DNA of 64,000 nt from an uncultured virus (IMG/VR IMGVR_UViG_3300016469_000321) (IMGVR_UViG_3300016469_000321); one strand, 5' to 3'. Shown: positions 1 through 64,000, counted from the stretch's first letter. The notes: a model not told the origin generated them from the letters alone. Translations and numbers: made by a program.

Positions 1-224
1 ACGTCGCGCGCGAGGAAGAACGTCACGCTGGACGCACCGCCGGCGATGGTGTCCATCTCGACGGCGAGGTGCTGGAAGTGCGCGAAGTCGGGCACCGACG
101 CCGTGCGGGGCGCGTTGGTGGTGTCGGCGGTGAGCGTGAACACCTGGTAGCTCGTGGTGAGCGCCGCCTGGTGCTTGTAGCTGATGCCTGCGTGATTGAA
201 GCCGCCGTAGCGTGCAATGGACAT
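1..224 (-). CDS. Hypothetical virion-associated protein, truncated by the window edge (MSIARYGGFNHAGISYKHQ...)
   Basis: Translated by hand. ATG at 224 follows GGGAGG just after the stop of the giant gene; frame stays open to the edge with GC3-rich codons. Confidence 0.75.
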   Translation of the reverse strand, partial: MSIARYGGFNHAGISYKHQAALTTSYQVFTLTADTTNAPRTASVPDFAHFQHLAVEMDTIAGGASSVTFFLARD

Positions 225-234
225 GATGCCTCCC

Positions 235-3200
235 TTAGAATGTTTGAGTGCCTGCGGTCGTGGTCTTCTTCTTCGGTTCCTCGCGCTTCACCGCCTGCGA
301 CGGTGCCGTGAGAGTAACGTCAACACCGGCGTACTTGCGCGCCCAGATCAGGATCTCGCCCTGAATGGTTTGCCGGCCTTGGCTTTCCAGTGGCTCGTCC
401 TCCAGGCGGATCAAGAGGCTGTTCAGCTCACCGAGCGGGCTGTTCTCAAACGCCGTCGCCCATACGCCGCCGGGGATGTAGTACCGCTGCTTCTTCAGCA
501 CGCCGACATCGGGGTACTGCTCCTGAAGTCGCCGGATCTCTGCGGTCTGCTCCGGCGTCAGCGTCGGCAGGGTGCCGTCCTCGTTCACGACGAACGGATC
601 GACCACCGCAGGAAGTCGCAAGAAGGTCGTCCCGTAGAGGTCGTCCATCATCTTGCCGAGCATCGGGTGAACCTGCTTCACACCTTCCGGCGTCGCTACC
701 TCGGCGATACGCTTCGGCGGCGGGCGAGTGAACTTCTCTGCGAGAAACGGGCTGAGAAGCGGCGACCGCTCCGCGTCGACGATAGGCTTGACGACGCTCA
801 TCCAGCCAACCTCGTCGATGCCACCGTCCTCGAGGTCAGTGAAGCCCGTGCTAGACGCGCCCTTCGCCGCGAGCAGGAACATGGTGGCCGCAACCTGCGT
901 GTGCCACTTCATGCCCGCCTCGATGGTGGAGTCCGGCCAGTACAACTCCATGTACGAGTGGTTGTCGCCGAGGAGCGCGTTGTAGGCGCGGACGCCCTCG
1001 GTGCGGGGGAACGGGACCGCAAACCCGGTGCGGTCGCGCATGTACGCCGAGCGCGCCGCCTTGCTAGGAGCCGCGATGGTGTAGGGGGCGAACTTGGCAA
1101 GATCAGCGAACGAACCCACCATGCGGAGGCGCTGGATCTCGGCAGACGCCTCCTGATAGACGCCGCCCTCCACGTCAACGGCGCGACCGGAGAGAAGCAT
1201 CCGCATGGCGCGCTTGTGGTCTTCCGGCGGCCCGTCAGGACCGTAGGCTTCCTCAAACGCCTTGATGATGGAGTAGTAGTTGTCCTGCATCTCCGGCGAC
1301 ATGCTCTCTACGTCTACGCCGTAGTCGTCCGCCACGGTGTTGTAGAGGACGTGGGTCAGGAGGTCGGACGTGCGCTCGCGCGCCCGCTTGACGGCCATCA
1401 TGCGGTAGGCGGCCCACGGGCTGAACAGCGTGTTGAACACCTGGCGGTTGGCGTTCTTCTGGAAGGCCCAGAACGGAAGCAGCATGCCCACCAGCCAATG
1501 GCGGTCGAGTTTCGTCATCGACTGGCTGTAGTCGAAGAGCGCCTTGATCGTGATCTGCGCCGCGGTGCGCGGATCGTACCCGGCCTCCATGAGCGTGACC
1601 ATCGCGCCCAGACGCTCGCGCTCGCTCCACGCCTCGGCGATGTCCGCAACGCTGCTCTCCAAAGAGGACAGACCGTTGTTGACCACGCCTTTGATCGTGG
1701 GGGACGCGACGGTCGCCTTCTTGGCGGCGCTGCCTGCTAGCACCAACTGCCCCTCACGCAGGATGGCGCGCTGGAGCTCGCGCGTATCGAAGGACGAGAA
1801 CACACCCTCCTCGACCGCGATGTCGCGGATGTCCCGGTAGCGGTAGACCTTGCCGCCGACGGTGAAGCCGCCATCGACACCCTCGAGGATCGGGTTGACC
1901 TCGATGCGGTACTTGCTGACCGACATCATCTTGCCGATGCGAGCGGCTCCTCGGTCGCCTAGCTTCTGAAGAGCGGCGCGCAACTTCTCCGTGGCCGCAG
2001 GAGAAAGGATGCCGGTCGCCTTGCCGACCTCAAGGATTTCGCGCACGCCGGGGGTGATCACGAGATCCTGCGCGATGACACGCGCAGTCGAGGCCGCGGC
2101 GACGCCGAAGCCCTCCGTGTACGCCATCGCGTTGAAGTGGTCGACCGTGTTCATCATGAAGTACCGCTGCTTGATGAAGAAGTTGCCGCGGGTCATGCGG
2201 GTCTTCATGTAGCGGTAGCCAGTAGCGAGGGCGTCAGCGGCACCCACGGCCTCGCCCGTGCGGAACTGGGCGCGAGCGAGAACCTGCGCCATGCGGTCGC
2301 GGGCCGCGCGCGGGATGTAGAAGTCCACGTCGAGCGCCGCGTCGGGCACGAAGTCGACGTCGCGACCGAAAGTGTTGAGCATGCGTTCCACACCATCAAT
2401 GTTCTCCGCACCGACCTGCTTGCTGTTTAGGAACCTTGCGAAAGCGGCCTGCGTGTCCTTGTCCACGCCCAGGTTCATGCGGACGAGGAACTGCTTCGCC
2501 TGGTCGGCTCCACCGAACGCCCCGATCTGCACGGCCACGCGGCGCGCGTACTCCTCGCCGTTCTCGCCGTAGGTCTTGCGGATGTCGCCGAGAAGGGTGC
2601 GGACCATGTCCTTGGAGTCGCCCTTGAACAACTCGCCGTCACGGGCCGTCACGCCACCGATGTACGACAGCGTCTCGACAAGCCGGAACTCGTGGCTCGG
2701 ACGAGCCTTCTCCGGCGCGTTGACCGCATCCCGGAGCGCCGCCGCAAGCGCGGTGCCGATGTCCGCGTCCTGCTTCTGTGGGTAGAGCAACTTCCCGATA
2801 GCGCTGTAGAGTGCGTCGCTGGTGGCCTTGCGGGCCTCGTCGGCCTCCGTGAACTTCTCGCCCTCGCGCATGACGAAGCCGAGCGCGACGAGCCGCTCTC
2901 CGCGCGCCGCCGGATCCTTGATGTTGATCGCGTCTGCCATGAGGATCAACGCTTCCTTCTCCTCTTCCGAGAAGGCCGAAACGGCACGCTGAACCATGCG
3001 GTTGACCGCACCCATCTTGTCGTGGCCCGACGAGAGGATCGGGCGCCCCGACACCTTCACCACGTCGAAGTCGCCCGTTAGGTAGCGGAGGAGTTGCGTG
3101 TCGTCCTTCATATCGACCGCGTCGTTGACGAGAGCCACGGTATCCGCAAGCGACTGCTCGACGATGCGTGCCGAGGTGTCCATCGCGCGCCGGAACGCCG

Positions 3201-6200
3201 GAGGCTGACCTGCGAGTTTCGTCTGACCAACGAGCTCGTCAAGGACGTTCCCCCCGAAGAACATGGTGCTGACACCACGCAGTACCTTCTTGGCCTGCTT
3301 GGTCATCAGCGCGTCCGTCTCCTTGTCGGAGAGCGCAGTCCACAGCGCGTCGACAGCGTTGTCCTCCTTGTACACCGCGGCCTTGCCACGGCCCTTGCCA
3401 GTGAGGTCACGAAGAAGCGCCATGCGCGCTTCTGCCTGGGGGAACAGCCGCTTCTCACGAACCGCCTGCGCTGCCGCCAGGTCATCGAGCGTCCACTTGT
3501 CCTTGCCGAGCACCTTGGTGTCGAACTTCAGCACGACGTCCGTGCCCTTCGGGTCACGACCGAGGATCTGCTTGATGTTCGCCTTGGCCTCGTTGACGCG
3601 AGTCGCCAACGTGTCCACGTCGAGCGCACCGAGTCCCTTCCGCTTTGCCTCGCGGGAGAGGACCGTGAGGATGTCCACCTCGGCCTCCGGGCCGCCGAGG
3701 ATGCCGCGACGGACCGCTTCCTTCAGCGACTGGTCGGCCTGCGTCGGCTCGGTGGCGAAGAGGCCATCGAACACCCGGCGCACTTCAGGCTGCAACTCGA
3801 CCCCGATGACCGGATCCTTCACCGCCTTGTAGACGTTGGCGACCGCGTCCTTGAGCTGCGCGAACGCGCCTTCGAGGCCCGCAGGAGCCTTGCCTTCGGC
3901 GACGTACTGCTCAAACGCCTTGGCGAAGAGCTCCTCTGCCTTCTCGATCTCAGCAACGTCACCCGTGAACTCGCCATACTGGTGGCCGACGCTCACGCCC
4001 ATGCCCTGAACCCACGAGGCGATGAAGCCCATGTCCTCGTTGGACAGGAGGTTGCGCCGCACGACGTGCGCCACCTCGTGCAGCACCGTCGAGGCGTCTG
4101 CGCCCTCGAACAGGTAGATGATGCTGGAGCCGTCCTCCAACCACTCGACGGTCCCCTTCACCTCACCGGACGGGCTGACCTGCTTGAGGACATCGGTTTG
4201 ACGTTCTGCCGCTGCCGGGATACCGGAGGGCATCGGGGCTTGCGGCTCGGTAGCAGAAGGAAGAGCGCGTGGAGCGTCCGGCGCAATCTCGACCGTACCA
4301 GAGCGGCCCGCCCTGGCGTATAGACGAGAGCTGACGTCGGCCGCTGCGTCCTTTGCCTTGCGGTACGCATCTTCTGCGTCGTCGACGTACTTCGGCTGCG
4401 TGTAGCCGAACGGATCGTAGCCTTCCTCTTTCGCTCGGCGGCGCGCCGCCGTCAGATCGTCGAGAGCCTTGAACTGCACATCCTTCGCCGCGATGAAGTC
4501 GGGATGCTCCTCCACCTTGACGCGACGGGCCGCGCTACGGCGCCGCGACGGCACCAGGCCGCGCGACTTCGCTTCGTCACTCACATAGAACGATAGCGCG
4601 TCGCGAATGCCCAACTCTCGGTCTGAAAACTCCGCGAGTCGCGCCGGAAGAGTTTCGCGCACGATACGAGATGCCCGAACGCCGTCTTCGCCCGCGGCGA
4701 CGAGGCGCGCTACTTCCGCCCGCGCGAACGCCTTTCCTTCTTCGTAGGCACGTTGCGCCTCAGTGGCCTCGGCGGCTCGGTAGATGTCGCCCTCGCTGAG
4801 CATGTTCGACACCGCCGTGCCGTTGCCCTTGAGCACATCGTCGAGGCCGCGGATGATCGGCGCGTCGGACGTCAATCCAAACGCGCTCTTCACCTTCTCC
4901 ACAAACTCCGTGAGCCACTGCTTTGCCTTGGCGACGAGCCCCTTGTCGACCGCAGCGTAGCGCCCGCTGACGATGCGGCTGGCGTTGACGGCCCAGAACT
5001 CCGAGGGGTTGGAGTACTGGTAGAACGAACGCGGCAGGGTGCCGCCGGTGACGCCCGTCAGCAGCGCGGTAGCGTCGCCCGTGAGCGCCTTCTCCAGGGC
5101 GGGCCGCTGCTCCGGCGTCGCGGTGCGGAGCGCCTTCTGGATCTGCTTCGCCCACTCGTCCACGACGGCCGTCTGAAGCGCCGCAGGCAACATCTGCTCG
5201 GTGTGGTGCAGGATCTCGTGGGTCGCGGTCAGCTCGCTGCCGCGCTCCTTGATGAGCGCCACGACGCGGTCGACGGGTTCGTAGAACCCCGCGACCTCTT
5301 CTCCGATCTGCACGCCGAAGCGCTTCTTCGCTGACTCGGAGGTGAGCACGGCGATGTTGAGGTCGTCCGCGATACGCGGACTCTGCCGGATGAGCCACTC
5401 GGCGAGGTCCGCGCCGGCCTCGTCGATGACGCCCGCCGACTTCGCCTGGAGGAGCTTGGCGCGCGCATCGTCCGCCCCGCGCATCAACTGCGCCTGCGAC
5501 TTCTTGACGGCCCGTTCTACCCTCTGCGCGGCGAGGTCGCGCTTCACGTCACCGACGGCGATGTCGTACTCGACCTGGTCGATGCGGCGCGCGTCGAGGT
5601 CTTCTGCCGCCTTCCGCAGGCGCGACTCCGCCGCGACGACAAAGCGCTTCGGCGTGTTGCCCCACGGCGACTTGGCACTACGAGCGAGCGGCTCGACGCT
5701 ACGCAGGATGGTAGTTGGTGCGGCCTCCGCGCCCAGCGCGGCTTCCGGCTTCGGCACCTTGGCCGGACGCTGCGCCGCTTGCAAAATTCGGTCAACAGCG
5801 TCACGGATGTTCGGGTCATCGACGGGAGGCGGCGGCGCCTTCTTCGGAGGATCCGTGATAGGCCCGGTAAACGCGGTGGGCTGCGACTCAAAGTCAAGGA
5901 TCTTGAGCCGTCCCTGATCGTCAATTCCCATGTTGTCTACACGGAAGATGTCAGACCAAAGAGCGCTCTCTGCTCGCGTTGCGTCTGCGATCCGCGCAAA
6001 CTTCTCGTTGTTACGTAGCAGCGTTATCGCGTCGATAACTGCGTCGGGGTCAAACGCGAGTCGCCACTCGCCAGGCTTGATCTCGACGCCCTTGCGGGTC
6101 GTGGGTGGCACCCAGCGCAGCATAAGGTCGAGCACTTCTTCCGGGGTCTTCGCTGTACTGAGCGCCAATGGATAGTCGAAGAGCTCGCCCATAGATCCGA

Positions 6201-9200
6201 GTGGATCATCGGCAGTCGGAAGGAACCCACGGACAGTCTCTTCGGGAATCTCTGGAAACTCTCGGCGGAAGGCAGCGATAAAGTCATCCGCTGTCACGCT
6301 GCTAAGCGGCCGAACGCGCTCCATTACCCCAATGGCCTCGCCGCTCTTATCAGTTATCTGCACGCCAGCGGTCACAAGTCCAGGATACTTTTCCGCGAAG
6401 GGAACCTCCTTCGCGCCCACCTTGAACACAAGCCCTGGGTAGTCCGGGTGCGTCATCGCCTTAGACGAGCCTGTCAACTTGTCGGTGAACCCGTTCTTGG
6501 AGGCGTCCCGCCTAAAAGAAGTATTCTTGATCAAGTCTTCCGCAGCAGCGGGGACGACTACAGGGACAGCGGGGGCGGAGACAGTAGGAGTCGGGGCTGC
6601 GACGGCGCGTGCCCCGGCGGCGCTCGGCCGGATCGTAGGCTCTTGGCCGCCGCGCAGATATTCCCTCAACTGCCGCTCGCGGGCTTCTACGGTTTCACCA
6701 GAAACCGGCAAACGCCGATCTCCGATGCGGATTTCCATAGGCGCAAAGCGCGTGGTCGGAGTAGGTGGCGCGATTTCTTCCTTTGGCATCGGCACTGGCG
6801 TAGAGTCGGAGACGCCCAAGCGGCGCGCTTCCTCCATTGCCTCCGCTATGGACAATTCGCCCGACTGTATGCGGGCAGTAATTTCATCCACCACACGCTG
6901 GACATCTTCGGGCGACAGCGGCGCAGTCGCGACGGCAGGGGGCGGCGTCGGCGCCTTGGCCGTAGGAGCCGCGGCAGAGGCCGCGACAGTAGGCGTCGTG
7001 GCTTCGACGCGAGGCGCGGGGGCAGCACGCTGGGCTGCCGCTCGTGCGCTGCTCTGAGCGTCGAGCAGTCGCTCGCGCCTGCGGCGGAGATCGGTAGTCG
7101 CATCCTCAAGCGCCTTCTTCGCGGCACGTTCAGCGCGAATGGCTGCTTCCTTTGCGTCGACGGCTTTCGCCAGCGCAAGGCGCGTCGCGTCCTTCTCTTT
7201 CAGGGCAAGCGCTTTCTGATGCGCGCGGTCGAACGCGATCCTCGCATCTCGCTCGGCGCCGTTCGTCAAGGCTGCGTTGCGCGCCGCCTGGCTAGCCTGC
7301 GCCTGCGCCTGCTTCAGCGTCTCTTCTGCCGCACGCAGCAGGTCTTCTGCTTCCTTGACGGGATCGACACGCGGAGCCGGCGGGATCTTGGTGACTGCCG
7401 GCGCGGGCGCCTCGCCCTTCTCTCGCGCAAGACCCTGTAGGATCTCCATGAGGTCGGGCGGCGGTCCACCTTCCTTCCCTGCAAGCGCGGGGGCCGGCGT
7501 CGGTGCCTCGGCCGCCGAAGCCGCAGGAGCCTCGGCAACCGGGGCCGGAGCAGCCTCGGCCTTCGGTGCTTCAACCGGGGGTGCCCCGGCCTTCGGCGGG
7601 CGGGCCGCACGCCTGCGCGGCGTAGGAGCCGGGGCGGGCGCCGCCTCCACGACAGCCGGAGCGGTGGGCGCCGGCGGCGCGGTCACTCGACGGAGGTTCT
7701 CGATCTCCATCTCCAACTCGCCTTGGCGGAACGCATCGCCGCTCTGGACGGCCTCCTCCAGTTCGGCTTCAAGTTGCGTGATGCGCTCCGCGTCGGTCGT
7801 TGCCACCTTCTTGGCCTCGCGCGCACGGCGCGCCTTCTCGAGCTTGATGGCGTCGAGGGCGTAGGCTTCGCCCTCCTTCACGCCGTCGGCCCGTAGCAGC
7901 GCCTCGATCTCGTCTAGTTCCTCGTCGCCTAGGCGAAGCACCATCTCGCGCAGCTTCAACTTGGCACGAGCGATAGCCGCCTTCGTCGGCGCGGCGGGGG
8001 CCGTAGGAGCGCCGCCCGCAGGCGCACCTCCGGTCGGCACCTTGCCTGCCTTCAACTCTCCGGCGAGACGCTTGAGGTCTTCCGGCGTGCCGCGACGGAT
8101 GGCGGGGAAGATCTCCTGGTACAGCGCGAACGGGCTGACCTCGCGGGACTTCGCCGCGCCCTCGATCATCTTGTCGATGATCGTGATGGTGGCGTAGGCT
8201 TCCTTGAAGTCCTGCTCCGGGAACGCCTTGCGGAGATGGTGCAGGAGCAGGAGGCCGCCCGACGTGAGCCGGATCGGCTCGCCGCTCTGCAACTTGGGGG
8301 CCACCTCGTCGAAGAGCTCCAGCGGCTCGACGCGCAGGCGGGCCGTGCTGGCGATCTCGTCGCGCAGCAACTGAGCCGCAACGCCGCGCGCGGTGTTGTT
8401 CTGCTCGATGGCCTTGAGGGCGCGGTCGAAGAGGCCGATGTCGGCCGCCTCGATCTCCTCGATGGTCTTGCCGCGCATCTCCGCGATCTTCGTCTCGGTG
8501 CGCCCGCCGATGGCCTTGTAGGCGTCCTGCCGTGCCATCTTGTAGGCGTCGGTCCCGAACTCCTTGTCGGCCTTCAGCGCGCCCTCGACGGCAGCCTTGA
8601 ACTGCTTCTGGTCGAGAAGGGCCGTCGGTGCCTGAGCGGAGATGAGGTCCGCCATGCGCGTGACCTGCGCCGCGCTGAGCTGACGCTCTGCCGGAAGGTT
8701 CTCGAACACGTCGAGGACGCGCCCGCGCACGTACTCCTTCGCGTACTGGGAAAGAGAACGACCCGACTTCCTCGCGTTGACGTACTCGGTCTTCGCCTTC
8801 TGCACGCGGTCGATGAGCCGCCGGGTGTCGTACAGCTCGGCGTAGTCGGCCTGCTCAATGCTCGCCGGACCAGTGACGGCCTTGCGGTCAGACGGGTGCA
8901 GGAACGGACGACCTGCGAAGACCTTGGCCTGCTCCGGCGCGGCGTTGGCGATCAGCGCCGCTAGATCCGTCTCGAGGATGTCGGACTGCGGCTCGGCCAA
9001 CTTCTGGAACCGGGCGACAGCCGCATCCGAAGAGTCGAGGTTCGATGCCACGTCGGGCATGGCGTTGCGAAGCGTCTTCTCCGCCGCGGCGGCCGTCTCA
9101 TAGTCTCCGGCCTTGCGCGCCCGTGCGATGGTTTCAAGAAGCGCGACGGCTTCCGGTGCGATCTTGCGCGCCTTGATCGTGCGGCTGGCAGCCTTCACGG

Positions 9201-10560
9201 CCTTCACGGCTTCTCCCGCGCCTAGAATTGCGTCAGGGAACAGGATGGAGGCGACAAGACTCGTGGCTACGACAGGCGCCTTGACATAGGCAGCCGAGTC
9301 CTTGGTGGCGTCGAGGCTGTACTCTAGTAGGTTGGCACCAGACTGAACGCCCTGCCCGACCGTCTGCCCCGACAACCCGGCCGTCACAGCGGACTGCGGG
9401 ATGTCGATAGCGCGGAACAGGACGCCCATCGGCGACTCCTGCCGGAAAATCGCCTGCCGCTTGTTGTTGAAACCGATGATCTCGATGTTCGGCTTGAGCG
9501 CATCAAGGACGCCAGGCGAGGCGCGACCCTCGCGGACCTCGACGTCACCCAGCGTGACGACGGGCGTCCACTGCCCGACCGTCTTGTAGGCGATGACCTC
9601 GTTGATGGCGCGCTTGCGGAGCGCGGCCATCTTCTCCATCGCGCCGACGTCGTTCACCTTGATGTTCGCGCGCTTGCGAAGATCCTCGACGCGCTGGTCG
9701 ATGTACTTCTGCGTGTTGCCCGTGGCGATGGCCCGACCGTAGAGGTCGTAGGCGGTCACGGCACTCGGATCCTTCTGGAGTGCCTCGACGAGGAGCTGGG
9801 CGACGGCGTAGCCGTGCTCGCCAGGCTTCGCGACCTCCGGCAACTCAGTCCACGTACCCATGACGGTGTAGCCCGCCATCGCACCGGCGGGACCGAAGCC
9901 CCTGTCCGCGCCAGAGCGCACAAGTTCGATGGTGTCCCCGGCATCTCCCGTCTGTGCCTTCTCGACATCCTGGGCGAGCTTGTTGAACGCCTGCTCACGC
10001 GCTTCAATCGGCATAAAGCCGATGACGCCGCGCTCACGCGCCGCTCTGGCGATCTCGTCGTAGGTGCGGCCCTTGTTGCGGGCCTTGACGATGGCGTCGA
10101 GGTCGACGCCCTGCGCCTGCGCGATGCGCTGGAGCTCGTCCGCGGACATGCCTAGGTCGCGCGAGGCAAGACGAATCGCAGGCTCAAGGTCTGGCAAATA
10201 AGCGTTGTCGAAGACCTTCTCATAGTCGATGACGCGCGCCACATCAGGCGGAAGCACCAACTTCGGAGGCGCGACGGCTTCGGGTGCCTTGGCCTCCTTC
10301 GGAACCTTGACTTCCTTCGGCGCCTTGATTTCTTGCGGCTTCGGCTTGACCGGCTCGACGACACGAGTTACCAGAAGGGCAGGCGGGGCTGCGCTTGGCT
10401 TTGGGAGAGCCTCCATGCCGGTCGGAGCGGCGGGCTTCGGTGCGGCGGTGGCGCGGGCCGTCGTAGGTGCAGGTACGGCAACGGGCGCCGGAGCAGGAAC
10501 GGACTGCGCCTTCTCCAGTTCTGCCATCCGAGCCATCGTCTCTTCGTAGGTGCGTGCCAT
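235..10560 (-). CDS. Giant (3441 aa) polyvalent internal virion/ejection protein with two HEXXH zincin-like domains and a kinase-like domain
   Basis: Lies after tail and internal-protein genes. Motifs THEILHH..PSEFWA, VLHEVAH..EELFAKAFEQY and VFKV..MERV..DIFRVDN..LKILDF, separated by Ala/Pro linkers. Confidence 0.8.
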   Translation of the reverse strand: MARTYEETMARMAELEKAQSVPAPAPVAVPAPTTARATAAPKPAAPTGMEALPKPSAAPPALLVTRVVEPVKPKPQEIKAPKEVKVPKEAKAPEAVAPPKLVLPPDVARVIDYEKVFDNAYLPDLEPAIRLASRDLGMSADELQRIAQAQGVDLDAIVKARNKGRTYDEIARAARERGVIGFMPIEAREQAFNKLAQDVEKAQTGDAGDTIELVRSGADRGFGPAGAMAGYTVMGTWTELPEVAKPGEHGYAVAQLLVEALQKDPSAVTAYDLYGRAIATGNTQKYIDQRVEDLRKRANIKVNDVGAMEKMAALRKRAINEVIAYKTVGQWTPVVTLGDVEVREGRASPGVLDALKPNIEIIGFNNKRQAIFRQESPMGVLFRAIDIPQSAVTAGLSGQTVGQGVQSGANLLEYSLDATKDSAAYVKAPVVATSLVASILFPDAILGAGEAVKAVKAASRTIKARKIAPEAVALLETIARARKAGDYETAAAAEKTLRNAMPDVASNLDSSDAAVARFQKLAEPQSDILETDLAALIANAAPEQAKVFAGRPFLHPSDRKAVTGPASIEQADYAELYDTRRLIDRVQKAKTEYVNARKSGRSLSQYAKEYVRGRVLDVFENLPAERQLSAAQVTRMADLISAQAPTALLDQKQFKAAVEGALKADKEFGTDAYKMARQDAYKAIGGRTETKIAEMRGKTIEEIEAADIGLFDRALKAIEQNNTARGVAAQLLRDEIASTARLRVEPLELFDEVAPKLQSGEPIRLTSGGLLLLHHLRKAFPEQDFKEAYATITIIDKMIEGAAKSREVSPFALYQEIFPAIRRGTPEDLKRLAGELKAGKVPTGGAPAGGAPTAPAAPTKAAIARAKLKLREMVLRLGDEELDEIEALLRADGVKEGEAYALDAIKLEKARRAREAKKVATTDAERITQLEAELEEAVQSGDAFRQGELEMEIENLRRVTAPPAPTAPAVVEAAPAPAPTPRRRAARPPKAGAPPVEAPKAEAAPAPVAEAPAASAAEAPTPAPALAGKEGGPPPDLMEILQGLAREKGEAPAPAVTKIPPAPRVDPVKEAEDLLRAAEETLKQAQAQASQAARNAALTNGAERDARIAFDRAHQKALALKEKDATRLALAKAVDAKEAAIRAERAAKKALEDATTDLRRRRERLLDAQSSARAAAQRAAPAPRVEATTPTVAASAAAPTAKAPTPPPAVATAPLSPEDVQRVVDEITARIQSGELSIAEAMEEARRLGVSDSTPVPMPKEEIAPPTPTTRFAPMEIRIGDRRLPVSGETVEARERQLREYLRGGQEPTIRPSAAGARAVAAPTPTVSAPAVPVVVPAAAEDLIKNTSFRRDASKNGFTDKLTGSSKAMTHPDYPGLVFKVGAKEVPFAEKYPGLVTAGVQITDKSGEAIGVMERVRPLSSVTADDFIAAFRREFPEIPEETVRGFLPTADDPLGSMGELFDYPLALSTAKTPEEVLDLMLRWVPPTTRKGVEIKPGEWRLAFDPDAVIDAITLLRNNEKFARIADATRAESALWSDIFRVDNMGIDDQGRLKILDFESQPTAFTGPITDPPKKAPPPPVDDPNIRDAVDRILQAAQRPAKVPKPEAALGAEAAPTTILRSVEPLARSAKSPWGNTPKRFVVAAESRLRKAAEDLDARRIDQVEYDIAVGDVKRDLAAQRVERAVKKSQAQLMRGADDARAKLLQAKSAGVIDEAGADLAEWLIRQSPRIADDLNIAVLTSESAKKRFGVQIGEEVAGFYEPVDRVVALIKERGSELTATHEILHHTEQMLPAALQTAVVDEWAKQIQKALRTATPEQRPALEKALTGDATALLTGVTGGTLPRSFYQYSNPSEFWAVNASRIVSGRYAAVDKGLVAKAKQWLTEFVEKVKSAFGLTSDAPIIRGLDDVLKGNGTAVSNMLSEGDIYRAAEATEAQRAYEEGKAFARAEVARLVAAGEDGVRASRIVRETLPARLAEFSDRELGIRDALSFYVSDEAKSRGLVPSRRRSAARRVKVEEHPDFIAAKDVQFKALDDLTAARRRAKEEGYDPFGYTQPKYVDDAEDAYRKAKDAAADVSSRLYARAGRSGTVEIAPDAPRALPSATEPQAPMPSGIPAAAERQTDVLKQVSPSGEVKGTVEWLEDGSSIIYLFEGADASTVLHEVAHVVRRNLLSNEDMGFIASWVQGMGVSVGHQYGEFTGDVAEIEKAEELFAKAFEQYVAEGKAPAGLEGAFAQLKDAVANVYKAVKDPVIGVELQPEVRRVFDGLFATEPTQADQSLKEAVRRGILGGPEAEVDILTVLSREAKRKGLGALDVDTLATRVNEAKANIKQILGRDPKGTDVVLKFDTKVLGKDKWTLDDLAAAQAVREKRLFPQAEARMALLRDLTGKGRGKAAVYKEDNAVDALWTALSDKETDALMTKQAKKVLRGVSTMFFGGNVLDELVGQTKLAGQPPAFRRAMDTSARIVEQSLADTVALVNDAVDMKDDTQLLRYLTGDFDVVKVSGRPILSSGHDKMGAVNRMVQRAVSAFSEEEKEALILMADAINIKDPAARGERLVALGFVMREGEKFTEADEARKATSDALYSAIGKLLYPQKQDADIGTALAAALRDAVNAPEKARPSHEFRLVETLSYIGGVTARDGELFKGDSKDMVRTLLGDIRKTYGENGEEYARRVAVQIGAFGGADQAKQFLVRMNLGVDKDTQAAFARFLNSKQVGAENIDGVERMLNTFGRDVDFVPDAALDVDFYIPRAARDRMAQVLARAQFRTGEAVGAADALATGYRYMKTRMTRGNFFIKQRYFMMNTVDHFNAMAYTEGFGVAAASTARVIAQDLVITPGVREILEVGKATGILSPAATEKLRAALQKLGDRGAARIGKMMSVSKYRIEVNPILEGVDGGFTVGGKVYRYRDIRDIAVEEGVFSSFDTRELQRAILREGQLVLAGSAAKKATVASPTIKGVVNNGLSSLESSVADIAEAWSERERLGAMVTLMEAGYDPRTAAQITIKALFDYSQSMTKLDRHWLVGMLLPFWAFQKNANRQVFNTLFSPWAAYRMMAVKRARERTSDLLTHVLYNTVADDYGVDVESMSPEMQDNYYSIIKAFEEAYGPDGPPEDHKRAMRMLLSGRAVDVEGGVYQEASAEIQRLRMVGSFADLAKFAPYTIAAPSKAARSAYMRDRTGFAVPFPRTEGVRAYNALLGDNHSYMELYWPDSTIEAGMKWHTQVAATMFLLAAKGASSTGFTDLEDGGIDEVGWMSVVKPIVDAERSPLLSPFLAEKFTRPPPKRIAEVATPEGVKQVHPMLGKMMDDLYGTTFLRLPAVVDPFVVNEDGTLPTLTPEQTAEIRRLQEQYPDVGVLKKQRYYIPGGVWATAFENSPLGELNSLLIRLEDEPLESQGRQTIQGEILIWARKYAGVDVTLTAPSQAVKREEPKKKTTTAGTQTF

Positions 10561-10662
10561 CTACGTCACTCCGATGGCGCATCCTATCACGGAAGACACA
10601 CGCGCGCCCGTTCGCATCGTAGAGTACTCCACGGCGACCGGGCGTCAGCGTTGGTGGTGTCT

Positions 10663-11367
10663 TCAGTTGATCAGGCCGTACTCCCGACGAGCCGCAGCCA
10701 GCTCAGCGACCCGCTGAAGCCGCGCGCGTTGCTGCTTCGCCAGATCTGGAAGATCCTCTCCAGGTCGAGGCTGAAACATGCCGAGCACTTGCGCGCGCTC
10801 AAGTTCGCGGATGCGCGCTTCCTCGTCTGCGTACTCGTCGCGGAGTTTCCGATACTCCTCGTCGATCTCTTTCGCGCGCGTCGCGACACCGACCGGGTAC
10901 TGAAGGCTCTCCGGCATTTCGGGCCGTGTGGCCGATGACACTTCCCAGAACGAAGGCTTCAATTCCGTGCCGCGGCCCTTTGGATCTCGGAATGACTCCT
11001 TCGCTACGGCCTGCACAGACGGATACGCGCTTGCGGGCCAGTTCGACCCATATGCCGCCCTGGGAAGCCCGATCTCTCCCGCCTGCCGAAGTTCGGCGAT
11101 GCGGCCAACGGCCTCAAGGTACGGCTGAAGCGGGTCAGTAACTGGTTCTGCTGAGACGGCCTTCTCCGCGGGAGGGGGCGGCGCCTCTTTCGTGGCGCGG
11201 GTCTTCGGCGTGGTGGGCGGCTTAGACGCTACCAGCTTTGTTGGCGCAGGCAACGTAGCCGTCGCGAGCTTCGGCGCCGGCGCAGGAGCAACAGCCGTCT
11301 GCACGGTGGCGGGTAGCGTCGGAGATACTGCGGCGACGGACGCGCCCTTTCCAACTACTGATGGCAT
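10663..11367 (-). CDS. Hypothetical protein, probable internal virion protein
   Basis: 234-aa ORF tightly coupled to the upstream gene; Pro/Ala-rich N-terminus and helical C-terminus. Confidence 0.65.
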   Translation of the reverse strand: MPSVVGKGASVAAVSPTLPATVQTAVAPAPAPKLATATLPAPTKLVASKPPTTPKTRATKEAPPPPAEKAVSAEPVTDPLQPYLEAVGRIAELRQAGEIGLPRAAYGSNWPASAYPSVQAVAKESFRDPKGRGTELKPSFWEVSSATRPEMPESLQYPVGVATRAKEIDEEYRKLRDEYADEEARIRELERAQVLGMFQPRPGEDLPDLAKQQRARLQRVAELAAARREYGLIN

Positions 11368-11369
11368 GG

Positions 11370-14300
11370 CTACCTCGTGATGGCTTGCTTCTGGAAGCGG
11401 CGGAAGGTGTCGAGGCCACGGGGCGTGGTGGTGCCCTCAAGCGCCACCGGCTCGCCCGTCACGGGATCGAACTGTGCGCTCGCCGACGTGCTCGGCGCCG
11501 GAGGCTTCGCCGGCACGGCCGTCACGGATCCAGCCGGACGCTTCTGACGCTCGCGGAACTCGCGGCCGAGTGCGGCCACCTCTGCCAACGCAGATCCTGG
11601 CTTCTCGGCTTCCTTGGCCTTGATGGCGGCAGCCTTCTCGCGGAGGTCGGCGTCCTGCGCGCCGGTGCTGCGCGATAGAAGGCCCATCGCCTGACGGCCC
11701 TTGCCGATGTCGAGGGCGCGCGTGACCGCCCCGATGGGTCGGATTGCGCCGGTTCCTGCCTCTCCACCCTCGCGCTGGGCCGCCGTGGGCGGCGCCTCTC
11801 CGCTTGGGCTGAACGCCATCGTCTCCGACGTCGGCGGGAGCCCGCGCAACGCGCCGACCGGCGTGGGTGCGGCGATGCGAGCCGCCATGCCTTCTTCCGG
11901 CAGCGTCTCGTCGGTCGCGGGCAGCGCAGCCATCGCGGCCTGCTGCTTCATCTGCTCGCGCCGCTTGAACTCCGGCAGTCGGATGGGCGGCAGCCCCTTC
12001 CGTTCGCGCTCGGCCTTCTCGGCCTCTCCTGCGGTCGGTGCAGCCTCGACCTCCCCCGCCTCGCGCTTCTTGAACAGGCCGCCAACGGCCTGCCCGGCCT
12101 TGGTGAGCGCCTCGCGGATGTCTCCACCGACCGTGCGCCGCGCGCCGGTGTCGATGAAGGTGCTGCCACGACGCTCCGTGACCGATGGCGTCGGAGCGGG
12201 CTCCCGCTTGCCGAGGCCCGCCATGCGCGTCTCGACGGCCTCCGCCTCGGATGGCGGCAGGATGCGGAGATCGGCGCGCTCCGTGATGGCGTCAGCCTCG
12301 TCCGATCCGAAGGGGATCGTCTTGGGCTGCGCCGGCATCACCTCGCCGCGAGGCGGGGCGACCATCGTCACGCCGGCCCGGTCGATGCGGTACTGCGCGC
12401 CGTCCGACGTTTCCGCGTAGTAGCCTCGCGGAGCCGGCTTCGCGGCAGGGGCAGCGGCAGCAGGAGCGGCAGCAGGGGCGGGAGCCGCTGCGGTCGGGGC
12501 CGCCGGAACCGCGGGAGGGGCCGCAGGAGGCGCGGCGACCGGAGTGCCGGCCTCGCCCAACTTCGTCACGACCGTGTCGAACGCACGCTCGCCGCGCTTG
12601 AACTCCGTCTTGCCCGGCATCGGCTTGCCTTCCGGTGCGCCGACCACGCGGACGGTGTCGTTGTCTACGACCTCGAACGTGTAGCCGGCGTCGTCCTTGA
12701 AGAAGCGCGTAGGCTCGGCGGCGGCCGGAGCCGTGGCCGCGGGTGCCTCGGCTGCCGTCATCAACTGCCGCACGGCACCGACCTCGGCGGACGACACTGC
12801 GCCGCCGGCGACGAGCGACTCAAGACGCGCCTGCGCGTTCGCAGGATCGGGATCGGAAGCGGCGTCGAGGACGAGCGCCGACACCGGCGGCAGACCCGCC
12901 TCCGCGGCGGCCCGCTGCATCTGCTGCTCACGGATACGGGCCGTGCGGACCTGCTCCGGCGTGAGCGACGGCTGCACCACGCCAGCGGCGCGGCGCTGGG
13001 CACGACGCTCCAGCGAGTTCGTCAACGGCTCGCCGCGTCCGCGCGTCTCCAGCACTTCGATCTTCGCGCCAGGCGAGAAGACGTACTGGCCGTTGTTGAC
13101 GCTGAACACCCCAGGTCCGCGCTCCGCGATGTCACGCGCGTTGGCCTTGTCGAGGTAGCCGTCGAACGTCATCTCGCCGAGCGACGGCAACTGGTCCGCC
13201 GAGACGAGCTTGATGGGCGAGGCCGCGTCGATGGCCTTCTTCTCGCTGTCGTCCGCGAACCCGACGCCGTTCTCCGCGAGGACGGCGGGCAGGTTCTGGA
13301 AGTCCGCATCGCCCATGTAGCGGAGCGGCTTTCCGTCCGCGCCGAACACGACGGCGGGCTGGAAGGACAACCCTGCCGGCACCGCTCCCTCGATTGCGGC
13401 GGTGCTGTTGTTGGTCGGGTCGTACTTGTAGACGACGCCGGCGTTGCGGAAGTAGATGTCGCCTTCGGGGGTCTGCGCGTAGTCGATGCCCTGCGGGGCG
13501 TAGCCAGACTTTCGGAGCTCGGCGCGGTACGCCTCCGGGCTGAGAACCGTCCCGTCGAGGACAGCATACTGGCCGGTCCCCGTGATGTCGTTCTTCTCGA
13601 GGAGGCGAGCGCGCTCCTCCGGGTCCGTGACGGTCACGCGGACGCGCTTGCCGGTGTTGGACGTTCCGAGGAACCCAACGGGCTTGCCCGTCCTGCGCTG
13701 CTGGTCGAACGCCAAGATGGCGCGCTCGTCATGCCGACCCTGCGAGTAGATGACCTCGCCATTCTCGTCGATGCGGGACTGTCCGATGTCGAAGCCGTTG
13801 TCCTCGGCCCACGCCCGGAACTCAGGGTTGGCGAGGAGCCGCCCCATGCGGGTGCGAAGACCCTCCTGCCCTGGCTGGTAGGCGAGGTCGCGGAACAGCG
13901 CCTCCTTCTCTTGGAGTTCGCGGTAGCGGCTGTCCAAGGACTTGATCCGCTCTTCCTCCCGCTTCATCTCCTCCGGCGTCAGTCCGATGAGGGTGCGGAC
14001 CTGCTGCTTGGCCTTCTCGGCGAGGACGTCAAGACGCGCGATCTGCTCGTCGGTCAGCGGGCCGCCGGCGCCGACGATGCTCCACATCTCCGCTTCGGTA
14101 GCGTCGAGGTCGCGCGTTGCTCCGGTAGCAGCCGCGTTGGCGTCCTTCCCGTAGGTGAAGAACTCGCGGATCTGAAACTGCAACTGCTGGTTGTTGGGCG
14201 AGATCTGCACCGCCGCCTGAGCGGGGTCGATCTCGTCGATGCCCTTGCCGAAAGTCTTGACCGCCATCTGGTCGGCAAGTGCCGCGATGGTCGGATCGTT

Positions 14301-14750
14301 GCGCTTGTAGTTGACGTTCTGCGTCCCAAACGTGTCGAACATCTGAGCATAGGCGCCCGCTTGGTCACCTGTCTGCAAGATACCGAGCGCGGGGTTGAGC
14401 GACGTGCTGGAGTACTGCGCGCGATTGATGGCGATCTTCGTGCGGTTGTCCGACTGATTCATGCGAAGGCGCGTCGCCTGCTCGGCCGTCACTCGACGAT
14501 CCTTGCCGGCCGTCTCCTGCAAGTCGGTGTACGCATCAAGCAGCGACTCCTGCAACTTGGCCTCGGCCTTGAGCTGCTCGGCGAACTGCTTGAGGGCCAA
14601 CTCGTTGATGCCGCCTTCGCGGTACTTCGTCAGCTCTTGGCTCGCCTTCAGGTACAGCGCAGCCATCTTCTCGTCGGACGTCGGCAGGGTATCGTCGTAG
14701 ACGCCGCCGATGGAGTAGAACAGCGGAAGGACAGATTGAATATCAGCCAT
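11370..14750 (-). CDS. Probable internal virion (ejection) protein, 1126 aa
   Basis: Long GC3-biased ORF; helical N-terminus and Ala/Pro linkers; synteny with podovirus ejection genes. Confidence 0.7.
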   Translation of the reverse strand: MADIQSVLPLFYSIGGVYDDTLPTSDEKMAALYLKASQELTKYREGGINELALKQFAEQLKAEAKLQESLLDAYTDLQETAGKDRRVTAEQATRLRMNQSDNRTKIAINRAQYSSTSLNPALGILQTGDQAGAYAQMFDTFGTQNVNYKRNDPTIAALADQMAVKTFGKGIDEIDPAQAAVQISPNNQQLQFQIREFFTYGKDANAAATGATRDLDATEAEMWSIVGAGGPLTDEQIARLDVLAEKAKQQVRTLIGLTPEEMKREEERIKSLDSRYRELQEKEALFRDLAYQPGQEGLRTRMGRLLANPEFRAWAEDNGFDIGQSRIDENGEVIYSQGRHDERAILAFDQQRRTGKPVGFLGTSNTGKRVRVTVTDPEERARLLEKNDITGTGQYAVLDGTVLSPEAYRAELRKSGYAPQGIDYAQTPEGDIYFRNAGVVYKYDPTNNSTAAIEGAVPAGLSFQPAVVFGADGKPLRYMGDADFQNLPAVLAENGVGFADDSEKKAIDAASPIKLVSADQLPSLGEMTFDGYLDKANARDIAERGPGVFSVNNGQYVFSPGAKIEVLETRGRGEPLTNSLERRAQRRAAGVVQPSLTPEQVRTARIREQQMQRAAAEAGLPPVSALVLDAASDPDPANAQARLESLVAGGAVSSAEVGAVRQLMTAAEAPAATAPAAAEPTRFFKDDAGYTFEVVDNDTVRVVGAPEGKPMPGKTEFKRGERAFDTVVTKLGEAGTPVAAPPAAPPAVPAAPTAAAPAPAAAPAAAAPAAKPAPRGYYAETSDGAQYRIDRAGVTMVAPPRGEVMPAQPKTIPFGSDEADAITERADLRILPPSEAEAVETRMAGLGKREPAPTPSVTERRGSTFIDTGARRTVGGDIREALTKAGQAVGGLFKKREAGEVEAAPTAGEAEKAERERKGLPPIRLPEFKRREQMKQQAAMAALPATDETLPEEGMAARIAAPTPVGALRGLPPTSETMAFSPSGEAPPTAAQREGGEAGTGAIRPIGAVTRALDIGKGRQAMGLLSRSTGAQDADLREKAAAIKAKEAEKPGSALAEVAALGREFRERQKRPAGSVTAVPAKPPAPSTSASAQFDPVTGEPVALEGTTTPRGLDTFRRFQKQAITR

Positions 14751-14753
14751 CGT

Positions 14754-15368
14754 CTACTTCCCCTTGTAGTATGGAGCGACACCCGCCTGCTGCCCGCTGA
14801 CCGCCTGCTGCCCGCTCGTAGTCGCCTCACCGAGGCGCAAGTCGCGAATCGTCTTCGCGGCGGCAGCCGTGTCAAGTCCGTACTGCTGCGCTCCTGCGCC
14901 CACCACGGCACCTGTGTCTCGCGCTTCCTTGCGCTTGGCGGCGATGCGATTCATCACGTCAGCGAACCGCTGCTGCGCGACCCGCTGGGACTGCTCGTCG
15001 ACCGTGCCGGCAGCCCGCGCCATCTGCTCCTGCTGCCCTGCCGCGAGCTGACCAAGCGCGGCTATCTGCGCGCCGGAACGACCGAAGCCACCCTGCGCCG
15101 CGGCGGAGCGCCGAAGCCCCGCCTCGATGCCGGCGGTCTGCGCCTGCAACGCGCGCTGAGTGCCCGCGAGCATTGTGCGCTTCTCCGCTTCGGAGAGGCC
15201 CAGCTTGCCCTGCTTCAGCGCGTCGATGTCCTTCTTCAACTGCTTGCGATACGCGATGGCCGCCGGGTCCACCGCAGATGCGATGGCCTCGCCTGCGGTC
15301 CCGATAAGGCTCGCGGCTCCTTGTCCGGCGAGCCCGACTAGCGGCGCAGCAACAGCGATAGGCAACAT
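14754..15368 (-). CDS. Probable small internal virion (ejection) protein
   Basis: Gly/Ala-rich hydrophobic N-terminus, Gln/Ala-rich helices; GAGGTG before ATG 15368; first of the small-medium-giant series. Confidence 0.65.
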   Translation of the reverse strand: MLPIAVAAPLVGLAGQGAASLIGTAGEAIASAVDPAAIAYRKQLKKDIDALKQGKLGLSEAEKRTMLAGTQRALQAQTAGIEAGLRRSAAAQGGFGRSGAQIAALGQLAAGQQEQMARAAGTVDEQSQRVAQQRFADVMNRIAAKRKEARDTGAVVGAGAQQYGLDTAAAAKTIRDLRLGEATTSGQQAVSGQQAGVAPYYKGK

Positions 15369-15416
15369 ATTCACCTCGCGGCGAGCATATCATGTTGCCC
15401 CCGCGCAGGCGACGGG

Positions 15417-16202
15417 TTACTTGAACATCACGCAGCGGACGTTTCTCGTGCCAAACGAGATGCGGGTGTGGACTGTTGACTGAACGGTGTCCGTTACCGT
15501 GCCCGACGGGCTGAACACGGACAACGGCACGGCGATGTCCAACTCGTCCGGGTTCGGATCCAACCCCTGCGGGTTGTAGGTCACGCGCGGCAGATACAGC
15601 TTCACCGCGATGTCGTGGTATCCGGCCGCCGGCGCCTGCTGAAGGTACGTCAGGTCGAACCAGAGCGGGCAGATCTGCTCGTGGTTGGTGAACGTGTTGT
15701 TGAGGACATCGATCTCGGCCGACACCGGAAAGTTCCGCCGCCACACCGGCAACTCGACGCCGTCCACGAACACGCGCACGGCGATGGGAGAGATGTCCGG
15801 CCCGGACTGGTTGTCCATGTTGATCATGAAGGGCCGGAACACGGAGACGTGGAACGACCACTGCCACGAGGCGAAGGTGGCCGCGAAGGGGAAGTAGACC
15901 CGCTGGCACAGGCCGGCGAGCGCGACGTAGGCCGGGTCTTCGTCGTCGCGGATGCCGAACGCGTTGTTGTAGACGTCCATCGGGACGGTCGTCCCGTCCA
16001 TCATCGACATGACCGCTTCTTGCGGCATGACGTGCTCATCGCGGATCGTGAACGCCGCGTCGAGGTTCACGACCTGAAGGCCACCGTTCGGCTCCGACAT
16101 GATGCCGCGACCCGACGTCGTCGAGTAGATGTTGGCGTTGTGGGACGCCGTCGGAAGGGTCGCGCCGTTCGGGTAGGTCGTGTTCGGGGTGATGGTCGCC
16201 AA
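15417..16202 (-). CDS. Virion structural/tail protein
   Basis: Beta-rich composition; likely TTG start at 16202 after GGGAG overlapping the upstream stop. Confidence 0.6.
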   Translation of the reverse strand: MATITPNTTYPNGATLPTASHNANIYSTTSGRGIMSEPNGGLQVVNLDAAFTIRDEHVMPQEAVMSMMDGTTVPMDVYNNAFGIRDDEDPAYVALAGLCQRVYFPFAATFASWQWSFHVSVFRPFMINMDNQSGPDISPIAVRVFVDGVELPVWRRNFPVSAEIDVLNNTFTNHEQICPLWFDLTYLQQAPAAGYHDIAVKLYLPRVTYNPQGLDPNPDELDIAVPLSVFSPSGTVTDTVQSTVHTRISFGTRNVRCVMFK

Positions 16203-16204
16203 GG

Positions 16205-17839
16205 CTACTCCCGGAGCGAGATGAAGGACAGGTTCCCTCGGATCACCTCGCACTCATCGTTCGTGTTCGCCACGCTGCCGAAGATGCCGATGTTGATGGA
16301 GGTCGCGGAAGGCGGCAGGTCGAGCAGCGCCATGAGGTGAACCTCCACGTTCTCGATGCTCCAGGCCGGCAGATAGTTGCCCGGCTGCGAACCGCTGAGC
16401 GGTTCGCGGGTGAACCACACGAAGTTGTTCACCATGCCGAGGCTCTCTTCCATCGACGTCCATGCAGTGGCCGCGTTGGTCGACGGCTGCCACATTAGCT
16501 GAAACAGCGCGAACGAAGCGATGTCAGCGACCACGTAGGGCTCCGTGTTCGTCCCCTCGTCTCCGGGGGCCGTCTCCGAGCCGCTCACGTTCTTGACCTG
16601 AAGGTTGCCGAGCACGAGGATCTTCCTGCCCGTGCTGATCGAGACGTTGTTGACCCGAAGGCCCGCGACGTTGCTCCAGCCCGTGGCTTGCGCTCCGGCG
16701 TAGGCCGTGAGCGTCACCGTGTCTCTCGCCGGCAGCGTCCACCCTGGGTAGAAGCTGTTGAACAGCCACGGCACGCTCGCCACGCCATCGAAGGTGTCCT
16801 GCCCGAACGCCAGCGTGGTCGACGGGAGGTGGTAGTGCATCAGGGCGCCCTTGGCGAGCGATCCCTCCTGCACGTCGTTGTAGGCCGCGACGACGGGCTG
16901 CACACGGTCGGTGTAGAGGCTCGTCTGTGTCAGCGGCTCTTCCGGCTCGAACGCGGGCGCGGTGACTTCCGCCGGCCCGACGCTGTCGATGGGAAACGCC
17001 TTCAGCTCGATGACGTTCACCTGTCGGCAGTACAAGTAGACCTTGTCGTAGGAGCCGTACTGACGCACGCCGGTGTCGGTGACATACGGAACGCGGCGGA
17101 CGACGAGCTCGACGACCTGCGGTCCCGGCACGCACGGCACACATGCCCCGATGCGGATCGGAAGGCAGGGAGGACCGAGCGCGCAGACCTGTTCGCCTCG
17201 GATGTCCTGCGGCCCAGGCAGCACCGTGCCACCAACACCGATCTGCTGGGTCGGCTTGATCGGCACGGACACGCGGTAGGTCAAGTCGTCGATGCCGGTG
17301 ATCGTCTCGCGGATGACGTTGCCGTTGACCCGGAGCGCGAACTGGACGTTGCAGGGCACACTGGTGGCGTTGTTCTCGTGCGAGAACGCCTGACTGCCGG
17401 ATGTCGTGATGCTGCCTGGAGTCGGGTTGAACCCCCACCAGACGTACTGCACGTAGGCGTTGATCCACAACACGGACTGTCCGGTCGTGAGGCTTACCTG
17501 CGTCGCTTCTCCCGTCCCGTCGACGATGGCCTGCCACTCAAAGTTGTTCTGCACCAGCACTTGATCGGGAGCCGAGAGACCATCAGGGAAGCCCCACGGC
17601 GGCGTCGCCGCCGGAACGAACGGTCGCGTCCACAGGAACGGCGAGAACTTCTCGTAGTGGTGGATGGAGTAGAACGCTTCCCCATCGACCGCGACCGTGG
17701 ACGCGATGCCCTGGTCGAAGTTGTGCATGTTCAGCTTGCCGCTGACGCGGTCGGCCGCAGGAGCGATGTCCTCGGTCAACTCGACGTTGTCCATGACATC
17801 GCCGGCACGGAGGATGCGCCGAGGGAAGATGTAGCTCAT
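16205..17839 (-). CDS. Tail structural protein, 544 aa
   Basis: ATGA overlap with upstream gene; beta-rich composition; tail-block context. Confidence 0.65.
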   Translation of the reverse strand: MSYIFPRRILRAGDVMDNVELTEDIAPAADRVSGKLNMHNFDQGIASTVAVDGEAFYSIHHYEKFSPFLWTRPFVPAATPPWGFPDGLSAPDQVLVQNNFEWQAIVDGTGEATQVSLTTGQSVLWINAYVQYVWWGFNPTPGSITTSGSQAFSHENNATSVPCNVQFALRVNGNVIRETITGIDDLTYRVSVPIKPTQQIGVGGTVLPGPQDIRGEQVCALGPPCLPIRIGACVPCVPGPQVVELVVRRVPYVTDTGVRQYGSYDKVYLYCRQVNVIELKAFPIDSVGPAEVTAPAFEPEEPLTQTSLYTDRVQPVVAAYNDVQEGSLAKGALMHYHLPSTTLAFGQDTFDGVASVPWLFNSFYPGWTLPARDTVTLTAYAGAQATGWSNVAGLRVNNVSISTGRKILVLGNLQVKNVSGSETAPGDEGTNTEPYVVADIASFALFQLMWQPSTNAATAWTSMEESLGMVNNFVWFTREPLSGSQPGNYLPAWSIENVEVHLMALLDLPPSATSINIGIFGSVANTNDECEVIRGNLSFISLRE

Positions 17840-19956
17840 CGGTCCTGCCTGAGCGGGATGCGCCCGCGGAGATTGCCGGAGCCCGCCGCGCTCTGGTCGA
17901 ACGCGAACGCCGCCAGTTCCAGCCGGGTCGGGTAGGTGACTTCGATCTCAAAGGCCCAGGAGCCCACGTTCTCAAGACCGGCCGGCACCATGCGCCACAC
18001 GAGGCGCGGCTCGTGCGCCTTCGCCGTGCCGACGATGGCCGCCCCCGCGATGTCGGTCACGATGTCGCTGCCGTCATCGACGCCGATGGCGAGCACGTCG
18101 TTGATCTCGATGAACGGCTTCCACGAGCCGTTGCGGTAGTACCGAACGGTGAACGTGCCGTCGAACCCGTCCATCATGCCGATGTAGATGGAGCGGACAT
18201 GGACCGGCGTCATGCCCGTCTCGTCGGCACGGATCCACGCAGAGCGGTAGATCGCCGTCCGCGACAGCGGCTCGTAGGCCGTCGTCTCGTGGTCCGCGAC
18301 GTAGACGTTGTAGCCAGCCGGCCCACCCTGCGGGTTGACCTTCGTCGGATCGCGGCCCGCCATGAGGATGTACTGGCGGTAGTCGTCGGTGCGGCACATG
18401 TCCGCGATCCACAACGTCCCGTCGATCTCTCCGTTGCCGAGGATCTCACGGCGCCAATTCTCGCCGTCAAAGATGAACAGCACCGTGTTGCGCTGGACAC
18501 CCGCCGGTGCCACGGCGCAACGGTACTCCAACGAACGCGCGTCCATGACCGACACCGCCTTGCGGAAGCGCGCCATGTTCAGACCCACGCGGGTCAGCGC
18601 CTGGATGGGCTGCGACACGCGCGTGATCTGCTGGTTCGTGTCCATCGTGTAGAAGCCGTCGCGCGCCAGCCAGATGAGGCGGCCGTCGGCGAGCGCCTTG
18701 ATGCTGCGCGGTGCGACGCAGCCGACACCCATCGCCAACGTGACCGAACCGGAAAGTTTGCCCGTCTGCCGATCCGGTGTTATGTCGTAGATGGCGTTCT
18801 CCGTGAACGCTAGCAGGAACCCGGCGTGCGATGCGACTGCCGTGACCTCGGCTCCGTTGGAGTCAGGGTAGACGTAGTCGTCTTCGGGCCAAGTGCCTGG
18901 GAAGCCGGGCGACGAGCGCCGGACGATGCCCGGATCGACGAGCATGTTGGCGGCGATCAGGCAGCCCTGGTGCGCGCACATCGTGCGGAACACGGTCACC
19001 GGAGCGATGCGCTCCATCTCCGGGCCGAGGAAACTGTCGGCGACCCGATCCCCGAAGATGAACGTCTCGCGGCCCGCGAAACGCGCGAGCAGACGCGGCC
19101 TCGTGCTGCCGCGCACGGTGTCCGGCGTGCGGTAGAGGTTGCACGCAACGGCGTGGCCCGGCCCCTGCGCCGTCATGCGGACCATGAACTGCCGGGTCAG
19201 GTCGTCGATGGTCGCGCCTGTGGTCTGCGTTCCGCCGGTCGGGTCGTAAGGAGACGCCTGCACCGTGCGGATGAACGCCTGGTTCGATGGCGGAGACGGC
19301 GCCGACAGGTTGCCGTACACGTCTTCGAGCTGGACGTAGTAGTACCACGTCCCGTCGAGAACAGAGCCCTGCGTGCCGCTCAGCACGTCGCCTGGCGTGC
19401 CGATCTCGCCGCGCCACGAGTAACCGCCAGAGTTGGGGTACGTGGTCCCCTTGTTTGGCGTGACCTGTGGCCCGTACACGGACGGCGGGGAGGGGATCTC
19501 TTGGAAGCCGACGGGGACCGTGCGCCCCTGTGCGTCGATCACAAGCGGGTAGTCGACGCCGTTCGTCCAGATGATCTTGTCGTTCAGGACGAGGAACTGG
19601 TCGGGGTAGCCGGGGCGGGTGTCGGAAGTGAGGCCCGTGTAGATGACCTCCCATCCGCGCTGCCATCCAGCATGCCGGTACAGGTTCGTGCCGGAACGCA
19701 CGAGCAGCGTGTCCGCCACACCTCCAACGAGGGAGGCGTGGAAGACACCGTGCATCTCCCCGAACGGGGCCGAGGGATCGACCAGGCCGCGCACGGGTTC
19801 GTAGGTGGTGGGACCACGGACAGTCGCCAACGTAGAGCGGATCGTCGTCTCGAAGTTGATGATCTGCTGCGCTACGGTGGCGGGAGCGTAGACAGACGGC
19901 GCTTCACCGACAGGGATGAAGAACTGCTTGGTCGTCTGATTGTCCGGTCCCGCCAT
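17836..19956 (-). CDS. Tail nozzle/head-closure protein (P22 gp10 / T7 gp12-like)
   Basis: 706 aa with beta-propeller-like segments (GVGCVAPRSI..GRLIWLARDGFY); position after the adaptor. Confidence 0.65.
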   Translation of the reverse strand: MAGPDNQTTKQFFIPVGEAPSVYAPATVAQQIINFETTIRSTLATVRGPTTYEPVRGLVDPSAPFGEMHGVFHASLVGGVADTLLVRSGTNLYRHAGWQRGWEVIYTGLTSDTRPGYPDQFLVLNDKIIWTNGVDYPLVIDAQGRTVPVGFQEIPSPPSVYGPQVTPNKGTTYPNSGGYSWRGEIGTPGDVLSGTQGSVLDGTWYYYVQLEDVYGNLSAPSPPSNQAFIRTVQASPYDPTGGTQTTGATIDDLTRQFMVRMTAQGPGHAVACNLYRTPDTVRGSTRPRLLARFAGRETFIFGDRVADSFLGPEMERIAPVTVFRTMCAHQGCLIAANMLVDPGIVRRSSPGFPGTWPEDDYVYPDSNGAEVTAVASHAGFLLAFTENAIYDITPDRQTGKLSGSVTLAMGVGCVAPRSIKALADGRLIWLARDGFYTMDTNQQITRVSQPIQALTRVGLNMARFRKAVSVMDARSLEYRCAVAPAGVQRNTVLFIFDGENWRREILGNGEIDGTLWIADMCRTDDYRQYILMAGRDPTKVNPQGGPAGYNVYVADHETTAYEPLSRTAIYRSAWIRADETGMTPVHVRSIYIGMMDGFDGTFTVRYYRNGSWKPFIEINDVLAIGVDDGSDIVTDIAGAAIVGTAKAHEPRLVWRMVPAGLENVGSWAFEIEVTYPTRLELAAFAFDQSAAGSGNLRGRIPLRQDR

Positions 19957-19959
19957 CGG

Positions 19960-20412
19960 CTACACCTGGGGAAGCTGCGGCGGCGAGAGCTTCGGCAGCA
20001 GGCCGCGCTTCTTCGTCATCGCGTTGGTGATCTCTGCGGCGTCGGCGATGAGGAACTCGTCCTTCGTCTCCGGCTCAGGCTTCGCGGCCTCGAGCGCGGC
20101 GCGCTCGGTGTCAATCTTCGCCTTCTGCTCCGGCGAGTACCAGTTGCCGTTCACGTCGTCGAAGACCCAGCCCTTCGGACGCCAGTCGTAGACGTTGCGG
20201 TGCTCGGCGTCGCCAGTCACGAACTCGATGCCGTTCTTGGTGTTCATCGTCGCCTGCCAGAGCGAGCCCGCCTTCGTGCTGTACTGCACGGACAGGATCA
20301 TCGCCTCCTCCTCGTTGCCGTTGAGGTTCTTGCGGACGAAGATGTCGCCGAGGGCAGGGCGCGGGAAGAAGTTGGTCAGGGCCACGGGGTTCTCCTTGGT
20401 CGGGGTTGCCAC
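19960..20412 (-). CDS. Hypothetical protein
   Basis: 150-aa GC3-rich ORF filling the gap between tail genes. Confidence 0.65.
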   Translation of the reverse strand: MATPTKENPVALTNFFPRPALGDIFVRKNLNGNEEEAMILSVQYSTKAGSLWQATMNTKNGIEFVTGDAEHRNVYDWRPKGWVFDDVNGNWYSPEQKAKIDTERAALEAAKPEPETKDEFLIADAAEITNAMTKKRGLLPKLSPPQLPQV

Positions 20413-20431
20413 TAAGGTATAACACGAAGGA

Positions 20432-21928
20432 TCACGTCGTGTCCCTGAACCTCCCGAACCTGAAGCGAGCCGTGAAGCCGGTGATGGGCATGGGGTCGAC
20501 CGCGCCGCCGGGGTTGGCGTAGCGCTTGCGGAAGTGCCGGCACAGCTCGTTGTACCGGCTCAGATGGATGTTCGCGCCCGTCTGGTCGACGCCGTCGAGC
20601 AGGCACATGTAGTAGAGGCACAGCTCGATGAACGAGGGCACCGCGTCTCGCTGGATCGGCGGCGTGTCCTGGTCGTCCTTGAGCTTCTTCGGCAGGCGCT
20701 GCACACGCAGGTCGAGCTCGTACCGCTGATCCTGATGCGGGAAGACCTGATAGGCGTAGTACCCGGTGCTGTGCTTCAGTTCGCGCTGGTAGTCGGGGAT
20801 CGCGCTGCCGTTCCACGTAAACGTGCCGTTCGTCGGCTCGATCTCGTCGAGGAGGTAGAACTTGCCGTTCGTCTCCACGCGGTCGAACCCGGTGCCGTAG
20901 GGCGTGGTGGTCTGCACGCCCGTCCGCGCGACGTAGATGCGGATCCGCATCCCGCTGCGGCTGTAGCGCAGCGTCGTCGAGTCACCGAAGTCCATCATGG
21001 CGTCGATGTTCGTCGCGGTGATCTCGATGGCGCGGCCCGCCGCGGCGCCGGTCTGCGTGTAGATGGCGCTCAGCGGAGAGGGGGCCGACTCCCACTGCGG
21101 ATCGCGGATGCCGACCGGAGCACGCTGCCACTCAAGGTCGCGGCGGCCCCACACGTAGGTGAAGCAGAACTGGAAGGTGCCTTCCCACTCCGGCCCGGCC
21201 CACGGCGCGCCCGTGTTCGGGTTCGTCGGAGCGGCCGTCGGAGCCGTCGTGGGCGCCGGAACCTGGAAGTGCCGGTTGCGCCACAGCCGGAACGGCTGGC
21301 CCTTGTCCTGTCCACGGTAGTCGACCATGTCCTGACGGTACGCACCGCCGGTGTCGATGGCCCAGACCTGCTGCCGCGTCTCGTCCCAGAGACGCGCGGG
21401 CTCCAGCACGCGGGTCACGTCGTCGGTGACGAAGAACTCCGGCTGGTGGAGGCGAAACTTCATGGCCGTGCCGCCGATGCCCCACGGGCGGTCGAGCGAC
21501 ACGTAGTAGTTGGTGGGCACGCCGAGAGGGTCGGTGGCGGTCCAGAACTCGCGGCACTGGCGGCGATGGATCTGACCGTTGGCGTCCACGACCTCGATGT
21601 GCATGATGCCGTCGAACGTGCCGGTCACGTCGGGCAACCACGGGCTCGACGGTGCGAGCGGCAGCCCTGACGTGTTCACGAACTGCATGACCTTCGTGTC
21701 GGCCGTCGGGGAGACTCGGGCCGCGACGTCGGCGTCCTCTCCCACGACGTCCTTCTGAAGGACGACGTGCTCGTCGTCCGGGACCACAGCCTCCGGCACG
21801 TCGCCGGAGATGCGCTCCAACGCGGTGTTCATGGCCTGCACAATGCGGCCGTCCAGCGTCGGACCCGTGCTGTCCCAAGCACGGAAGTTGAAGAGGCGGG
21901 CACGAAGCGCACCGAGAGATGTGTCCAT
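20432..21928 (-). CDS. Head-tail adaptor / tail tubular protein-like
   Basis: GGAGG RBS; N-terminal 'LGALRARL..IVQAMNTALERI' and C-terminal 'PKKLKDDQDTPPI' adaptor-like pattern; follows capsid genes. Confidence 0.6.
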   Translation of the reverse strand: MDTSLGALRARLFNFRAWDSTGPTLDGRIVQAMNTALERISGDVPEAVVPDDEHVVLQKDVVGEDADVAARVSPTADTKVMQFVNTSGLPLAPSSPWLPDVTGTFDGIMHIEVVDANGQIHRRQCREFWTATDPLGVPTNYYVSLDRPWGIGGTAMKFRLHQPEFFVTDDVTRVLEPARLWDETRQQVWAIDTGGAYRQDMVDYRGQDKGQPFRLWRNRHFQVPAPTTAPTAAPTNPNTGAPWAGPEWEGTFQFCFTYVWGRRDLEWQRAPVGIRDPQWESAPSPLSAIYTQTGAAAGRAIEITATNIDAMMDFGDSTTLRYSRSGMRIRIYVARTGVQTTTPYGTGFDRVETNGKFYLLDEIEPTNGTFTWNGSAIPDYQRELKHSTGYYAYQVFPHQDQRYELDLRVQRLPKKLKDDQDTPPIQRDAVPSFIELCLYYMCLLDGVDQTGANIHLSRYNELCRHFRKRYANPGGAVDPMPITGFTARFRFGRFRDTT

Positions 21929-21965
21929 GCCCGCCTCCTATTCCTGCCGAAGCAGGGTTGCTACC

Positions 21966-22466
21966 TTAGCGGCAGTTGATCCACGCGGTCCCGGTGACGC
22001 CCGCGCCGATGGCGACGTCCGTCACGCCGATGACGGCGGTGGCGCCAATGCCCGTGTTCGGGGCGGCGACGACCGTGCCGGCGGCAGCGTCCGTGGCGAA
22101 CGCGGTGTCACCCGCAACACCGGCGGCGGTGGCGAGCACCGTGCCACGACCACGCGAAAGAACCCAGCCGTAAGACTGAGCCGCGATGGCGTGCTGCGCG
22201 ACGCCGAGAACCCGCATGCGCGGGATCGAGGCGCCCGTCGAGATCACAGCCGTGCCGCCGCTGGCAACCACAGTCTGCTGAATGACGGGGTTGCCGATGG
22301 CGAAGGCGTTGGCCGCCTCGTTGTTCTTGACGAAGCGCCAGACCTGATCGCCGAGGCCGCTGGTCTGCGAGCCGAGCACGAGGCGCTCGGTGCCGAGGGG
22401 GTACACTTCAGAGGTGTACGTGACGGTGATGTCGTCACCAAAGACCTGGTTGTTCGCGAAAGACAT
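21966..22466 (-). CDS. Capsid decoration/cement protein-like
   Basis: Small Ala/Gly/Thr/Val-rich protein directly after MCP with strong AAGGAG RBS; 'GVAQHAIAAQSYGWV' pattern. Confidence 0.6.
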   Translation of the reverse strand: MSFANNQVFGDDITVTYTSEVYPLGTERLVLGSQTSGLGDQVWRFVKNNEAANAFAIGNPVIQQTVVASGGTAVISTGASIPRMRVLGVAQHAIAAQSYGWVLSRGRGTVLATAAGVAGDTAFATDAAAGTVVAAPNTGIGATAVIGVTDVAIGAGVTGTAWINCR

Positions 22467-22511
22467 GTTGGAGTCTCCTTGAAGTTGAAGAGGTGAACCT
22501 CGTCGCGGTGG

Positions 22512-23570
22512 TTAGACCGCGCCGCCGGAGACGCAGCCCTGCGCCGGGGTCTTCGTGCAGATGAGGTTGCCCTGCATCGAGAAGATGGCGGTGACCACGT
22601 CCTGATCGCCCACACGCTCGGTGAACGGCGTGATGGACGGAGCCTCCATGAGGGGCATCTCGATGAAGTCCGTGTTCAGGATGTAGGTGACGCCGTTGAG
22701 GGCGTTCGCCGTCACGAACCCACCGCCGGACGGGTTCAGGTCGATGGACGAGTAGACCTTGGCGACGCCCAGCTCGAGGCCGAGGGTGTTCGTCTTCTCG
22801 GTCTTGTCCTCGACGAGCGCGACGCGGACGAGGGACAGGCGGCTGTCCTCGAAATTGGTGTAGGTGCCGTCGTCCATGATGACGAGGTCCGGCCCCTTGC
22901 CCATGCCACCCGCGTAGTGCGCGCACTGGCGGTAGGTCTTGCGGAGCGTCGGGAGGCCGTCGGTGGCCCAGGAGGTGATCGCGCCGTACTGGTTGAAGTG
23001 GTAGTACGACGAGGACTTCTGGACGCTCTGGACGGTCTGATTCTGCGTCGCCGGGGTGGCGAAGTCGAGGAGGCCGTTCGTCACGCCCGTGCCGGAGCCG
23101 GCGGCGAAGTCGCCGTTCATGCTCAGGAAGCCGGCGAGGTCGGCGGTCTGGAACACGAGGCCGCGAGACACGCCGGTGAGGAGGAAGGAGTTGAGGTCGG
23201 CCTTCGCGCCCTCAAGCGTCGTCTGCGGGTACTCCTCGATGAGGCGGATCACGGCGAGCTTGCCGCTGTTGAAGAGGAGCTCCTTCTTCGGGATGTTGAT
23301 CGCGGCCACGATGCGGTGCGGCTCGACCTGGAAGCGCTTGGTCTGCTGACGGCGCGTCATGTTGAGGAGCTCGTCGCCGACGAACACGCCAACGCCGCGG
23401 GCGGGGGCGCCACCGGCGAAGGAACGCTCGATCAGGCTGCCGCCCTCAGAGGGCATGCGGGCCTTGCTCATGAGCGCGTCGAGCAGCTCGTTGGAGCGGA
23501 TGAAGGAGTTGATGAGCGGGCCGCGGAGGTCCGCGAACGTGGTGTTCAGGATTTCGGTAGAGATTGCCAT
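22512..23570 (-). CDS. Major capsid protein (podovirus-type HK97 fold)
   Basis: 352 aa; very strong codon bias; 'NSFIRSNELL..GGSLI', 'PDLVIMD' and 'YILNTDFI..GNLIC' patterns typical of podovirus MCPs. Confidence 0.8.
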   Translation of the reverse strand: MAISTEILNTTFADLRGPLINSFIRSNELLDALMSKARMPSEGGSLIERSFAGGAPARGVGVFVGDELLNMTRRQQTKRFQVEPHRIVAAINIPKKELLFNSGKLAVIRLIEEYPQTTLEGAKADLNSFLLTGVSRGLVFQTADLAGFLSMNGDFAAGSGTGVTNGLLDFATPATQNQTVQSVQKSSSYYHFNQYGAITSWATDGLPTLRKTYRQCAHYAGGMGKGPDLVIMDDGTYTNFEDSRLSLVRVALVEDKTEKTNTLGLELGVAKVYSSIDLNPSGGGFVTANALNGVTYILNTDFIEMPLMEAPSITPFTERVGDQDVVTAIFSMQGNLICTKTPAQGCVSGGAV

Positions 23571-23576
23571 TGAGCA

Positions 23577-23677
23577 CTCCGTAGCCGGGGGCAGACGCGA
23601 AGAGCGACTCCGACCGGCTGGGTCGAAGGAACGGTTGAAGTTCGGTGCTTCGCCTGCCCAGCCGTTGGTGCTACGGA
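23577..23677 (-). promoter_or_regulatory. Structured 5' leader of the capsid gene sequestering the SD
   Basis: Nested inverted repeats TCCGTAGC/GCTACGGA, GGGCAG/CTGCCC and GCGAAG/CTTCGC; the outer stem covers most of the GGAG. Confidence 0.55.
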
Positions 23678-23799
23678 CCCTTGCGGGCTACCCGGAACGT
23701 CATCGGTGGGTGCCCGAAAAAAGTACCACGACGGGTTGCCATCGCGCAAGTACGAGGATACAAAAAAGTCGCCGCCGAGAGTGGAAGGCCCGCGCACGC

Positions 23800-24228
23800 C
23801 TATGATGAACGGTCCTTGTTCTCGTGGAGGCCGTGGCGCGCAAACTGCTCGCCCTTGCGGGACGCCTCGCGCTTCGCGCGGGTGGCCGCCGCGAGTTTCG
23901 CCATCCCGCCCGGCGACGAGCGCAACTTCTCGATGGCGCGCTTCGGTGCGTAGACCTCGCCGGTCGCCTTCGGCCCCTGCACGCTCGGCTTGCCGGAGGG
24001 CGTGCGCCACTCCTGCTTCGTCCACTTCTTGAGGCTCTGCTGCGACTTCGACGGGCCGCTCTTGTAGCCGCCGCCTGCCTTCTTGTACTGCTGAGCGACC
24101 ATCTGCGCCTTGCGGGCGGACCATTGGCCCGGCTTGCCGCCCTTCCCGCCCGCGAGGACGCGCTTCTTGATGCGCTCCCGCAGTCCGGGGTTGGAGTAGA
24201 CCTGCTTCAACGTCGAGCGTCGGTCCAT
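23800..24228 (-). CDS. Highly basic conserved protein (DUF5872-like)
   Basis: 'LRERIKK..GGKPGQWSARKAQ..YKKAGGGY..SLKKWTKQEWRT' signature; start overlaps upstream stop (TGATG). Confidence 0.7.
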   Translation of the reverse strand: MDRRSTLKQVYSNPGLRERIKKRVLAGGKGGKPGQWSARKAQMVAQQYKKAGGGYKSGPSKSQQSLKKWTKQEWRTPSGKPSVQGPKATGEVYAPKRAIEKLRSSPGGMAKLAAATRAKREASRKGEQFARHGLHENKDRSS

Positions 24229-24617
24229 CACTTCCCTCGCTTGTCGGCCGCCTCCATCTGGCGGACCACCTTGTTCGCCCACGACTTGCCGGCCTCGCCG
24301 CCCCAGAGGAGGCCCGCGACGTAGCCCTTGTCTTCCTTCGGGCTCTTTCCTGCGTCGAGCTGGTAGTTGCTCGCGTGCCGGTCGAAGTACGCCTTCATCC
24401 GCCTCACGGTGGACGGGTCCATCTGAGAGCGGTTCTTCAGGTTCGCGGCGCGCTGGACACCGGAGCCGATGCCCTGAGCCGCAGCCTGCTTCGCGTCGAG
24501 GCCCGCCTTCTGCGACTTCGACTGCTCACGACGCAGCATGAGGCCACGCACGGCCGCAGCCGCCACGGACTGCGGCGGTTTGAAGTTGATGTGGCCGTAC
24601 TTGCCGTCAGCTGCCAT
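24228..24617 (-). CDS. Conserved phage head-region basic protein
   Basis: 'PPQSVAAAAVRGL..TVRRMKAYFDRH..LLWGGEAGKSWA', a motif recurrent near phage head genes. Confidence 0.7.
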   Translation of the reverse strand: MAADGKYGHINFKPPQSVAAAAVRGLMLRREQSKSQKAGLDAKQAAAQGIGSGVQRAANLKNRSQMDPSTVRRMKAYFDRHASNYQLDAGKSPKEDKGYVAGLLWGGEAGKSWANKVVRQMEAADKRGK

Positions 24618-24747
24618 AGGGGTTCATCTCGCGCTTGACGCGGCTTGCGATGAGGTTCTTGATCATCGCCCGCTTCTGATCGGCGGAGATGGCCTTGGCG
24701 GGCTTCTTGTCGGGAAGCGTCGTGTTCTGCACGTCGGTGCCGATCAC
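24607..24747 (-). CDS. Small basic hypothetical protein (46 aa)
   Basis: GTGA overlap with the upstream gene; GC3-rich. Confidence 0.5.
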   Translation of the reverse strand: MIGTDVQNTTLPDKKPAKAISADQKRAMIKNLIASRVKREMNPYGS

Positions 24748-24959
24748 TTCATCTTTCCGAGCGTGCGGGCGAGCACGAGCTGCTTGAGCAGGGTGCGCTT
24801 GGCGGCGGTGAGCTTCTTGTCGCCCTCGCCTTCCTTCTCGAGGCTGGCGATCTTGGCGGCGATCTTCCCCTTCGGGATGTTCTCGCCTTCCTTGGCGCCC
24901 ATCTTCTCGCGGAGAGCGCCCGGCTTCTTGATGGCGCCCTTGATCCAGTTGTCGGCCAT
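24744..24959 (-). CDS. Small basic phage protein (71 aa)
   Basis: GGAG RBS before ATG 24959; 'WIKGAIKKPGALR..GENIP..LARTL' motif recurrent in phages. Confidence 0.7.
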   Translation of the reverse strand: MADNWIKGAIKKPGALREKMGAKEGENIPKGKIAAKIASLEKEGEGDKKLTAAKRTLLKQLVLARTLGKMK

Positions 24960-24979
24960 GTCGCACTCCGGCCCATACC

Positions 24980-24989
24980 ATGATAGCAT
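24980..24989. promoter_or_regulatory. Bidirectional extended -10 element between divergent late operons
   Basis: ATGATAGCAT reads TGnTAnnnT on both strands within a 49-bp divergent gap. Confidence 0.55.
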
Positions 24990-25008
24990 AGGATCTGAGG
25001 AGTGTACC

Positions 25009-26658
25009 TTGGCGGCACCCGCAAGTCTACCCGGCGGCGCGAAGATCGTGCAGTTGCCGCACATGCACATGGGTAAGGTGAACGCTCTGTTCGCGACGCC
25101 GTGGGCGTTCGTCTCGATGTGCCAGATCGTCCGCGAGGACGAGTCCATCGGCTACCTCGAGCCGACGAACATCCAGATGAAGTTCCTTCAGGCGTGCGCG
25201 GACCACCGCTGGGTGCTGTGCGACAAGTTCCGCCAGGCAAAGATCACGACGCCCTCGGTCATGCTGCTCCTCCGCGACTGCATGTACCTGCAAGGCGTGA
25301 AGGGCGTGCTGATCGCCGAGCGGCAGGACACCGCCGAGGACATCTTCGAGCGCATCCTGTTCGCCTACAAGAACCTGCCCGACGACGTGAAGGTGCCGAC
25401 AGAGGCGGGCCGCAAGCCCGGCACGACGCAGATCCACTTCGTCCACGGCGGCGGCATCAAGGTGCTGACGGCTGGTGGCCGATCTCCTGCCGTCGGTCGC
25501 TCCATCGACCGCCTGCTCATCACCGAGTTCGGTGAGGCGCAGTGGCAGCGCAAGGCCGCCGCGAACATCTTCCCCGCCGTCAACAAGCGGCAGAACGCCC
25601 GCGTCATCCTTGAGTCGACGCCCGGAACGGCAGGCAGCCACCACGAGACGATGTGGCACAACGCGCTCGAAGGAAAGGGCCGCTTCCATCCCGTGTTCCT
25701 TGAGTGGTGGCTCGACCCGTCATGCCGCTCCGATCCCGCCGGCTTGAAGCCAACGGAGGTCGAGTTCGAGTACATGAAGCGGCATCCGGGGATGGATCTC
25801 CACAACCTCGCGTTCCGCCGCCTCTCGCTCCAAACGGAAATGGGTAACGACGAGCGGCTCTTCACGTCGAAGTACCCGTCCGACCCCTACGATGGCTGGC
25901 TCGGCAGCGGGCAGCCCGTGATGCCGGTCGACGTGCTGAAAGAGAGCCTGCTGCACTCCGTCGTGCCGCCGGAGCCGGTGGCGAAGGGCGCCAGCCTCTT
26001 GGAGAAGCCGGTGAAGGGGCGCGCCTACCTCGTGTGCGCGGACCCGGCGGGCTTCGGCAGCGTCGGCGACAACAGCGCCGTGACGGTCTGGGACGCCATC
26101 GAGCGCCGCGAGGTCGCCGTGTGGGAAGGCCGCGAGGATCCGGGCCGCTTCAGCGAGCGGCTCCTGAACCTCCAGCGCTTCTACAACCAGGCGCTCCTCG
26201 CGGTCGAGTCCAACGCCGCGGCGTGTATCGCCATGCTGAAGGACAAAGGCGCGCGGAACCTGCTGTGGACCGACCGCAACCACCCCGGCTGGTACGCCAC
26301 GGAGAAGCGGGTGCAGGAGGGCGAGGCCCGTCTCGTCCGCATGCTTCGTGAGCGGGAACTCACGATCAAGTCGAAGCCGCTTCTCCATCAGTTGATCAAC
26401 TACGACGGCGACCGGACGAAGCGGTCGGCGAACAGCGACGGCACGACGCACCACTTCGACCTGGCGCGCACCGCGGTCATGGCTGCGGACATCCTGTCGC
26501 GTCGTCGCTTCACGAGCGACGAAATGCCGATGCAGACGCAAGAGTTCGCGCCCTCCGACGAACCGCGCGTTACCATCGCGGACCTCGACAGGTACAAGCA
26601 TCAGGAGCGGGCCGCCGCTCGCAATCCCTTCAAGCCTATCGCGCGAGAGTGGACATGA
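25009..26658 (+). CDS. terL: Terminase large subunit
   Basis: GAGGAG then TTG start; Walker A-like KFRQAKITT, Walker B LLITE, ESTP motif, RNase H-like CADPAG..GDNSA and HFDL; directly upstream of the portal. Confidence 0.9.
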   Translation: MAAPASLPGGAKIVQLPHMHMGKVNALFATPWAFVSMCQIVREDESIGYLEPTNIQMKFLQACADHRWVLCDKFRQAKITTPSVMLLLRDCMYLQGVKGVLIAERQDTAEDIFERILFAYKNLPDDVKVPTEAGRKPGTTQIHFVHGGGIKVLTAGGRSPAVGRSIDRLLITEFGEAQWQRKAAANIFPAVNKRQNARVILESTPGTAGSHHETMWHNALEGKGRFHPVFLEWWLDPSCRSDPAGLKPTEVEFEYMKRHPGMDLHNLAFRRLSLQTEMGNDERLFTSKYPSDPYDGWLGSGQPVMPVDVLKESLLHSVVPPEPVAKGASLLEKPVKGRAYLVCADPAGFGSVGDNSAVTVWDAIERREVAVWEGREDPGRFSERLLNLQRFYNQALLAVESNAAACIAMLKDKGARNLLWTDRNHPGWYATEKRVQEGEARLVRMLRERELTIKSKPLLHQLINYDGDRTKRSANSDGTTHHFDLARTAVMAADILSRRRFTSDEMPMQTQEFAPSDEPRVTIADLDRYKHQERAAARNPFKPIAREWT

Positions 26659-28379
26659 ACCTCAGCAACCTCATCGACCGCCACCGCCGCTTCTACGAAC
26701 GCACCGAGAAGAAGAACTTCGACAAGGCGCGTCGCTACTACCGAGGCGAGTTCTACACGAGCCGGAACGATGTGAACCTGAGCGACGGCGCGATCCCCTC
26801 GTTCCTCTGCTCGAAGAACATGATCTACGCCATCGCGGACACCGCCGTGTCGGCGCTGCTCGGCCCCAACCCGAAGGTGGCCGCGAACCCGCGCAACAAG
26901 GTGAGCCAAGAGGCCATCCCGCTCGTCAACGGGCTGATGGAGTACGTGTTCGACGCGAACAACATGCGCCGTCGCGCGGCCACCGCGCTCATCGACGCGG
27001 TCCTCTGCAAGCGCGGCGTGTTCAAGACGGGCTGGGACATGAACGGCGACAAGCCGGTGGTCCGCGTCATCGAGCCGGGGTCCATCTTCTTCGACCAGAC
27101 GGTGCGCGACGTCGATGACATCCGCTACTGGCTGGAAGCCGCGGTCATCCCGTGGACCGAGTTCCAGCGCCGCGTGAAGACGGGCGCCTACAAGTCGCCG
27201 AAGATCGCGGACGTGACGCCGGACCGCTATCCGAAGTGGATCACGGACTCCTACAAGAACAGCGACACCGCGCAACTTCGAGATGCGTTCGAGTGGGTCA
27301 CGGTCTGGGAGTACTACGACCGCGAGAGCAACAAGGTCATCCACTACGTCCGCCAGGCCGACACCATCGTGTTCGAGCAGGAGCTCGACTACATCCCCTA
27401 CTCGATGTTCAGCCTGAACCAGAGTGCGGTCGACTGCCTCGGCCTGTCCGAGGTGCAGCTCGTCCTCAACCAGCAGGAGACGATCAACGACCTGCTCACG
27501 CACATGAAGCAGATCGTCTACCTGATGATCCCGCGCATCCTGTTCAACAGCGAGCTGATCACCGAGGAAGACCTCAACAAGGCGGTCGAGGCGGCGACGG
27601 GATCGTTCGTGCCCATCAGCCCGACGAACGCCGAGGGGCTCCGCACGCTCTCGACGCTGTTCTACGAGATGCCGATGCCGCAGGTTCCGGTCGGCGTCGA
27701 GAACTTCATCGCCCGGCAGGAAGGCGACGCCGCGTTCATCTCGGCCCTCGCCGAGGCGGCCCGTGGTCAGGTCGCCGGTGCGCGCACCGCCACGGAGATG
27801 GCGATCATCGACGCGCAGATGCGGACCCGCCTCGCCACGCGCGAGGGCCACATCAACACCGCGTTGCAGGACGTGGCGGAGAAGTGCTTCTACCTGGCGA
27901 AGAAGTACATGAAGGAGCCGAAACTCGTTCAGGTCAGCGGCCACGAGGGATGGAGCGAGGTCAGCCTTGCCGACATCCACGAGGTGGACGTGAACTTCTC
28001 GATGGTGTCGTACAACCCGATCCGTCAGAACCCGTCGGTCATGTCCGAGACGCTGTTGAAGCTGTTCCCGATCCTCGCGCAGGATCCGAACGTCAACAAG
28101 CGTGCGCTGCTCGAAGAGCTCGTCAACGGCGTCGGCCTCTCCGGTCGCCTCCTCATCCCGAAGGAGGAGTTGGAGCAGCAGGAGGCGATGGCGCAGCAGA
28201 TGATGATGGCGCAGATGATGGGCGCTGCGGGCGGCGCGGGTCCGGGTGCCGCGCCTCCGGGGATGCCGATGCTTCCTGCCGGCGAGGTGCCGGGTGCCGA
28301 GACGACCGAGGCCGCCACGCAGAACGTGCCGTCCGACGTCATGGCCGCGATGGGTCCGATGCCGGTCCCCGTCGCATAG
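26655..28379 (+). CDS. Portal protein
   Basis: 574 aa, ATGA-coupled to TerL; 'RTATE' motif and Q/M/P-rich tail typical of podovirus portals. Confidence 0.85.
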   Translation: MNLSNLIDRHRRFYERTEKKNFDKARRYYRGEFYTSRNDVNLSDGAIPSFLCSKNMIYAIADTAVSALLGPNPKVAANPRNKVSQEAIPLVNGLMEYVFDANNMRRRAATALIDAVLCKRGVFKTGWDMNGDKPVVRVIEPGSIFFDQTVRDVDDIRYWLEAAVIPWTEFQRRVKTGAYKSPKIADVTPDRYPKWITDSYKNSDTAQLRDAFEWVTVWEYYDRESNKVIHYVRQADTIVFEQELDYIPYSMFSLNQSAVDCLGLSEVQLVLNQQETINDLLTHMKQIVYLMIPRILFNSELITEEDLNKAVEAATGSFVPISPTNAEGLRTLSTLFYEMPMPQVPVGVENFIARQEGDAAFISALAEAARGQVAGARTATEMAIIDAQMRTRLATREGHINTALQDVAEKCFYLAKKYMKEPKLVQVSGHEGWSEVSLADIHEVDVNFSMVSYNPIRQNPSVMSETLLKLFPILAQDPNVNKRALLEELVNGVGLSGRLLIPKEELEQQEAMAQQMMMAQMMGAAGGAGPGAAPPGMPMLPAGEVPGAETTEAATQNVPSDVMAAMGPMPVPVA

Positions 28380-28410
28380 TTGAAAATACTTCTCAAGTTC
28401 AAGGAATACC

Positions 28411-28878
28411 ATGCCGATACACGATGTAAGGTGTCCTGCGTGTGGATGGGGCAAGGCTGACACGTTCGTCCGCCTCGACGAGATGCCCTCGTGCGACGAG
28501 TGCGGCGTGCCGACCCGGATCGACTGGTCCCACGGCATCGCGCCCTCGGTGCGCGGTCACGGCTACGGTTCGTTCACGGCCATCGACATGGGCGTGCTCG
28601 GCAAGGCCGAGACGAAGGAAGACTACGACCGTGCCGTGTCGACGATCCAGCAGCGGTTCCCCGGCCACCGCGTCGAGCTGACGAGCGAGACGGCGGCGCA
28701 GAAGCAGGCCCGCCTCGACGGCGTCCGGCAGCGCCACTACGAGAGCCAGCGGAAGGCAGGCGTGGACAAGCAGATGATCGCGGAGGCGCAGGAGGAGAAG
28801 CGTCGCAAGACACAGGAGGCGCCTCCGGCCCCGCCGCCCCCGAAGCCGGCAGCGAAGCCCGCCGTGGGTGCCGCGTGA
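28411..28878 (+). CDS. FmdB-like zinc-ribbon protein
   Basis: MPIHDVRCPACG...CDECG; family often found after podovirus portals. Confidence 0.7.
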   Translation: MPIHDVRCPACGWGKADTFVRLDEMPSCDECGVPTRIDWSHGIAPSVRGHGYGSFTAIDMGVLGKAETKEDYDRAVSTIQQRFPGHRVELTSETAAQKQARLDGVRQRHYESQRKAGVDKQMIAEAQEEKRRKTQEAPPAPPPPKPAAKPAVGAA

Positions 28879-29114
28879 AGCCCATGCGTACCCTGGAGTC
28901 GGCGCGCCTCGCCGTGGCGCACAACCCGCGCCAGTTGCGGGTGGTCGGTCCCTACGGCACGCAGGACATGATCGTGGTCGAGGACCGCGAGACGGGCGAG
29001 CGGCGCATCGTGCCGAACAAGCGGTTGCTCGTCGCTGGGAACAACATCGGCGTGGCGTTTGAGATGACGCCGCCCGGTGCTGGGTTCGGAGATGATCTGC
29101 TCGAAGATGAGTAG
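28875..29114 (+). CDS. Hypothetical protein (79 aa)
   Basis: GTGA overlap; GC3-rich. Confidence 0.55.
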   Translation: MKPMRTLESARLAVAHNPRQLRVVGPYGTQDMIVVEDRETGERRIVPNKRLLVAGNNIGVAFEMTPPGAGFGDDLLEDE

Positions 29115-29175
29115 CGGGCCGGGCCGCGCTCTGTCTTACCTTCCCGGTTTCATCAAACCACGTTAGAGGTGTTCT

Positions 29176-29673
29176 ATGGCCGAGATGAACAAGACTGCGC
29201 CGTCCCTTCCCGAAGGTGGCATCGTTCCGCGGCGCGACATCAAGCCGCTCGCGGACGAGATCGACGCGATCCTCAAGGAGGCCGGCCTCGCCGAGGGTGG
29301 CGCGGGCGGACCGGAGACGGGCATGGCCCCTGCGGCCTCGCGCAGCCCTGAGGGCGAGCGCAACGGCACGGGCGTCAGCATGAAGGCGGGCGAGGGCGCC
29401 ATGTCCGACGCCAGCGTCATCGCCGACGTGCTCGGCGTGTCGATGGAGAAGGCGCAGGCGCTCCTCGACGCGGCGATGGCGATGCCGAAGATGGCCGGTA
29501 AGAGCCCCGCCGAGATCGCGGACATGCTGTCCAATGACATGAACCTCCGCATGCAGCTCGAGAAGAACATGGGCGCAGGCGAAGACACGATGGCGCGGAA
29601 GGCGATGGCGGCCGAGGGCATGAAGGCTCCTCCGGCGCCCCTGCCGACCGAGCCGTCGATGGGCAAGATGTAG
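29176..29673 (+). CDS. Met/Ala-rich hypothetical head-region protein
   Basis: GAGGTG RBS; GC3-rich. Confidence 0.65.
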   Translation: MAEMNKTAPSLPEGGIVPRRDIKPLADEIDAILKEAGLAEGGAGGPETGMAPAASRSPEGERNGTGVSMKAGEGAMSDASVIADVLGVSMEKAQALLDAAMAMPKMAGKSPAEIADMLSNDMNLRMQLEKNMGAGEDTMARKAMAAEGMKAPPAPLPTEPSMGKM

Positions 29674-29686
29674 ACCAGGAGAAGCC

Positions 29687-30571
29687 ATGTTTGAAGCCGA
29701 GAACGAGAAGGAAACCGAAGCCCCCGAAGTCGTCACCGCGGAGGAGAGCATCGAGGAGATGCCCGAACCCGTCGAGGACGCCCCGTCGGTCTTCGACTGG
29801 AACGGGGAACTGGACGCGCTGACCAAGGCTGACTGGTTCAGCAAGATCGGCGACGATGGCCTCCGCAACACGCTCGTCCGCGGCTTCGAGTCGAAGTACA
29901 AGAACTTCGAGCGCGGCTTCACGAAGGCGTTCCAGGACACCGCGGCTCGCCGCAAGGAACTGGAACGCCGTGAAGCGGCCATCCGCGAGAACGAACTGCG
30001 CGTGCAGCGGTGGCTCTCCGGCAACGCCGACCCGATGGCGGAGAAGCAGGTCGAGATCGACAAGCTCAAGGCCGCTCACGACGCGGCCATTCAGACGCTG
30101 CGCGACGAGTACGCGCAGTCCGTGCAGAAGGCGCAGGAAGAGTGGACCGGCAAGTACGGCACCGCCGAGCGCGAGCGCGATGAGCTGCGCCAGCGGTTAG
30201 AGCAGTTTGAGTACGAGGCCAGGGCCGCCGAAGAGCGTCAAGTCGAAGAGGCGGTCGACGAGGTCGAGGGCTGGCTGAAGAGCGAGGCGTCCGACGTCTA
30301 CGAGAACGACGAGGCGTTCTACGCCTTCTGCGTGCTCGTGACGGGCGGCCTCGACCCGGAGGACGCCGTCGTCATGACGCGCGCCAAGTTCGGCCCGCCG
30401 CCGGCCCCGACGCCGGAACCCGTGCCTGAGGCCATGAACCTGATGAACCTCGGCCCGCAGCGTGGCGCGGGCACGGTGCAGTCGGAGAGCCGGTCCTACA
30501 AGGACATCATGGACGCGATGCGCCGTGCGGCGCAGACCGACGAGTCCGCGTTCTACTCTCCGAAGCGTTGA
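29687..30571 (+). CDS. Capsid scaffolding protein-like
   Basis: Acidic N-terminus, long coiled coil and short C-terminal helix; AGGAGA RBS. Confidence 0.65.
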   Translation: MFEAENEKETEAPEVVTAEESIEEMPEPVEDAPSVFDWNGELDALTKADWFSKIGDDGLRNTLVRGFESKYKNFERGFTKAFQDTAARRKELERREAAIRENELRVQRWLSGNADPMAEKQVEIDKLKAAHDAAIQTLRDEYAQSVQKAQEEWTGKYGTAERERDELRQRLEQFEYEARAAEERQVEEAVDEVEGWLKSEASDVYENDEAFYAFCVLVTGGLDPEDAVVMTRAKFGPPPAPTPEPVPEAMNLMNLGPQRGAGTVQSESRSYKDIMDAMRRAAQTDESAFYSPKR

Positions 30572-30595
30572 CAGGCCGGCCGGGTCGGATAGGGT
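30568..30595 (+). promoter_or_regulatory. Sigma70-type promoter
   Basis: TTGACA-N16-TAGGGT. Confidence 0.5.
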
Positions 30596-30684
30596 GACTG
30601 TGCGGGCTTCAGCCCGTGGTCATTCTCCTGATCTGTCCTGAAGGCAGCCGCCGGGCGGGCAACCTCCCGGCGGTTTCTTCTTTT
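30596..30684 (+). ncRNA. Candidate small RNA with anti-SD segment
   Basis: Lies between a promoter and an intrinsic terminator; 5' hairpin GCGGGC-TTCA-GCCCGT and linker TTCTCCTGA; no + strand ORF. Confidence 0.4.
30647..30684 (+). terminator. Intrinsic terminator
   Basis: GCCGCCGGG..CCCGGCGGT followed by TTCTTCTTTT at the convergence of two operons. Confidence 0.8.
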
Positions 30685-30883
30685 AGAACGGCGGAAAGCG
30701 CGACCGCAGGGAGACCCAAAGTTGAACGCCGCGTTCCTCGCAGTACTCGCAGAAGGCGAGGTCGCGACGATGCAGCGCCATGAGACGCCACCACACGGGC
30801 TCGTAGGGAACGACGACGCGCGCCTGGCGCGGCCCGGTCTCCAACCAGACGAGGAGCTCCTCGGTCGGATCGTCGGGGCTCAG
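30683..30883 (-). CDS. Hypothetical protein (66 aa), possible CTG start
   Basis: GC3-biased codons; CTGA overlap with the upstream stop. Confidence 0.45.
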   Translation of the reverse strand: MSPDDPTEELLVWLETGPRQARVVVPYEPVWWRLMALHRRDLAFCEYCEERGVQLWVSLRSRFPPF

Positions 30884-31062
30884 TGCTTCCCGACCTTGAC
30901 CTTGACCTTCACGACCGGCTTCGGCAGGAGGCCGGAGATGTCGGGGAGCTTCTTGCCGGCGGGGTTGATGCCCTCCTGAAGCATCGCCTCCTCGGCCGCC
31001 GTGTTCTTCATCTGCTGGAGGCGGGCGTAGTAGTCGACCTTGGCGGGATCCTGGCGCATCAC
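30880..31062 (-). CDS. Small hypothetical protein
   Basis: GTGA-coupled to the transglycosylase gene; GC3-rich. Confidence 0.55.
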   Translation of the reverse strand: MMRQDPAKVDYYARLQQMKNTAAEEAMLQEGINPAGKKLPDISGLLPKPVVKVKVKVGKH

Positions 31063-31679
31063 TTTGTCCCCTTTCGGTTCGGATCTTGGATTGCTGTCCG
31101 CGCGATGTCGAACATCGCGACGTAGTTTTTGGTTTCGAGCGGCAGGTCATTGACCGCCTGCGCGTAGTCCCGCACGACCTTGTCGCCGGCGTTGTACGCG
31201 GCGGCGATGAAGAGCGGATCCTTCGTGCCGAGTCGTTCCGACAGCTCAGCGACCACGTCGACTGCGGCGCGGATGGAGTCCCGCGGATCGTCCACGTTGG
31301 CGTTCCAGCGCTTCGCCGTCTCCGGCGTGAGCTGCATGAGGCCCGCTGCACCGGCGCCCGACTTCTTGGAGTAGTCGCCAGGCGTCATGTTGCCATGCTG
31401 CTCTACGGCCGCGAGCGCGTGGATGATGTCCGGGTCCACGCCCTTGGCCTTCGCGAGCTCCTCGATCATCCCGCGAACCGGATCTCCGTGCATCCAGGTC
31501 GCGCGGACGGCCTCGCCCATGCGCTGCTGGGCCGTGTCTCTCGGATTGTTCGGGTTCACGTAGGATCGGTACGCCGGCAGGTTCTCGTACAGCCGCTTCG
31601 TGGCGCCCTCGACGGCCTTGGATCGCTCGGCGATCAGGCGCGCGTAGTCGACGGGCTGCGCCGGCTGCGGCTCGGCCAT
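31059..31679 (-). CDS. Lytic transglycosylase (SLT domain)
   Basis: Catalytic Glu in AVEQ, GAAGLMQL, AAYNAG and ETKNYV motifs. Confidence 0.9.
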   Translation of the reverse strand: MAEPQPAQPVDYARLIAERSKAVEGATKRLYENLPAYRSYVNPNNPRDTAQQRMGEAVRATWMHGDPVRGMIEELAKAKGVDPDIIHALAAVEQHGNMTPGDYSKKSGAGAAGLMQLTPETAKRWNANVDDPRDSIRAAVDVVAELSERLGTKDPLFIAAAYNAGDKVVRDYAQAVNDLPLETKNYVAMFDIARTAIQDPNRKGTK

Positions 31680-31680
31680 G

Positions 31681-32088
31681 TCAGTACTTCATGGGCTTGG
31701 GCTTGAGGAACGCCGGCGGCCCCTTCTTGGGCGGCCCGGCCATGACCTTGGCGGGCTCCGGCATCTCCTCTTCCTCGGTGGGCTCGTCGCCGATCACTTC
31801 CATGATCGTCTTGGCCTGCATCGCGTGCTTCGAGGAGGACTGGTCGAGCTGCTCGGCGATCTCGCGGAGCTTCGCCGCGGCGGACTTGAAGTCCATCTTG
31901 GACATGTCGGGCACGAGGCTCGCCTTCTCCGGCGTCGGCTCGTCGCCCTCGTCCTCTTCCTCCTCGGCCATCTCGAACATCATCGGCCCCATCGCCATGC
32001 CGGCGTGCTCGGCCATCGGGTCGAAGAACCCTCCGTGACCGGCTGCCTTCTTCTTGGCGAGGATGAGGATGGAAGCGGGACCGGGCAT
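31681..32088 (-). CDS. Acidic hypothetical protein (135 aa)
   Basis: GAGGT before ATG 32088; GC3-rich. Confidence 0.6.
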   Translation of the reverse strand: MPGPASILILAKKKAAGHGGFFDPMAEHAGMAMGPMMFEMAEEEEDEGDEPTPEKASLVPDMSKMDFKSAAAKLREIAEQLDQSSSKHAMQAKTIMEVIGDEPTEEEEMPEPAKVMAGPPKKGPPAFLKPKPMKY

Positions 32089-32111
32089 AGACAAACCTCG
32101 ACTTGAGGCGT

Positions 32112-32121
32112 ATGCTACCAT
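32112..32121. promoter_or_regulatory. Bidirectional extended -10 element
   Basis: ATGCTACCAT reads TGnTAnnnT on both strands in a divergent gap. Confidence 0.5.
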
Positions 32122-32172
32122 CGCCATGAAGTGTACGCAATAGCGCGGCACTCGGAGTTCTGGAGGTAGGTC

Positions 32173-32676
32173 ATGGCTGCATATGGTTGGATCGTTCGCA
32201 AGTTCATCCGCTACGGCGAGGTCATCCCCGAGCACTTCACCGGGCAGTCGGTGCAGGCGCTCGTCGTCGGCACCAACTCGACGCTCGACACGGCGAACGC
32301 CTCGGCGGACGTCAGCGTCGTGCTGTCGATCCCCGACAACGCGGGCGTGGCGTCGACCGTTCACACGATCACGCTGCCCTACAAGGTGCGCGTGCTCCCC
32401 GGCTCGTACATCGTGCCGACCGCCACCACCGCTGCCAACGTCACGGTGACCATCGGCAAGTCGGCCCCCATCGCGGGCGCCAGCGCCATCCAGGCGACGG
32501 CCGCTGCGGTGAACACGCTGAACACCCCGCGTCTCCCGGCCGACCACATCGTCGCCAACGAGACGATCAACCCGAAGGCCACGGACGTGGAGAGCCTGAC
32601 CATCACGGTCCTCAAGGCCACTCCGGCGAACGTCGCCCCGTTCCGGGTCTACCTCCAGCTCGCCAAGGCGGACTGA
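32173..32676 (+). CDS. Beta-rich, probably structural protein
   Basis: GGAGGT RBS; very strong codon bias; T/V/A-rich. Confidence 0.65.
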   Translation: MAAYGWIVRKFIRYGEVIPEHFTGQSVQALVVGTNSTLDTANASADVSVVLSIPDNAGVASTVHTITLPYKVRVLPGSYIVPTATTAANVTVTIGKSAPIAGASAIQATAAAVNTLNTPRLPADHIVANETINPKATDVESLTITVLKATPANVAPFRVYLQLAKAD

Positions 32677-32729
32677 GGTCTTCGGGAGGGCCATCCGATC
32701 AACTGATTAGTTGGCCCTCCCGCTCTGCG

Positions 32730-33839
32730 CTACTGATTGGCCCAGTTGATGGGGACGATGTGTCCTGGTCCCCACGGTGTGTCCTGCACGGCGACGGTCT
32801 TTCCGTTCTTGTCGGTGCCGGGGAACACGTCGAGGTCTTGGAACTGCACCTCCGGGCTCCAGTAGAAGTAGATCACGCTGTCTCCGGCCTTCCCCCAGTA
32901 CCGGAACCAGTTGTTCTGCGTGTAGTAGTCGTGGATGACGGCCTGCGCGACGGGGATCTTGTCGCTCGGACCGCACTTCGTCCACCCTTCGGGGGTCGCA
33001 TGGACGCCAGAAGGCGGTTCTGCGGCCGAAACGGGCGTGTTTTCGGGGTCCGAGGGCGCATTTTCGGCCTTCTGAGCCTCTTTTCCGCCGTTATGGGCGC
33101 GCTCCAGGGCGTCGAGGCCGCGAATCAGGGCCATTCGGGCCACCGTTTCGGCCGAAACTTCGACACCGAGTTCCTTGACATGCGCCAGCCCCTTGATAGT
33201 GGGGATCATTGCCCGAAGTCTGTCTTGGATTTCGGCTTCAAGTTGAAGAATGAGCGTGCCGCGCCCGTTTCCGACGGCAACGGAGCCGCCGTTCGCGCGG
33301 AACTCGGCGCCTCGACGCTTGATCTCCTCGTCCGGGTCAACGAACGCGCGTCGGTTGTCGGCGGGTAGGGCGGCGGGCGAGTCCCACTGGTGGTTCCGCG
33401 CCGGCGTCCAGTCCTTCCAGACCTCCCGCTCGCGCATCCAGGTCGCCTGTTGAAGCGCCTGATCGGCGTAGTCGGGTTCCTGCGCCAGGCTCTCGAGGCC
33501 GCCGCGCATCGCCGTGTCTCCGACGAGCTGGTTCCACCGGCCAGGCACCACGTTGCTCGGCGTGACGTCGTCGCGTCGGTAGTCCTCGGCCCGTTCGACC
33601 GGCTCCTCGCGGCGCGCCGGTCGGCGGATGACCTCCGGGCCGCCCCGCGGCTCGGCCTTCGTGGCGCCCGCGGCCCACTCCCTCAATTGGAGCATACCTG
33701 TACTGCCGACGCCCCGGAGAGGCACGTCGGCGTCCGGTCCGTTCATCCATGTGATCACGTCGGCGTCGGTCTGAAACCCGGCCTTGTACAAGGCGTTGCG
33801 AAGGCGCAGCGGCAGCGGCAGGTCTTCAATCTTCGTCAT
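32730..33839 (-). CDS. Protein with N-terminal RNA polymerase alpha-CTD-like domain
   Basis: GGAGG RBS; 'IEDLPLPLRLRNALYKAGF..LRGVGSTGMLQLREW' follows the alpha-CTD helix-hairpin-helix pattern. Confidence 0.7.
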   Translation of the reverse strand: MTKIEDLPLPLRLRNALYKAGFQTDADVITWMNGPDADVPLRGVGSTGMLQLREWAAGATKAEPRGGPEVIRRPARREEPVERAEDYRRDDVTPSNVVPGRWNQLVGDTAMRGGLESLAQEPDYADQALQQATWMREREVWKDWTPARNHQWDSPAALPADNRRAFVDPDEEIKRRGAEFRANGGSVAVGNGRGTLILQLEAEIQDRLRAMIPTIKGLAHVKELGVEVSAETVARMALIRGLDALERAHNGGKEAQKAENAPSDPENTPVSAAEPPSGVHATPEGWTKCGPSDKIPVAQAVIHDYYTQNNWFRYWGKAGDSVIYFYWSPEVQFQDLDVFPGTDKNGKTVAVQDTPWGPGHIVPINWANQ

Positions 33840-34121
33840 GGAACCTCCGGCGCATCCATAACACGGTGGTATGGTGTTTCGCAAGAAACTCTGCGATATT
33901 TTTGGCGGATCGGCTTGGGTCCCCGTACCGAAGCGGTATGGGTGTCGAGGAAAAGTTCGCGGTAGGAGAAAGGGCTTCCGTTTGGGATCCCTGTCGTGCC
34001 TCAATCGGGTATGGCAGGTTCGTTGCGTTGCATCATCGATGCTTCGTGGCGTCGTCGTCACGTCGTGGCGTGGCGGCGCGGCGGCGCGCCGGCCGGTGGG
34101 GGCGGACCGCGCGCTGTGGGG

Positions 34122-34368
34122 GCCGACCGTCCGACCGACCGACCGACGGCCGCGCGTTGTGGGCGAACGCATCGGCCGCTTGCGACGCGGTAGGCTGACG
34201 GGAGAGGAGGGGGACGGGCTCCGTGCTCCGTTGGGCGGACAGCTGCCCGTCGGACGGCTGCGCCCGCGGGACCGTCGGTCGCGCTTGTGCGTCGCGCTCG
34301 AGCGCGGAGATGCGTCGACCGTCAGCGTGCGACGCGCGGGCCCGTCGCGCTCGAGCGCGGGCCCGTCG
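34122..34368. repeat. CCGA tandem run and 14-17 bp direct repeats/palindromes in non-coding DNA
   Basis: (CCGA)n at about 34123-34147; GTCGCGCTCGAGCGCGG at 34291 and 34344; GCGCGGGCCCGTCG at 34334 and 34355. Confidence 0.7.
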
Positions 34369-34565
34369 GCGCGCCTACGTTAGCGGACCGACCGAATAGG
34401 CGCGCGCTGGTAGCATCGACGCTAAGGGGTCTAGGAGCGCGTAGGATCGACGAGCGGCTACGGGGTAGGGGTTCCATAGGGGTCTAGGCCCCGCGTCGCT
34501 TGTATAGCCGCCTGGAGGCCTTAGACGCGATCCGCAGAATTATGCGACCCCGTGACGAATTCCGC

Positions 34566-34594
34566 TTGACCACGTCATACCGGGACGGTAAGAT
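34566..34594 (+). promoter_or_regulatory. Early sigma70 promoter with overlapping operator
   Basis: TTGACC-N17-TAAGAT; TACCG-GGA-CGGTA at 34578-34590. Confidence 0.75.
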
Positions 34595-34644
34595 GCTTTC
34601 ACGATCAACGAATGATCGTCACCACGAACCACGGAGTACCTGCT

Positions 34645-35469
34645 ATGTCCCGTCCCCGTCCCGTTCCCGCCCGTTGGCGCGCCGCATGGCGCAACGTCGC
34701 CCGATCCCTGATCGGCAAGCTGCCGCGCACGTCTGTACTGTGGGCTGGCCCGTCCGCGCTGGACGGCTCGCCCGTTATGGTCGTGGCGTCGTGCGTGTCC
34801 GAGCCTTCGGAGAACGGTAAGACGGGCGATATGGTACAGCTTGCGATCATGCGCGCGGATATGGCGCCTGTCGACGCATGGGCGCGCGGCGCGGACGGCG
34901 CCGTATGCCCGGACGCGTGCGCGCACCGTAGCAAGGCGCGCGGAGGATCGGGTACGTGCTACGTGAACAAGGCGCGCCTTACGGATACGTGGCACGCGGC
35001 GCGGCGTGCCGTCGACGCAGGCTGCGTCGGCTACGTGCCGGGCATGTTCAAGGGCGCACGCGTGCGATTCGGAATGGAAGGCGACCCGTCCGCGGTCCCG
35101 CTGGACGTGTGGGCGCCTATCCTCGCCGATAGCGGCGCGGCGCACACCGGCTACACCGCGGCATGGCGCACGCTCCCGCGCGAATGGTCGCGTTACTTCA
35201 TGGCGAGCTGTGGCACGCCGGCGGACGCGCTCCGCGCCCGTTCGGCCGGCTGGCGCGTCTTTGCCGCGAGCGCGAGCGCGACCGACGACAGCGCCTACGT
35301 AGCCGCCGGCCTTACGCTGTGCGAAGCTGAGCGCCCGTCCCCGTCCGCGTGCGTTGATTGCCTACAGTGCAACGGCGCGCGCCCGAATGACGCCCGGCCC
35401 GGCCGATACCTGCCTATGCATGGCGCTATCGGCTCTTCGGTCCGAAAGCGCAACGACCGCGCCGTTTAG
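34645..35469 (+). CDS. Cys-rich early protein (GP88/DUF7227-like)
   Basis: GGAG RBS; 'GPSALDG..NGKTGDMVQ..CPDAC..CYV..RFGMEGDP..GYT..CVDCLQC..HG'. Confidence 0.65.
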   Translation: MSRPRPVPARWRAAWRNVARSLIGKLPRTSVLWAGPSALDGSPVMVVASCVSEPSENGKTGDMVQLAIMRADMAPVDAWARGADGAVCPDACAHRSKARGGSGTCYVNKARLTDTWHAARRAVDAGCVGYVPGMFKGARVRFGMEGDPSAVPLDVWAPILADSGAAHTGYTAAWRTLPREWSRYFMASCGTPADALRARSAGWRVFAASASATDDSAYVAAGLTLCEAERPSPSACVDCLQCNGARPNDARPGRYLPMHGAIGSSVRKRNDRAV

Positions 35470-35901
35470 CCCTTGCGGATCGTGAGCCTGGCGGTCCGGC
35501 CGTTATCGCGCGTCACCGCTTGCGATAGTGTTAGGAATCCGGGAATAGTGCAGGTTCAACCTACGCTATTCCTTATTGCAACTCAGTTGCGATATGACTC
35601 GTGATTCGGCCAGTCCCGAACGGCGGCGCGGGCTTACCCGGAACGTCACTCTACCGGACCGTTACCACCTTAGAACATGGATACTAACGTGTGCGTAATT
35701 GACATTCCTGATTCTAATATATGCATCCTATAGGGGGTCTATGCTCGGCCGCGTTTGGCCCCGTTTACGGTCTAACCCCGCGTTATCGCTGGACACTGGC
35801 GCAAGCGCGGGCGGCAACGCACCTACCGTACCGGTAGGCCCGACGATATAGCAGGGACAACGCCACGATACGACGAGCCCCGAAAGATTAGCCAGTCCGG
35901 C

Positions 35902-35929
35902 TTGACAGATCATACCACCACGATAAGGT
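35902..35929 (+). promoter_or_regulatory. Early sigma70 promoter
   Basis: TTGACA-N16-TAAGGT with degenerate operator TACCA-CCA-CGATA. Confidence 0.65.
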
Positions 35930-35978
35930 ACAAACACCGGCGCCGATCAAGGGCCGGCTCACCACGGAGACTGCACAG

Positions 35979-36209
35979 ATGCTCAGCACTATCGTTCGCA
36001 CCCGCTACGCCGGCCCGACGAATACCCGCGGATCCCGGATCATCGTCTCGTGGGAGGGGAAGCGTCGCGTGATCCCGTTCGACTACGCGGCCACCTACCC
36101 GCACGTATCGGCCGTCTCGGAGGCGCTCGGCATGGACGCGGACACCTGGCCGCGCGGCGTCGACCGCAAGACCCGCGGCTATGTCTTCCTCGCCCCCGTG
36201 CTTCTCTAA
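35979..36209 (+). CDS. Small conserved early protein
   Basis: GGAG RBS; 'TRYAGPTNTRGSRI' motif recurrent in phage early genes. Confidence 0.7.
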   Translation: MLSTIVRTRYAGPTNTRGSRIIVSWEGKRRVIPFDYAATYPHVSAVSEALGMDADTWPRGVDRKTRGYVFLAPVLL

Positions 36210-36305
36210 CCGGCAGCCCGGCAGCCGCGGACGTCGCGCCGCCGGCCCGGACACCCGGACCGGCCGCGGGGCGCCCGCCCCGAACCCACACACGGAGTAC
36301 CTATC

Positions 36306-36392
36306 ATGATCCGCGACCTTCCGGTGATCCTCCTCCTGGCGGCCTTCGGGACCGCCGCCGGCTACGCCTACCTCATGTGGGGGCTCGCATGA
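36306..36392 (+). CDS. 28-aa hydrophobic peptide (MIRDLPVILLLAAFGTAAGYAYLMWGLA)
   Basis: Translated by hand; GGAG RBS; ATGA-coupled to the next gene. Confidence 0.55.
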   Translation: MIRDLPVILLLAAFGTAAGYAYLMWGLA

Positions 36393-36646
36393 TCCCCGCC
36401 GTTGACCCGGCGGCCCGGCACGAAGACGCAGCCAGCCGCGCTCGTGACGAGCAGGACCGCGCCCGGTCCGAAGGCCGCTTCGGCTCCGTGCTGGCCGCGG
36501 TCGACCGCGAGCGGCGGCACCTCGAGCTGGCCGCCGCGTTCCTCGACGAGGCGGCCGACGTCGCTACGGCTATCGGCGACCGATCCGGCGCACGATCCTA
36601 CCGCGCCCGCGCGACCAGCCTCCGCAGCTGGGCGCACGTCCTCTGA
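36389..36646 (+). CDS. Small helical early protein
   Basis: ATGA overlap; GC3-rich. Confidence 0.55.
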   Translation: MIPAVDPAARHEDAASRARDEQDRARSEGRFGSVLAAVDRERRHLELAAAFLDEAADVATAIGDRSGARSYRARATSLRSWAHVL

Positions 36647-36677
36647 CCTCGAACCTCGAACCTCAGGAGTATCAGCC

Positions 36678-36980
36678 ATGAACCCGTACCTCACTCCCGC
36701 ATCCGAACCCCGCGCCCGCTCAATCGCCCACGAAGACGCCGCCCTGCGCGCGGCGTGGTTCGCCGACTGGGCCACCGAATGCGGCAACCTCGACGAAGCC
36801 GTGGCCGCGCACCGTCGCAGCGCACAAGCGTACCTGCGCGCCGCCGAGCTACGCGCCGAAGCGGCAAGCCTGCGCGGCGGGCAGGAGCTCGACGAACGGT
36901 GCGTGGGCTGGCACCGCGCCGCCGCCGAACGCGCGAACGCCGAAGCGGACCGGCTGCTGTACGGCGCGGTGTCCGTATGA
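36678..36980 (+). CDS. Small helical early protein
   Basis: AGGAG RBS before ATG 36678. Confidence 0.6.
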   Translation: MNPYLTPASEPRARSIAHEDAALRAAWFADWATECGNLDEAVAAHRRSAQAYLRAAELRAEAASLRGGQELDERCVGWHRAAAERANAEADRLLYGAVSV

Positions 36981-37177
36981 CCGGGCGCCACGACGAGCCG
37001 GCCGCGGCTGAGCCGCTGCGCGACGACTTGTGCGCCTGGTACGGGACGCCGCCCTGGACCCGTCCGGTCCAGCCGGTCGACCGTCCGGCCACCGACGCGG
37101 ACACGAGCGCCGGCGATCCGGCAGACGGCGAGGACTACGGCCCGGATGCCGGCCCGGACAATCTTCTATCTTTCTGA
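36977..37177 (+). CDS. Small acidic early protein
   Basis: ATGA overlap with upstream gene. Confidence 0.45.
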   Translation: MTGRHDEPAAAEPLRDDLCAWYGTPPWTRPVQPVDRPATDADTSAGDPADGEDYGPDAGPDNLLSF

Positions 37178-37187
37178 CGCACGCCCA

Positions 37188-37216
37188 TTGACTATACCTT
37201 ACCGCCGCACTATGAT
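37188..37216 (+). promoter_or_regulatory. Early sigma70 promoter
   Basis: TTGACT-N17-TATGAT; spacer ATACCTTACCGC shared with the promoter at 39104. Confidence 0.75.
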
Positions 37217-37240
37217 CTATCCACACAACGGAGGCCCACT

Positions 37241-37570
37241 ATGAGCAACTACGTCGACTACGCTGGATGCACCCCGCCCTGGCTCGCAGGGCCGGGGCGC
37301 CCTGACCACCTGATCGAGGCGGACATTCTGCCTGTCCTGCTCGAGGCAGGTATCGAAGCATGGCTCGACCAGGACGGCGACCTACATGTCGAGGCGGCCG
37401 ACGGCACGCGGCTCGAGATCGCCTGCTACCGGGACGACGAGCAAAGCATTCGGCGCCGTAGCGGCGCGTTCGTCGGCGGCGTGGCCTCGTGCAAGCCGGC
37501 CGCCTTTATGGCCGCCCTCGTGGCGCTCTGCAAGGCCGAAGGGATCGACCTGCTCGGCTCTGACGACTAA
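37241..37570 (+). CDS. Early hypothetical protein
   Basis: GGAGG RBS, directly after a promoter. Confidence 0.7.
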   Translation: MSNYVDYAGCTPPWLAGPGRPDHLIEADILPVLLEAGIEAWLDQDGDLHVEAADGTRLEIACYRDDEQSIRRRSGAFVGGVASCKPAAFMAALVALCKAEGIDLLGSDD

Positions 37571-37624
37571 CTACGCAGCCCCGGCCACACGGCCAGCCTA
37601 CACGACAACCTGGAGACTGTCCAC

Positions 37625-39061
37625 ATGAATGCAAACACCACGAACGATAACGCCCGTGCCCGCTGGACCCGCCCCGACGGCACCACGCAGGACGGCCCCG
37701 CCGCAGACATGATGCGCGCCTTCGCGCAAGCCGGCTTCGTCGGCAAGCTCACCCCGGTCGACGCCGCGCCCGCAGCTGCCCCGCAGCCAGCCAGCCCGGC
37801 GCTCCGGCCCGGTGTCGACGTCGACCCGGAGGCCGAGCGTCGTATCAAGGCGGCCGAAGCGTTCCTCGCCTCGCGCGGCTTCGCGGCGCCGCCTACGTGG
37901 TTCGCGGCCGGCACGGAGATGCTGCCGGAGGGGCGCGCCAAGTTCGGCTCCCTCGCCCGGCGGCACGAGGAGCTGCCCGCGTTCCGCGACGCCGCCGCTG
38001 CGGTGATCGACACGATCAAGGCCGAGAACCGCAGGGACGTGACGCTGGGGGACGCGCGTTCGCTTCGCCTGCTGCCCGACGGCACGCTGACCCGCGGCAA
38101 GGCACCGATCCGGCTCGAACCCGCCGCGCTCAAGGGGCTGATCGGGCGCTGGCCGAAGGCGTTCCCCGGAGCCTACCAGTTCCTGTCCCTGCTCGACCCG
38201 GCGGCCCGCGCCGAAGCCGTCAACGCGCAGCTCTCCCGTCTGCACGAGTACTACCCGGAGGACGACGACCGCAACGTGCGGGTGCGGGTCCGCAACCTGG
38301 GCGAGGGGTGGCAGTCGTTCGCCGTCGTGTCTCCGTCGTACATGCCGATGGACGCGGACCGCATCCTGGCGCGCTACGTCGACGTGGTCGACGAGCTTGA
38401 CCTGCCCGACCCCCGCGGGACCGTGGCCTACAACGGTGAGACGACGGACGTCGTGATCCGCGCCTCGTGGCACGCTCCGCAGTCCTTCCGGCCGTCTGTC
38501 GGCGACGTCTTCGAGTCCGGGATCAGCGCGCGCACGAACGACGCCGGCGGCGGGGCGCACCGCGCCGGGAACACGTTCACCCGGATCGTGTGCATCAACT
38601 GCACGACCGTGGACTTCGGCGACGACCTGCGCCGAATCCACAAGGGCTCGAAGCACGGCGACATCAGCACGCTCGGCCTCGACCGCATCGGGCAGGACGT
38701 CGGGCGCATCGTGCGCCAGTCCGGCGAGGCGGCGCGGTTCTTCCTCGACCAGTGGGGCGTCCTCCGGAGCACCCCGATCAACGCGATCCAGGTGGGCGGC
38801 AAGCGCCACGAGAAGCCCGCCGACTTCCTCCGGGCGCTCGTGACCGGCGGCGACCTCGACGCGGACGTGGCCCGCGACACCGTCGTCGAGGCGCTGCTGC
38901 GCGGCTTCGCCGTCGAGCCAGGCGATACCCTCGCCGATGCGTTCAACGCCGTGACCCGCGCCGCGCACGAGGGCATGCTCGACGAGGCGCAGCGCTGGCG
39001 CATGGAGCGCGCCGCCGGTGCGCTGCTGCCGGTCCTCGCCCGCCGCGCTGCCGAAGCGTAG
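37625..39061 (+). CDS. DUF932-like protein
   Basis: 'AVVSPSY..VGDVFESGI..NDAGGG..RIVCIN..RRIHKG..AFNAVTRAAH' pattern. Confidence 0.65.
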   Translation: MNANTTNDNARARWTRPDGTTQDGPAADMMRAFAQAGFVGKLTPVDAAPAAAPQPASPALRPGVDVDPEAERRIKAAEAFLASRGFAAPPTWFAAGTEMLPEGRAKFGSLARRHEELPAFRDAAAAVIDTIKAENRRDVTLGDARSLRLLPDGTLTRGKAPIRLEPAALKGLIGRWPKAFPGAYQFLSLLDPAARAEAVNAQLSRLHEYYPEDDDRNVRVRVRNLGEGWQSFAVVSPSYMPMDADRILARYVDVVDELDLPDPRGTVAYNGETTDVVIRASWHAPQSFRPSVGDVFESGISARTNDAGGGAHRAGNTFTRIVCINCTTVDFGDDLRRIHKGSKHGDISTLGLDRIGQDVGRIVRQSGEAARFFLDQWGVLRSTPINAIQVGGKRHEKPADFLRALVTGGDLDADVARDTVVEALLRGFAVEPGDTLADAFNAVTRAAHEGMLDEAQRWRMERAAGALLPVLARRAAEA

Positions 39062-39103
39062 CCGGGCCGCGCAGGGGGGCACGGCGAACAGGTGCCCCGC
39101 CCC

Positions 39104-39132
39104 TTGACGATACCTTACCGCAACGCTATCAT
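39104..39132 (+). promoter_or_regulatory. Early sigma70 promoter
   Basis: TTGACG-N17-TATCAT with operator TACCG-CAA-CGCTA. Confidence 0.75.
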
Positions 39133-39158
39133 CTGTCTGCCACTCAGGAGAACCGATC

Positions 39159-39614
39159 ATGACTAACCTTACGGACGCAATCGCGAAACGCTACGACAAC
39201 CCTGCCGCCCTGTTCCGTAGCCTCTACAAGCACACCGACTGCGGCGCGCAGGCGGGCCTCCTCGTCGATGAAGTCAGCCACGCCGGCGGCACCCGCTGGG
39301 TCTACGATGCGCGCGACCTGCCTCGCTCGTGGGAGGACATCCACGTCCTCGCCGTTAGCGTATGGTCTGCCGTAGAGGGGATCGACGCGACGACGGAGAC
39401 GCATATCGTGTACGCGAAGGACGTGACCGACGAGGACTTCTATGAGACGTTGGACGCAGCCGTCGCCGCCGTCGAAGCGGAGGCCGCCGCGCTGTGGAAC
39501 GAGACGCACGGCTGCCCGACCTGCGCGGCTCATCATGGCGTCGACCTAACCGTGGACTACGCCACCGTGTGGGGCGAGTGTCCCGACTGCGGCGGGCGCG
39601 GCCACGCTTTCTAA
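39159..39614 (+). CDS. Early protein with C-terminal zinc finger
   Basis: AGGAGA RBS; CPTC...CPDCGGRG. Confidence 0.7.
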   Translation: MTNLTDAIAKRYDNPAALFRSLYKHTDCGAQAGLLVDEVSHAGGTRWVYDARDLPRSWEDIHVLAVSVWSAVEGIDATTETHIVYAKDVTDEDFYETLDAAVAAVEAEAAALWNETHGCPTCAAHHGVDLTVDYATVWGECPDCGGRGHAF

Positions 39615-39647
39615 CCTACCTCACCGACCAACCAGGAGAACCGACCC

Positions 39648-39878
39648 ATGACCCACGTCACCGACTACGCCAACGCCATGTCCGAGCTGTACGAGCTCGA
39701 GCCCGCGGCCTACGAGGATCAGGCCCGCCGCTACCTGCACAACGAGCCTGCCGCTGCTGCCCGGCACGCCTACAGCCTGCTCCTGAAGGCCGACGCCACC
39801 GACGACAAGCCCAACGCCAAGCGCCTCCGCAAGGCCGGCATGGCGCTCCTCGCGGCCGTCGTCGAGGGGGACGTATGA
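39648..39878 (+). CDS. Small early protein
   Basis: AGGAGA RBS; GC3-rich. Confidence 0.65.
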   Translation: MTHVTDYANAMSELYELEPAAYEDQARRYLHNEPAAAARHAYSLLLKADATDDKPNAKRLRKAGMALLAAVVEGDV

Positions 39879-40159
39879 TGCGCGCCGAGGACCGCGCGCG
39901 GCGCTCCGCGCACGACCTGTCCGTCGCCCTCGTCGGCATCATCGCCGACGAGGCGGCCTCCGCCATCCGTATCGTCGAGGCGCAGGCCATCGCGCAGCGC
40001 GCCCTCGCCGGCGCGGGCCACGCCTACAGCCGCGGCATGGTACGCGGTCACGAGGAGGCGCTCGTCGAGTTGCGGCGCATCGAGCGGCGCGTCACGATGG
40101 TGCAGGACGCGCTCCGCGAGGCGCGCATGGCCGCCGAGCGGATCGAGGCCACGCCGTGA
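39875..40159 (+). CDS. Small coiled-coil early protein
   Basis: ATGA overlap. Confidence 0.55.
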   Translation: MMRAEDRARRSAHDLSVALVGIIADEAASAIRIVEAQAIAQRALAGAGHAYSRGMVRGHEEALVELRRIERRVTMVQDALREARMAAERIEATP

Positions 40160-40238
40160 CGTGCCTCCTGCTGATCGTCCCGCCGCTCGCCCTCGTCGTG
40201 TGGGCGAGCGTCTGCCCGTACAACCCCCGGAGGGAACC

Positions 40239-40682
40239 GTGACCACACAAGACTACACCATCTCGCTGCGCGTGAAGCCCGGCGCACGCCGCGCCCAGCT
40301 GACCCTGAACACGCCCACCCGGCCGGGCCTCTGCGTCGTCCGGCCCGGCGTCGACGAGGCGCACGCCGTCGCCAACGCGCTGCGTGGCATGGCCGACATG
40401 ATCGACGCGCGCCGCCGGCAGGCGCTTCGGGACGCCGGCGCGACCGACTGGGTCCGGCTCAGCATCGACGTGGACGTCGAGGTCGAGGCCAGCCAGATCG
40501 AGGCGGCCCGTCGGGCTGAGACGGGCGCGCAGTCCGGCGACATGGCCGCCGCCCAGGAGGTCATGAACCTGGCGCTCGAATGGCTGGCGACCGCCATGTA
40601 CGACAAGGACAGCCGCGACTGGCAGTCCTTCGACTGGGCGCTCGTGGACGACTGCGACCCCGACGACTTCCCGGAGGCATGA
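40239..40682 (+). CDS. Early hypothetical protein
   Basis: GGAGG before GTG 40239. Confidence 0.6.
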   Translation: MTTQDYTISLRVKPGARRAQLTLNTPTRPGLCVVRPGVDEAHAVANALRGMADMIDARRRQALRDAGATDWVRLSIDVDVEVEASQIEAARRAETGAQSGDMAAAQEVMNLALEWLATAMYDKDSRDWQSFDWALVDDCDPDDFPEA

Positions 40683-40876
40683 TGCCGGACCGCGTCATCA
40701 TCATCGACTACACCAACTGGAAGGGAGAGCGGCGGCGCCGGACCATCCTGCCCCGCGAGCTCTGGTACGGGACCACGAGCTACCACATGACGCCGCAATG
40801 GTTCATCCGTGCGGTCGACCTCGAGAAGACGGCGGTGCGCGACTTCGCGCTCCGTGACATCCACTCCACCATCTGA
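40679..40876 (+). CDS. Stand-alone WYL-domain protein
   Basis: 'IDYTNWKGERRRRTILP..QWFIRAVDLEKTAVRDFALRDI' matches the WYL (Sm/SH3-like) pattern. Confidence 0.75.
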   Translation: MMPDRVIIIDYTNWKGERRRRTILPRELWYGTTSYHMTPQWFIRAVDLEKTAVRDFALRDIHSTI

Positions 40877-40888
40877 GGAGGACACCAC

Positions 40889-41197
40889 ATGCGGTACGAG
40901 ATCCACGAGAGCGACGCCATCACCATCGACGGTCGAAACGACCGGGGCATCGTGACCGGGAACGTCGACGTCTACCGAGGCCACCCCGGCTCGTACTACG
41001 AACCGGCGGAGGGTCCAGACATCGAAAGTGTCAACCTCACCTACGCCGACGGCACTCGGGTCGACTGCGATGACCTCACCGACGAGCAGTACGAAATCCT
41101 GCGCGAAGCCCTGCTGATGGCGGCCTACGAACGACAGGTCGAGGAGGCCGCCATTCGCTTGGCCGCCGAGGAAGACCGCCTCGACGAGGATTTGTAG
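40889..41197 (+). CDS. Acidic early protein
   Basis: GAGGAGG RBS; 'GSYYEPAEGPDIE' motif. Confidence 0.7.
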   Translation: MRYEIHESDAITIDGRNDRGIVTGNVDVYRGHPGSYYEPAEGPDIESVNLTYADGTRVDCDDLTDEQYEILREALLMAAYERQVEEAAIRLAAEEDRLDEDL

Positions 41198-41279
41198 GTC
41201 CGACCCCCGCCCCCGGCCTCGCGAGCGTCGTCTGGACGTTCGTCAACGCGCCGGCGTAGCGCGTCGGGGAGAACCGCCG

Positions 41280-41323
41280 AGGGCCGCCGGAGCATCAAGC
41301 ATCCGGCGGCCCTGCTGCGTTTC
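41280..41323. terminator. Hairpin terminator between convergent operons
   Basis: 12-bp stem AGGGCCGCCGGA/TCCGGCGGCCCT. Confidence 0.65.
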
Positions 41324-41406
41324 AGGCAGTCTCGTCAGGCATGGCTCCGCCAGGGAGGCACTTCACCCCGGTTGCGCGGCCATGTGACGCCCGCAGCAGG
41401 GATCCG

Positions 41407-42006
41407 TTATCCGCTCACGCGCTGGGCTGCAACGATCTGAGCGAGACGTTCGTCGAAGTCGAGGTCGACCTTGACCGCAGTCTCGACCGTGGTCGTCGAG
41501 GTCTTCGGCACCTCGACGAGGCCGCACCGGTCGAGCACCAGCTCGGCCGCCTTGAGCCGGTCCTTCGGCGTCACGGTGTCGTCGTTCATCAGGTCGACGA
41601 GCGTGGAGAGCGCCGCCTCCGCGGCATCCTCGAGCTCCTGGCCGAGTGTCTTCCGGCGCAGGTCGCGGCCCTTGTCGATGCCCGCCTTCATGGCAGGATC
41701 CTCGGCCCACTGCCACACGATGTGCGGCCGGAGCTTCAGCCGGCGCGCCACGTCGCGCACGGTGTACCCGGCGGCGAGGAGCTGGACCGCCACAGCGCGC
41801 GTCTCCGGGTCGTTGGAGAAGCGCGTCTGCTCCGCCAGCATCTCGACTACTTCCTGCTCGGCGGTCGGCGCCACGCGCGTGACCTTGGCGAGCTGGAGCG
41901 GGCCGGGAGCGGACGGCGCGACGACGTGGTCAGGCTTCGCCGCGTCCGGCAGGTCGACAGCATGGACGGTCGGGGCGGTCTGCGTGGGCTTCGGTTCGCG
42001 TGGCAT
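41407..42006 (-). CDS. Terminase small subunit-like HTH protein
   Basis: N-terminal HTH, then 'AALSTLVDLM..DRLKAAELVLDRCG' oligomerisation pattern typical of TerS. Confidence 0.6.
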   Translation of the reverse strand: MPREPKPTQTAPTVHAVDLPDAAKPDHVVAPSAPGPLQLAKVTRVAPTAEQEVVEMLAEQTRFSNDPETRAVAVQLLAAGYTVRDVARRLKLRPHIVWQWAEDPAMKAGIDKGRDLRRKTLGQELEDAAEAALSTLVDLMNDDTVTPKDRLKAAELVLDRCGLVEVPKTSTTTVETAVKVDLDFDERLAQIVAAQRVSG

Positions 42007-42084
42007 GCGTGAAGCATAACCGCAGCGGCAAGGGAACGGGAGGACGAAGATACCGGTGGACGCCCTCCCGTTCCTCGTGTATCC

Positions 42085-42609
42085 TTACGGAGCCGGAGGC
42101 TGCGCGCTTGGCTTCTTGTGCGCGTCCCGCCGGGCCTTCTGCGCCACCGCACGCTTGATGTGGTGGATGCAGAACGTCCCGCGCGCGTTCGCGATCCGGT
42201 ACTGGCCCGTCCGGCTGCACCGGATGCCGCCCTTCGGGTCGATCAGGTACGAGCATCCGTAGCGCACGGGCTGCCCCTTGTGGTCGAGGCGCTCGCGCCG
42301 CTCCACGTTGGCCGGCAGCGTGTCGATGCGGTTGACGACCTCCTCCGACGTGGTGATCGTGAGCCGGCGGAGCCGACGACAGAGGCGCTTCGCCCCGTCG
42401 TCGGGAAGCCGGTCGAGAAGGGCGCACGCCGCCAGGACGTGACGCACGCACACCTCCCCCTTGATCAGGGCGAGGCCGGACAGGATCGCCAGCGCATCAC
42501 CCTCGGCGCGCTGCCAGAACAGGCAATGCTCCGCCGTGGCCTTCGAGATCGGCACCTCGTACCAGTCGGGCAGCTGCTCGTAGATGCGGGGCTGGACACG
42601 CTTACCCAT
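42085..42609 (-). CDS. Hypothetical protein with C-terminal Cys/His zinc motif
   Basis: C..C..C-x-H-H cluster; overlaps the helicase stop. Confidence 0.6.
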   Translation of the reverse strand: MGKRVQPRIYEQLPDWYEVPISKATAEHCLFWQRAEGDALAILSGLALIKGEVCVRHVLAACALLDRLPDDGAKRLCRRLRRLTITTSEEVVNRIDTLPANVERRERLDHKGQPVRYGCSYLIDPKGGIRCSRTGQYRIANARGTFCIHHIKRAVAQKARRDAHKKPSAQPPAP

Positions 42610-44806
42610 CGTCGCCCTCCGCGTTCACGCCGGCGTAGTCGGCACGATCCATCTCGTCCACGGCGACCTGCGAGTCGACCGCGGTCCGGCTGATCTGGAA
42701 CACGCGCATCGGCGCACCGTGGATGCGGTGGATAGCAGCCCTGCTCTTGATCACCTTGTTGTGGCTGCGCCGGTCGGACAGCACGATCCAGTTGCGCTCC
42801 GCCCACCGCTCGATGATCTCCTCCGCCTGGAAGCCGAGCGGTTCGAGGATCTCGCGCAGCGTCGTCGGCAGCACCGAGATGCAGCCCCAGTCGTCGTCGG
42901 CCTCCCATGCGCCGGCCCACCCGCGCACCGGGATGATCGGCGACCCGCTGTTCGTCTTCTCGTGCCGGCCCCAGAACCGGGACTGGTTGGCGGTACACCA
43001 CGACACGACCTCGATGAGCGCAACGTGCGGCCGGTCCTTCTCGGACTCGATCCGGTTCACGCACTCCAGGGCGTAGGCCATCGCGTCCTCTTCGGGGAGA
43101 GGCACGCCGAGCTCGTGGTGCAGGATCGAGGACATGAGGTGCAGCGTGGCGAGGTTGCCCGCGTGCCGGCGTCCGATGGCCGTGCGGGCGACCGCGGCGT
43201 AGCCGTCCCGCGCCTCGCGCCACACGCGCCGCAGCTCGTCGTGCTGGTCGGCGATGGACACGAGGTAGTGGATCACCTTGCGGCCGAGGTGGCCGTAGTT
43301 CTGATGCACGAGGCGCGTCAGCTCCTCCGCCGCCGGCCCGCCCGTGCCGGTGTCGTTCCCCATCGGCTTGCCCGTGACGGACAGCACGCGCGCACGGGTG
43401 CCGCCGTCCTGCGAGAACGACGTGGCCGCGCTCTCGCCCGACGTGAGCATGATCGTGCGCCACGACACCGTCTGTCGGGTGCCGCCGATGGACCCGCGTC
43501 CGCGGCCCTGCCCGTTGGCGAAGTCGTAGATGACGTCGCGCACCTGCTTCTGATCCTTCGCCCGCTTCGTCTCGTCGAGGATGATCGGGAGGTTGCAGAG
43601 GAACCCGGACAACCGCTCGATGTAGACGCGGGTGGAGTCCCACGAGTACATGGCCGTCGGCGCGTTGTCGCCGGGCCGCCCCCACACGGAGGCGCCCACG
43701 CGCATCGCCGTCGTCTTCCCGCTCGACGTCTCGCCATTGAAGTCCACGATGAACGAGGGCGCGCCGAGGATCTCCAGCAGCGGGGCCGAGGCCGAGGCGT
43801 AGAGCGCGAGCCACATCGGGATGAACGGCTTCATCACCTCCATCGCCTCGATCCAGTCCTCCCACGTACCGGACGGCTTCCAGCCCTCGAGCACGGGTTC
43901 CATGCCCTCCGGCGGAGAGAGCTCGACGCCGCCGTCCTCCGGCCCCTGCTGCGTCGTGTAGAACGTCTCCGGCAGGAGGAAGCCCTGCACCCCGCCCTGC
44001 GCGATCCAGCCCATGCGGCTCGCCGCCTGGTGCGCGGCGAAGCGATGCATGTTCTCCGCCTCGAACTCCGCCAGCCACTCGACGAGCATGCCCGCCGTGT
44101 TGCTGGTGACCGGCACCTCGATGTCGGCGAGGCTGATCAGCTTCTGGCTGTTCATCACCATGCCGCGCTCCACCGGGCGCATCGTCCAGCCGGCCGGCGT
44201 GCGCCACATGAGCATGCGCTTCGCCGTCCCGGTCAGCACGTCGTGCGAGCGGCCCACGAGGAAGATCGGGGCCGTCGCAACACGTTGGCTGTTCGTCCCG
44301 CCGTCGGCGGCGGCCGACAACTTGAACACGCCGGTCGGGTCGATGAGGTAGCCGCGCGGCACTTTCATCATGTCGAGCATGCCCGGCTCGATCAGCGTCG
44401 GCGGAGGCGCACCGGCACCGAGCGCGACACCCAGCGACAGGAGCGACGGGTCGCGCGTGACGCCGATGGCACGGTCGAGGCTGGCCTTCCGCTTCTCGAT
44501 GACGAGACGCTTGAGCGCGTTGCGGAGGGCGCGCGTGCGCGTGGCCTGTCCGGGCAGCATCTCCACGACCGCGAGCATTGAGGACACCATGCTCTCGTCG
44601 GACATCCATGCGTCCGCGATGGCGCTAAGCGCCTCCGGGCGTTGGAGCGCGGCCCACGCGGCGAGGTGGTTGCTCTTCTCGCCGGACTGCACCTGGTTCT
44701 GCAACGTGCGGAGGAGGTCGAGCCCCTGCGACACGGTGTCCGGCCTGTCGTCTTCGAGGATGGGGCCGTCGCCAGCCACCGGCTCGTCGTTCTCTTCGGT
44801 GTTCAT
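42602..44806 (-). CDS. DUF927-containing replicative helicase (Cch-like AAA+)
   Basis: DUF927 'RMGW..FLLP'; Walker A GETSSGKTT, Walker B ILDE, 'NGQGRGR..SWR..TSGE', 'NYGHLG'. Confidence 0.8.
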   Translation of the reverse strand: MNTEENDEPVAGDGPILEDDRPDTVSQGLDLLRTLQNQVQSGEKSNHLAAWAALQRPEALSAIADAWMSDESMVSSMLAVVEMLPGQATRTRALRNALKRLVIEKRKASLDRAIGVTRDPSLLSLGVALGAGAPPPTLIEPGMLDMMKVPRGYLIDPTGVFKLSAAADGGTNSQRVATAPIFLVGRSHDVLTGTAKRMLMWRTPAGWTMRPVERGMVMNSQKLISLADIEVPVTSNTAGMLVEWLAEFEAENMHRFAAHQAASRMGWIAQGGVQGFLLPETFYTTQQGPEDGGVELSPPEGMEPVLEGWKPSGTWEDWIEAMEVMKPFIPMWLALYASASAPLLEILGAPSFIVDFNGETSSGKTTAMRVGASVWGRPGDNAPTAMYSWDSTRVYIERLSGFLCNLPIILDETKRAKDQKQVRDVIYDFANGQGRGRGSIGGTRQTVSWRTIMLTSGESAATSFSQDGGTRARVLSVTGKPMGNDTGTGGPAAEELTRLVHQNYGHLGRKVIHYLVSIADQHDELRRVWREARDGYAAVARTAIGRRHAGNLATLHLMSSILHHELGVPLPEEDAMAYALECVNRIESEKDRPHVALIEVVSWCTANQSRFWGRHEKTNSGSPIIPVRGWAGAWEADDDWGCISVLPTTLREILEPLGFQAEEIIERWAERNWIVLSDRRSHNKVIKSRAAIHRIHGAPMRVFQISRTAVDSQVAVDEMDRADYAGVNAEGDDG

Positions 44807-45597
44807 GTGACGTGATCCCTGAGATAGAGGAAGCCGCGGGGCCGGAGGAACCCGTTGGCACGGAGTTGCACGAGCGCGATGTTCATCGCACTACGACTGT
44901 AGCGGAGTTGCTCTGCCAACGTATCCAACGACGGCAGCGGGTCACCCGCATCCCACGCCGTGACGATGGCGTCGAGCGCGCGGTCGGGGCAGAAGGGGCG
45001 CCCCCCGCAGCCGGCGCGCCCACGGATCAGCCCCGTCTCCGTCGGCGTCGGGCCGTCGGAGATGATCCGGCGGCGGCGCAACTCGGCCACGTACAACTTC
45101 GTGTCCCGGTCGGTCAGGCCGACGGCGTCCGCCAGGTCGAGGACGTCCGTCTGAAGGCCGGCCGCCTCTCGGTTCATGATGGCCGCCTTGATCTTCGCCA
45201 CGACAACCGGCGCGAAGTCGAGCGACCTCGTCGGGCGGAAGACCCGCGTCGGCTTCACGACCACGGGGTACGGGATCTCCAGTCGCTCGCAGTACCGCAC
45301 GAGGCGCATGTAGAGCTTGCGCGTCGTGGCCTGCGACGGTTCCATGCCGAGCGCCTCGGCGATCTCCGGGTACTCCTTGCCCTGCTTCCGCATGGCGTAG
45401 ACCCGCTCGAGCTGGAGGTCGGTCGTGGTGTCCGCCCGACGAGACTTCGTCGGCTCGTAGCCCGCCGTCCGCAGCCGCTTGTGGATGTTGTTCACCGTGC
45501 AGCCCTGCTGCGCGGCGATGGTCTTCACGTCCGTACCGGAGCGCAACTGTTCCCACACCCGCTTGGCGCGCACGGCCGTCCACGGCCGTCCCTTCAT
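44803..45597 (-). CDS. Multi-HTH DNA-binding protein
   Basis: Four HTH-like segments (VKTIAAQQG, YPEIAEALG, VLDLADAVG, LDTLAEQLR). Confidence 0.7.
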   Translation of the reverse strand: MKGRPWTAVRAKRVWEQLRSGTDVKTIAAQQGCTVNNIHKRLRTAGYEPTKSRRADTTTDLQLERVYAMRKQGKEYPEIAEALGMEPSQATTRKLYMRLVRYCERLEIPYPVVVKPTRVFRPTRSLDFAPVVVAKIKAAIMNREAAGLQTDVLDLADAVGLTDRDTKLYVAELRRRRIISDGPTPTETGLIRGRAGCGGRPFCPDRALDAIVTAWDAGDPLPSLDTLAEQLRYSRSAMNIALVQLRANGFLRPRGFLYLRDHVT

Positions 45598-45803
45598 GGC
45601 TTCCATGCGTCCTCCGTGAAGGTGCCGTGCAGGATCTGGTAGTGCGCCGCGGTGTAGGCATGCTCGATGCCGAGCAGGTACGTGGAATACTCCGTCTCGC
45701 CACGCTGGCGCGCATCCACCTCGCCCTCGTGCGCCATGCGGGCGCGCCGCAGGCACTCCGCCGCGATGGCCTGGACTTCGGGGTTCAGTTCACGCTTCGC
45801 CAC
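45594..45803 (-). CDS. Small hypothetical protein
   Basis: GGAGGTG RBS; coupled to both neighbours. Confidence 0.6.
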   Translation of the reverse strand: MAKRELNPEVQAIAAECLRRARMAHEGEVDARQRGETEYSTYLLGIEHAYTAAHYQILHGTFTEDAWKP

Positions 45804-46059
45804 GCATCACCTCCTCCCACGCAGTCAAGTCCATCATCGACGTGAGCCGGGACAGCGCAGCGCGGGCCGCACGGATGCGGTCCTCGTGCGCCACCCGGAG
45901 CGTGGCCTCGATGTCACGCGCGATGCGCGACTCGAACTGGTTGGCCTCCTTGTTGCGGAGCCAGTCGATGTACTCGGTGTTCGTCAGCGCATCGAGGATG
46001 ATCTGCTCGTGCGCCTCGACCTGCGACTCAAACGTCGCGTACTTCTCGTACCTGTCCAT
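45790..46059 (-). CDS. Small helical hypothetical protein
   Basis: TGATG overlap with the upstream ATPase gene; GAGGTG RBS. Confidence 0.6.
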   Translation of the reverse strand: MDRYEKYATFESQVEAHEQIILDALTNTEYIDWLRNKEANQFESRIARDIEATLRVAHEDRIRAARAALSRLTSMMDLTAWEEVMRGEA

Positions 46060-47927
46060 CACTGCACCTCGCTCGGCGGGGCCGCGATGCCGTTGGCGAT
46101 GATGTTCGCTGCGCTCTCGCGGTTCAGCGCGCTGATCTGCCCGTTGGTGTAGCCGAGCGCCTTGAGCATGGCCCACATCGACGGGGACGCCACGAAGACC
46201 TGCATGACCGGCTTCTCCGGCAGGGGCGGCACGGTCACCTGGGGCACGCTGACAGGCGCGCTGGCCGTCACGCCGACGACCTCCGGCACGACCGTCTCGA
46301 CGACCTCCGGCGCGGCTTCCTCCACCTTGCCGAGCTCGATGACGGTCCAGCCCTTCGGCGTCTTCTTCGGCTTCGTCGGCGTGCCGATCACGACCTGCCC
46401 GTCGAACGACGACCACGAGCTCAGCACCTTGCTCAGGGTGTCCGCATCCCAGCCGCGGTCCTCCGGCATCACCAGCACGGGCCGGTCGGAGGGGACGGTG
46501 CTGCTGATCGCCATCGCCAGGGCACACGTCACCGTGGCCCACTCCGCACCCGACAGGGCGGCGCGCAACTTGCCGCCGGCGACGAGGCCGAGGCGGAAGA
46601 CCTCCTTGTCCCCGTCCACCAACTGGAGGCCGAACGTCCAGCCGTCCGGCATGAACGTCTGCACACGCGCCACGAACGCATCGGAGACGCGCTTGAGGAG
46701 ACCGGCGACGACACCCTCCAGTTCCTTCTTCATGCCCTTGTACGTCTCACTCTCGCGCGTCATCTCCGCGACGGTGTCGCGTGCGCGCTTGAGGCTCGAC
46801 CACTTGTCTGCCGTGGTGCGGAGCGCGAGGTAGCGGTCCTGCGCGGCGATGGCTTCCTTCTGCAACTCAGTCGCATCAAGGTCGAGGAGATCCTGCGGGA
46901 GCAGGGCCACGTCCTGCGCGAGTTCCGCGAGGCGGCGCTCCATCCCGGCGTAGTCCGGCGCCGGCTGCTGCGCCGGAAGGGAGTTCAGCGTGTCGGCGTA
47001 GAACGAGGCACACGCCTTGATGTGCGCCTTGCCCACAGCGCTGGAGCAGAGGGGGCACGCCTCCACGCCCTGCGACACGGCGATGCCCGCCGCCGACGCC
47101 ATGCTGCGGTAGAACTCGCGCTCAATCTCGGACGCCGGCGCGACGCGCGGGGCCGCGAGCTGCTGGCGCAACCCGGTGATCTTGGCGAGCAGCGCGGCAT
47201 GCTGCGCCTGTGCGCTCTGCGTGCGGCTGAGACGGGCCGCCGTCTCGCCGGAGATGCGCTTCGCCTCCTCGATGTCGGCCTCGGTCGGAGCCTCGTCGAG
47301 ATCCTGCGTCATGCCGGTGAGCAGCGTCTCCGCCCCGCTCGCCTCCTTGGCGGCGTCACGCTGCCGCTTGCCCGCGTACTCCAGCGTGGCGAGGAGCGCC
47401 TCGACCGGCGACTTGCCGCGGCCGACCGCCGCGCTGATGTCCTTGTACTTCGCCTGGTAGATGGTCGGCACCATCTCCTCGACGTCGGAGGCGCGCACGT
47501 CCGCCGCGGCCCACGAGAGGAACGCCTTGCGCGCCGTGGCCGGGGAGCCCTCCAGCACCTCGCGCACCGCGTGCAGCGGGAGGAACGCATCGCCCGCCGT
47601 GTCGTGCGAGGGGCGCCCGCCGTCCTTGGCGATGAAGACGTAGTCCTCGCCGCTGCTCAACTTGGCGTGGATGGAGAGGCGCTCGGCACTCGCCATGCTC
47701 ATCAGCAGCGCCGAGTCGCGCACACCGGAACGCCCGACGAGGTCATCGGCACTGCCGAGCAGCGCGAGCTGGAGGCTCTGCTGGATGCCACTTTTACCAG
47801 AGCCATTCGGCCCAATGATCAGAGTCTTTGATGTGAGCTCGACGGTGCGTGGGCGACCGTCGGCGGTCTTGAGGTTGGAGACGAGGCGCTCGACGTGCGG
47901 GCGCTGGGTGGTGGTCTTCTTTGCCAT
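46059..47927 (-). CDS. Rad50/SbcC-like ABC ATPase
   Basis: Walker A IIGPNGSGKS; coiled coils with central CPLC zinc hook; signature LSGAE; degenerate Walker B LVMPED..WD. Confidence 0.75.
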   Translation of the reverse strand: MAKKTTTQRPHVERLVSNLKTADGRPRTVELTSKTLIIGPNGSGKSGIQQSLQLALLGSADDLVGRSGVRDSALLMSMASAERLSIHAKLSSGEDYVFIAKDGGRPSHDTAGDAFLPLHAVREVLEGSPATARKAFLSWAAADVRASDVEEMVPTIYQAKYKDISAAVGRGKSPVEALLATLEYAGKRQRDAAKEASGAETLLTGMTQDLDEAPTEADIEEAKRISGETAARLSRTQSAQAQHAALLAKITGLRQQLAAPRVAPASEIEREFYRSMASAAGIAVSQGVEACPLCSSAVGKAHIKACASFYADTLNSLPAQQPAPDYAGMERRLAELAQDVALLPQDLLDLDATELQKEAIAAQDRYLALRTTADKWSSLKRARDTVAEMTRESETYKGMKKELEGVVAGLLKRVSDAFVARVQTFMPDGWTFGLQLVDGDKEVFRLGLVAGGKLRAALSGAEWATVTCALAMAISSTVPSDRPVLVMPEDRGWDADTLSKVLSSWSSFDGQVVIGTPTKPKKTPKGWTVIELGKVEEAAPEVVETVVPEVVGVTASAPVSVPQVTVPPLPEKPVMQVFVASPSMWAMLKALGYTNGQISALNRESAANIIANGIAAPPSEVQ

Positions 47928-48005
47928 GATGCACTCCGGGGAAGGCGTCCGGTGGGCGTCGTTGCCGCTGACAGGGAAGCGAACGACGCCGCACCGGACA
48001 CGAAC

Positions 48006-48034
48006 ACCTTAGTGTATCGCTACCGCCCCGTCAA
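48006..48034 (-). promoter_or_regulatory. Sigma70 promoter with operator over the -35
   Basis: TTGACG-N17-TAAGGT on the minus strand; TACCG-CCC-CGTCA. Confidence 0.7.
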
Positions 48035-48459
48035 GTAGCCCGACTATATTTTGTGTACGGCATGCAGATGCCCTGGTCGGCACCGCATTCGAGGCAGTCG
48101 GTGTACTCGTCCGGCTCAGCGAGGCCCGACGCCATGCGGACCATCGTGTGGAGGCGCAGCGAATGGCCGCACCGGGAACACAACGTCGGCGAGGCGCGTT
48201 CTTTACTACGCACCGGGGCCACGGGCGTCTCCGTAACGCTCATGCCTGCGGCTGTCAAACGCTTGTGCATGTCCCAGTACGCGGCCCGCATCTGCCGGTT
48301 CTCCTCGCGCACCTGCTCCAGCGCAGCGAGGCCGCCGTTGATGAGGTCGTCGACCGTGACATGGCTCTCGTGCTGCGGGTGACGGCAGCGCCACGCGAGC
48401 TTCCGCATGGCGCCCTGCGCCTTGTCGATGGCCGGGCATGTGTGGCCTGGTGGCTTCAT
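48031..48459 (-). CDS. Hypothetical protein with Cys motifs
   Basis: 'PPGHTCPAID..LEQVREENRQMR' plus CxxC pairs. Confidence 0.6.
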   Translation of the reverse strand: MKPPGHTCPAIDKAQGAMRKLAWRCRHPQHESHVTVDDLINGGLAALEQVREENRQMRAAYWDMHKRLTAAGMSVTETPVAPVRSKERASPTLCSRCGHSLRLHTMVRMASGLAEPDEYTDCLECGADQGICMPYTKYSRAT

Positions 48460-48827
48460 GCGGGTGCCGCCTCCAGCGCGGCGACGAGAGCCTTTGCCTC
48501 GATGTCATAGTCCACAAGCGATTGTTCCTTCGCGTGCCACGACCAGCGGTTCCCGCTCTGCCAGTACTCGCTGTCATACCAGACGCTCGCGTGCGGGTCG
48601 CCCCACGCCTCCCGCACCAGCGCGAGGATGCAGCCCAGCGTCGCGGGGTCGGAGAGGTCGGGGAGCCACACGCCGACTTCGTGCCAGCGTTCGTCCACGC
48701 GAACGGGACGCCCGCCCGTTAGGCTCATGCCGGGAGCGGCCCACTCCACGGCGAGCATCCCCGGCATCCAGCGCCAGCCCTTGCAGGCGACGGCGCGGCG
48801 GGCCAGCGCGATCTGTTCCTCGGTCAT
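48456..48827 (-). CDS. Hypothetical protein (phage ABA-sandwich-like)
   Basis: 'WRWMPGM..PDLSDPATLGCILALVREAW..EAKALVAALEAAP'. Confidence 0.6.
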   Translation of the reverse strand: MTEEQIALARRAVACKGWRWMPGMLAVEWAAPGMSLTGGRPVRVDERWHEVGVWLPDLSDPATLGCILALVREAWGDPHASVWYDSEYWQSGNRWSWHAKEQSLVDYDIEAKALVAALEAAPA

Positions 48828-49162
48828 CGTTCCTCCTCGCGTCGGTGCTCGCCGCGTTCGATGGCGTCGGCGATGCTGTCGAGGTTGACCAGCGAGAGGC
48901 CCATTGGCCCGTGGTTGGACGCGCGCCGCAAAGCCGCCACCACGGCGGCGCGCTCCCGCCTCGCGTCCTCGGCGTTGGCATTTTCAGCGCGGGCGGCTTC
49001 CTCGGTCCACACGCGGAGAGTGTGCGCCTCCTCTTCCAGCCGCTCCACTTCCGCGAGCAGCGCCTTCATGTCGCCCATCGCGCGTTCCAGCGCATCACCA
49101 TCGTCCCGGTCGAGCAGGTAGGCGTTGCGGACACGGCCCTTGATAGCGTCCAGGTCAGTCAT
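48824..49162 (-). CDS. Hypothetical coiled-coil protein
   Basis: Part of an ATGA-coupled chain. Confidence 0.6.
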   Translation of the reverse strand: MTDLDAIKGRVRNAYLLDRDDGDALERAMGDMKALLAEVERLEEEAHTLRVWTEEAARAENANAEDARRERAAVVAALRRASNHGPMGLSLVNLDSIADAIERGEHRREEER

Positions 49163-49545
49163 GCCTTCCTCCGCGCCAGCTCACGCTGGAGATACCAGAG
49201 CGCCTTCTCCAAGTCTTCGATGGCGTTGCCCTTGTGGTCTGCTCTTGCGACGTACTTCACGCAGTTACCAAGGTTAAAACCTAAGTTCCAATCTTCGATA
49301 ACCGTGATGGCTTCGATTTTTCCGACGTTATAGTGCGCCGGGTGATCGACCGTGTTAGGTTTGGGACGAACCGGGACTGCGGTAGAGAGAGGCGCCGTAG
49401 ACGGGCCGCGCTGCTGTCGGTTCTCCTCTTCGAGAGCCTCAAACATCTCGCGCCAGCCCTTGTGCCAGCGGCACGTCGCGTAGTCGTTGTGGCACGGTGG
49501 ACCCATGCCGTACTGCGTGGCCGCGTTGCAGCGTTCGTAGCTCAT
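49159..49545 (-). CDS. DUF3310 domain protein
   Basis: 'VDHPAHY..IEAI..GFNLGNCVKY..RADHKG..EDLEKALWYL'. Confidence 0.85.
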   Translation of the reverse strand: MSYERCNAATQYGMGPPCHNDYATCRWHKGWREMFEALEEENRQQRGPSTAPLSTAVPVRPKPNTVDHPAHYNVGKIEAITVIEDWNLGFNLGNCVKYVARADHKGNAIEDLEKALWYLQRELARRKA

Positions 49546-49952
49546 ACTTCCTCCCTGATGTGCAGCACGCCGACGTCGGTCCACGAGTCGGTGCCCTTGT
49601 CTTCGACGCCGATGATGGCGGCGACCTGGTTGGTGACGGGGTTCCACGCCCACGCCGGCTTGCCTCGAAGCAGGAACCCCTCGACGAGCGCGAACGTCGC
49701 GCGGCCCACGGGGGGCTGGTCGAAGTCGTGGACCGGCACCACGATGGCGCTGAACAGCGGACTGCCGGACCAGTCCTCGGCGACGGGGACTTCCCGCACC
49801 CATGTGTTCCAGCCGCCCATCGCGCGGGCGCGCCGGGTGTAGTCGTCTCGGCCAGGCACCACGTCGCAGCGCCACAGCGCCGCCACGCCCTCGGCCCAGC
49901 CGTCGATGACGGCGTCCTCGACCTGCTTGTTGTGCGCGAGGAAGATGCTCAT
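49542..49952 (-). CDS. Hypothetical protein
   Basis: GGAG RBS; ATGA-coupled. Confidence 0.6.
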   Translation of the reverse strand: MSIFLAHNKQVEDAVIDGWAEGVAALWRCDVVPGRDDYTRRARAMGGWNTWVREVPVAEDWSGSPLFSAIVVPVHDFDQPPVGRATFALVEGFLLRGKPAWAWNPVTNQVAAIIGVEDKGTDSWTDVGVLHIREEV

Positions 49953-50107
49953 GGTGTCTTCTCCGTGGCGCGGAGGCGCAGGATCTCGGCGACCAGCGCC
50001 TCGAAGTCGACGCGGTCGACGGTCAGCGTCTGCCGCTTCATCACGCCGTCGGTGCGGTTGCGGGCCGCCACCCGCTCGATCAGCGAGTCGAGTTGCTGCC
50101 GGGTCAT
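49949..50107 (-). CDS. Small hypothetical protein (52 aa)
   Basis: Translated by hand (MTRQQLDSLIERV...); AAGGAG RBS; ATGA overlaps at both ends. Confidence 0.55.
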   Translation of the reverse strand: MTRQQLDSLIERVAARNRTDGVMKRQTLTVDRVDFEALVAEILRLRATEKTP

Positions 50108-50349
50108 GTCGTCTCCTTGCGGTGGTCGCCGCGCTCAATGGCGTCAGCCTCCGGCAGCCACGATGGATACACGTTGGCGTCATAGCGGCGAAGCCACGCC
50201 ACGACAGCCGTGCGCTCAGCCTTCACCTCGTGCTTCAGTTCCGTGATGATCATGTCGCGGAACGCCACTTGTCGCGTCAGGCGAGCCACCTGTACGCCGA
50301 GGTCGGCGATCAGCCGCGCCTCAACACTGAGCGTCTCTTCTCCGGTCAT
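50104..50349 (-). CDS. Hypothetical protein
   Basis: GGAGGT RBS; C-terminus resembles that of 48824-49162. Confidence 0.6.
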   Translation of the reverse strand: MTGEETLSVEARLIADLGVQVARLTRQVAFRDMIITELKHEVKAERTAVVAWLRRYDANVYPSWLPEADAIERGDHRKETT

Positions 50350-50451
50350 GGCCACCTCCCGACCTTGCGGGCGACGGCGGCGATGACGTCGAGCAGCCAG
50401 TGCCCGACGTCGATGATGTCTGCTTGCATGTCTTCTCCAGAAGGCACTCTT

Positions 50452-50480
50452 GGTATAGCAATGCCTTACCGGAGCGTCAA
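50452..50480 (-). promoter_or_regulatory. Sigma70-type promoter with operator over the -35
   Basis: TTGACG-N17-TATACC; TACCG-GAG-CGTCA. Confidence 0.55.
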
Positions 50481-53308
50481 GCCTCCTTGAGGTTTCTTCC
50501 GACGCTGGCCTCGGCGGTGAGCGGCACCTCCCATCCGGGGATGCGGACGGTCATGCACTCCTCGACCTCGCGGCGGTACGCCTCCAACTCAGGCGGCAGC
50601 GCCTCGCCCTTCACTGGCTTCCAGTTGGCCAGCCCCGGCGGCGCCTCGATCTCGATGGCGATGGAGTCGTGGCACTGGTGGATGAGGCCCGTCCGGCTCC
50701 ACAGATCCCACGGGAAGCGACGGATCAGCGCCTGCTCGGCGAGGCGCATGACGCTCGTCTCGGCGGCGAGGATCGGGAAGTTGACGACCTCGTTCTTCTT
50801 GCCGTCGGAGAGGCTGCCGGAGCGCCGTCCCAGCACCGGTTCCTCCATGTAGCCCTGATGCCGGTAGAGGGAGAGCATCGCCTCCCAGGCCGACAGCCAT
50901 TCCGGCTCCGTCTTGAGCCACGTCTCGTGGAAGTGGCGCACCTCCTTTGAGGTCATGTTGAGGTACGGCATCTCGCCGTTGTCGGCCTCGGTCGAGGTCA
51001 AGACCTGCCAGACCGTCATCGGGTCGGCCCAGTAGATCGAGGCGTAGCGGAACGTCTTCATGACGTCGCGCATCGCCTTCGCCATGCCACCGCCCGGCTT
51101 CTTGTAGAGGCTGAACCCGTCCGGTCCCCACCCCGTGGCGGCCTTGAACTTGTCGCCGAACACCTGATACGCGAGCGTGTTGTGCGGATCCTTCCCCTCG
51201 CTGAAGCACTCCAGCAGGAGCGGGATCTTCCAGTAGTTGGCCGTGATGCGGAGATGCGCCTGGTCGAGGTCCGCCCCCACGAGCAGATGCCCGCGCTCCG
51301 CAGCGAACAGGGTCTTCAACTTGCCCTGTCCCTTGCGGCTGCCGATGTTCTGTAGGTTCGGGCCGCTCGACGACAGCCGCCCCGGTGCCGTGACGTGCGC
51401 GTTCCACGTCGAGCGCACGCGCCCGTCCGGGTGCCAGACGATGCCCTTCTTGGGATCGTGCGCCGTGAGGTTCAGCGGCAGGAGCACCGTGCCGAGGATC
51501 TTGTTCTTCTCCCGGCGGTACAGGCGCAGTTCGCGGATGAACGCCTCCTGCTCGGGCGTGAGGCGCCCGCCGGCGAGGTGGCCACGGAGCACCTTGTCCC
51601 CGGTGCCGGGCATCCCCGACGCCGTGTAGAAGTCGCGCGCCTCCATGCTTGGCGGGATGCCGAGCTTCCACGTCTCGTACAAGAGGTCGCGGATCTGGTC
51701 GGCGCTGCCGGGCTTCACGCCGGCCACCTCGTCGCCGTCGTCGTTCGCGCCCGCGCTCTTCAGGTCGATGTTGCCCAGGCCCACGGCGTAGGCCAGCTCG
51801 GAGAGGTTCTTCTCGCGCTTCGCCACGCTGGCGCGTGTCTCCATCTCCATCTTGAAGCGCGCTTCCTGGTCGATGTACACGCCGATCTTGTGGAGGTTGA
51901 CGCACATGTCCTGTGTCGCGTGGTCGAGTTCGTGGAGATCCCAGCGCCGGTTCTCCCAGCCCTTCGGGCGCAGCGCCTCCGGCAGGTCGCGGAACGCCCC
52001 GGCCTCCTCAGCCGCATCGAAGAGCGGCACCACGATGCGCGCGTTTACGCTGCTGTCGGTGCAGTTGTAGGCGAGGCGGTCCCAGTCGTCGACCTGCCCG
52101 TGCGCGAGGCTCTCGCCCTTCTCCGTCGTCTCCCAGCGGTCGACGTCGGTGAGGACGGATCCGACGACCTTCAGCCCCTTCGGCAGTTCCGGCGCCCGGA
52201 AGCGCGCCGCGAACAGCGTGTCGATGACCGGCGCCGGCGTCACGCCGAGCCACTGCTCGACGACCTGGCGGTCATAGTAGCCGGCGTTGTGGCCCACCTT
52301 TGTCTTAGAGGTGTCGCATAGGAACCGGCGTAGAATGTCGATGATCCGGTCCTCGTCGGCCTCGCTATAGAACCTCGTAAAGCCGTCGCCGCTCAGCAGG
52401 TTGAGGCCGACCACGGCAGCGCGCCGTGCCTCCTCCTGACCGGGCCGCAGCGCGCGGCCCTCGGCGTTGAGGTCCGGGTGCGCGATGGCGATGGAGCGCA
52501 CCTTGCACGTCATGGACTCAATGCCGTCCGTCTCAAGGTCGTAGGCCCAGAACGGCATGTCCTGCGAGAGGAACGCCTCCAGCTCGTCAGGCGTCGGGTT
52601 GAAGGCGCGTTCCGGCTCCGTCCAGCGCAGGTTGCCGCTGAACCAGCGCAGCGCCTTGGAGAGGTCGGCGTGGAGCGTGGCGCGCCAGCCCGGAGACTTC
52701 TGCACGAAGCCAGGGTGGAACGTCGGGAAGACCTTCCGCACCGCGCCCTCCGGCACGACGTTGGCGAGCGGCGTCTCCATGAGCGCGCCCCAGTTCTCGT
52801 CGACCCACACCGGGCCGCCGCGCAGCGCGAAGATGGACTGCGTCTTGGCGGTCAGCGAGTTGGCGGCGACGCGACCCAGCGCCACGATGTTCTCGTACTC
52901 TTGTGCCTCCGAAAGTAGACGCGGACGGCAGCACGCGATAGGGTCCGGGAGGGCCGGGAGTCCTGTAGCAAGACGACGACGGTTCTCCTTGTCGAGCGCC
53001 TTGGTCATCTTCTCCCATGCGTTCTGCTGCGCGCCGGCAGAGCAGGCGACGACGTGCGTGAGGTCGATGTCGTTGCGCTTGCGCCCGATGGACAGGAGCG
53101 CGAGGTTCCACTCGCCACCGCTGCGCCCCGACAGCGGGCGCTCGTTGGATGCGTCATCGACGCCCGGCATCTCGGCCACAGCGAGGACGGTCGCGCCCTT
53201 GTGGACTTCGGGAGGAACGGGACGCCACGGGCCATCCCGATGGCTGCCGTTGGGGCCGAGCGGACACTCGTCGCAGCGAGCGCCGCAGGCGCGTGGATCG
53301 TATGTCAT
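50477..53308 (-). CDS. Family A DNA polymerase with N-terminal uracil-DNA-glycosylase-like (family 4) domain and 3'-5' exonuclease
   Basis: UDG: CDEC, AEMPG, VALGRVA, TFHP. Exo: DLETDG, GHNAGYYD, YNCTD. Pol: GRLSSSGPNLQNI, ADLDQAHLR, KTFRYASIY, HDSI. Confidence 0.9.
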   Translation of the reverse strand: MTYDPRACGARCDECPLGPNGSHRDGPWRPVPPEVHKGATVLAVAEMPGVDDASNERPLSGRSGGEWNLALLSIGRKRNDIDLTHVVACSAGAQQNAWEKMTKALDKENRRRLATGLPALPDPIACCRPRLLSEAQEYENIVALGRVAANSLTAKTQSIFALRGGPVWVDENWGALMETPLANVVPEGAVRKVFPTFHPGFVQKSPGWRATLHADLSKALRWFSGNLRWTEPERAFNPTPDELEAFLSQDMPFWAYDLETDGIESMTCKVRSIAIAHPDLNAEGRALRPGQEEARRAAVVGLNLLSGDGFTRFYSEADEDRIIDILRRFLCDTSKTKVGHNAGYYDRQVVEQWLGVTPAPVIDTLFAARFRAPELPKGLKVVGSVLTDVDRWETTEKGESLAHGQVDDWDRLAYNCTDSSVNARIVVPLFDAAEEAGAFRDLPEALRPKGWENRRWDLHELDHATQDMCVNLHKIGVYIDQEARFKMEMETRASVAKREKNLSELAYAVGLGNIDLKSAGANDDGDEVAGVKPGSADQIRDLLYETWKLGIPPSMEARDFYTASGMPGTGDKVLRGHLAGGRLTPEQEAFIRELRLYRREKNKILGTVLLPLNLTAHDPKKGIVWHPDGRVRSTWNAHVTAPGRLSSSGPNLQNIGSRKGQGKLKTLFAAERGHLLVGADLDQAHLRITANYWKIPLLLECFSEGKDPHNTLAYQVFGDKFKAATGWGPDGFSLYKKPGGGMAKAMRDVMKTFRYASIYWADPMTVWQVLTSTEADNGEMPYLNMTSKEVRHFHETWLKTEPEWLSAWEAMLSLYRHQGYMEEPVLGRRSGSLSDGKKNEVVNFPILAAETSVMRLAEQALIRRFPWDLWSRTGLIHQCHDSIAIEIEAPPGLANWKPVKGEALPPELEAYRREVEECMTVRIPGWEVPLTAEASVGRNLKEA

Positions 53309-53343
53309 GCACCCCGGTATCCTTACCGGAGTGTCATGGCAAC

Positions 53344-53790
53344 CTACATCTTCGCTGGGCCGGCGGCGTACCGCTGCTTCAGCAGGTACACGTCCGCCAG
53401 GTGCTTCGTGCCGATGCCGGACACGAGGTTCGACAGGGCGCCCGGATACGGGCACTCGCCACCGTTCACGATGGCGTCGTTCGCGGCCTCGGACAGTTCC
53501 ATCAGCATCTCGGCGATGACCAGCGGCGTGCCGCCCTGCTGCGCGATCATGCCAATCTTCTCGCCGGCCGCGGCCCACGCCTTGATCGGGTCGAGCTTGT
53601 CGCTGCCGTAGTGTCCCGCGATCACCTCGGCCAGGTCGTCGATGTCACCCTCGACGCCCTCGTAGAGGCGCTTGAACATGAGATGGTCGCCGTAGAACGG
53701 CTGTCCCTTCGCCTGCCAGTGCAGCGTGTGGTACAGGTGGTGCGCGGCGCGCAGGCCAGCCCACAGGTCGAGCAGGACGGGAAGAAGCAT
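53344..53790 (-). CDS. Dps/ferritin-like protein
   Basis: 'HTLHWQAKGQPFYGDHLMFKRLYE..DDLAE' Dps ferroxidase-type signature. Confidence 0.75.
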   Translation of the reverse strand: MLLPVLLDLWAGLRAAHHLYHTLHWQAKGQPFYGDHLMFKRLYEGVEGDIDDLAEVIAGHYGSDKLDPIKAWAAAGEKIGMIAQQGGTPLVIAEMLMELSEAANDAIVNGGECPYPGALSNLVSGIGTKHLADVYLLKQRYAAGPAKM

Positions 53791-53799
53791 CTCGGCCCC

Positions 53800-54195
53800 C
53801 TACTTCTTGGCCGAGGGCAGCGTTCCCTCGATGTACTCTTCCTCGAACACCATCGTCTTGGCGGGTGCCTCAAGGTCGGCGAGACGCTTCTCCATGTCCA
53901 CGGAACGCTGGATGTCGTCCATGATCTTCTCATGGACCTGCGTGCCGGGCAGGATCTTCTGACCGCCTGCGCTCTTGGGCGACTTGGCGATGGTGATGGT
54001 GCCGTCGGTGTCGACCTTGTACTCGTAGCCGCCGCTGCCCTTGTACATGCCAGCGCCGAACCCGTAGGATCCAGGCTCGCTGACCTTGACGAACGACTTG
54101 GGACCGGGCTGGCCTTCCGTCGGACGGTGGACGCGCTCGCGCTCCATCTGTCCTTCGCGGCGCATCTTGTCCATCATCTCGCGGTAGTCGGCCAT
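53800..54195 (-). CDS. Hypothetical protein
   Basis: GC3-rich; preceded by an extended -10 (TGATAGCCT). Confidence 0.65.
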   Translation of the reverse strand: MADYREMMDKMRREGQMERERVHRPTEGQPGPKSFVKVSEPGSYGFGAGMYKGSGGYEYKVDTDGTITIAKSPKSAGGQKILPGTQVHEKIMDDIQRSVDMEKRLADLEAPAKTMVFEEEYIEGTLPSAKK

Positions 54196-54223
54196 GCAGC
54201 CCCCGATCACGACGAGGCTATCA

Positions 54224-54257
54224 CAAAAACGAACGCCCCGCCACTAAGGGCGGGGCC
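54224..54257 (-). terminator. Intrinsic terminator
   Basis: GCCCCGCC-CTTAGT-GGCGGGGC then GTTCGTTTTT on the minus strand. Confidence 0.75.
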
Positions 54258-54347
54258 GAGCTTACGTTCTCGCTGGACTAAACCTCGCCGTCATTACAAC
54301 GGGTCGAACAGCACGCCAGGTCCTACGATCCCCTGCGGCCGCAGGGA

Positions 54348-54965
54348 CTAACGGGCGACGTTCACGGCCGGGGGCGGCGGCAAGCGGAGGCCGCCGGCGG
54401 GAGCCGGGGCGACCGTCTGCACCGCTGCGCCTGCCGACGCGGACGGGGCCGCGGGGATGGCACCGGGGATCGACGGGGCCGCGCTGCGGGACGCGCTGCC
54501 CGCGTCGCGGGACACGGGCACGGAGCCGGACGCCTTGGCCTTCTCGTACTGCTCCTTCGTGAGGAACTTGTTGATGCGGGCGTAGGAACCCTGGACGCCC
54601 TGCTGGCCGGGGACGAACTCGACGAACGCCTTGCGGCCGCCGTTGGTCGCGCTGACGAGCCAGGCGTCGGTGACGGCGCTGTTCTCGATCTGCTCATCGC
54701 TGAAGCCGAACGAGACGAGGATCGTCTTCAGGGCAGCCACGCGGCCCTTCAACGACTTCTCCGGGAGGCCGTCCACCGGGAGGTGGAGGAACTCAAACAT
54801 CTTGAACCCGTTGGGGAACTCGACGGTGAAGCGGCGGGCATCGGCCTTGTCGCCCTGCTTGTACTCGACGGACACGCCGGACACCTCGTAGTAGCCGGCC
54901 TCCGGCATGGAGGAGCCGAGCGTGGAGACGCCCTTGAAGGAAGAACCGTTGATGCTGAAGGACAT
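54348..54965 (-). CDS. ssDNA-binding protein-like (DUF669-type OB fold)
   Basis: 'MPEAGYYEV' N-terminus, low-complexity tail, strong codon bias; directly after the Sak4-like gene. Confidence 0.6.
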   Translation of the reverse strand: MSFSINGSSFKGVSTLGSSMPEAGYYEVSGVSVEYKQGDKADARRFTVEFPNGFKMFEFLHLPVDGLPEKSLKGRVAALKTILVSFGFSDEQIENSAVTDAWLVSATNGGRKAFVEFVPGQQGVQGSYARINKFLTKEQYEKAKASGSVPVSRDAGSASRSAAPSIPGAIPAAPSASAGAAVQTVAPAPAGGLRLPPPPAVNVAR

Positions 54966-55007
54966 GGTGAACTCCGTTTGGTGGTCTGTGATGCTGTGGT
55001 TGTCGGA

Positions 55008-56003
55008 CTACGGGGCGCCCGGAGGAGGGGGAGGCAGTGGCACGCCACCACCCTTCTTCGGGTCATCCTTCGGCGCGAGGTCGAAGAGGTTCCTCGCCTT
55101 GCGCTTCTGGAACGTAGCGCGGGCAATACCATCTTGGCAAGCCCAGCGCAGATGAATTTGTTGATGACCGGCGTGGAAGAGCGGGTGCTCCTCCGAGATC
55201 ACCTTGATGGAACCGTGGACATCGCCCGTCTCCACGATGCGCTCGGCCAGCGCATCCGCGACGTCGTCCTGCCACTCCAGCCCCGGCACCCGGCTGAGCT
55301 GGTAGCCGCCCGCCGACGCGCGCAGGATCTCGCGCAGGTTGCCGGGCGTCTTCGCCCAGCACACGCCGGTGCGGTCGCCCGTCACCCAGTCTGGCGACGT
55401 GGGGTCACAGAAGTAGATGCCGGGGAACCACGGGTCGGGGTAGGTCGCGTCGACCATCGCGCGGACGTTGATGTCGCACCACGACGGCAGCGTCTCGACC
55501 TGGTTCCGCGAAGGCACGTTCGGGCCGCCGGGGCAGAAGAACCCCTCGGCGTTCGTGCCGGGCATGCGCTCGTGGAACGTGAAGGCGAGGTGGACGCCCA
55601 TGTGGCGGGACAGGCCCGACAGCATGAGCAGGTACTTGTTCAGTTGCTGGTAAGCGTAGAACTTGTCCTTCTTGCCGCTCTTGCCCGCCGGCGCCTCCTC
55701 GTGCCAGACCATCATGCTGCGGTCGCAGATGTGGCTGGCGTCGTCGATGATGACCGCGCCGTACTGGCGCGCGAGGCCCGTCTTGTGGGCGTACTCCAGA
55801 AGGCCGATCAGCTCAGGCAGCGTCTGCGGTGGCTCCGGGTGGACGGCGGGCGTGAAGCCCAGTTCGTTCTGCCCGACGAGCGTGATGGCGCTCGGCACGC
55901 CGATGCACAGCGCGGTCGGGAAGGCGGCGAGCACGTCGCTCGTCTTCTTCTTCTTTGGCTTTCCGTAGACCGTCACCATGACGGTCGGGTTGTCGGTGGT
56001 CAT
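55008..56003 (-). CDS. Sak4-like (AAA_24) single-strand annealing ATPase
   Basis: YGKPKKKKT Walker A variant, VIIDD Walker B, 'FTFHE'; context between nuclease and SSB. Confidence 0.7.
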   Translation of the reverse strand: MTTDNPTVMVTVYGKPKKKKTSDVLAAFPTALCIGVPSAITLVGQNELGFTPAVHPEPPQTLPELIGLLEYAHKTGLARQYGAVIIDDASHICDRSMMVWHEEAPAGKSGKKDKFYAYQQLNKYLLMLSGLSRHMGVHLAFTFHERMPGTNAEGFFCPGGPNVPSRNQVETLPSWCDINVRAMVDATYPDPWFPGIYFCDPTSPDWVTGDRTGVCWAKTPGNLREILRASAGGYQLSRVPGLEWQDDVADALAERIVETGDVHGSIKVISEEHPLFHAGHQQIHLRWACQDGIARATFQKRKARNLFDLAPKDDPKKGGGVPLPPPPPGAP

Positions 56004-56065
56004 GTGGCACACTCCGGCCCGGTGGTCGAGCCTCGTCGCAGGGCCAAAGACGACGAGGCACTCCT

Positions 56066-57049
56066 TCAGCCGCGAGGACCGAGGGAGCAGAGGTCAAGCC
56101 CGGCACAGGCTCCATAGCGCCCATAGCACGACAGTTCGTTCTGCGCCTTCGGCCATTCCCACGGATCGGTGGTGAGGTCGAGGTGGGCGATCTGATGCTC
56201 GGCCCACCAGAGCCACTTCGCAAAGTGGGCGTCCCGGTGCGGCGTCTGCGGCACCTGGGCGCGGGCCACGCGACCCGGCTGTGTGCTGCTGATGAGGTTC
56301 AGCGTCAGCCCGCCGAAGCGGTCGCCGTACAACTGGCGACCCATGATGCGGAACGCCGCGAAGCCGCCGTCGATTGCATAGGCCGCAGCACTGCTCTCCG
56401 CATTGATAGATGCTTGGTGCTTGTGGTCCCATATGTAGTAGCGTCCCGACGCATCGCGGGTTACGAGGTCTATACGGCGCGTGAGCGTTATCGGACGCCC
56501 ATGTTCTCGGTGGTCGGGCATGTGAAGCGGCGTCACCTCGATGTCGGCACCGTCGAGGCTGCGCCACGCGCCGTCCCTTTCCTCCCCTACCCATAGGCCC
56601 CACTCCCCGCGCAGGTTGCCCAGCACGGCGACGACGGGCGCCTCCACGGCGATCACGTCACCGGGCGACTCGGGGAACTTCGCCAGGTAGGCGTGGAACA
56701 CCTTGAGCATCTGCGGCAGCAGTTCGTGGCTGCCGTACTTGTCGCACCATGCGCGGGCCGCGTCCTCCGGCTCCATGAACATGGACGGATCGTGGTGCAT
56801 CGTCTCGTCGACCATGACGCCCTGCGGCTGGGCTGCGCCCCAGATGGCGTGCAGATGGGCCTGGAGCGTATGGCCGATGGATCCCTTCGCCAGCGCCTCG
56901 ATGGGCGGGGCGATGTCGGGCGTGCGGCCCTGCCCGTCGGCCATGCGGGAGGCGCGGTTCAGGTACGCGAAGAGCTGGGGACACTTTGCGAAGTTGCCGA
57001 TGCGGCTCCAGCCGCGGCCGGACTTGCCGGCGTCGATGAGCATCTTCAC
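56066..57049 (-). CDS. Cas4/AddB-like PD-(D/E)XK exonuclease
   Basis: N-terminal CP, GSIGH, VE, RIDLV..IWDHK, three C-terminal Cys. Confidence 0.8.
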   Translation of the reverse strand: MKMLIDAGKSGRGWSRIGNFAKCPQLFAYLNRASRMADGQGRTPDIAPPIEALAKGSIGHTLQAHLHAIWGAAQPQGVMVDETMHHDPSMFMEPEDAARAWCDKYGSHELLPQMLKVFHAYLAKFPESPGDVIAVEAPVVAVLGNLRGEWGLWVGEERDGAWRSLDGADIEVTPLHMPDHREHGRPITLTRRIDLVTRDASGRYYIWDHKHQASINAESSAAAYAIDGGFAAFRIMGRQLYGDRFGGLTLNLISSTQPGRVARAQVPQTPHRDAHFAKWLWWAEHQIAHLDLTTDPWEWPKAQNELSCYGRYGACAGLDLCSLGPRG

Positions 57050-58971
57050 GCTTCCTCCTCGTCGAGCACCATGAGCTTCGACGCAACGTCATCCATGAGG
57101 GCCTCGCGGTCCTCCATGCCGAGCAGCTTCTCGCCCATGCCGGACAACTCGTCGGCGGCGAGGAACTGTTCGATGGGACCGAACTTGTCCGTGAGGATCT
57201 CGACCACACGCTCGTCGTAGGTCGAGGCGGCGACGACGACCTTCAGCAGCGTGGCCCGCCCGCCATGTCGGTCGAACCGACCACGCCACTGAAGGAAGTC
57301 ACCGGGCTTCCAGGGGAGCATGGCGAAGATCGCAAGATCGGCCGTCTGCATGCCATCGACCGCGATCCCGAACGCCTGGCCCGTGCCGACGAGGCAACAC
57401 GGGCCAGGACTGTTTCGGAACCCGTCGATCATGTCGTTGCGCTCGGACTCGCTTACGCCGCCGTGCCCAACCCAGACCGTCGCGTTCTTCACCTCGTCGC
57501 TGGAACTGGCGGCCTTTCGGATCGCCTCTCCCCAACGCTCGGCTTCCCGGCGGCGCGCAGTGAACACGATGACCTTGCCGCCACCCTTCAGTCCTTCAAG
57601 GACCTCCGCCACGACATAGCCACGTTTACGACTGCTCGCCTCCGCGAGACGCGCCTCGATGAGACGTTCTCGCGCCGGCACATCTTCATATTCACCTCGC
57701 GCCTGTCGCGCAAGTTCTTTGATCGCTTGATCGAAGGTTTTTGCGTCGTCGTATCGCTCGGCCTTGTCCTGCGCCGACACCGGCAGGTAGACGACCTGGA
57801 TGCGCGTCGGGGGCAGGCTGGCGTGGCTCTCGGTGTACGGCACCTCGTGCGTGAAGAACGAGCAGCGCGCCCGCAGTTCGTCGAGGTTGCTGCTGCCCTT
57901 GTCGTCCAGCCCGCCGTAGGGGTTCGCCACCGCGTCGCAGTAGCGGGTCGCGAAGCTGCGGTAGCTGTGCGCAAAGCCGCCGGGCGTGAGGAGGTCGAGC
58001 TGCGCCCACAGCCGTCGGGGACGCCCGTCGTCGAGCGGCGTGGCGGAGAGGCCGACGCGCAGTTGCAGGGTCGGCAGGCGGCTGATGTCCATGATGGCGA
58101 CGGCCCACGCATCCTTGTCGCCGCCGGCAGTCTGCCGCCGGTGGAAGTCCACGGACCCGTCCGACTTGTTGACCGCCTTCCACCGCTTCGCTTGCCCGTG
58201 GATGTGCAGTTCGTCCAGGATCAGCACCGCCGGTTGGAGGCGCGTCACGAAGTCGAGGTTGTCGTTCAGCGACTCGGCACCCACGATCACAAAGCGGCGC
58301 TGTCCCGTCTTGGCGCAGTGGTCGACGTACTGCGGCCACGTCATGTCGCCCTTGCGGCGCTCGCTCTCCGGCAGGAGACGCCACGGCAGGATGTTCGTGT
58401 ACTGCTGGACCTGCGTCCACCAGACGTGCCGCGCCTTGGCCGGGCAGATGACGAGGACGGTGCCTTGCCGGGTCAAGGTGTCGATCAGCGCGCCTACGGT
58501 CTTGCCGCTGCCGCACGGCCAGATGTTCATCACCCACGGGCGAGCGGCGGCCCACGCCGCGCTGCGCTTCTGATACGGCGTCGCCATCCGAACGACGTGC
58601 GGCTTCAGTTCGCCGGACGACGCCTCGCGCACGAGGATCTGCTCGCCGACCTCTTGCAGCGCATCGAGGCTGGCCGGGTCCGTCGGCCACGGGGCGATGC
58701 CCTGCGCCTTGCGGGACTCGACGCTCCACTGCCCGCCGAGGCCCCAGCCGGCGAGGAAGTGTTCCACGATGAAGGCTGCGTGGACGGGCGAGTAGACGTC
58801 GATGTGCGACGGAGGTCCGTCGTCGGGCCACTCGTTCTTCGTGAGCCGGTACTTGCGGCGGCCACGGATGGCCCACACCAAGACGCCGGGGATGTTCTGC
58901 TCCAGCGCGATGGCGTGCTGGGCGAGTTGCGGGTCGTGCAGTCGGTACATGTAGTGGGGCTGGTCCCACAT
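57046..58971 (-). CDS. SF2 (SNF2-like) DNA helicase
   Basis: GSGKT, LILDELH, LSATP, KVIVF and QWRGRFDR motifs. Confidence 0.88.
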   Translation of the reverse strand: MWDQPHYMYRLHDPQLAQHAIALEQNIPGVLVWAIRGRRKYRLTKNEWPDDGPPSHIDVYSPVHAAFIVEHFLAGWGLGGQWSVESRKAQGIAPWPTDPASLDALQEVGEQILVREASSGELKPHVVRMATPYQKRSAAWAAARPWVMNIWPCGSGKTVGALIDTLTRQGTVLVICPAKARHVWWTQVQQYTNILPWRLLPESERRKGDMTWPQYVDHCAKTGQRRFVIVGAESLNDNLDFVTRLQPAVLILDELHIHGQAKRWKAVNKSDGSVDFHRRQTAGGDKDAWAVAIMDISRLPTLQLRVGLSATPLDDGRPRRLWAQLDLLTPGGFAHSYRSFATRYCDAVANPYGGLDDKGSSNLDELRARCSFFTHEVPYTESHASLPPTRIQVVYLPVSAQDKAERYDDAKTFDQAIKELARQARGEYEDVPARERLIEARLAEASSRKRGYVVAEVLEGLKGGGKVIVFTARRREAERWGEAIRKAASSSDEVKNATVWVGHGGVSESERNDMIDGFRNSPGPCCLVGTGQAFGIAVDGMQTADLAIFAMLPWKPGDFLQWRGRFDRHGGRATLLKVVVAASTYDERVVEILTDKFGPIEQFLAADELSGMGEKLLGMEDREALMDDVASKLMVLDEEEA

Positions 58972-58994
58972 GGCGGTTCTCCTGAGGCCCGACC

Positions 58995-59058
58995 ACCGTA
59001 GCGGGTCTATGCCACGGCGTCAAGGGTTCTTGACGCAGCGGTAGAGAAGTGGTACATG
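58995..59058. promoter_or_regulatory. Back-to-back promoters with palindromic -35 boxes
   Basis: GCGTCAAG-GGTT-CTTGACGC; TTGACG-N17-TACGGT leftward and TTGACG-N17-TACATG rightward. Confidence 0.6.
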
Positions 59059-59092
59059 GTCGACGTGGGCCGCGATGGCCCCGGAGGAACAC

Positions 59093-59401
59093 ATGAACGA
59101 GAGTCCCATCAGCGTCATCGACCCGGCCACCGATCCCTTCATCCTGCTCGTCGAGCGACATCGCAAGGCACGGCACTGGTCGTTCGCCGAGCTGGCCCGT
59201 CGCGGCGGCCTCACGCAGCCGGAGGTGTCGCGCGTCGTCCACGGCATCCGCATGCCCACGCTGCGCCACGTCCGCGGCCTCGCCGAGGCGTTCGCCAGCG
59301 CGCCGTCCAGCCTCACCGAGCCGGCCTCGCCCGCCGAGTGGGTCGCCCTGCTCGTCGACTTGGCCGAGAACGCGCGTCTCGGCGTGCGAACGAAGGAGTA
59401 G
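59093..59401 (+). CDS. XRE-family HTH regulator
   Basis: GGAGG RBS; 'WSFAELARRGGLTQPEVSRVVHGIRMPTL..LAEAF'. Confidence 0.85.
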   Translation: MNESPISVIDPATDPFILLVERHRKARHWSFAELARRGGLTQPEVSRVVHGIRMPTLRHVRGLAEAFASAPSSLTEPASPAEWVALLVDLAENARLGVRTKE

Positions 59402-59403
59402 CG

Positions 59404-59880
59404 ATGTCATTTCACGCGAACATGACTGACTTGTCCGGGCGGCGCGTAGGCCGACTGATTATTGACGGTCCCGTGGGTCGGTCAGCAGACGGGCATGTCT
59501 TATGGCGCTGCCTCTGCGAGTGCGGCAAGACGAAGAACATCGCCTCAAACAGTCTCACGCGATCCGCGCCTGTTCAGTCATGCGGCTGCATGAACGCGAC
59601 CACCGCACAGCGCAGGCGAAACCCGAACGGCGCGTGGAACGAAGGCAAGAGTTACGTCATTTCAAGCGGCGAGCACTGCTACAAGACCCGTCACGGGTGG
59701 GCGAAAGCTGCGATCCGACACTACGGAAACCGCTGCGAACGATGCGGCTGGGACAAGGCACGTTGCGATGTTCACCATCGCCATCCAAAGTCGCTGGGAG
59801 GGGCGCACACGCTGAAAAACGCCATCGTTCTGTGTCCAAACTGTCATCGAGTAGAGCACGAGGCCCGTCATGTCGCTTAA
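59404..59880 (+). CDS. HNH endonuclease (homing-type)
   Basis: N-terminal 'DLSGRRVGRL..WRCLCECG..SCGC' plus 'CERCG..VHH..N.IVLCPNCH'; more AT-rich codons than its neighbours. Confidence 0.85.
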   Translation: MSFHANMTDLSGRRVGRLIIDGPVGRSADGHVLWRCLCECGKTKNIASNSLTRSAPVQSCGCMNATTAQRRRNPNGAWNEGKSYVISSGEHCYKTRHGWAKAAIRHYGNRCERCGWDKARCDVHHRHPKSLGGAHTLKNAIVLCPNCHRVEHEARHVA

Positions 59881-61486
59881 GTTCATCTCCATCTGTTCGG
59901 GCATCGAAGCCGCCTCAATGGCGTGGGAGCCTCTGGGATGGACGCCGCTGGCGTTCTCTGAGATTGAGCCGTTTCCCTGCGCCGTGTTGAAGCATCACTA
60001 CCCGCATGTCCCGAACTTTGGAGACATGACGAAGTTCGATGAGTGGCCGGAGGACGTACTCGCTGAGTGCGACGTGCTGGTGGGGGGCTGTCCATGTCAG
60101 GCGTTCTCAGTAGCCGGACTGCGCCAGTCGCTGGCCGACGCGCGCGGCAACCTTACGCTCGTCTTCGTCAAGTTGATCAACCACATCGACGCCATTCGGA
60201 GCAAGCATGGAAGACCACCCATCATCATCGTCTACGAGAATGTTCCAGGCATCCTCAGCACCGGCGACAACGCCTTCGGCAACTTCCTTGGGGCGCTGTC
60301 CGGAGAAGACGGGCCACTCGAACCTCCAGGGGGCAAGTGGACAAACGCTGGTCTGGTGTGCGGACCCACGCGCGACCTCGCGTGGCGCATCCTTGACGCT
60401 CAATATTTCGGAGTGGCCCAACGACGCCGTCGTGTGTTCCTTGTCGGACATTCTCGTGCCGGCAGCCTCCGTCCCGTCAAGGTTCTTCTTGTCGAGCAAG
60501 GCGTGCAGCGGCATTCTCCGCCGAGCCGAGAAGCGGGGCAAAGAGCTGCCGCCGTTGCTGCTCGCGGCGCTGAGGGCGGTGGCGGGGGACTCGGAGCCGG
60601 ACACGACGGAGGACGAGGAGGAGTAGCCTACGGGTTCAACTTTGAACAGTTCTCCGGAACAGAGGGTCCGATCAGTCCGTGCCTCACGAAGACAGAGCAC
60701 AAGGGCAAGACGCTCGTCTATGACGGGCCGCATGTCGTCGCCCCTCCACGCGCCACGTTCTGGAACGGCTCAGACCTCGCCGAGACGCTCACAGCAACTA
60801 GCGACGATCAGCGCATGCCCGACAAGGGACGCATGCAGATGGTCGTGCAGCCTATGGATAGCGCCCACAACGGAGGCGGGCTGAACGGACAGGACGCCTA
60901 TACGGGGCGCGTTCTGCCGGTCGTTCAATGCGTGACCGGCGAGCGAACGCATGCGCTCAAGGCTGAAGGAGCAGATGGTTCCGAGGACGGCACAGGCCGC
61001 GGGACGCCTATCGTCACATCCATAGGCTTCTACCCGACGGAAGGACGAGACTTCCCAGCGTTCAATGAGCTATCGCCTACCGTGAAGGTCGGTTCTGGCG
61101 GCACATCAGGGAACCCCCCTGGTGTGATGTCAGCGATGGCCGTCCGCCGCCTCACGCCCGTCGAGCATGCACCGGGTGAAACGACGTACATGATCACCGA
61201 CTATCGGACCAACACGTTCTCTGAAACCAATCTCAGCGGCCCGCTGACAACATCTCGCACAATGTTTCGGTCAGCCCCGCTCGCGGCTGAGATGGCCGTC
61301 CGCCGCCTCACGCCCATCGAGTGCGAGCGCCTCCAAGGCTTCCCCGACGACTACACGCGCATCCCTTGGAAGGGCAAGCCCGCGAGCGAGTGTCCTGACG
61401 GTCCGCGCTACAAGGCGCTCGGCAACTCAATGGCGGTTCCCTGCATGTACTGGATCGGATGGCAGATCCGAAAGGCGATGACATGA
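59870..61486 (+). CDS. DNA cytosine-5 methyltransferase with long variable region
   Basis: SGIE, GCPCQAFS, ENVPG, QRRRRVF, RRLTPIECERLQGFPD and GNS motifs. Confidence 0.93.
   Translation: MSLKFISICSGIEAASMAWEPLGWTPLAFSEIEPFPCAVLKHHYPHVPNFGDMTKFDEWPEDVLAECDVLVGGCPCQAFSVAGLRQSLADARGNLTLVFVKLINHIDAIRSKHGRPPIIIVYENVPGILSTGDNAFGNFLGALSGEDGPLEPPGGKWTNAGLVCGPTRDLAWRILDAQYFGVAQRRRRVFLVGHSRAGSLRPVKVLLVEQGVQRHSPPSREAGQRAAAVAARGAEGGGGGLGAGHDGGRGGVAYGFNFEQFSGTEGPISPCLTKTEHKGKTLVYDGPHVVAPPRATFWNGSDLAETLTATSDDQRMPDKGRMQMVVQPMDSAHNGGGLNGQDAYTGRVLPVVQCVTGERTHALKAEGADGSEDGTGRGTPIVTSIGFYPTEGRDFPAFNELSPTVKVGSGGTSGNPPGVMSAMAVRRLTPVEHAPGETTYMITDYRTNTFSETNLSGPLTTSRTMFRSAPLAAEMAVRRLTPIECERLQGFPDDYTRIPWKGKPASECPDGPRYKALGNSMAVPCMYWIGWQIRKAMT
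60207..60626 (+). CDS. Nested +1-frame ORF, M.EcoHK31I beta-subunit-like
   Basis: 'LTLNISEWPNDAVVCSLSDIL..RFFLSSKACSGILRRAEKRGKELP' lies inside the MTase gene. Confidence 0.6.
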   Translation: MEDHPSSSSTRMFQASSAPATTPSATSLGRCPEKTGHSNLQGASGQTLVWCADPRATSRGASLTLNISEWPNDAVVCSLSDILVPAASVPSRFFLSSKACSGILRRAEKRGKELPPLLLAALRAVAGDSEPDTTEDEEE

Positions 61487-62163
61487 TCCCCGAAGAGACA
61501 CTCGACCAGGCGATGCGCCTCCGATCCACGGGCCTCCTGTGGCGCGAGGTGGCTGAGCAGCTCGGCCTCGTGACCAACACGCTGCACAAGCATCTCGTCC
61601 GTACTCGACGCATCGTGCCACCCCCAAGCAAGCGCAAGTTGGCAACGTGGCCGATCTGTGTTATTCGGGACGCGCACCGGCGCTGCGTGCAAGGAGAACG
61701 CATCGAGGACGTCGCGGCAACGCTCGGCATCTCGGTGGTCGCCCTGCGCTCGCAGTTCGTGAAGAAGGGGTATCCGCCTCTCCGGCCTCCGCCTGAACGA
61801 TGGACCGCCAAGGAGGTCCGCCAGGCATACGAGCGGTACGTGAACGGCGAGGACCGCCACGCCATCGCCGCGAGCTTCGGCACGTCGTGGGTGCTGCTCT
61901 ACGGTGCGATGCGCCGCCGCGGCTACTACACCCGCGAGATCGGCAACGCGCGCCGCCGGCACGACAACCTCGGCCGGCAGGTCTGGCGCATGCGGATGGA
62001 GGGCATCTCCATCAAGGAGATCGCCGAGCGGCTCGGTGCGTGGGAGCACACGAGCAACCCGGCGCAGCGTGTCTCGCAGTGCCTCTACACGTACTGCAAG
62101 CGCAACCGCATCGTGAAGCCACCCCGCAAGGTCACTTCGCCGGCAAAGCCGCCAGTGCCTTGA
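61483..62163 (+). CDS. Multi-HTH DNA-binding protein
   Basis: Four HTH-like repeats (WREVAEQLG, IEDVAATLG, RHAIAASFG, IKEIAERLG); ATGA overlap. Confidence 0.7.
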   Translation: MIPEETLDQAMRLRSTGLLWREVAEQLGLVTNTLHKHLVRTRRIVPPPSKRKLATWPICVIRDAHRRCVQGERIEDVAATLGISVVALRSQFVKKGYPPLRPPPERWTAKEVRQAYERYVNGEDRHAIAASFGTSWVLLYGAMRRRGYYTREIGNARRRHDNLGRQVWRMRMEGISIKEIAERLGAWEHTSNPAQRVSQCLYTYCKRNRIVKPPRKVTSPAKPPVP

Positions 62164-62935
62164 AGCAGGACTCGTCCTTGGCCGCGATCTTGTTCTTCGC
62201 GTCGGCGTCGGAGCACTTCAGCGCCGACGCGAGCGAGGAGATGGTCTTCGGTCCGACGATGCCGTCGACCGGCCCGATGGCGAACCCGGCGCGCAGGAGC
62301 AGCGCCTGGATGACCGCCTCGAAGGAGGAGAGGTCGCCGTGGCCCACGAGGATCGCTCCGGTGCGGGCCGCCTGCTCGTAGCCCATGCGCTCCTTCAGCG
62401 GAGCGAGCTCACCCCAGAAGTCGAAGTGCCACGCCTCCGACGCGCCCTCGTCGGCGTTCTTGATGATGGGCTCCCAGCCGAGGGGCTTGGCGATCTCCCA
62501 CAGCTTGTCGAGCTGCTTGTCCGCCGGCACGCCGGGGAACTTCAGCATGCCGAGGTGGACGTCGATGGACCGGCCGGCGTTGTGGCCGCTGCGACCAGGT
62601 GCCGCCACGAAGGCCGCCTTCATGGTCTTGGCGTCCCACTTCACGGAGCCGGGAGCGGGCTTGCCCGCGTTGACCCAGTTGTCGTACTTCTGCCGGGCCG
62701 CCTTCTGCACGGCCACGTCGCGGTGACACTCGGTCACGCGGAAGTCGCCACCCGCCTTGAACACGGCGTCGGAGAGCTGCTTGAGCGCGAAGGCCATCTC
62801 AGGCACGGCTACGCCCGCCTTCCCCAACTTGCACAGCGAGGTCAGGTCGACGCGGGGGCCACCCGTCTTTCCTGCCTTGTCGTAACTCGACGCGATGGTG
62901 GCGTCCACAGGAACAAGGGAGATTGCAGCAGTCAT
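62132..62935 (-). CDS. Endolysin: M15-family peptidase plus peptidoglycan-binding domain
   Basis: 'APGRSGHNAGRSID..EAWH' zinc motif; 'IQALL..GPVDGIVGPKT'. Confidence 0.85.
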   Translation of the reverse strand: MTAAISLVPVDATIASSYDKAGKTGGPRVDLTSLCKLGKAGVAVPEMAFALKQLSDAVFKAGGDFRVTECHRDVAVQKAARQKYDNWVNAGKPAPGSVKWDAKTMKAAFVAAPGRSGHNAGRSIDVHLGMLKFPGVPADKQLDKLWEIAKPLGWEPIIKNADEGASEAWHFDFWGELAPLKERMGYEQAARTGAILVGHGDLSSFEAVIQALLLRAGFAIGPVDGIVGPKTISSLASALKCSDADAKNKIAAKDESCFKALAALPAK

Positions 62936-62945
62936 ATTGAACTCC

Positions 62946-64000
62946 TTAGATGTCTTCGATCCAGACGACGGACGCGCTCACGTCGCTCGCGTTCACGCTG
63001 TACGCGGTGATGGTGACGACGTCTCCCGCCTGCATGAACAGGGCGAGGTCGGTCACGCTCTCCGTGGTGTTGCCCGTCTTGTTGACGGAGAAGGCGTAGA
63101 CCTGCGTGCCGGATCCGATGGCGAACCCCGTCGCCGCAGAGTCGTAGTCCGCTGCGCTGGTGTTGGAGTTGACGCGCGCGAACTGAGGCGCGGTCAGCAC
63201 CCCGTTCTTGTAGACCTTGAAGTCCACGGTCTTCGTACCATCGCAGGCCACGCTGAAGCGGTCGATCTGAAGCTGCGCGGTCGAAAGCCGGTTGAGGTAC
63301 ACCGTGCTAGCGCGGACCGACAGCACGGGTGTTTCTGTCGCAGCGCCGATGCTCTTGGTCCCGATGGCGGCGAACTGCGCGCCGAGGAACTCAATCGGAC
63401 CCTCGACGAACGCGCCGCCAGATGCGCCGTACATCGTGACCGACGTGCCGGTGCCCGTGTTTTTAGATTCCCATGTCAGGTAGAGGTTCGGGTTCCGAAG
63501 GTTCGTGGACGTGCGCGTGTTGGCGTTCCGCACGACATGCACGAGCGTGGGTCGGCCCGTCGTCCCGTTGACGACGTAGAAGAAGGCGTCGCCGTAGCCG
63601 AGATACTGGAACTGCACGCCGTAGACGTTGCCCTTCGTGGGATCGAGGACGACCCGGCTAGGGCTGAACTGTCCGCCGTCCATGCGGTCCACGTTCCACG
63701 TCGACTGCGGAATGAACTGCTCGGTCGGGCTGACACCCGTCGTGAGGATAGCGAACGTGCCCGTCGCACCGCTGGTCCCAGGGTTGAACGTCGAGGCGCC
63801 CGCCGGCCCTGCGATCTTGCGGGTGAAGTAGACGACGTTCCCGACAGCGACCGCGTCCCATCCGCCCGCCGCGGCAGAGTAGTTGGCCGCCGCGATCTCG
63901 GCTGCGGTCACGCTAGTGTTCGCGCCGTTGGTGACCGGCACCGTCACGGCCGGGCCTCCATCAAGCGTCACCGTCACGTTCGTGGCGCTGCTCGCCTTGA
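62946..64000 (-). CDS. Tail fibre/spike-like structural protein, truncated by the window edge
   Basis: T/G/S/V-rich beta composition, 'FQYLGYG' motif; frame open to the edge. Confidence 0.65.
   Translation of the reverse strand, partial: KASSATNVTVTLDGGPAVTVPVTNGANTSVTAAEIAAANYSAAAGGWDAVAVGNVVYFTRKIAGPAGASTFNPGTSGATGTFAILTTGVSPTEQFIPQSTWNVDRMDGGQFSPSRVVLDPTKGNVYGVQFQYLGYGDAFFYVVNGTTGRPTLVHVVRNANTRTSTNLRNPNLYLTWESKNTGTGTSVTMYGASGGAFVEGPIEFLGAQFAAIGTKSIGAATETPVLSVRASTVYLNRLSTAQLQIDRFSVACDGTKTVDFKVYKNGVLTAPQFARVNSNTSAADYDSAATGFAIGSGTQVYAFSVNKTGNTTESVTDLALFMQAGDVVTITAYSVNASDVSASVVWIEDI

Follow-up and report, generated by a model that had tools for sequence, protein, structure and literature searches.

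A role has been established for few of the small RNAs that phages encode, and the known ones come mostly from temperate enterobacterial phages, as far as the excerpts available from a review of the subject extend (PMC12197685). Among the RNAs treated in those excerpts, the closest analogue of the element described here is c4 of P1 and P7, an RNA of ~77 nt that prevents translation of a phage mRNA by binding complementary sequences around a ribosome binding site, with the bases involved presumably exposed in loops (PMC12197685). In temperate phage immunity, c4 controls the antirepressor. The likeness would consist in a phage RNA with loop-exposed bases that block a phage start site; for the present RNA, the complementarity and the loop position of UUCUCC are in silico predictions. 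Other phage and prophage RNAs in the same excerpts, namely AgvB, AsxR, STnc6030 and the phiR1-37 misc RNAs, are base-pairing regulators as well, but their targets are host sRNAs or mRNAs, or they work in cis as antisense RNAs, and none is described there as pairing with the Shine-Dalgarno (SD) sites of several early genes of its own phage (PMC12197685). In terms of function, the closest analogue is a protein. T4 RegA (122 aa) recognises A+U-rich sites at the AUG and, on ~30 early and middle mRNAs, competes with the ribosome for the start region, a control superimposed on transcriptional timing, according to the portion of the source available (PMC3014915). In contrast, the effector proposed here is an RNA that would pair with GGAG-containing sites, and its candidate targets number two to five against the ~30 given for RegA in that portion.

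The element is located at the 3' end of an operon of head genes. Among bacteria, 3'-end-derived sRNAs such as DapZ and MicL, which are enterobacterial and Hfq-dependent, are transcribed from a promoter of their own that lies within a coding gene or at its end. The phage element resembles them in that its predicted promoter reaches into the end of the preceding ORF (the -35 hexamer covers the stop codon at 30569-30571), the mRNA's terminator is shared, a single terminator preceding the converging gene, and a predicted open seed lies ahead of that terminator; there is no homology, however, to either RNA. From c4, which is cut from the same transcript as its target, it differs in having its own predicted promoter, in its place in the 3' region of head genes, and in having several candidate targets among early and replication genes elsewhere in the genome. 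A search of the literature outside subscription journals found no paper on this RNA or on sRNAs of freshwater high-GC phages.

The sequence analysed, referred to below as the window, is a stretch of 64,000 nucleotides with a GC content of ~66% from the ~70-kb genome of an uncultured freshwater phage (IMGVR_UViG_3300016469_000321). A plus-strand block running from the terminase to a gene for a 294-aa protein converges on minus-strand genes, of which the first ends at 30683, and the 34-59 kb region holds small early-type genes together with replication genes (primase/helicase, DNA polymerase and helicase). The features relevant to the locus are collected in Table 1. No PHROG or Pfam family was matched by the 294-aa protein. 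Isolate phages offered no counterpart, as a blastn search of 30300-30900 against 50,697 phage records returned no match. The nearest relative, G001, is a 70.5-kb IMG/VR contig that is 98% identical over 29600-31059, and its unit differs from that of the window by a single additional base where the T tract ends; because it is near-identical across the unit, it adds nothing to the comparison.

Table 1. Positions of the predicted RNA unit, its neighbours, promoters of the same class and candidate target sites in the window.
Feature	Position	Strand	Remarks
Large terminase gene	24538-26658	+	PHROG match, GC3 analysis
Portal-like gene	26649-28379	+	PHROG match, GC3 analysis
Two small genes between portal-like gene and 294-aa gene		+	GC3 analysis
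8-nt match CAGGAGAA	29676-29683	+	Start site of 294-aa gene; weaker candidate target
294-aa gene	29687-30571	+	Last gene of terminase-portal block; TGA stop 30569-30571
-35 hexamer TTGACA	30568-30573	+	Overlaps TGA stop of 294-aa gene
-10 hexamer TAGGGT	30590-30595	+	16-nt spacer after -35
Predicted small RNA, ~83 nt	30602-30684	+	Ends at U tract
5'-terminal hairpin GCGGGC-UUCA-GCCCGU	30602-30617	+	Predicted fold
Weak 5-bp hairpin	30618-30633	+	Predicted fold; UUCUCC (30623-30628) in loop
9-mer TTCTCCTGA	30623-30631	+	Linker
Second linker motif CCUGAAGGCA	30637-30646	+	Complementary to TGCCTTC (leader of 50429 ORF); partly pairs with U tract
Intrinsic terminator	30640-30684	+	Extended stem 30640-30680, then U tract
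Small converging gene	30683-30883	-	Start uncertain; high GC3, frame open; stop abuts U tract
60-aa gene	30880-31062	-	
SLT transglycosylase gene	31059-31679	-	
Other TTGACN-class promoters	34566, 35902, 37188, 39104	+	Early/replication region, 34-59 kb
Other TTGACN-class promoters	48034, 59023	-	Early/replication region, 34-59 kb
Candidate target TCAGGAGAA	39144-39152	+	6 nt before ATG of 151-aa early gene 39159-39614
8-nt match CAGGAGAA	39633-39640	+	Start site of 76-aa gene 39648-39878
7-nt match TGCCTTC, then GGAGAA	50440-50446	-	Leader of 27-codon ORF 50429-50346; downstream of promoter 50480(-)
Helicase gene	57046-58971	-	ATG at 58971; PHROG match
Candidate target TCAGGAGAA	58977-58985	-	5 nt before helicase ATG; downstream of promoter 59023(-)

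A preliminary description of this DNA had proposed that a promoter of the form TTGACA-N16-TAGGGT drives a short RNA with a 5' hairpin, a linker and an intrinsic terminator. The promoter is present as described, at 30568-30595. Matches to TTGACR-N16-18-TANNNT number five in the window against 0.37 expected by chance, and the looser TTGACN-N16-18-TANNNT finds seven sites in 128 kb (both strands of the window). All of the other sites, four of the stricter and six of the looser pattern, lie directly upstream of genes, and relaxing the last base of the pattern adds 50480(-) and 48258(-) to the promoter set. In the structural region (0-30 kb), the unit's promoter is the sole site of the TTGACN class. 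Since sites of the same pattern otherwise precede genes of the early/replication region, this promoter probably belongs to the phage's early class, read by the host polymerase.

With the RNA start taken as the seventh base after the -10 hexamer (30602), the transcript has a minimum free energy of -44.4 kcal/mol (z = -4.8), and none of 200 shuffled sequences was as stable. The fold bears out the order of hairpin, linker and terminator given in the preliminary description, including a strong terminator that ends at 30684; the terminator hairpin (30640-30680, -29.1 kcal/mol), which is followed by TTTT, had been missed by a simpler terminator scan. Within the linker, the 9-mer is open in part. In the ensemble, UUCUCC is unpaired with a probability of 0.69-1.0 and the next U with 0.44, and the GA of the following UGA, which sits in the weak stem, with 0.01-0.02. 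No likeness in sequence or structure to c4 emerged, as no Rfam family, any c4 family included, matched the window or 10 related loci. With the covariance models of Rfam 15, the best regional hit in 29500-31500, to Xoo8, covered only the terminator and was on the minus strand; its 16.8 bits fall short of the gathering score of 90, as do the 18.3 bits of the single hit in the 10 loci, likewise against 90. A hammerhead-like reading (CUGAnGA) of the motif ahead of the terminator was discarded, the window having CUGAAGG and no Rfam hit.

The unit was followed into relatives through homologues of the 294-aa protein, which anchor all of the related loci (24 viral, 80 metagenome and one genome locus). 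The scan of genome contigs yielded only a 70-kb contig binned into a Myxococcaceae MAG; this is probably a phage contig, and no host was inferred from it. The stop codon could be located in 55 loci, which have 40 distinct downstream sequences, and in 30 of these 40 a -35/-10 pair with a 16-18-nt spacer lies at or just after the stop codon. The -35 is a strict TTGAC in 24, CTCGAC in four and ATGGAC in two, the last two variants having been admitted after the sequences had been inspected, and the -10 elements are TAnnnN hexamers. Relative to the stop codon, the -35 begins between 1 nt upstream and 17 nt downstream. It overlaps a TGA stop, whereas with TAA or TAG it lies 4-17 nt farther downstream. 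Because the spacer sequences are unrelated and the -35 shifts in position relative to the stop, the promoter is retained independently of the stop codon. Promoter pairs were not found in the remaining 10 sequences, which comprise five loci of a lineage with 84% protein identity (L013, L014, L036, L037 and L040) and five with at most 58% identity (L062-L066). By inspection, the 84% lineage has no good -35; a -10-like TACGAT is kept there, correctly spaced relative to the first stem.

Downstream of the promoter, the architecture is likewise maintained. When the RNA start is set uniformly as the seventh base after the -10, pairing in the minimum free energy fold sets in at nt 1 or 2 of the transcript in 22 of 24 distinct cases, and the distance from the -10 to the first stem is thus constant, while the first stems themselves vary in size and sequence between lineages and are not alignable. 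In 25 of the 40 distinct sequences and in the window, there is a hairpin of -20 kcal/mol or below that has a T-rich tail and whose end lies 77-126 nt downstream of the -10. In type-A relatives the terminator is followed by the same C-terminal coding sequence of the small converging minus-strand gene as in the window. An alignment of 27 RNAs shows compensatory changes in six of the eight consensus terminator pairs. The covariance model built from this alignment, R1, matches the window once (30583-30677, 56.6 bits) and has exactly one copy in each of seven genomes. It found no match in a 28.8-kb contig without head genes or in 31 distant loci, the latter being a weak result for a model built from a close clade.

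The same region could be read as plain 3' UTR and terminator of the terminase-portal-294-aa operon, common to the converging operon, with promoter-like hexamers that have no function. It does lie between converging genes and end in a strong terminator, a window of this size should hold ~0.4 chance matches to the promoter pattern, and the 84% lineage is without a good -35. Such a reading is nevertheless improbable in view of the retention of the hexamers around unrelated spacers, their movement relative to the stop, and the pairing that sets in at a fixed distance from the -10. Because promoter, 5' stem, open linker and terminator are conserved across diverged relatives, a selected promoter-to-terminator unit, that is, a small-RNA gene, is favoured over a bare 3' UTR. 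Accepting the comparative evidence, 30568-30684 is very probably a real small-RNA gene of the phage.

Coding by the transcript was also considered. The preliminary description had reported no plus-strand ORF; two do overlap the region (30462-30641 and 30616-30783, both with GTG starts), but both fail the GC3 coding test, so that its statement holds in substance. Among the relatives, no conserved ORF was found in the RNAs, and the longest start-initiated frames are 9-37 codons and of variable length. A very small protein might be encoded on the plus strand, for example from a start codon close to where transcription would begin, and many relatives do have an ATG 4-6 nt downstream of the -10, as would befit a leaderless mRNA. 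Reading frames opened by this ATG, however, extend for anything from three to ~47 codons with unrelated sequences (by inspection), and the window has a GTG there, followed by a tight hairpin, which makes a protein product scarcely credible. The promoter might otherwise serve the leader of a plus-strand gene that has been lost here, convergent interference with the minus-strand operon on the lysis side, or a replication primer or activating transcript. The unit faces the 3' end of minus-strand genes, and in the L021 group, where the hairpin is without a U tract and a plus-strand Cys-rich gene follows, it may be a 5' leader. Yet most lineages place a strong U-tract terminator 77-126 nt after the -10, the converging genes lie directly behind the unit, and distant relatives that have the Cys-rich gene (L062 and L065) are without a promoter there; a role of this kind is very improbable.

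As for what the RNA would act on, the preliminary description had pointed to full complementarity between the linker 9-mer and the start regions of two phage genes, and both matches are exact. The window contains exactly three copies of TCAGGAGAA, the complement of TTCTCCTGA, where shuffled sequences give 0.25: one is the antisense of the RNA itself, one precedes the gene at 39159, where it lies 11 nt after the -10 of promoter 39104, and one precedes the helicase gene. The two target sites share 12 identical bases and are not independent. The reported 8-nt pairing is also present, both at the start of the 39648 gene and at that of the 294-aa gene, though CAGGAGAA occurs at one non-start site too, and the label of scaffold gene given to the latter finds no backing in a PHROG or Pfam family. 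That the 294-aa gene regulates itself through its 3' end was rejected as unlikely, since in six relatives its start sites do not track the RNA of the same genome. Measured against promoter-proximal leaders, the top two matches of the window give p = 0.005 with 1000 linker shuffles and p = 0.003 with random genome segments. Across the genome, 9-nt matches to the RNA are frequent, with some 45 for a stretch of 50 nt; at the candidate targets, the matches coincide with SD regions located 5-9 nt upstream of start codons.

Pairing was compared in six more relatives with whole or near-whole sequences. The most informative is G002, a member of the 84% lineage, in which the linker differs from that of the window on both sides of the UUCUCC core and the targets differ likewise. 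Its RNA has a 13-nt match, ATGGAGAACGACA, at the gene behind the promoter with the ATACCTTACCGC spacer, which is homologous to promoter 39104 of the window, and an 11-nt match, TGGAGAACGAC, at the helicase start (shuffle p = 0.001-0.002). No other lineage's linker matches the start-like sites of G002 over more than 10 nt. This correlated change in the RNA and two targets constitutes the strongest evidence for the predicted pairing. It would also be explained if the 9-13-nt box were a DNA site for a regulatory protein of phage or host, since three promoters of the same class, in the window as in G002, have the box 9-30 bp downstream, and it changes in concert at all three places. A protein site, however, would not be expected from the placement: the box always covers the SD and ends just before the start codon, and at the RNA locus it is inverted, within an open linker between two hairpins. 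Several imperfect matches keep G-U pairs, an observation biased by a search that allowed G-U pairs. A DNA box therefore seems quite improbable, and pairing between RNAs is the preferred account of the change in G002.

In the other relatives, the signal is graded. G003 has matches of 8 and 7 nt at two leaders (p = 0.03) and, by inspection, 9 bp including one G-U pair at its helicase start, and in G005 a conserved small-ORF leader offers a 9-nt match, AGGAGAACC, at its SD (p = 0.04-0.08). The linker of G004 is G-rich; it matches 10 nt, ACACCCCGGA, that extend into the SD of a 97-aa ORF, and at the small-ORF leader it can form 12 bp, two of them G-U pairs. Its leader statistic is non-significant (p about 0.5). 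In G006 the matches of 8 and 7 nt are mostly non-significant (p = 0.035-0.21), and in G7c44, where a one-base linker insertion breaks the 9-mer of G005, they reach at most 6 nt and are non-significant. The shuffle tests of G004 and G7c44 give p values of 0.34-1.0, and significance is confined to CU-rich linkers. Seeds complementary to starts are thus found in the window, G002, G003 and G005, and are weak or non-significant in G004, G006 and G7c44. The mid-size contigs G008-G011 gave best matches of 5-8 nt and contain too few early leaders. A whole-linker RNAduplex scan of six genomes gave no usable signal, its top hits lying mostly inside genes; it was uninformative because long imperfect duplexes swamp the signal in GC-rich genomes.

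Linkers were also compared with the start sites of other genomes. The resulting matrix is not diagonal: on the start-like sites of the window, the G005 linker reaches 10 nt, with eight sites of at least 9 nt, and the window's own linker does less well, with 9 nt at two sites. The heuristic start-site sets used for this matrix miss real starts, such as the 97-aa ORF site of G004 and the small-ORF leaders, and a simple gene and start caller that picked internal starts was excluded from the statistics. Any CU-rich stretch matches SD sequences by default. Because the matrix is not diagonal, part of the signal appears to be a family-wide motif pair, CAGGAGAACC at start sites and GGUUCUCCUG in the RNA, and the pairing may reflect this family-wide SD context rather than lineage-specific co-evolution. 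The CU-rich anti-SD motif is itself absent from L015, L018, L019, L021, L024, L044, L032 and L060, and several lineages have a GU-rich or purine-rich linker in its place; the purine-rich linker of L024 cannot act as an anti-SD. Covariation in related phages, which the preliminary description had suggested as a check, is accordingly mixed, the compensatory changes in the terminator and the joint change of RNA and targets in G002 standing against a non-diagonal matrix and a motif that is not universal.

These observations also bear on a different kind of regulator. The RNA could be real and separately transcribed and act in another mode: it might pair with host mRNAs, or titrate an RNA-binding protein or RNase as a decoy or sponge, and its resemblance to start-site complements would be a by-product of its CU-rich linker. 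The conservation of the architecture and not of the linker sequence, which is CU-, GU- or purine-rich by lineage, would fit such a role, as would the non-significant matches in G004 and G7c44 and the form of the matrix. It would leave unaccounted for the fact that the 13- and 11-nt matches of G002 occur at the same two kinds of target as those of the window, and that the matches are on SD regions rather than anywhere in the genome. Another mode of action is therefore possible and rather unlikely. The preliminary description had suggested that a trans-acting sRNA represses translation of selected phage or host mRNAs. The conserved unit, the complementarity to start sites and the G002 case speak for this conclusion, while the uneven distribution of the motif and the better fit of the G005 linker to the window speak against it. 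Repression of phage early genes by SD pairing is thus about an even prospect.

If the RNA does act by SD pairing, the following mechanism can be proposed. Host RNA polymerase would start at ~30602 from the sigma-70-like promoter of the early class, and the stable 5' hairpin and the terminator should stabilise the ~83-nt RNA. Between the hairpins, an open CU-rich linker would present UUCUCC in a loop and then CCUGAAGGC. The loop-exposed UUCUCC may first contact GGAGAA in short early leaders, after which the helix could extend to 9 nt, cover the SD and compete with the 30S subunit, lowering translation; pairing would perhaps reduce mRNA stability as well. The best candidate targets are the helicase mRNA and the mRNA of the 39159 gene, and the 39648 gene, the 294-aa gene and the small ORF at 50429 are weaker candidates. 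For the last of these, CCUGAAGGC, as the second linker motif, would pair with TGCCTTC in the leader of the 27-codon ORF. In effect, early and replication genes would be subject to an RNA-based brake. Late in infection, transcription reading through from the head operon could supply further copies of the RNA, and in G002, where the promoter is weak, read-through may be the main source. Synthesis of the RNA, its binding at these sites and its repressive effect are what we infer from the observed architecture and complementarity.

On these comparisons, the predicted RNA defines a family that Rfam does not list, present in uncultured freshwater phages of a widespread group; it is new as a family and of a known kind as a regulator. 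The family is recognisable from DNA alone by its conserved unit of promoter, stem and terminator, and the seed-target pairs of the window and G002 offer a natural compensatory-change experiment. If the pairing holds, lytic phages could time their early genes by an RNA instead of a protein repressor. A wider proposition, which is tentative and on balance doubtful, is that throughout a clade of uncultured freshwater phages one small RNA serves as a global RegA-like brake, combining an early promoter with the tail of the late head operon, and that its seed and the start-site boxes co-evolve. If such a clade-wide brake exists, it would represent an RNA-based timer of the early-to-late switch in a lytic phage.

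The loci related to that of the predicted small RNA are anchored by homologues of the 294-aa protein. A longer form of the RNA (114-120 nt) occurs in L028, L029, L030, L053, L055 and L058, where a second, separate hairpin lies downstream. Read on the minus strand, this second hairpin looks like a terminator of the converging operon, which would give both strands separate terminators at these loci. In L021, L022, L042 and L043, the hairpin of the unit lacks a U tract, and the unit is followed by a plus-strand gene for a Cys-rich (CxxC-type) protein. In the distant relatives L062 and L065, the Cys-rich gene lies directly 3' of the 294-aa gene and the promoter is absent.

Further features of the window are listed in the table below. 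The giant frame is a single open frame with the GC3 signature of coding sequence, and it presumably encodes a giant protein of the virion or one associated with the tail. The leader after the 48034 promoter contains a long GC-rich inverted repeat and precedes a gene for a 622-aa, SMC/AAA_23-like protein, for which it may form a structured regulatory 5' UTR.

Other features of the window
Position	Strand	Feature	Associated gene
235-10560	-	open frame, 3441 codons	
37188-37216	+	early promoter	
39104-39132	+	early promoter	
47927-48034	-	promoter at 48034, then ~78-nt leader	
50346-50480	-	promoter at 50480	DNA polymerase (at its stop)
50429-50346	-	27-codon hydrophobic ORF	
58995-59060		divergent promoters, back to back	
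59023	-	promoter	helicase
within 58995-59060	+	promoter TTGACG-N17-TACATG	gene near 59075

Two distinct contigs belonging to this group of phages, C44 (70,027 bp) and C65 (28,763 bp), are included in a MAG labelled Myxococcaceae (G007); their presence is probably a binning artefact and no evidence on the host. The spacer of the 50480 promoter opens with the conserved TTGACGCTCCGGTAAGG, as it does in the relative genomes G003, G004 and G005 and in C44. This promoter appears to drive the 27-codon ORF, which looks translationally coupled to the next gene because its TGA overlaps the ATG of the latter.

The early promoters at 37188 and 39104 have the spacer ATACCTTACCGC in common, and promoters of this type are also found in G002, G003, G005 and C44. 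Since they recur upstream of non-homologous genes, the type seems to behave like a mobile promoter cassette in a variable early region.
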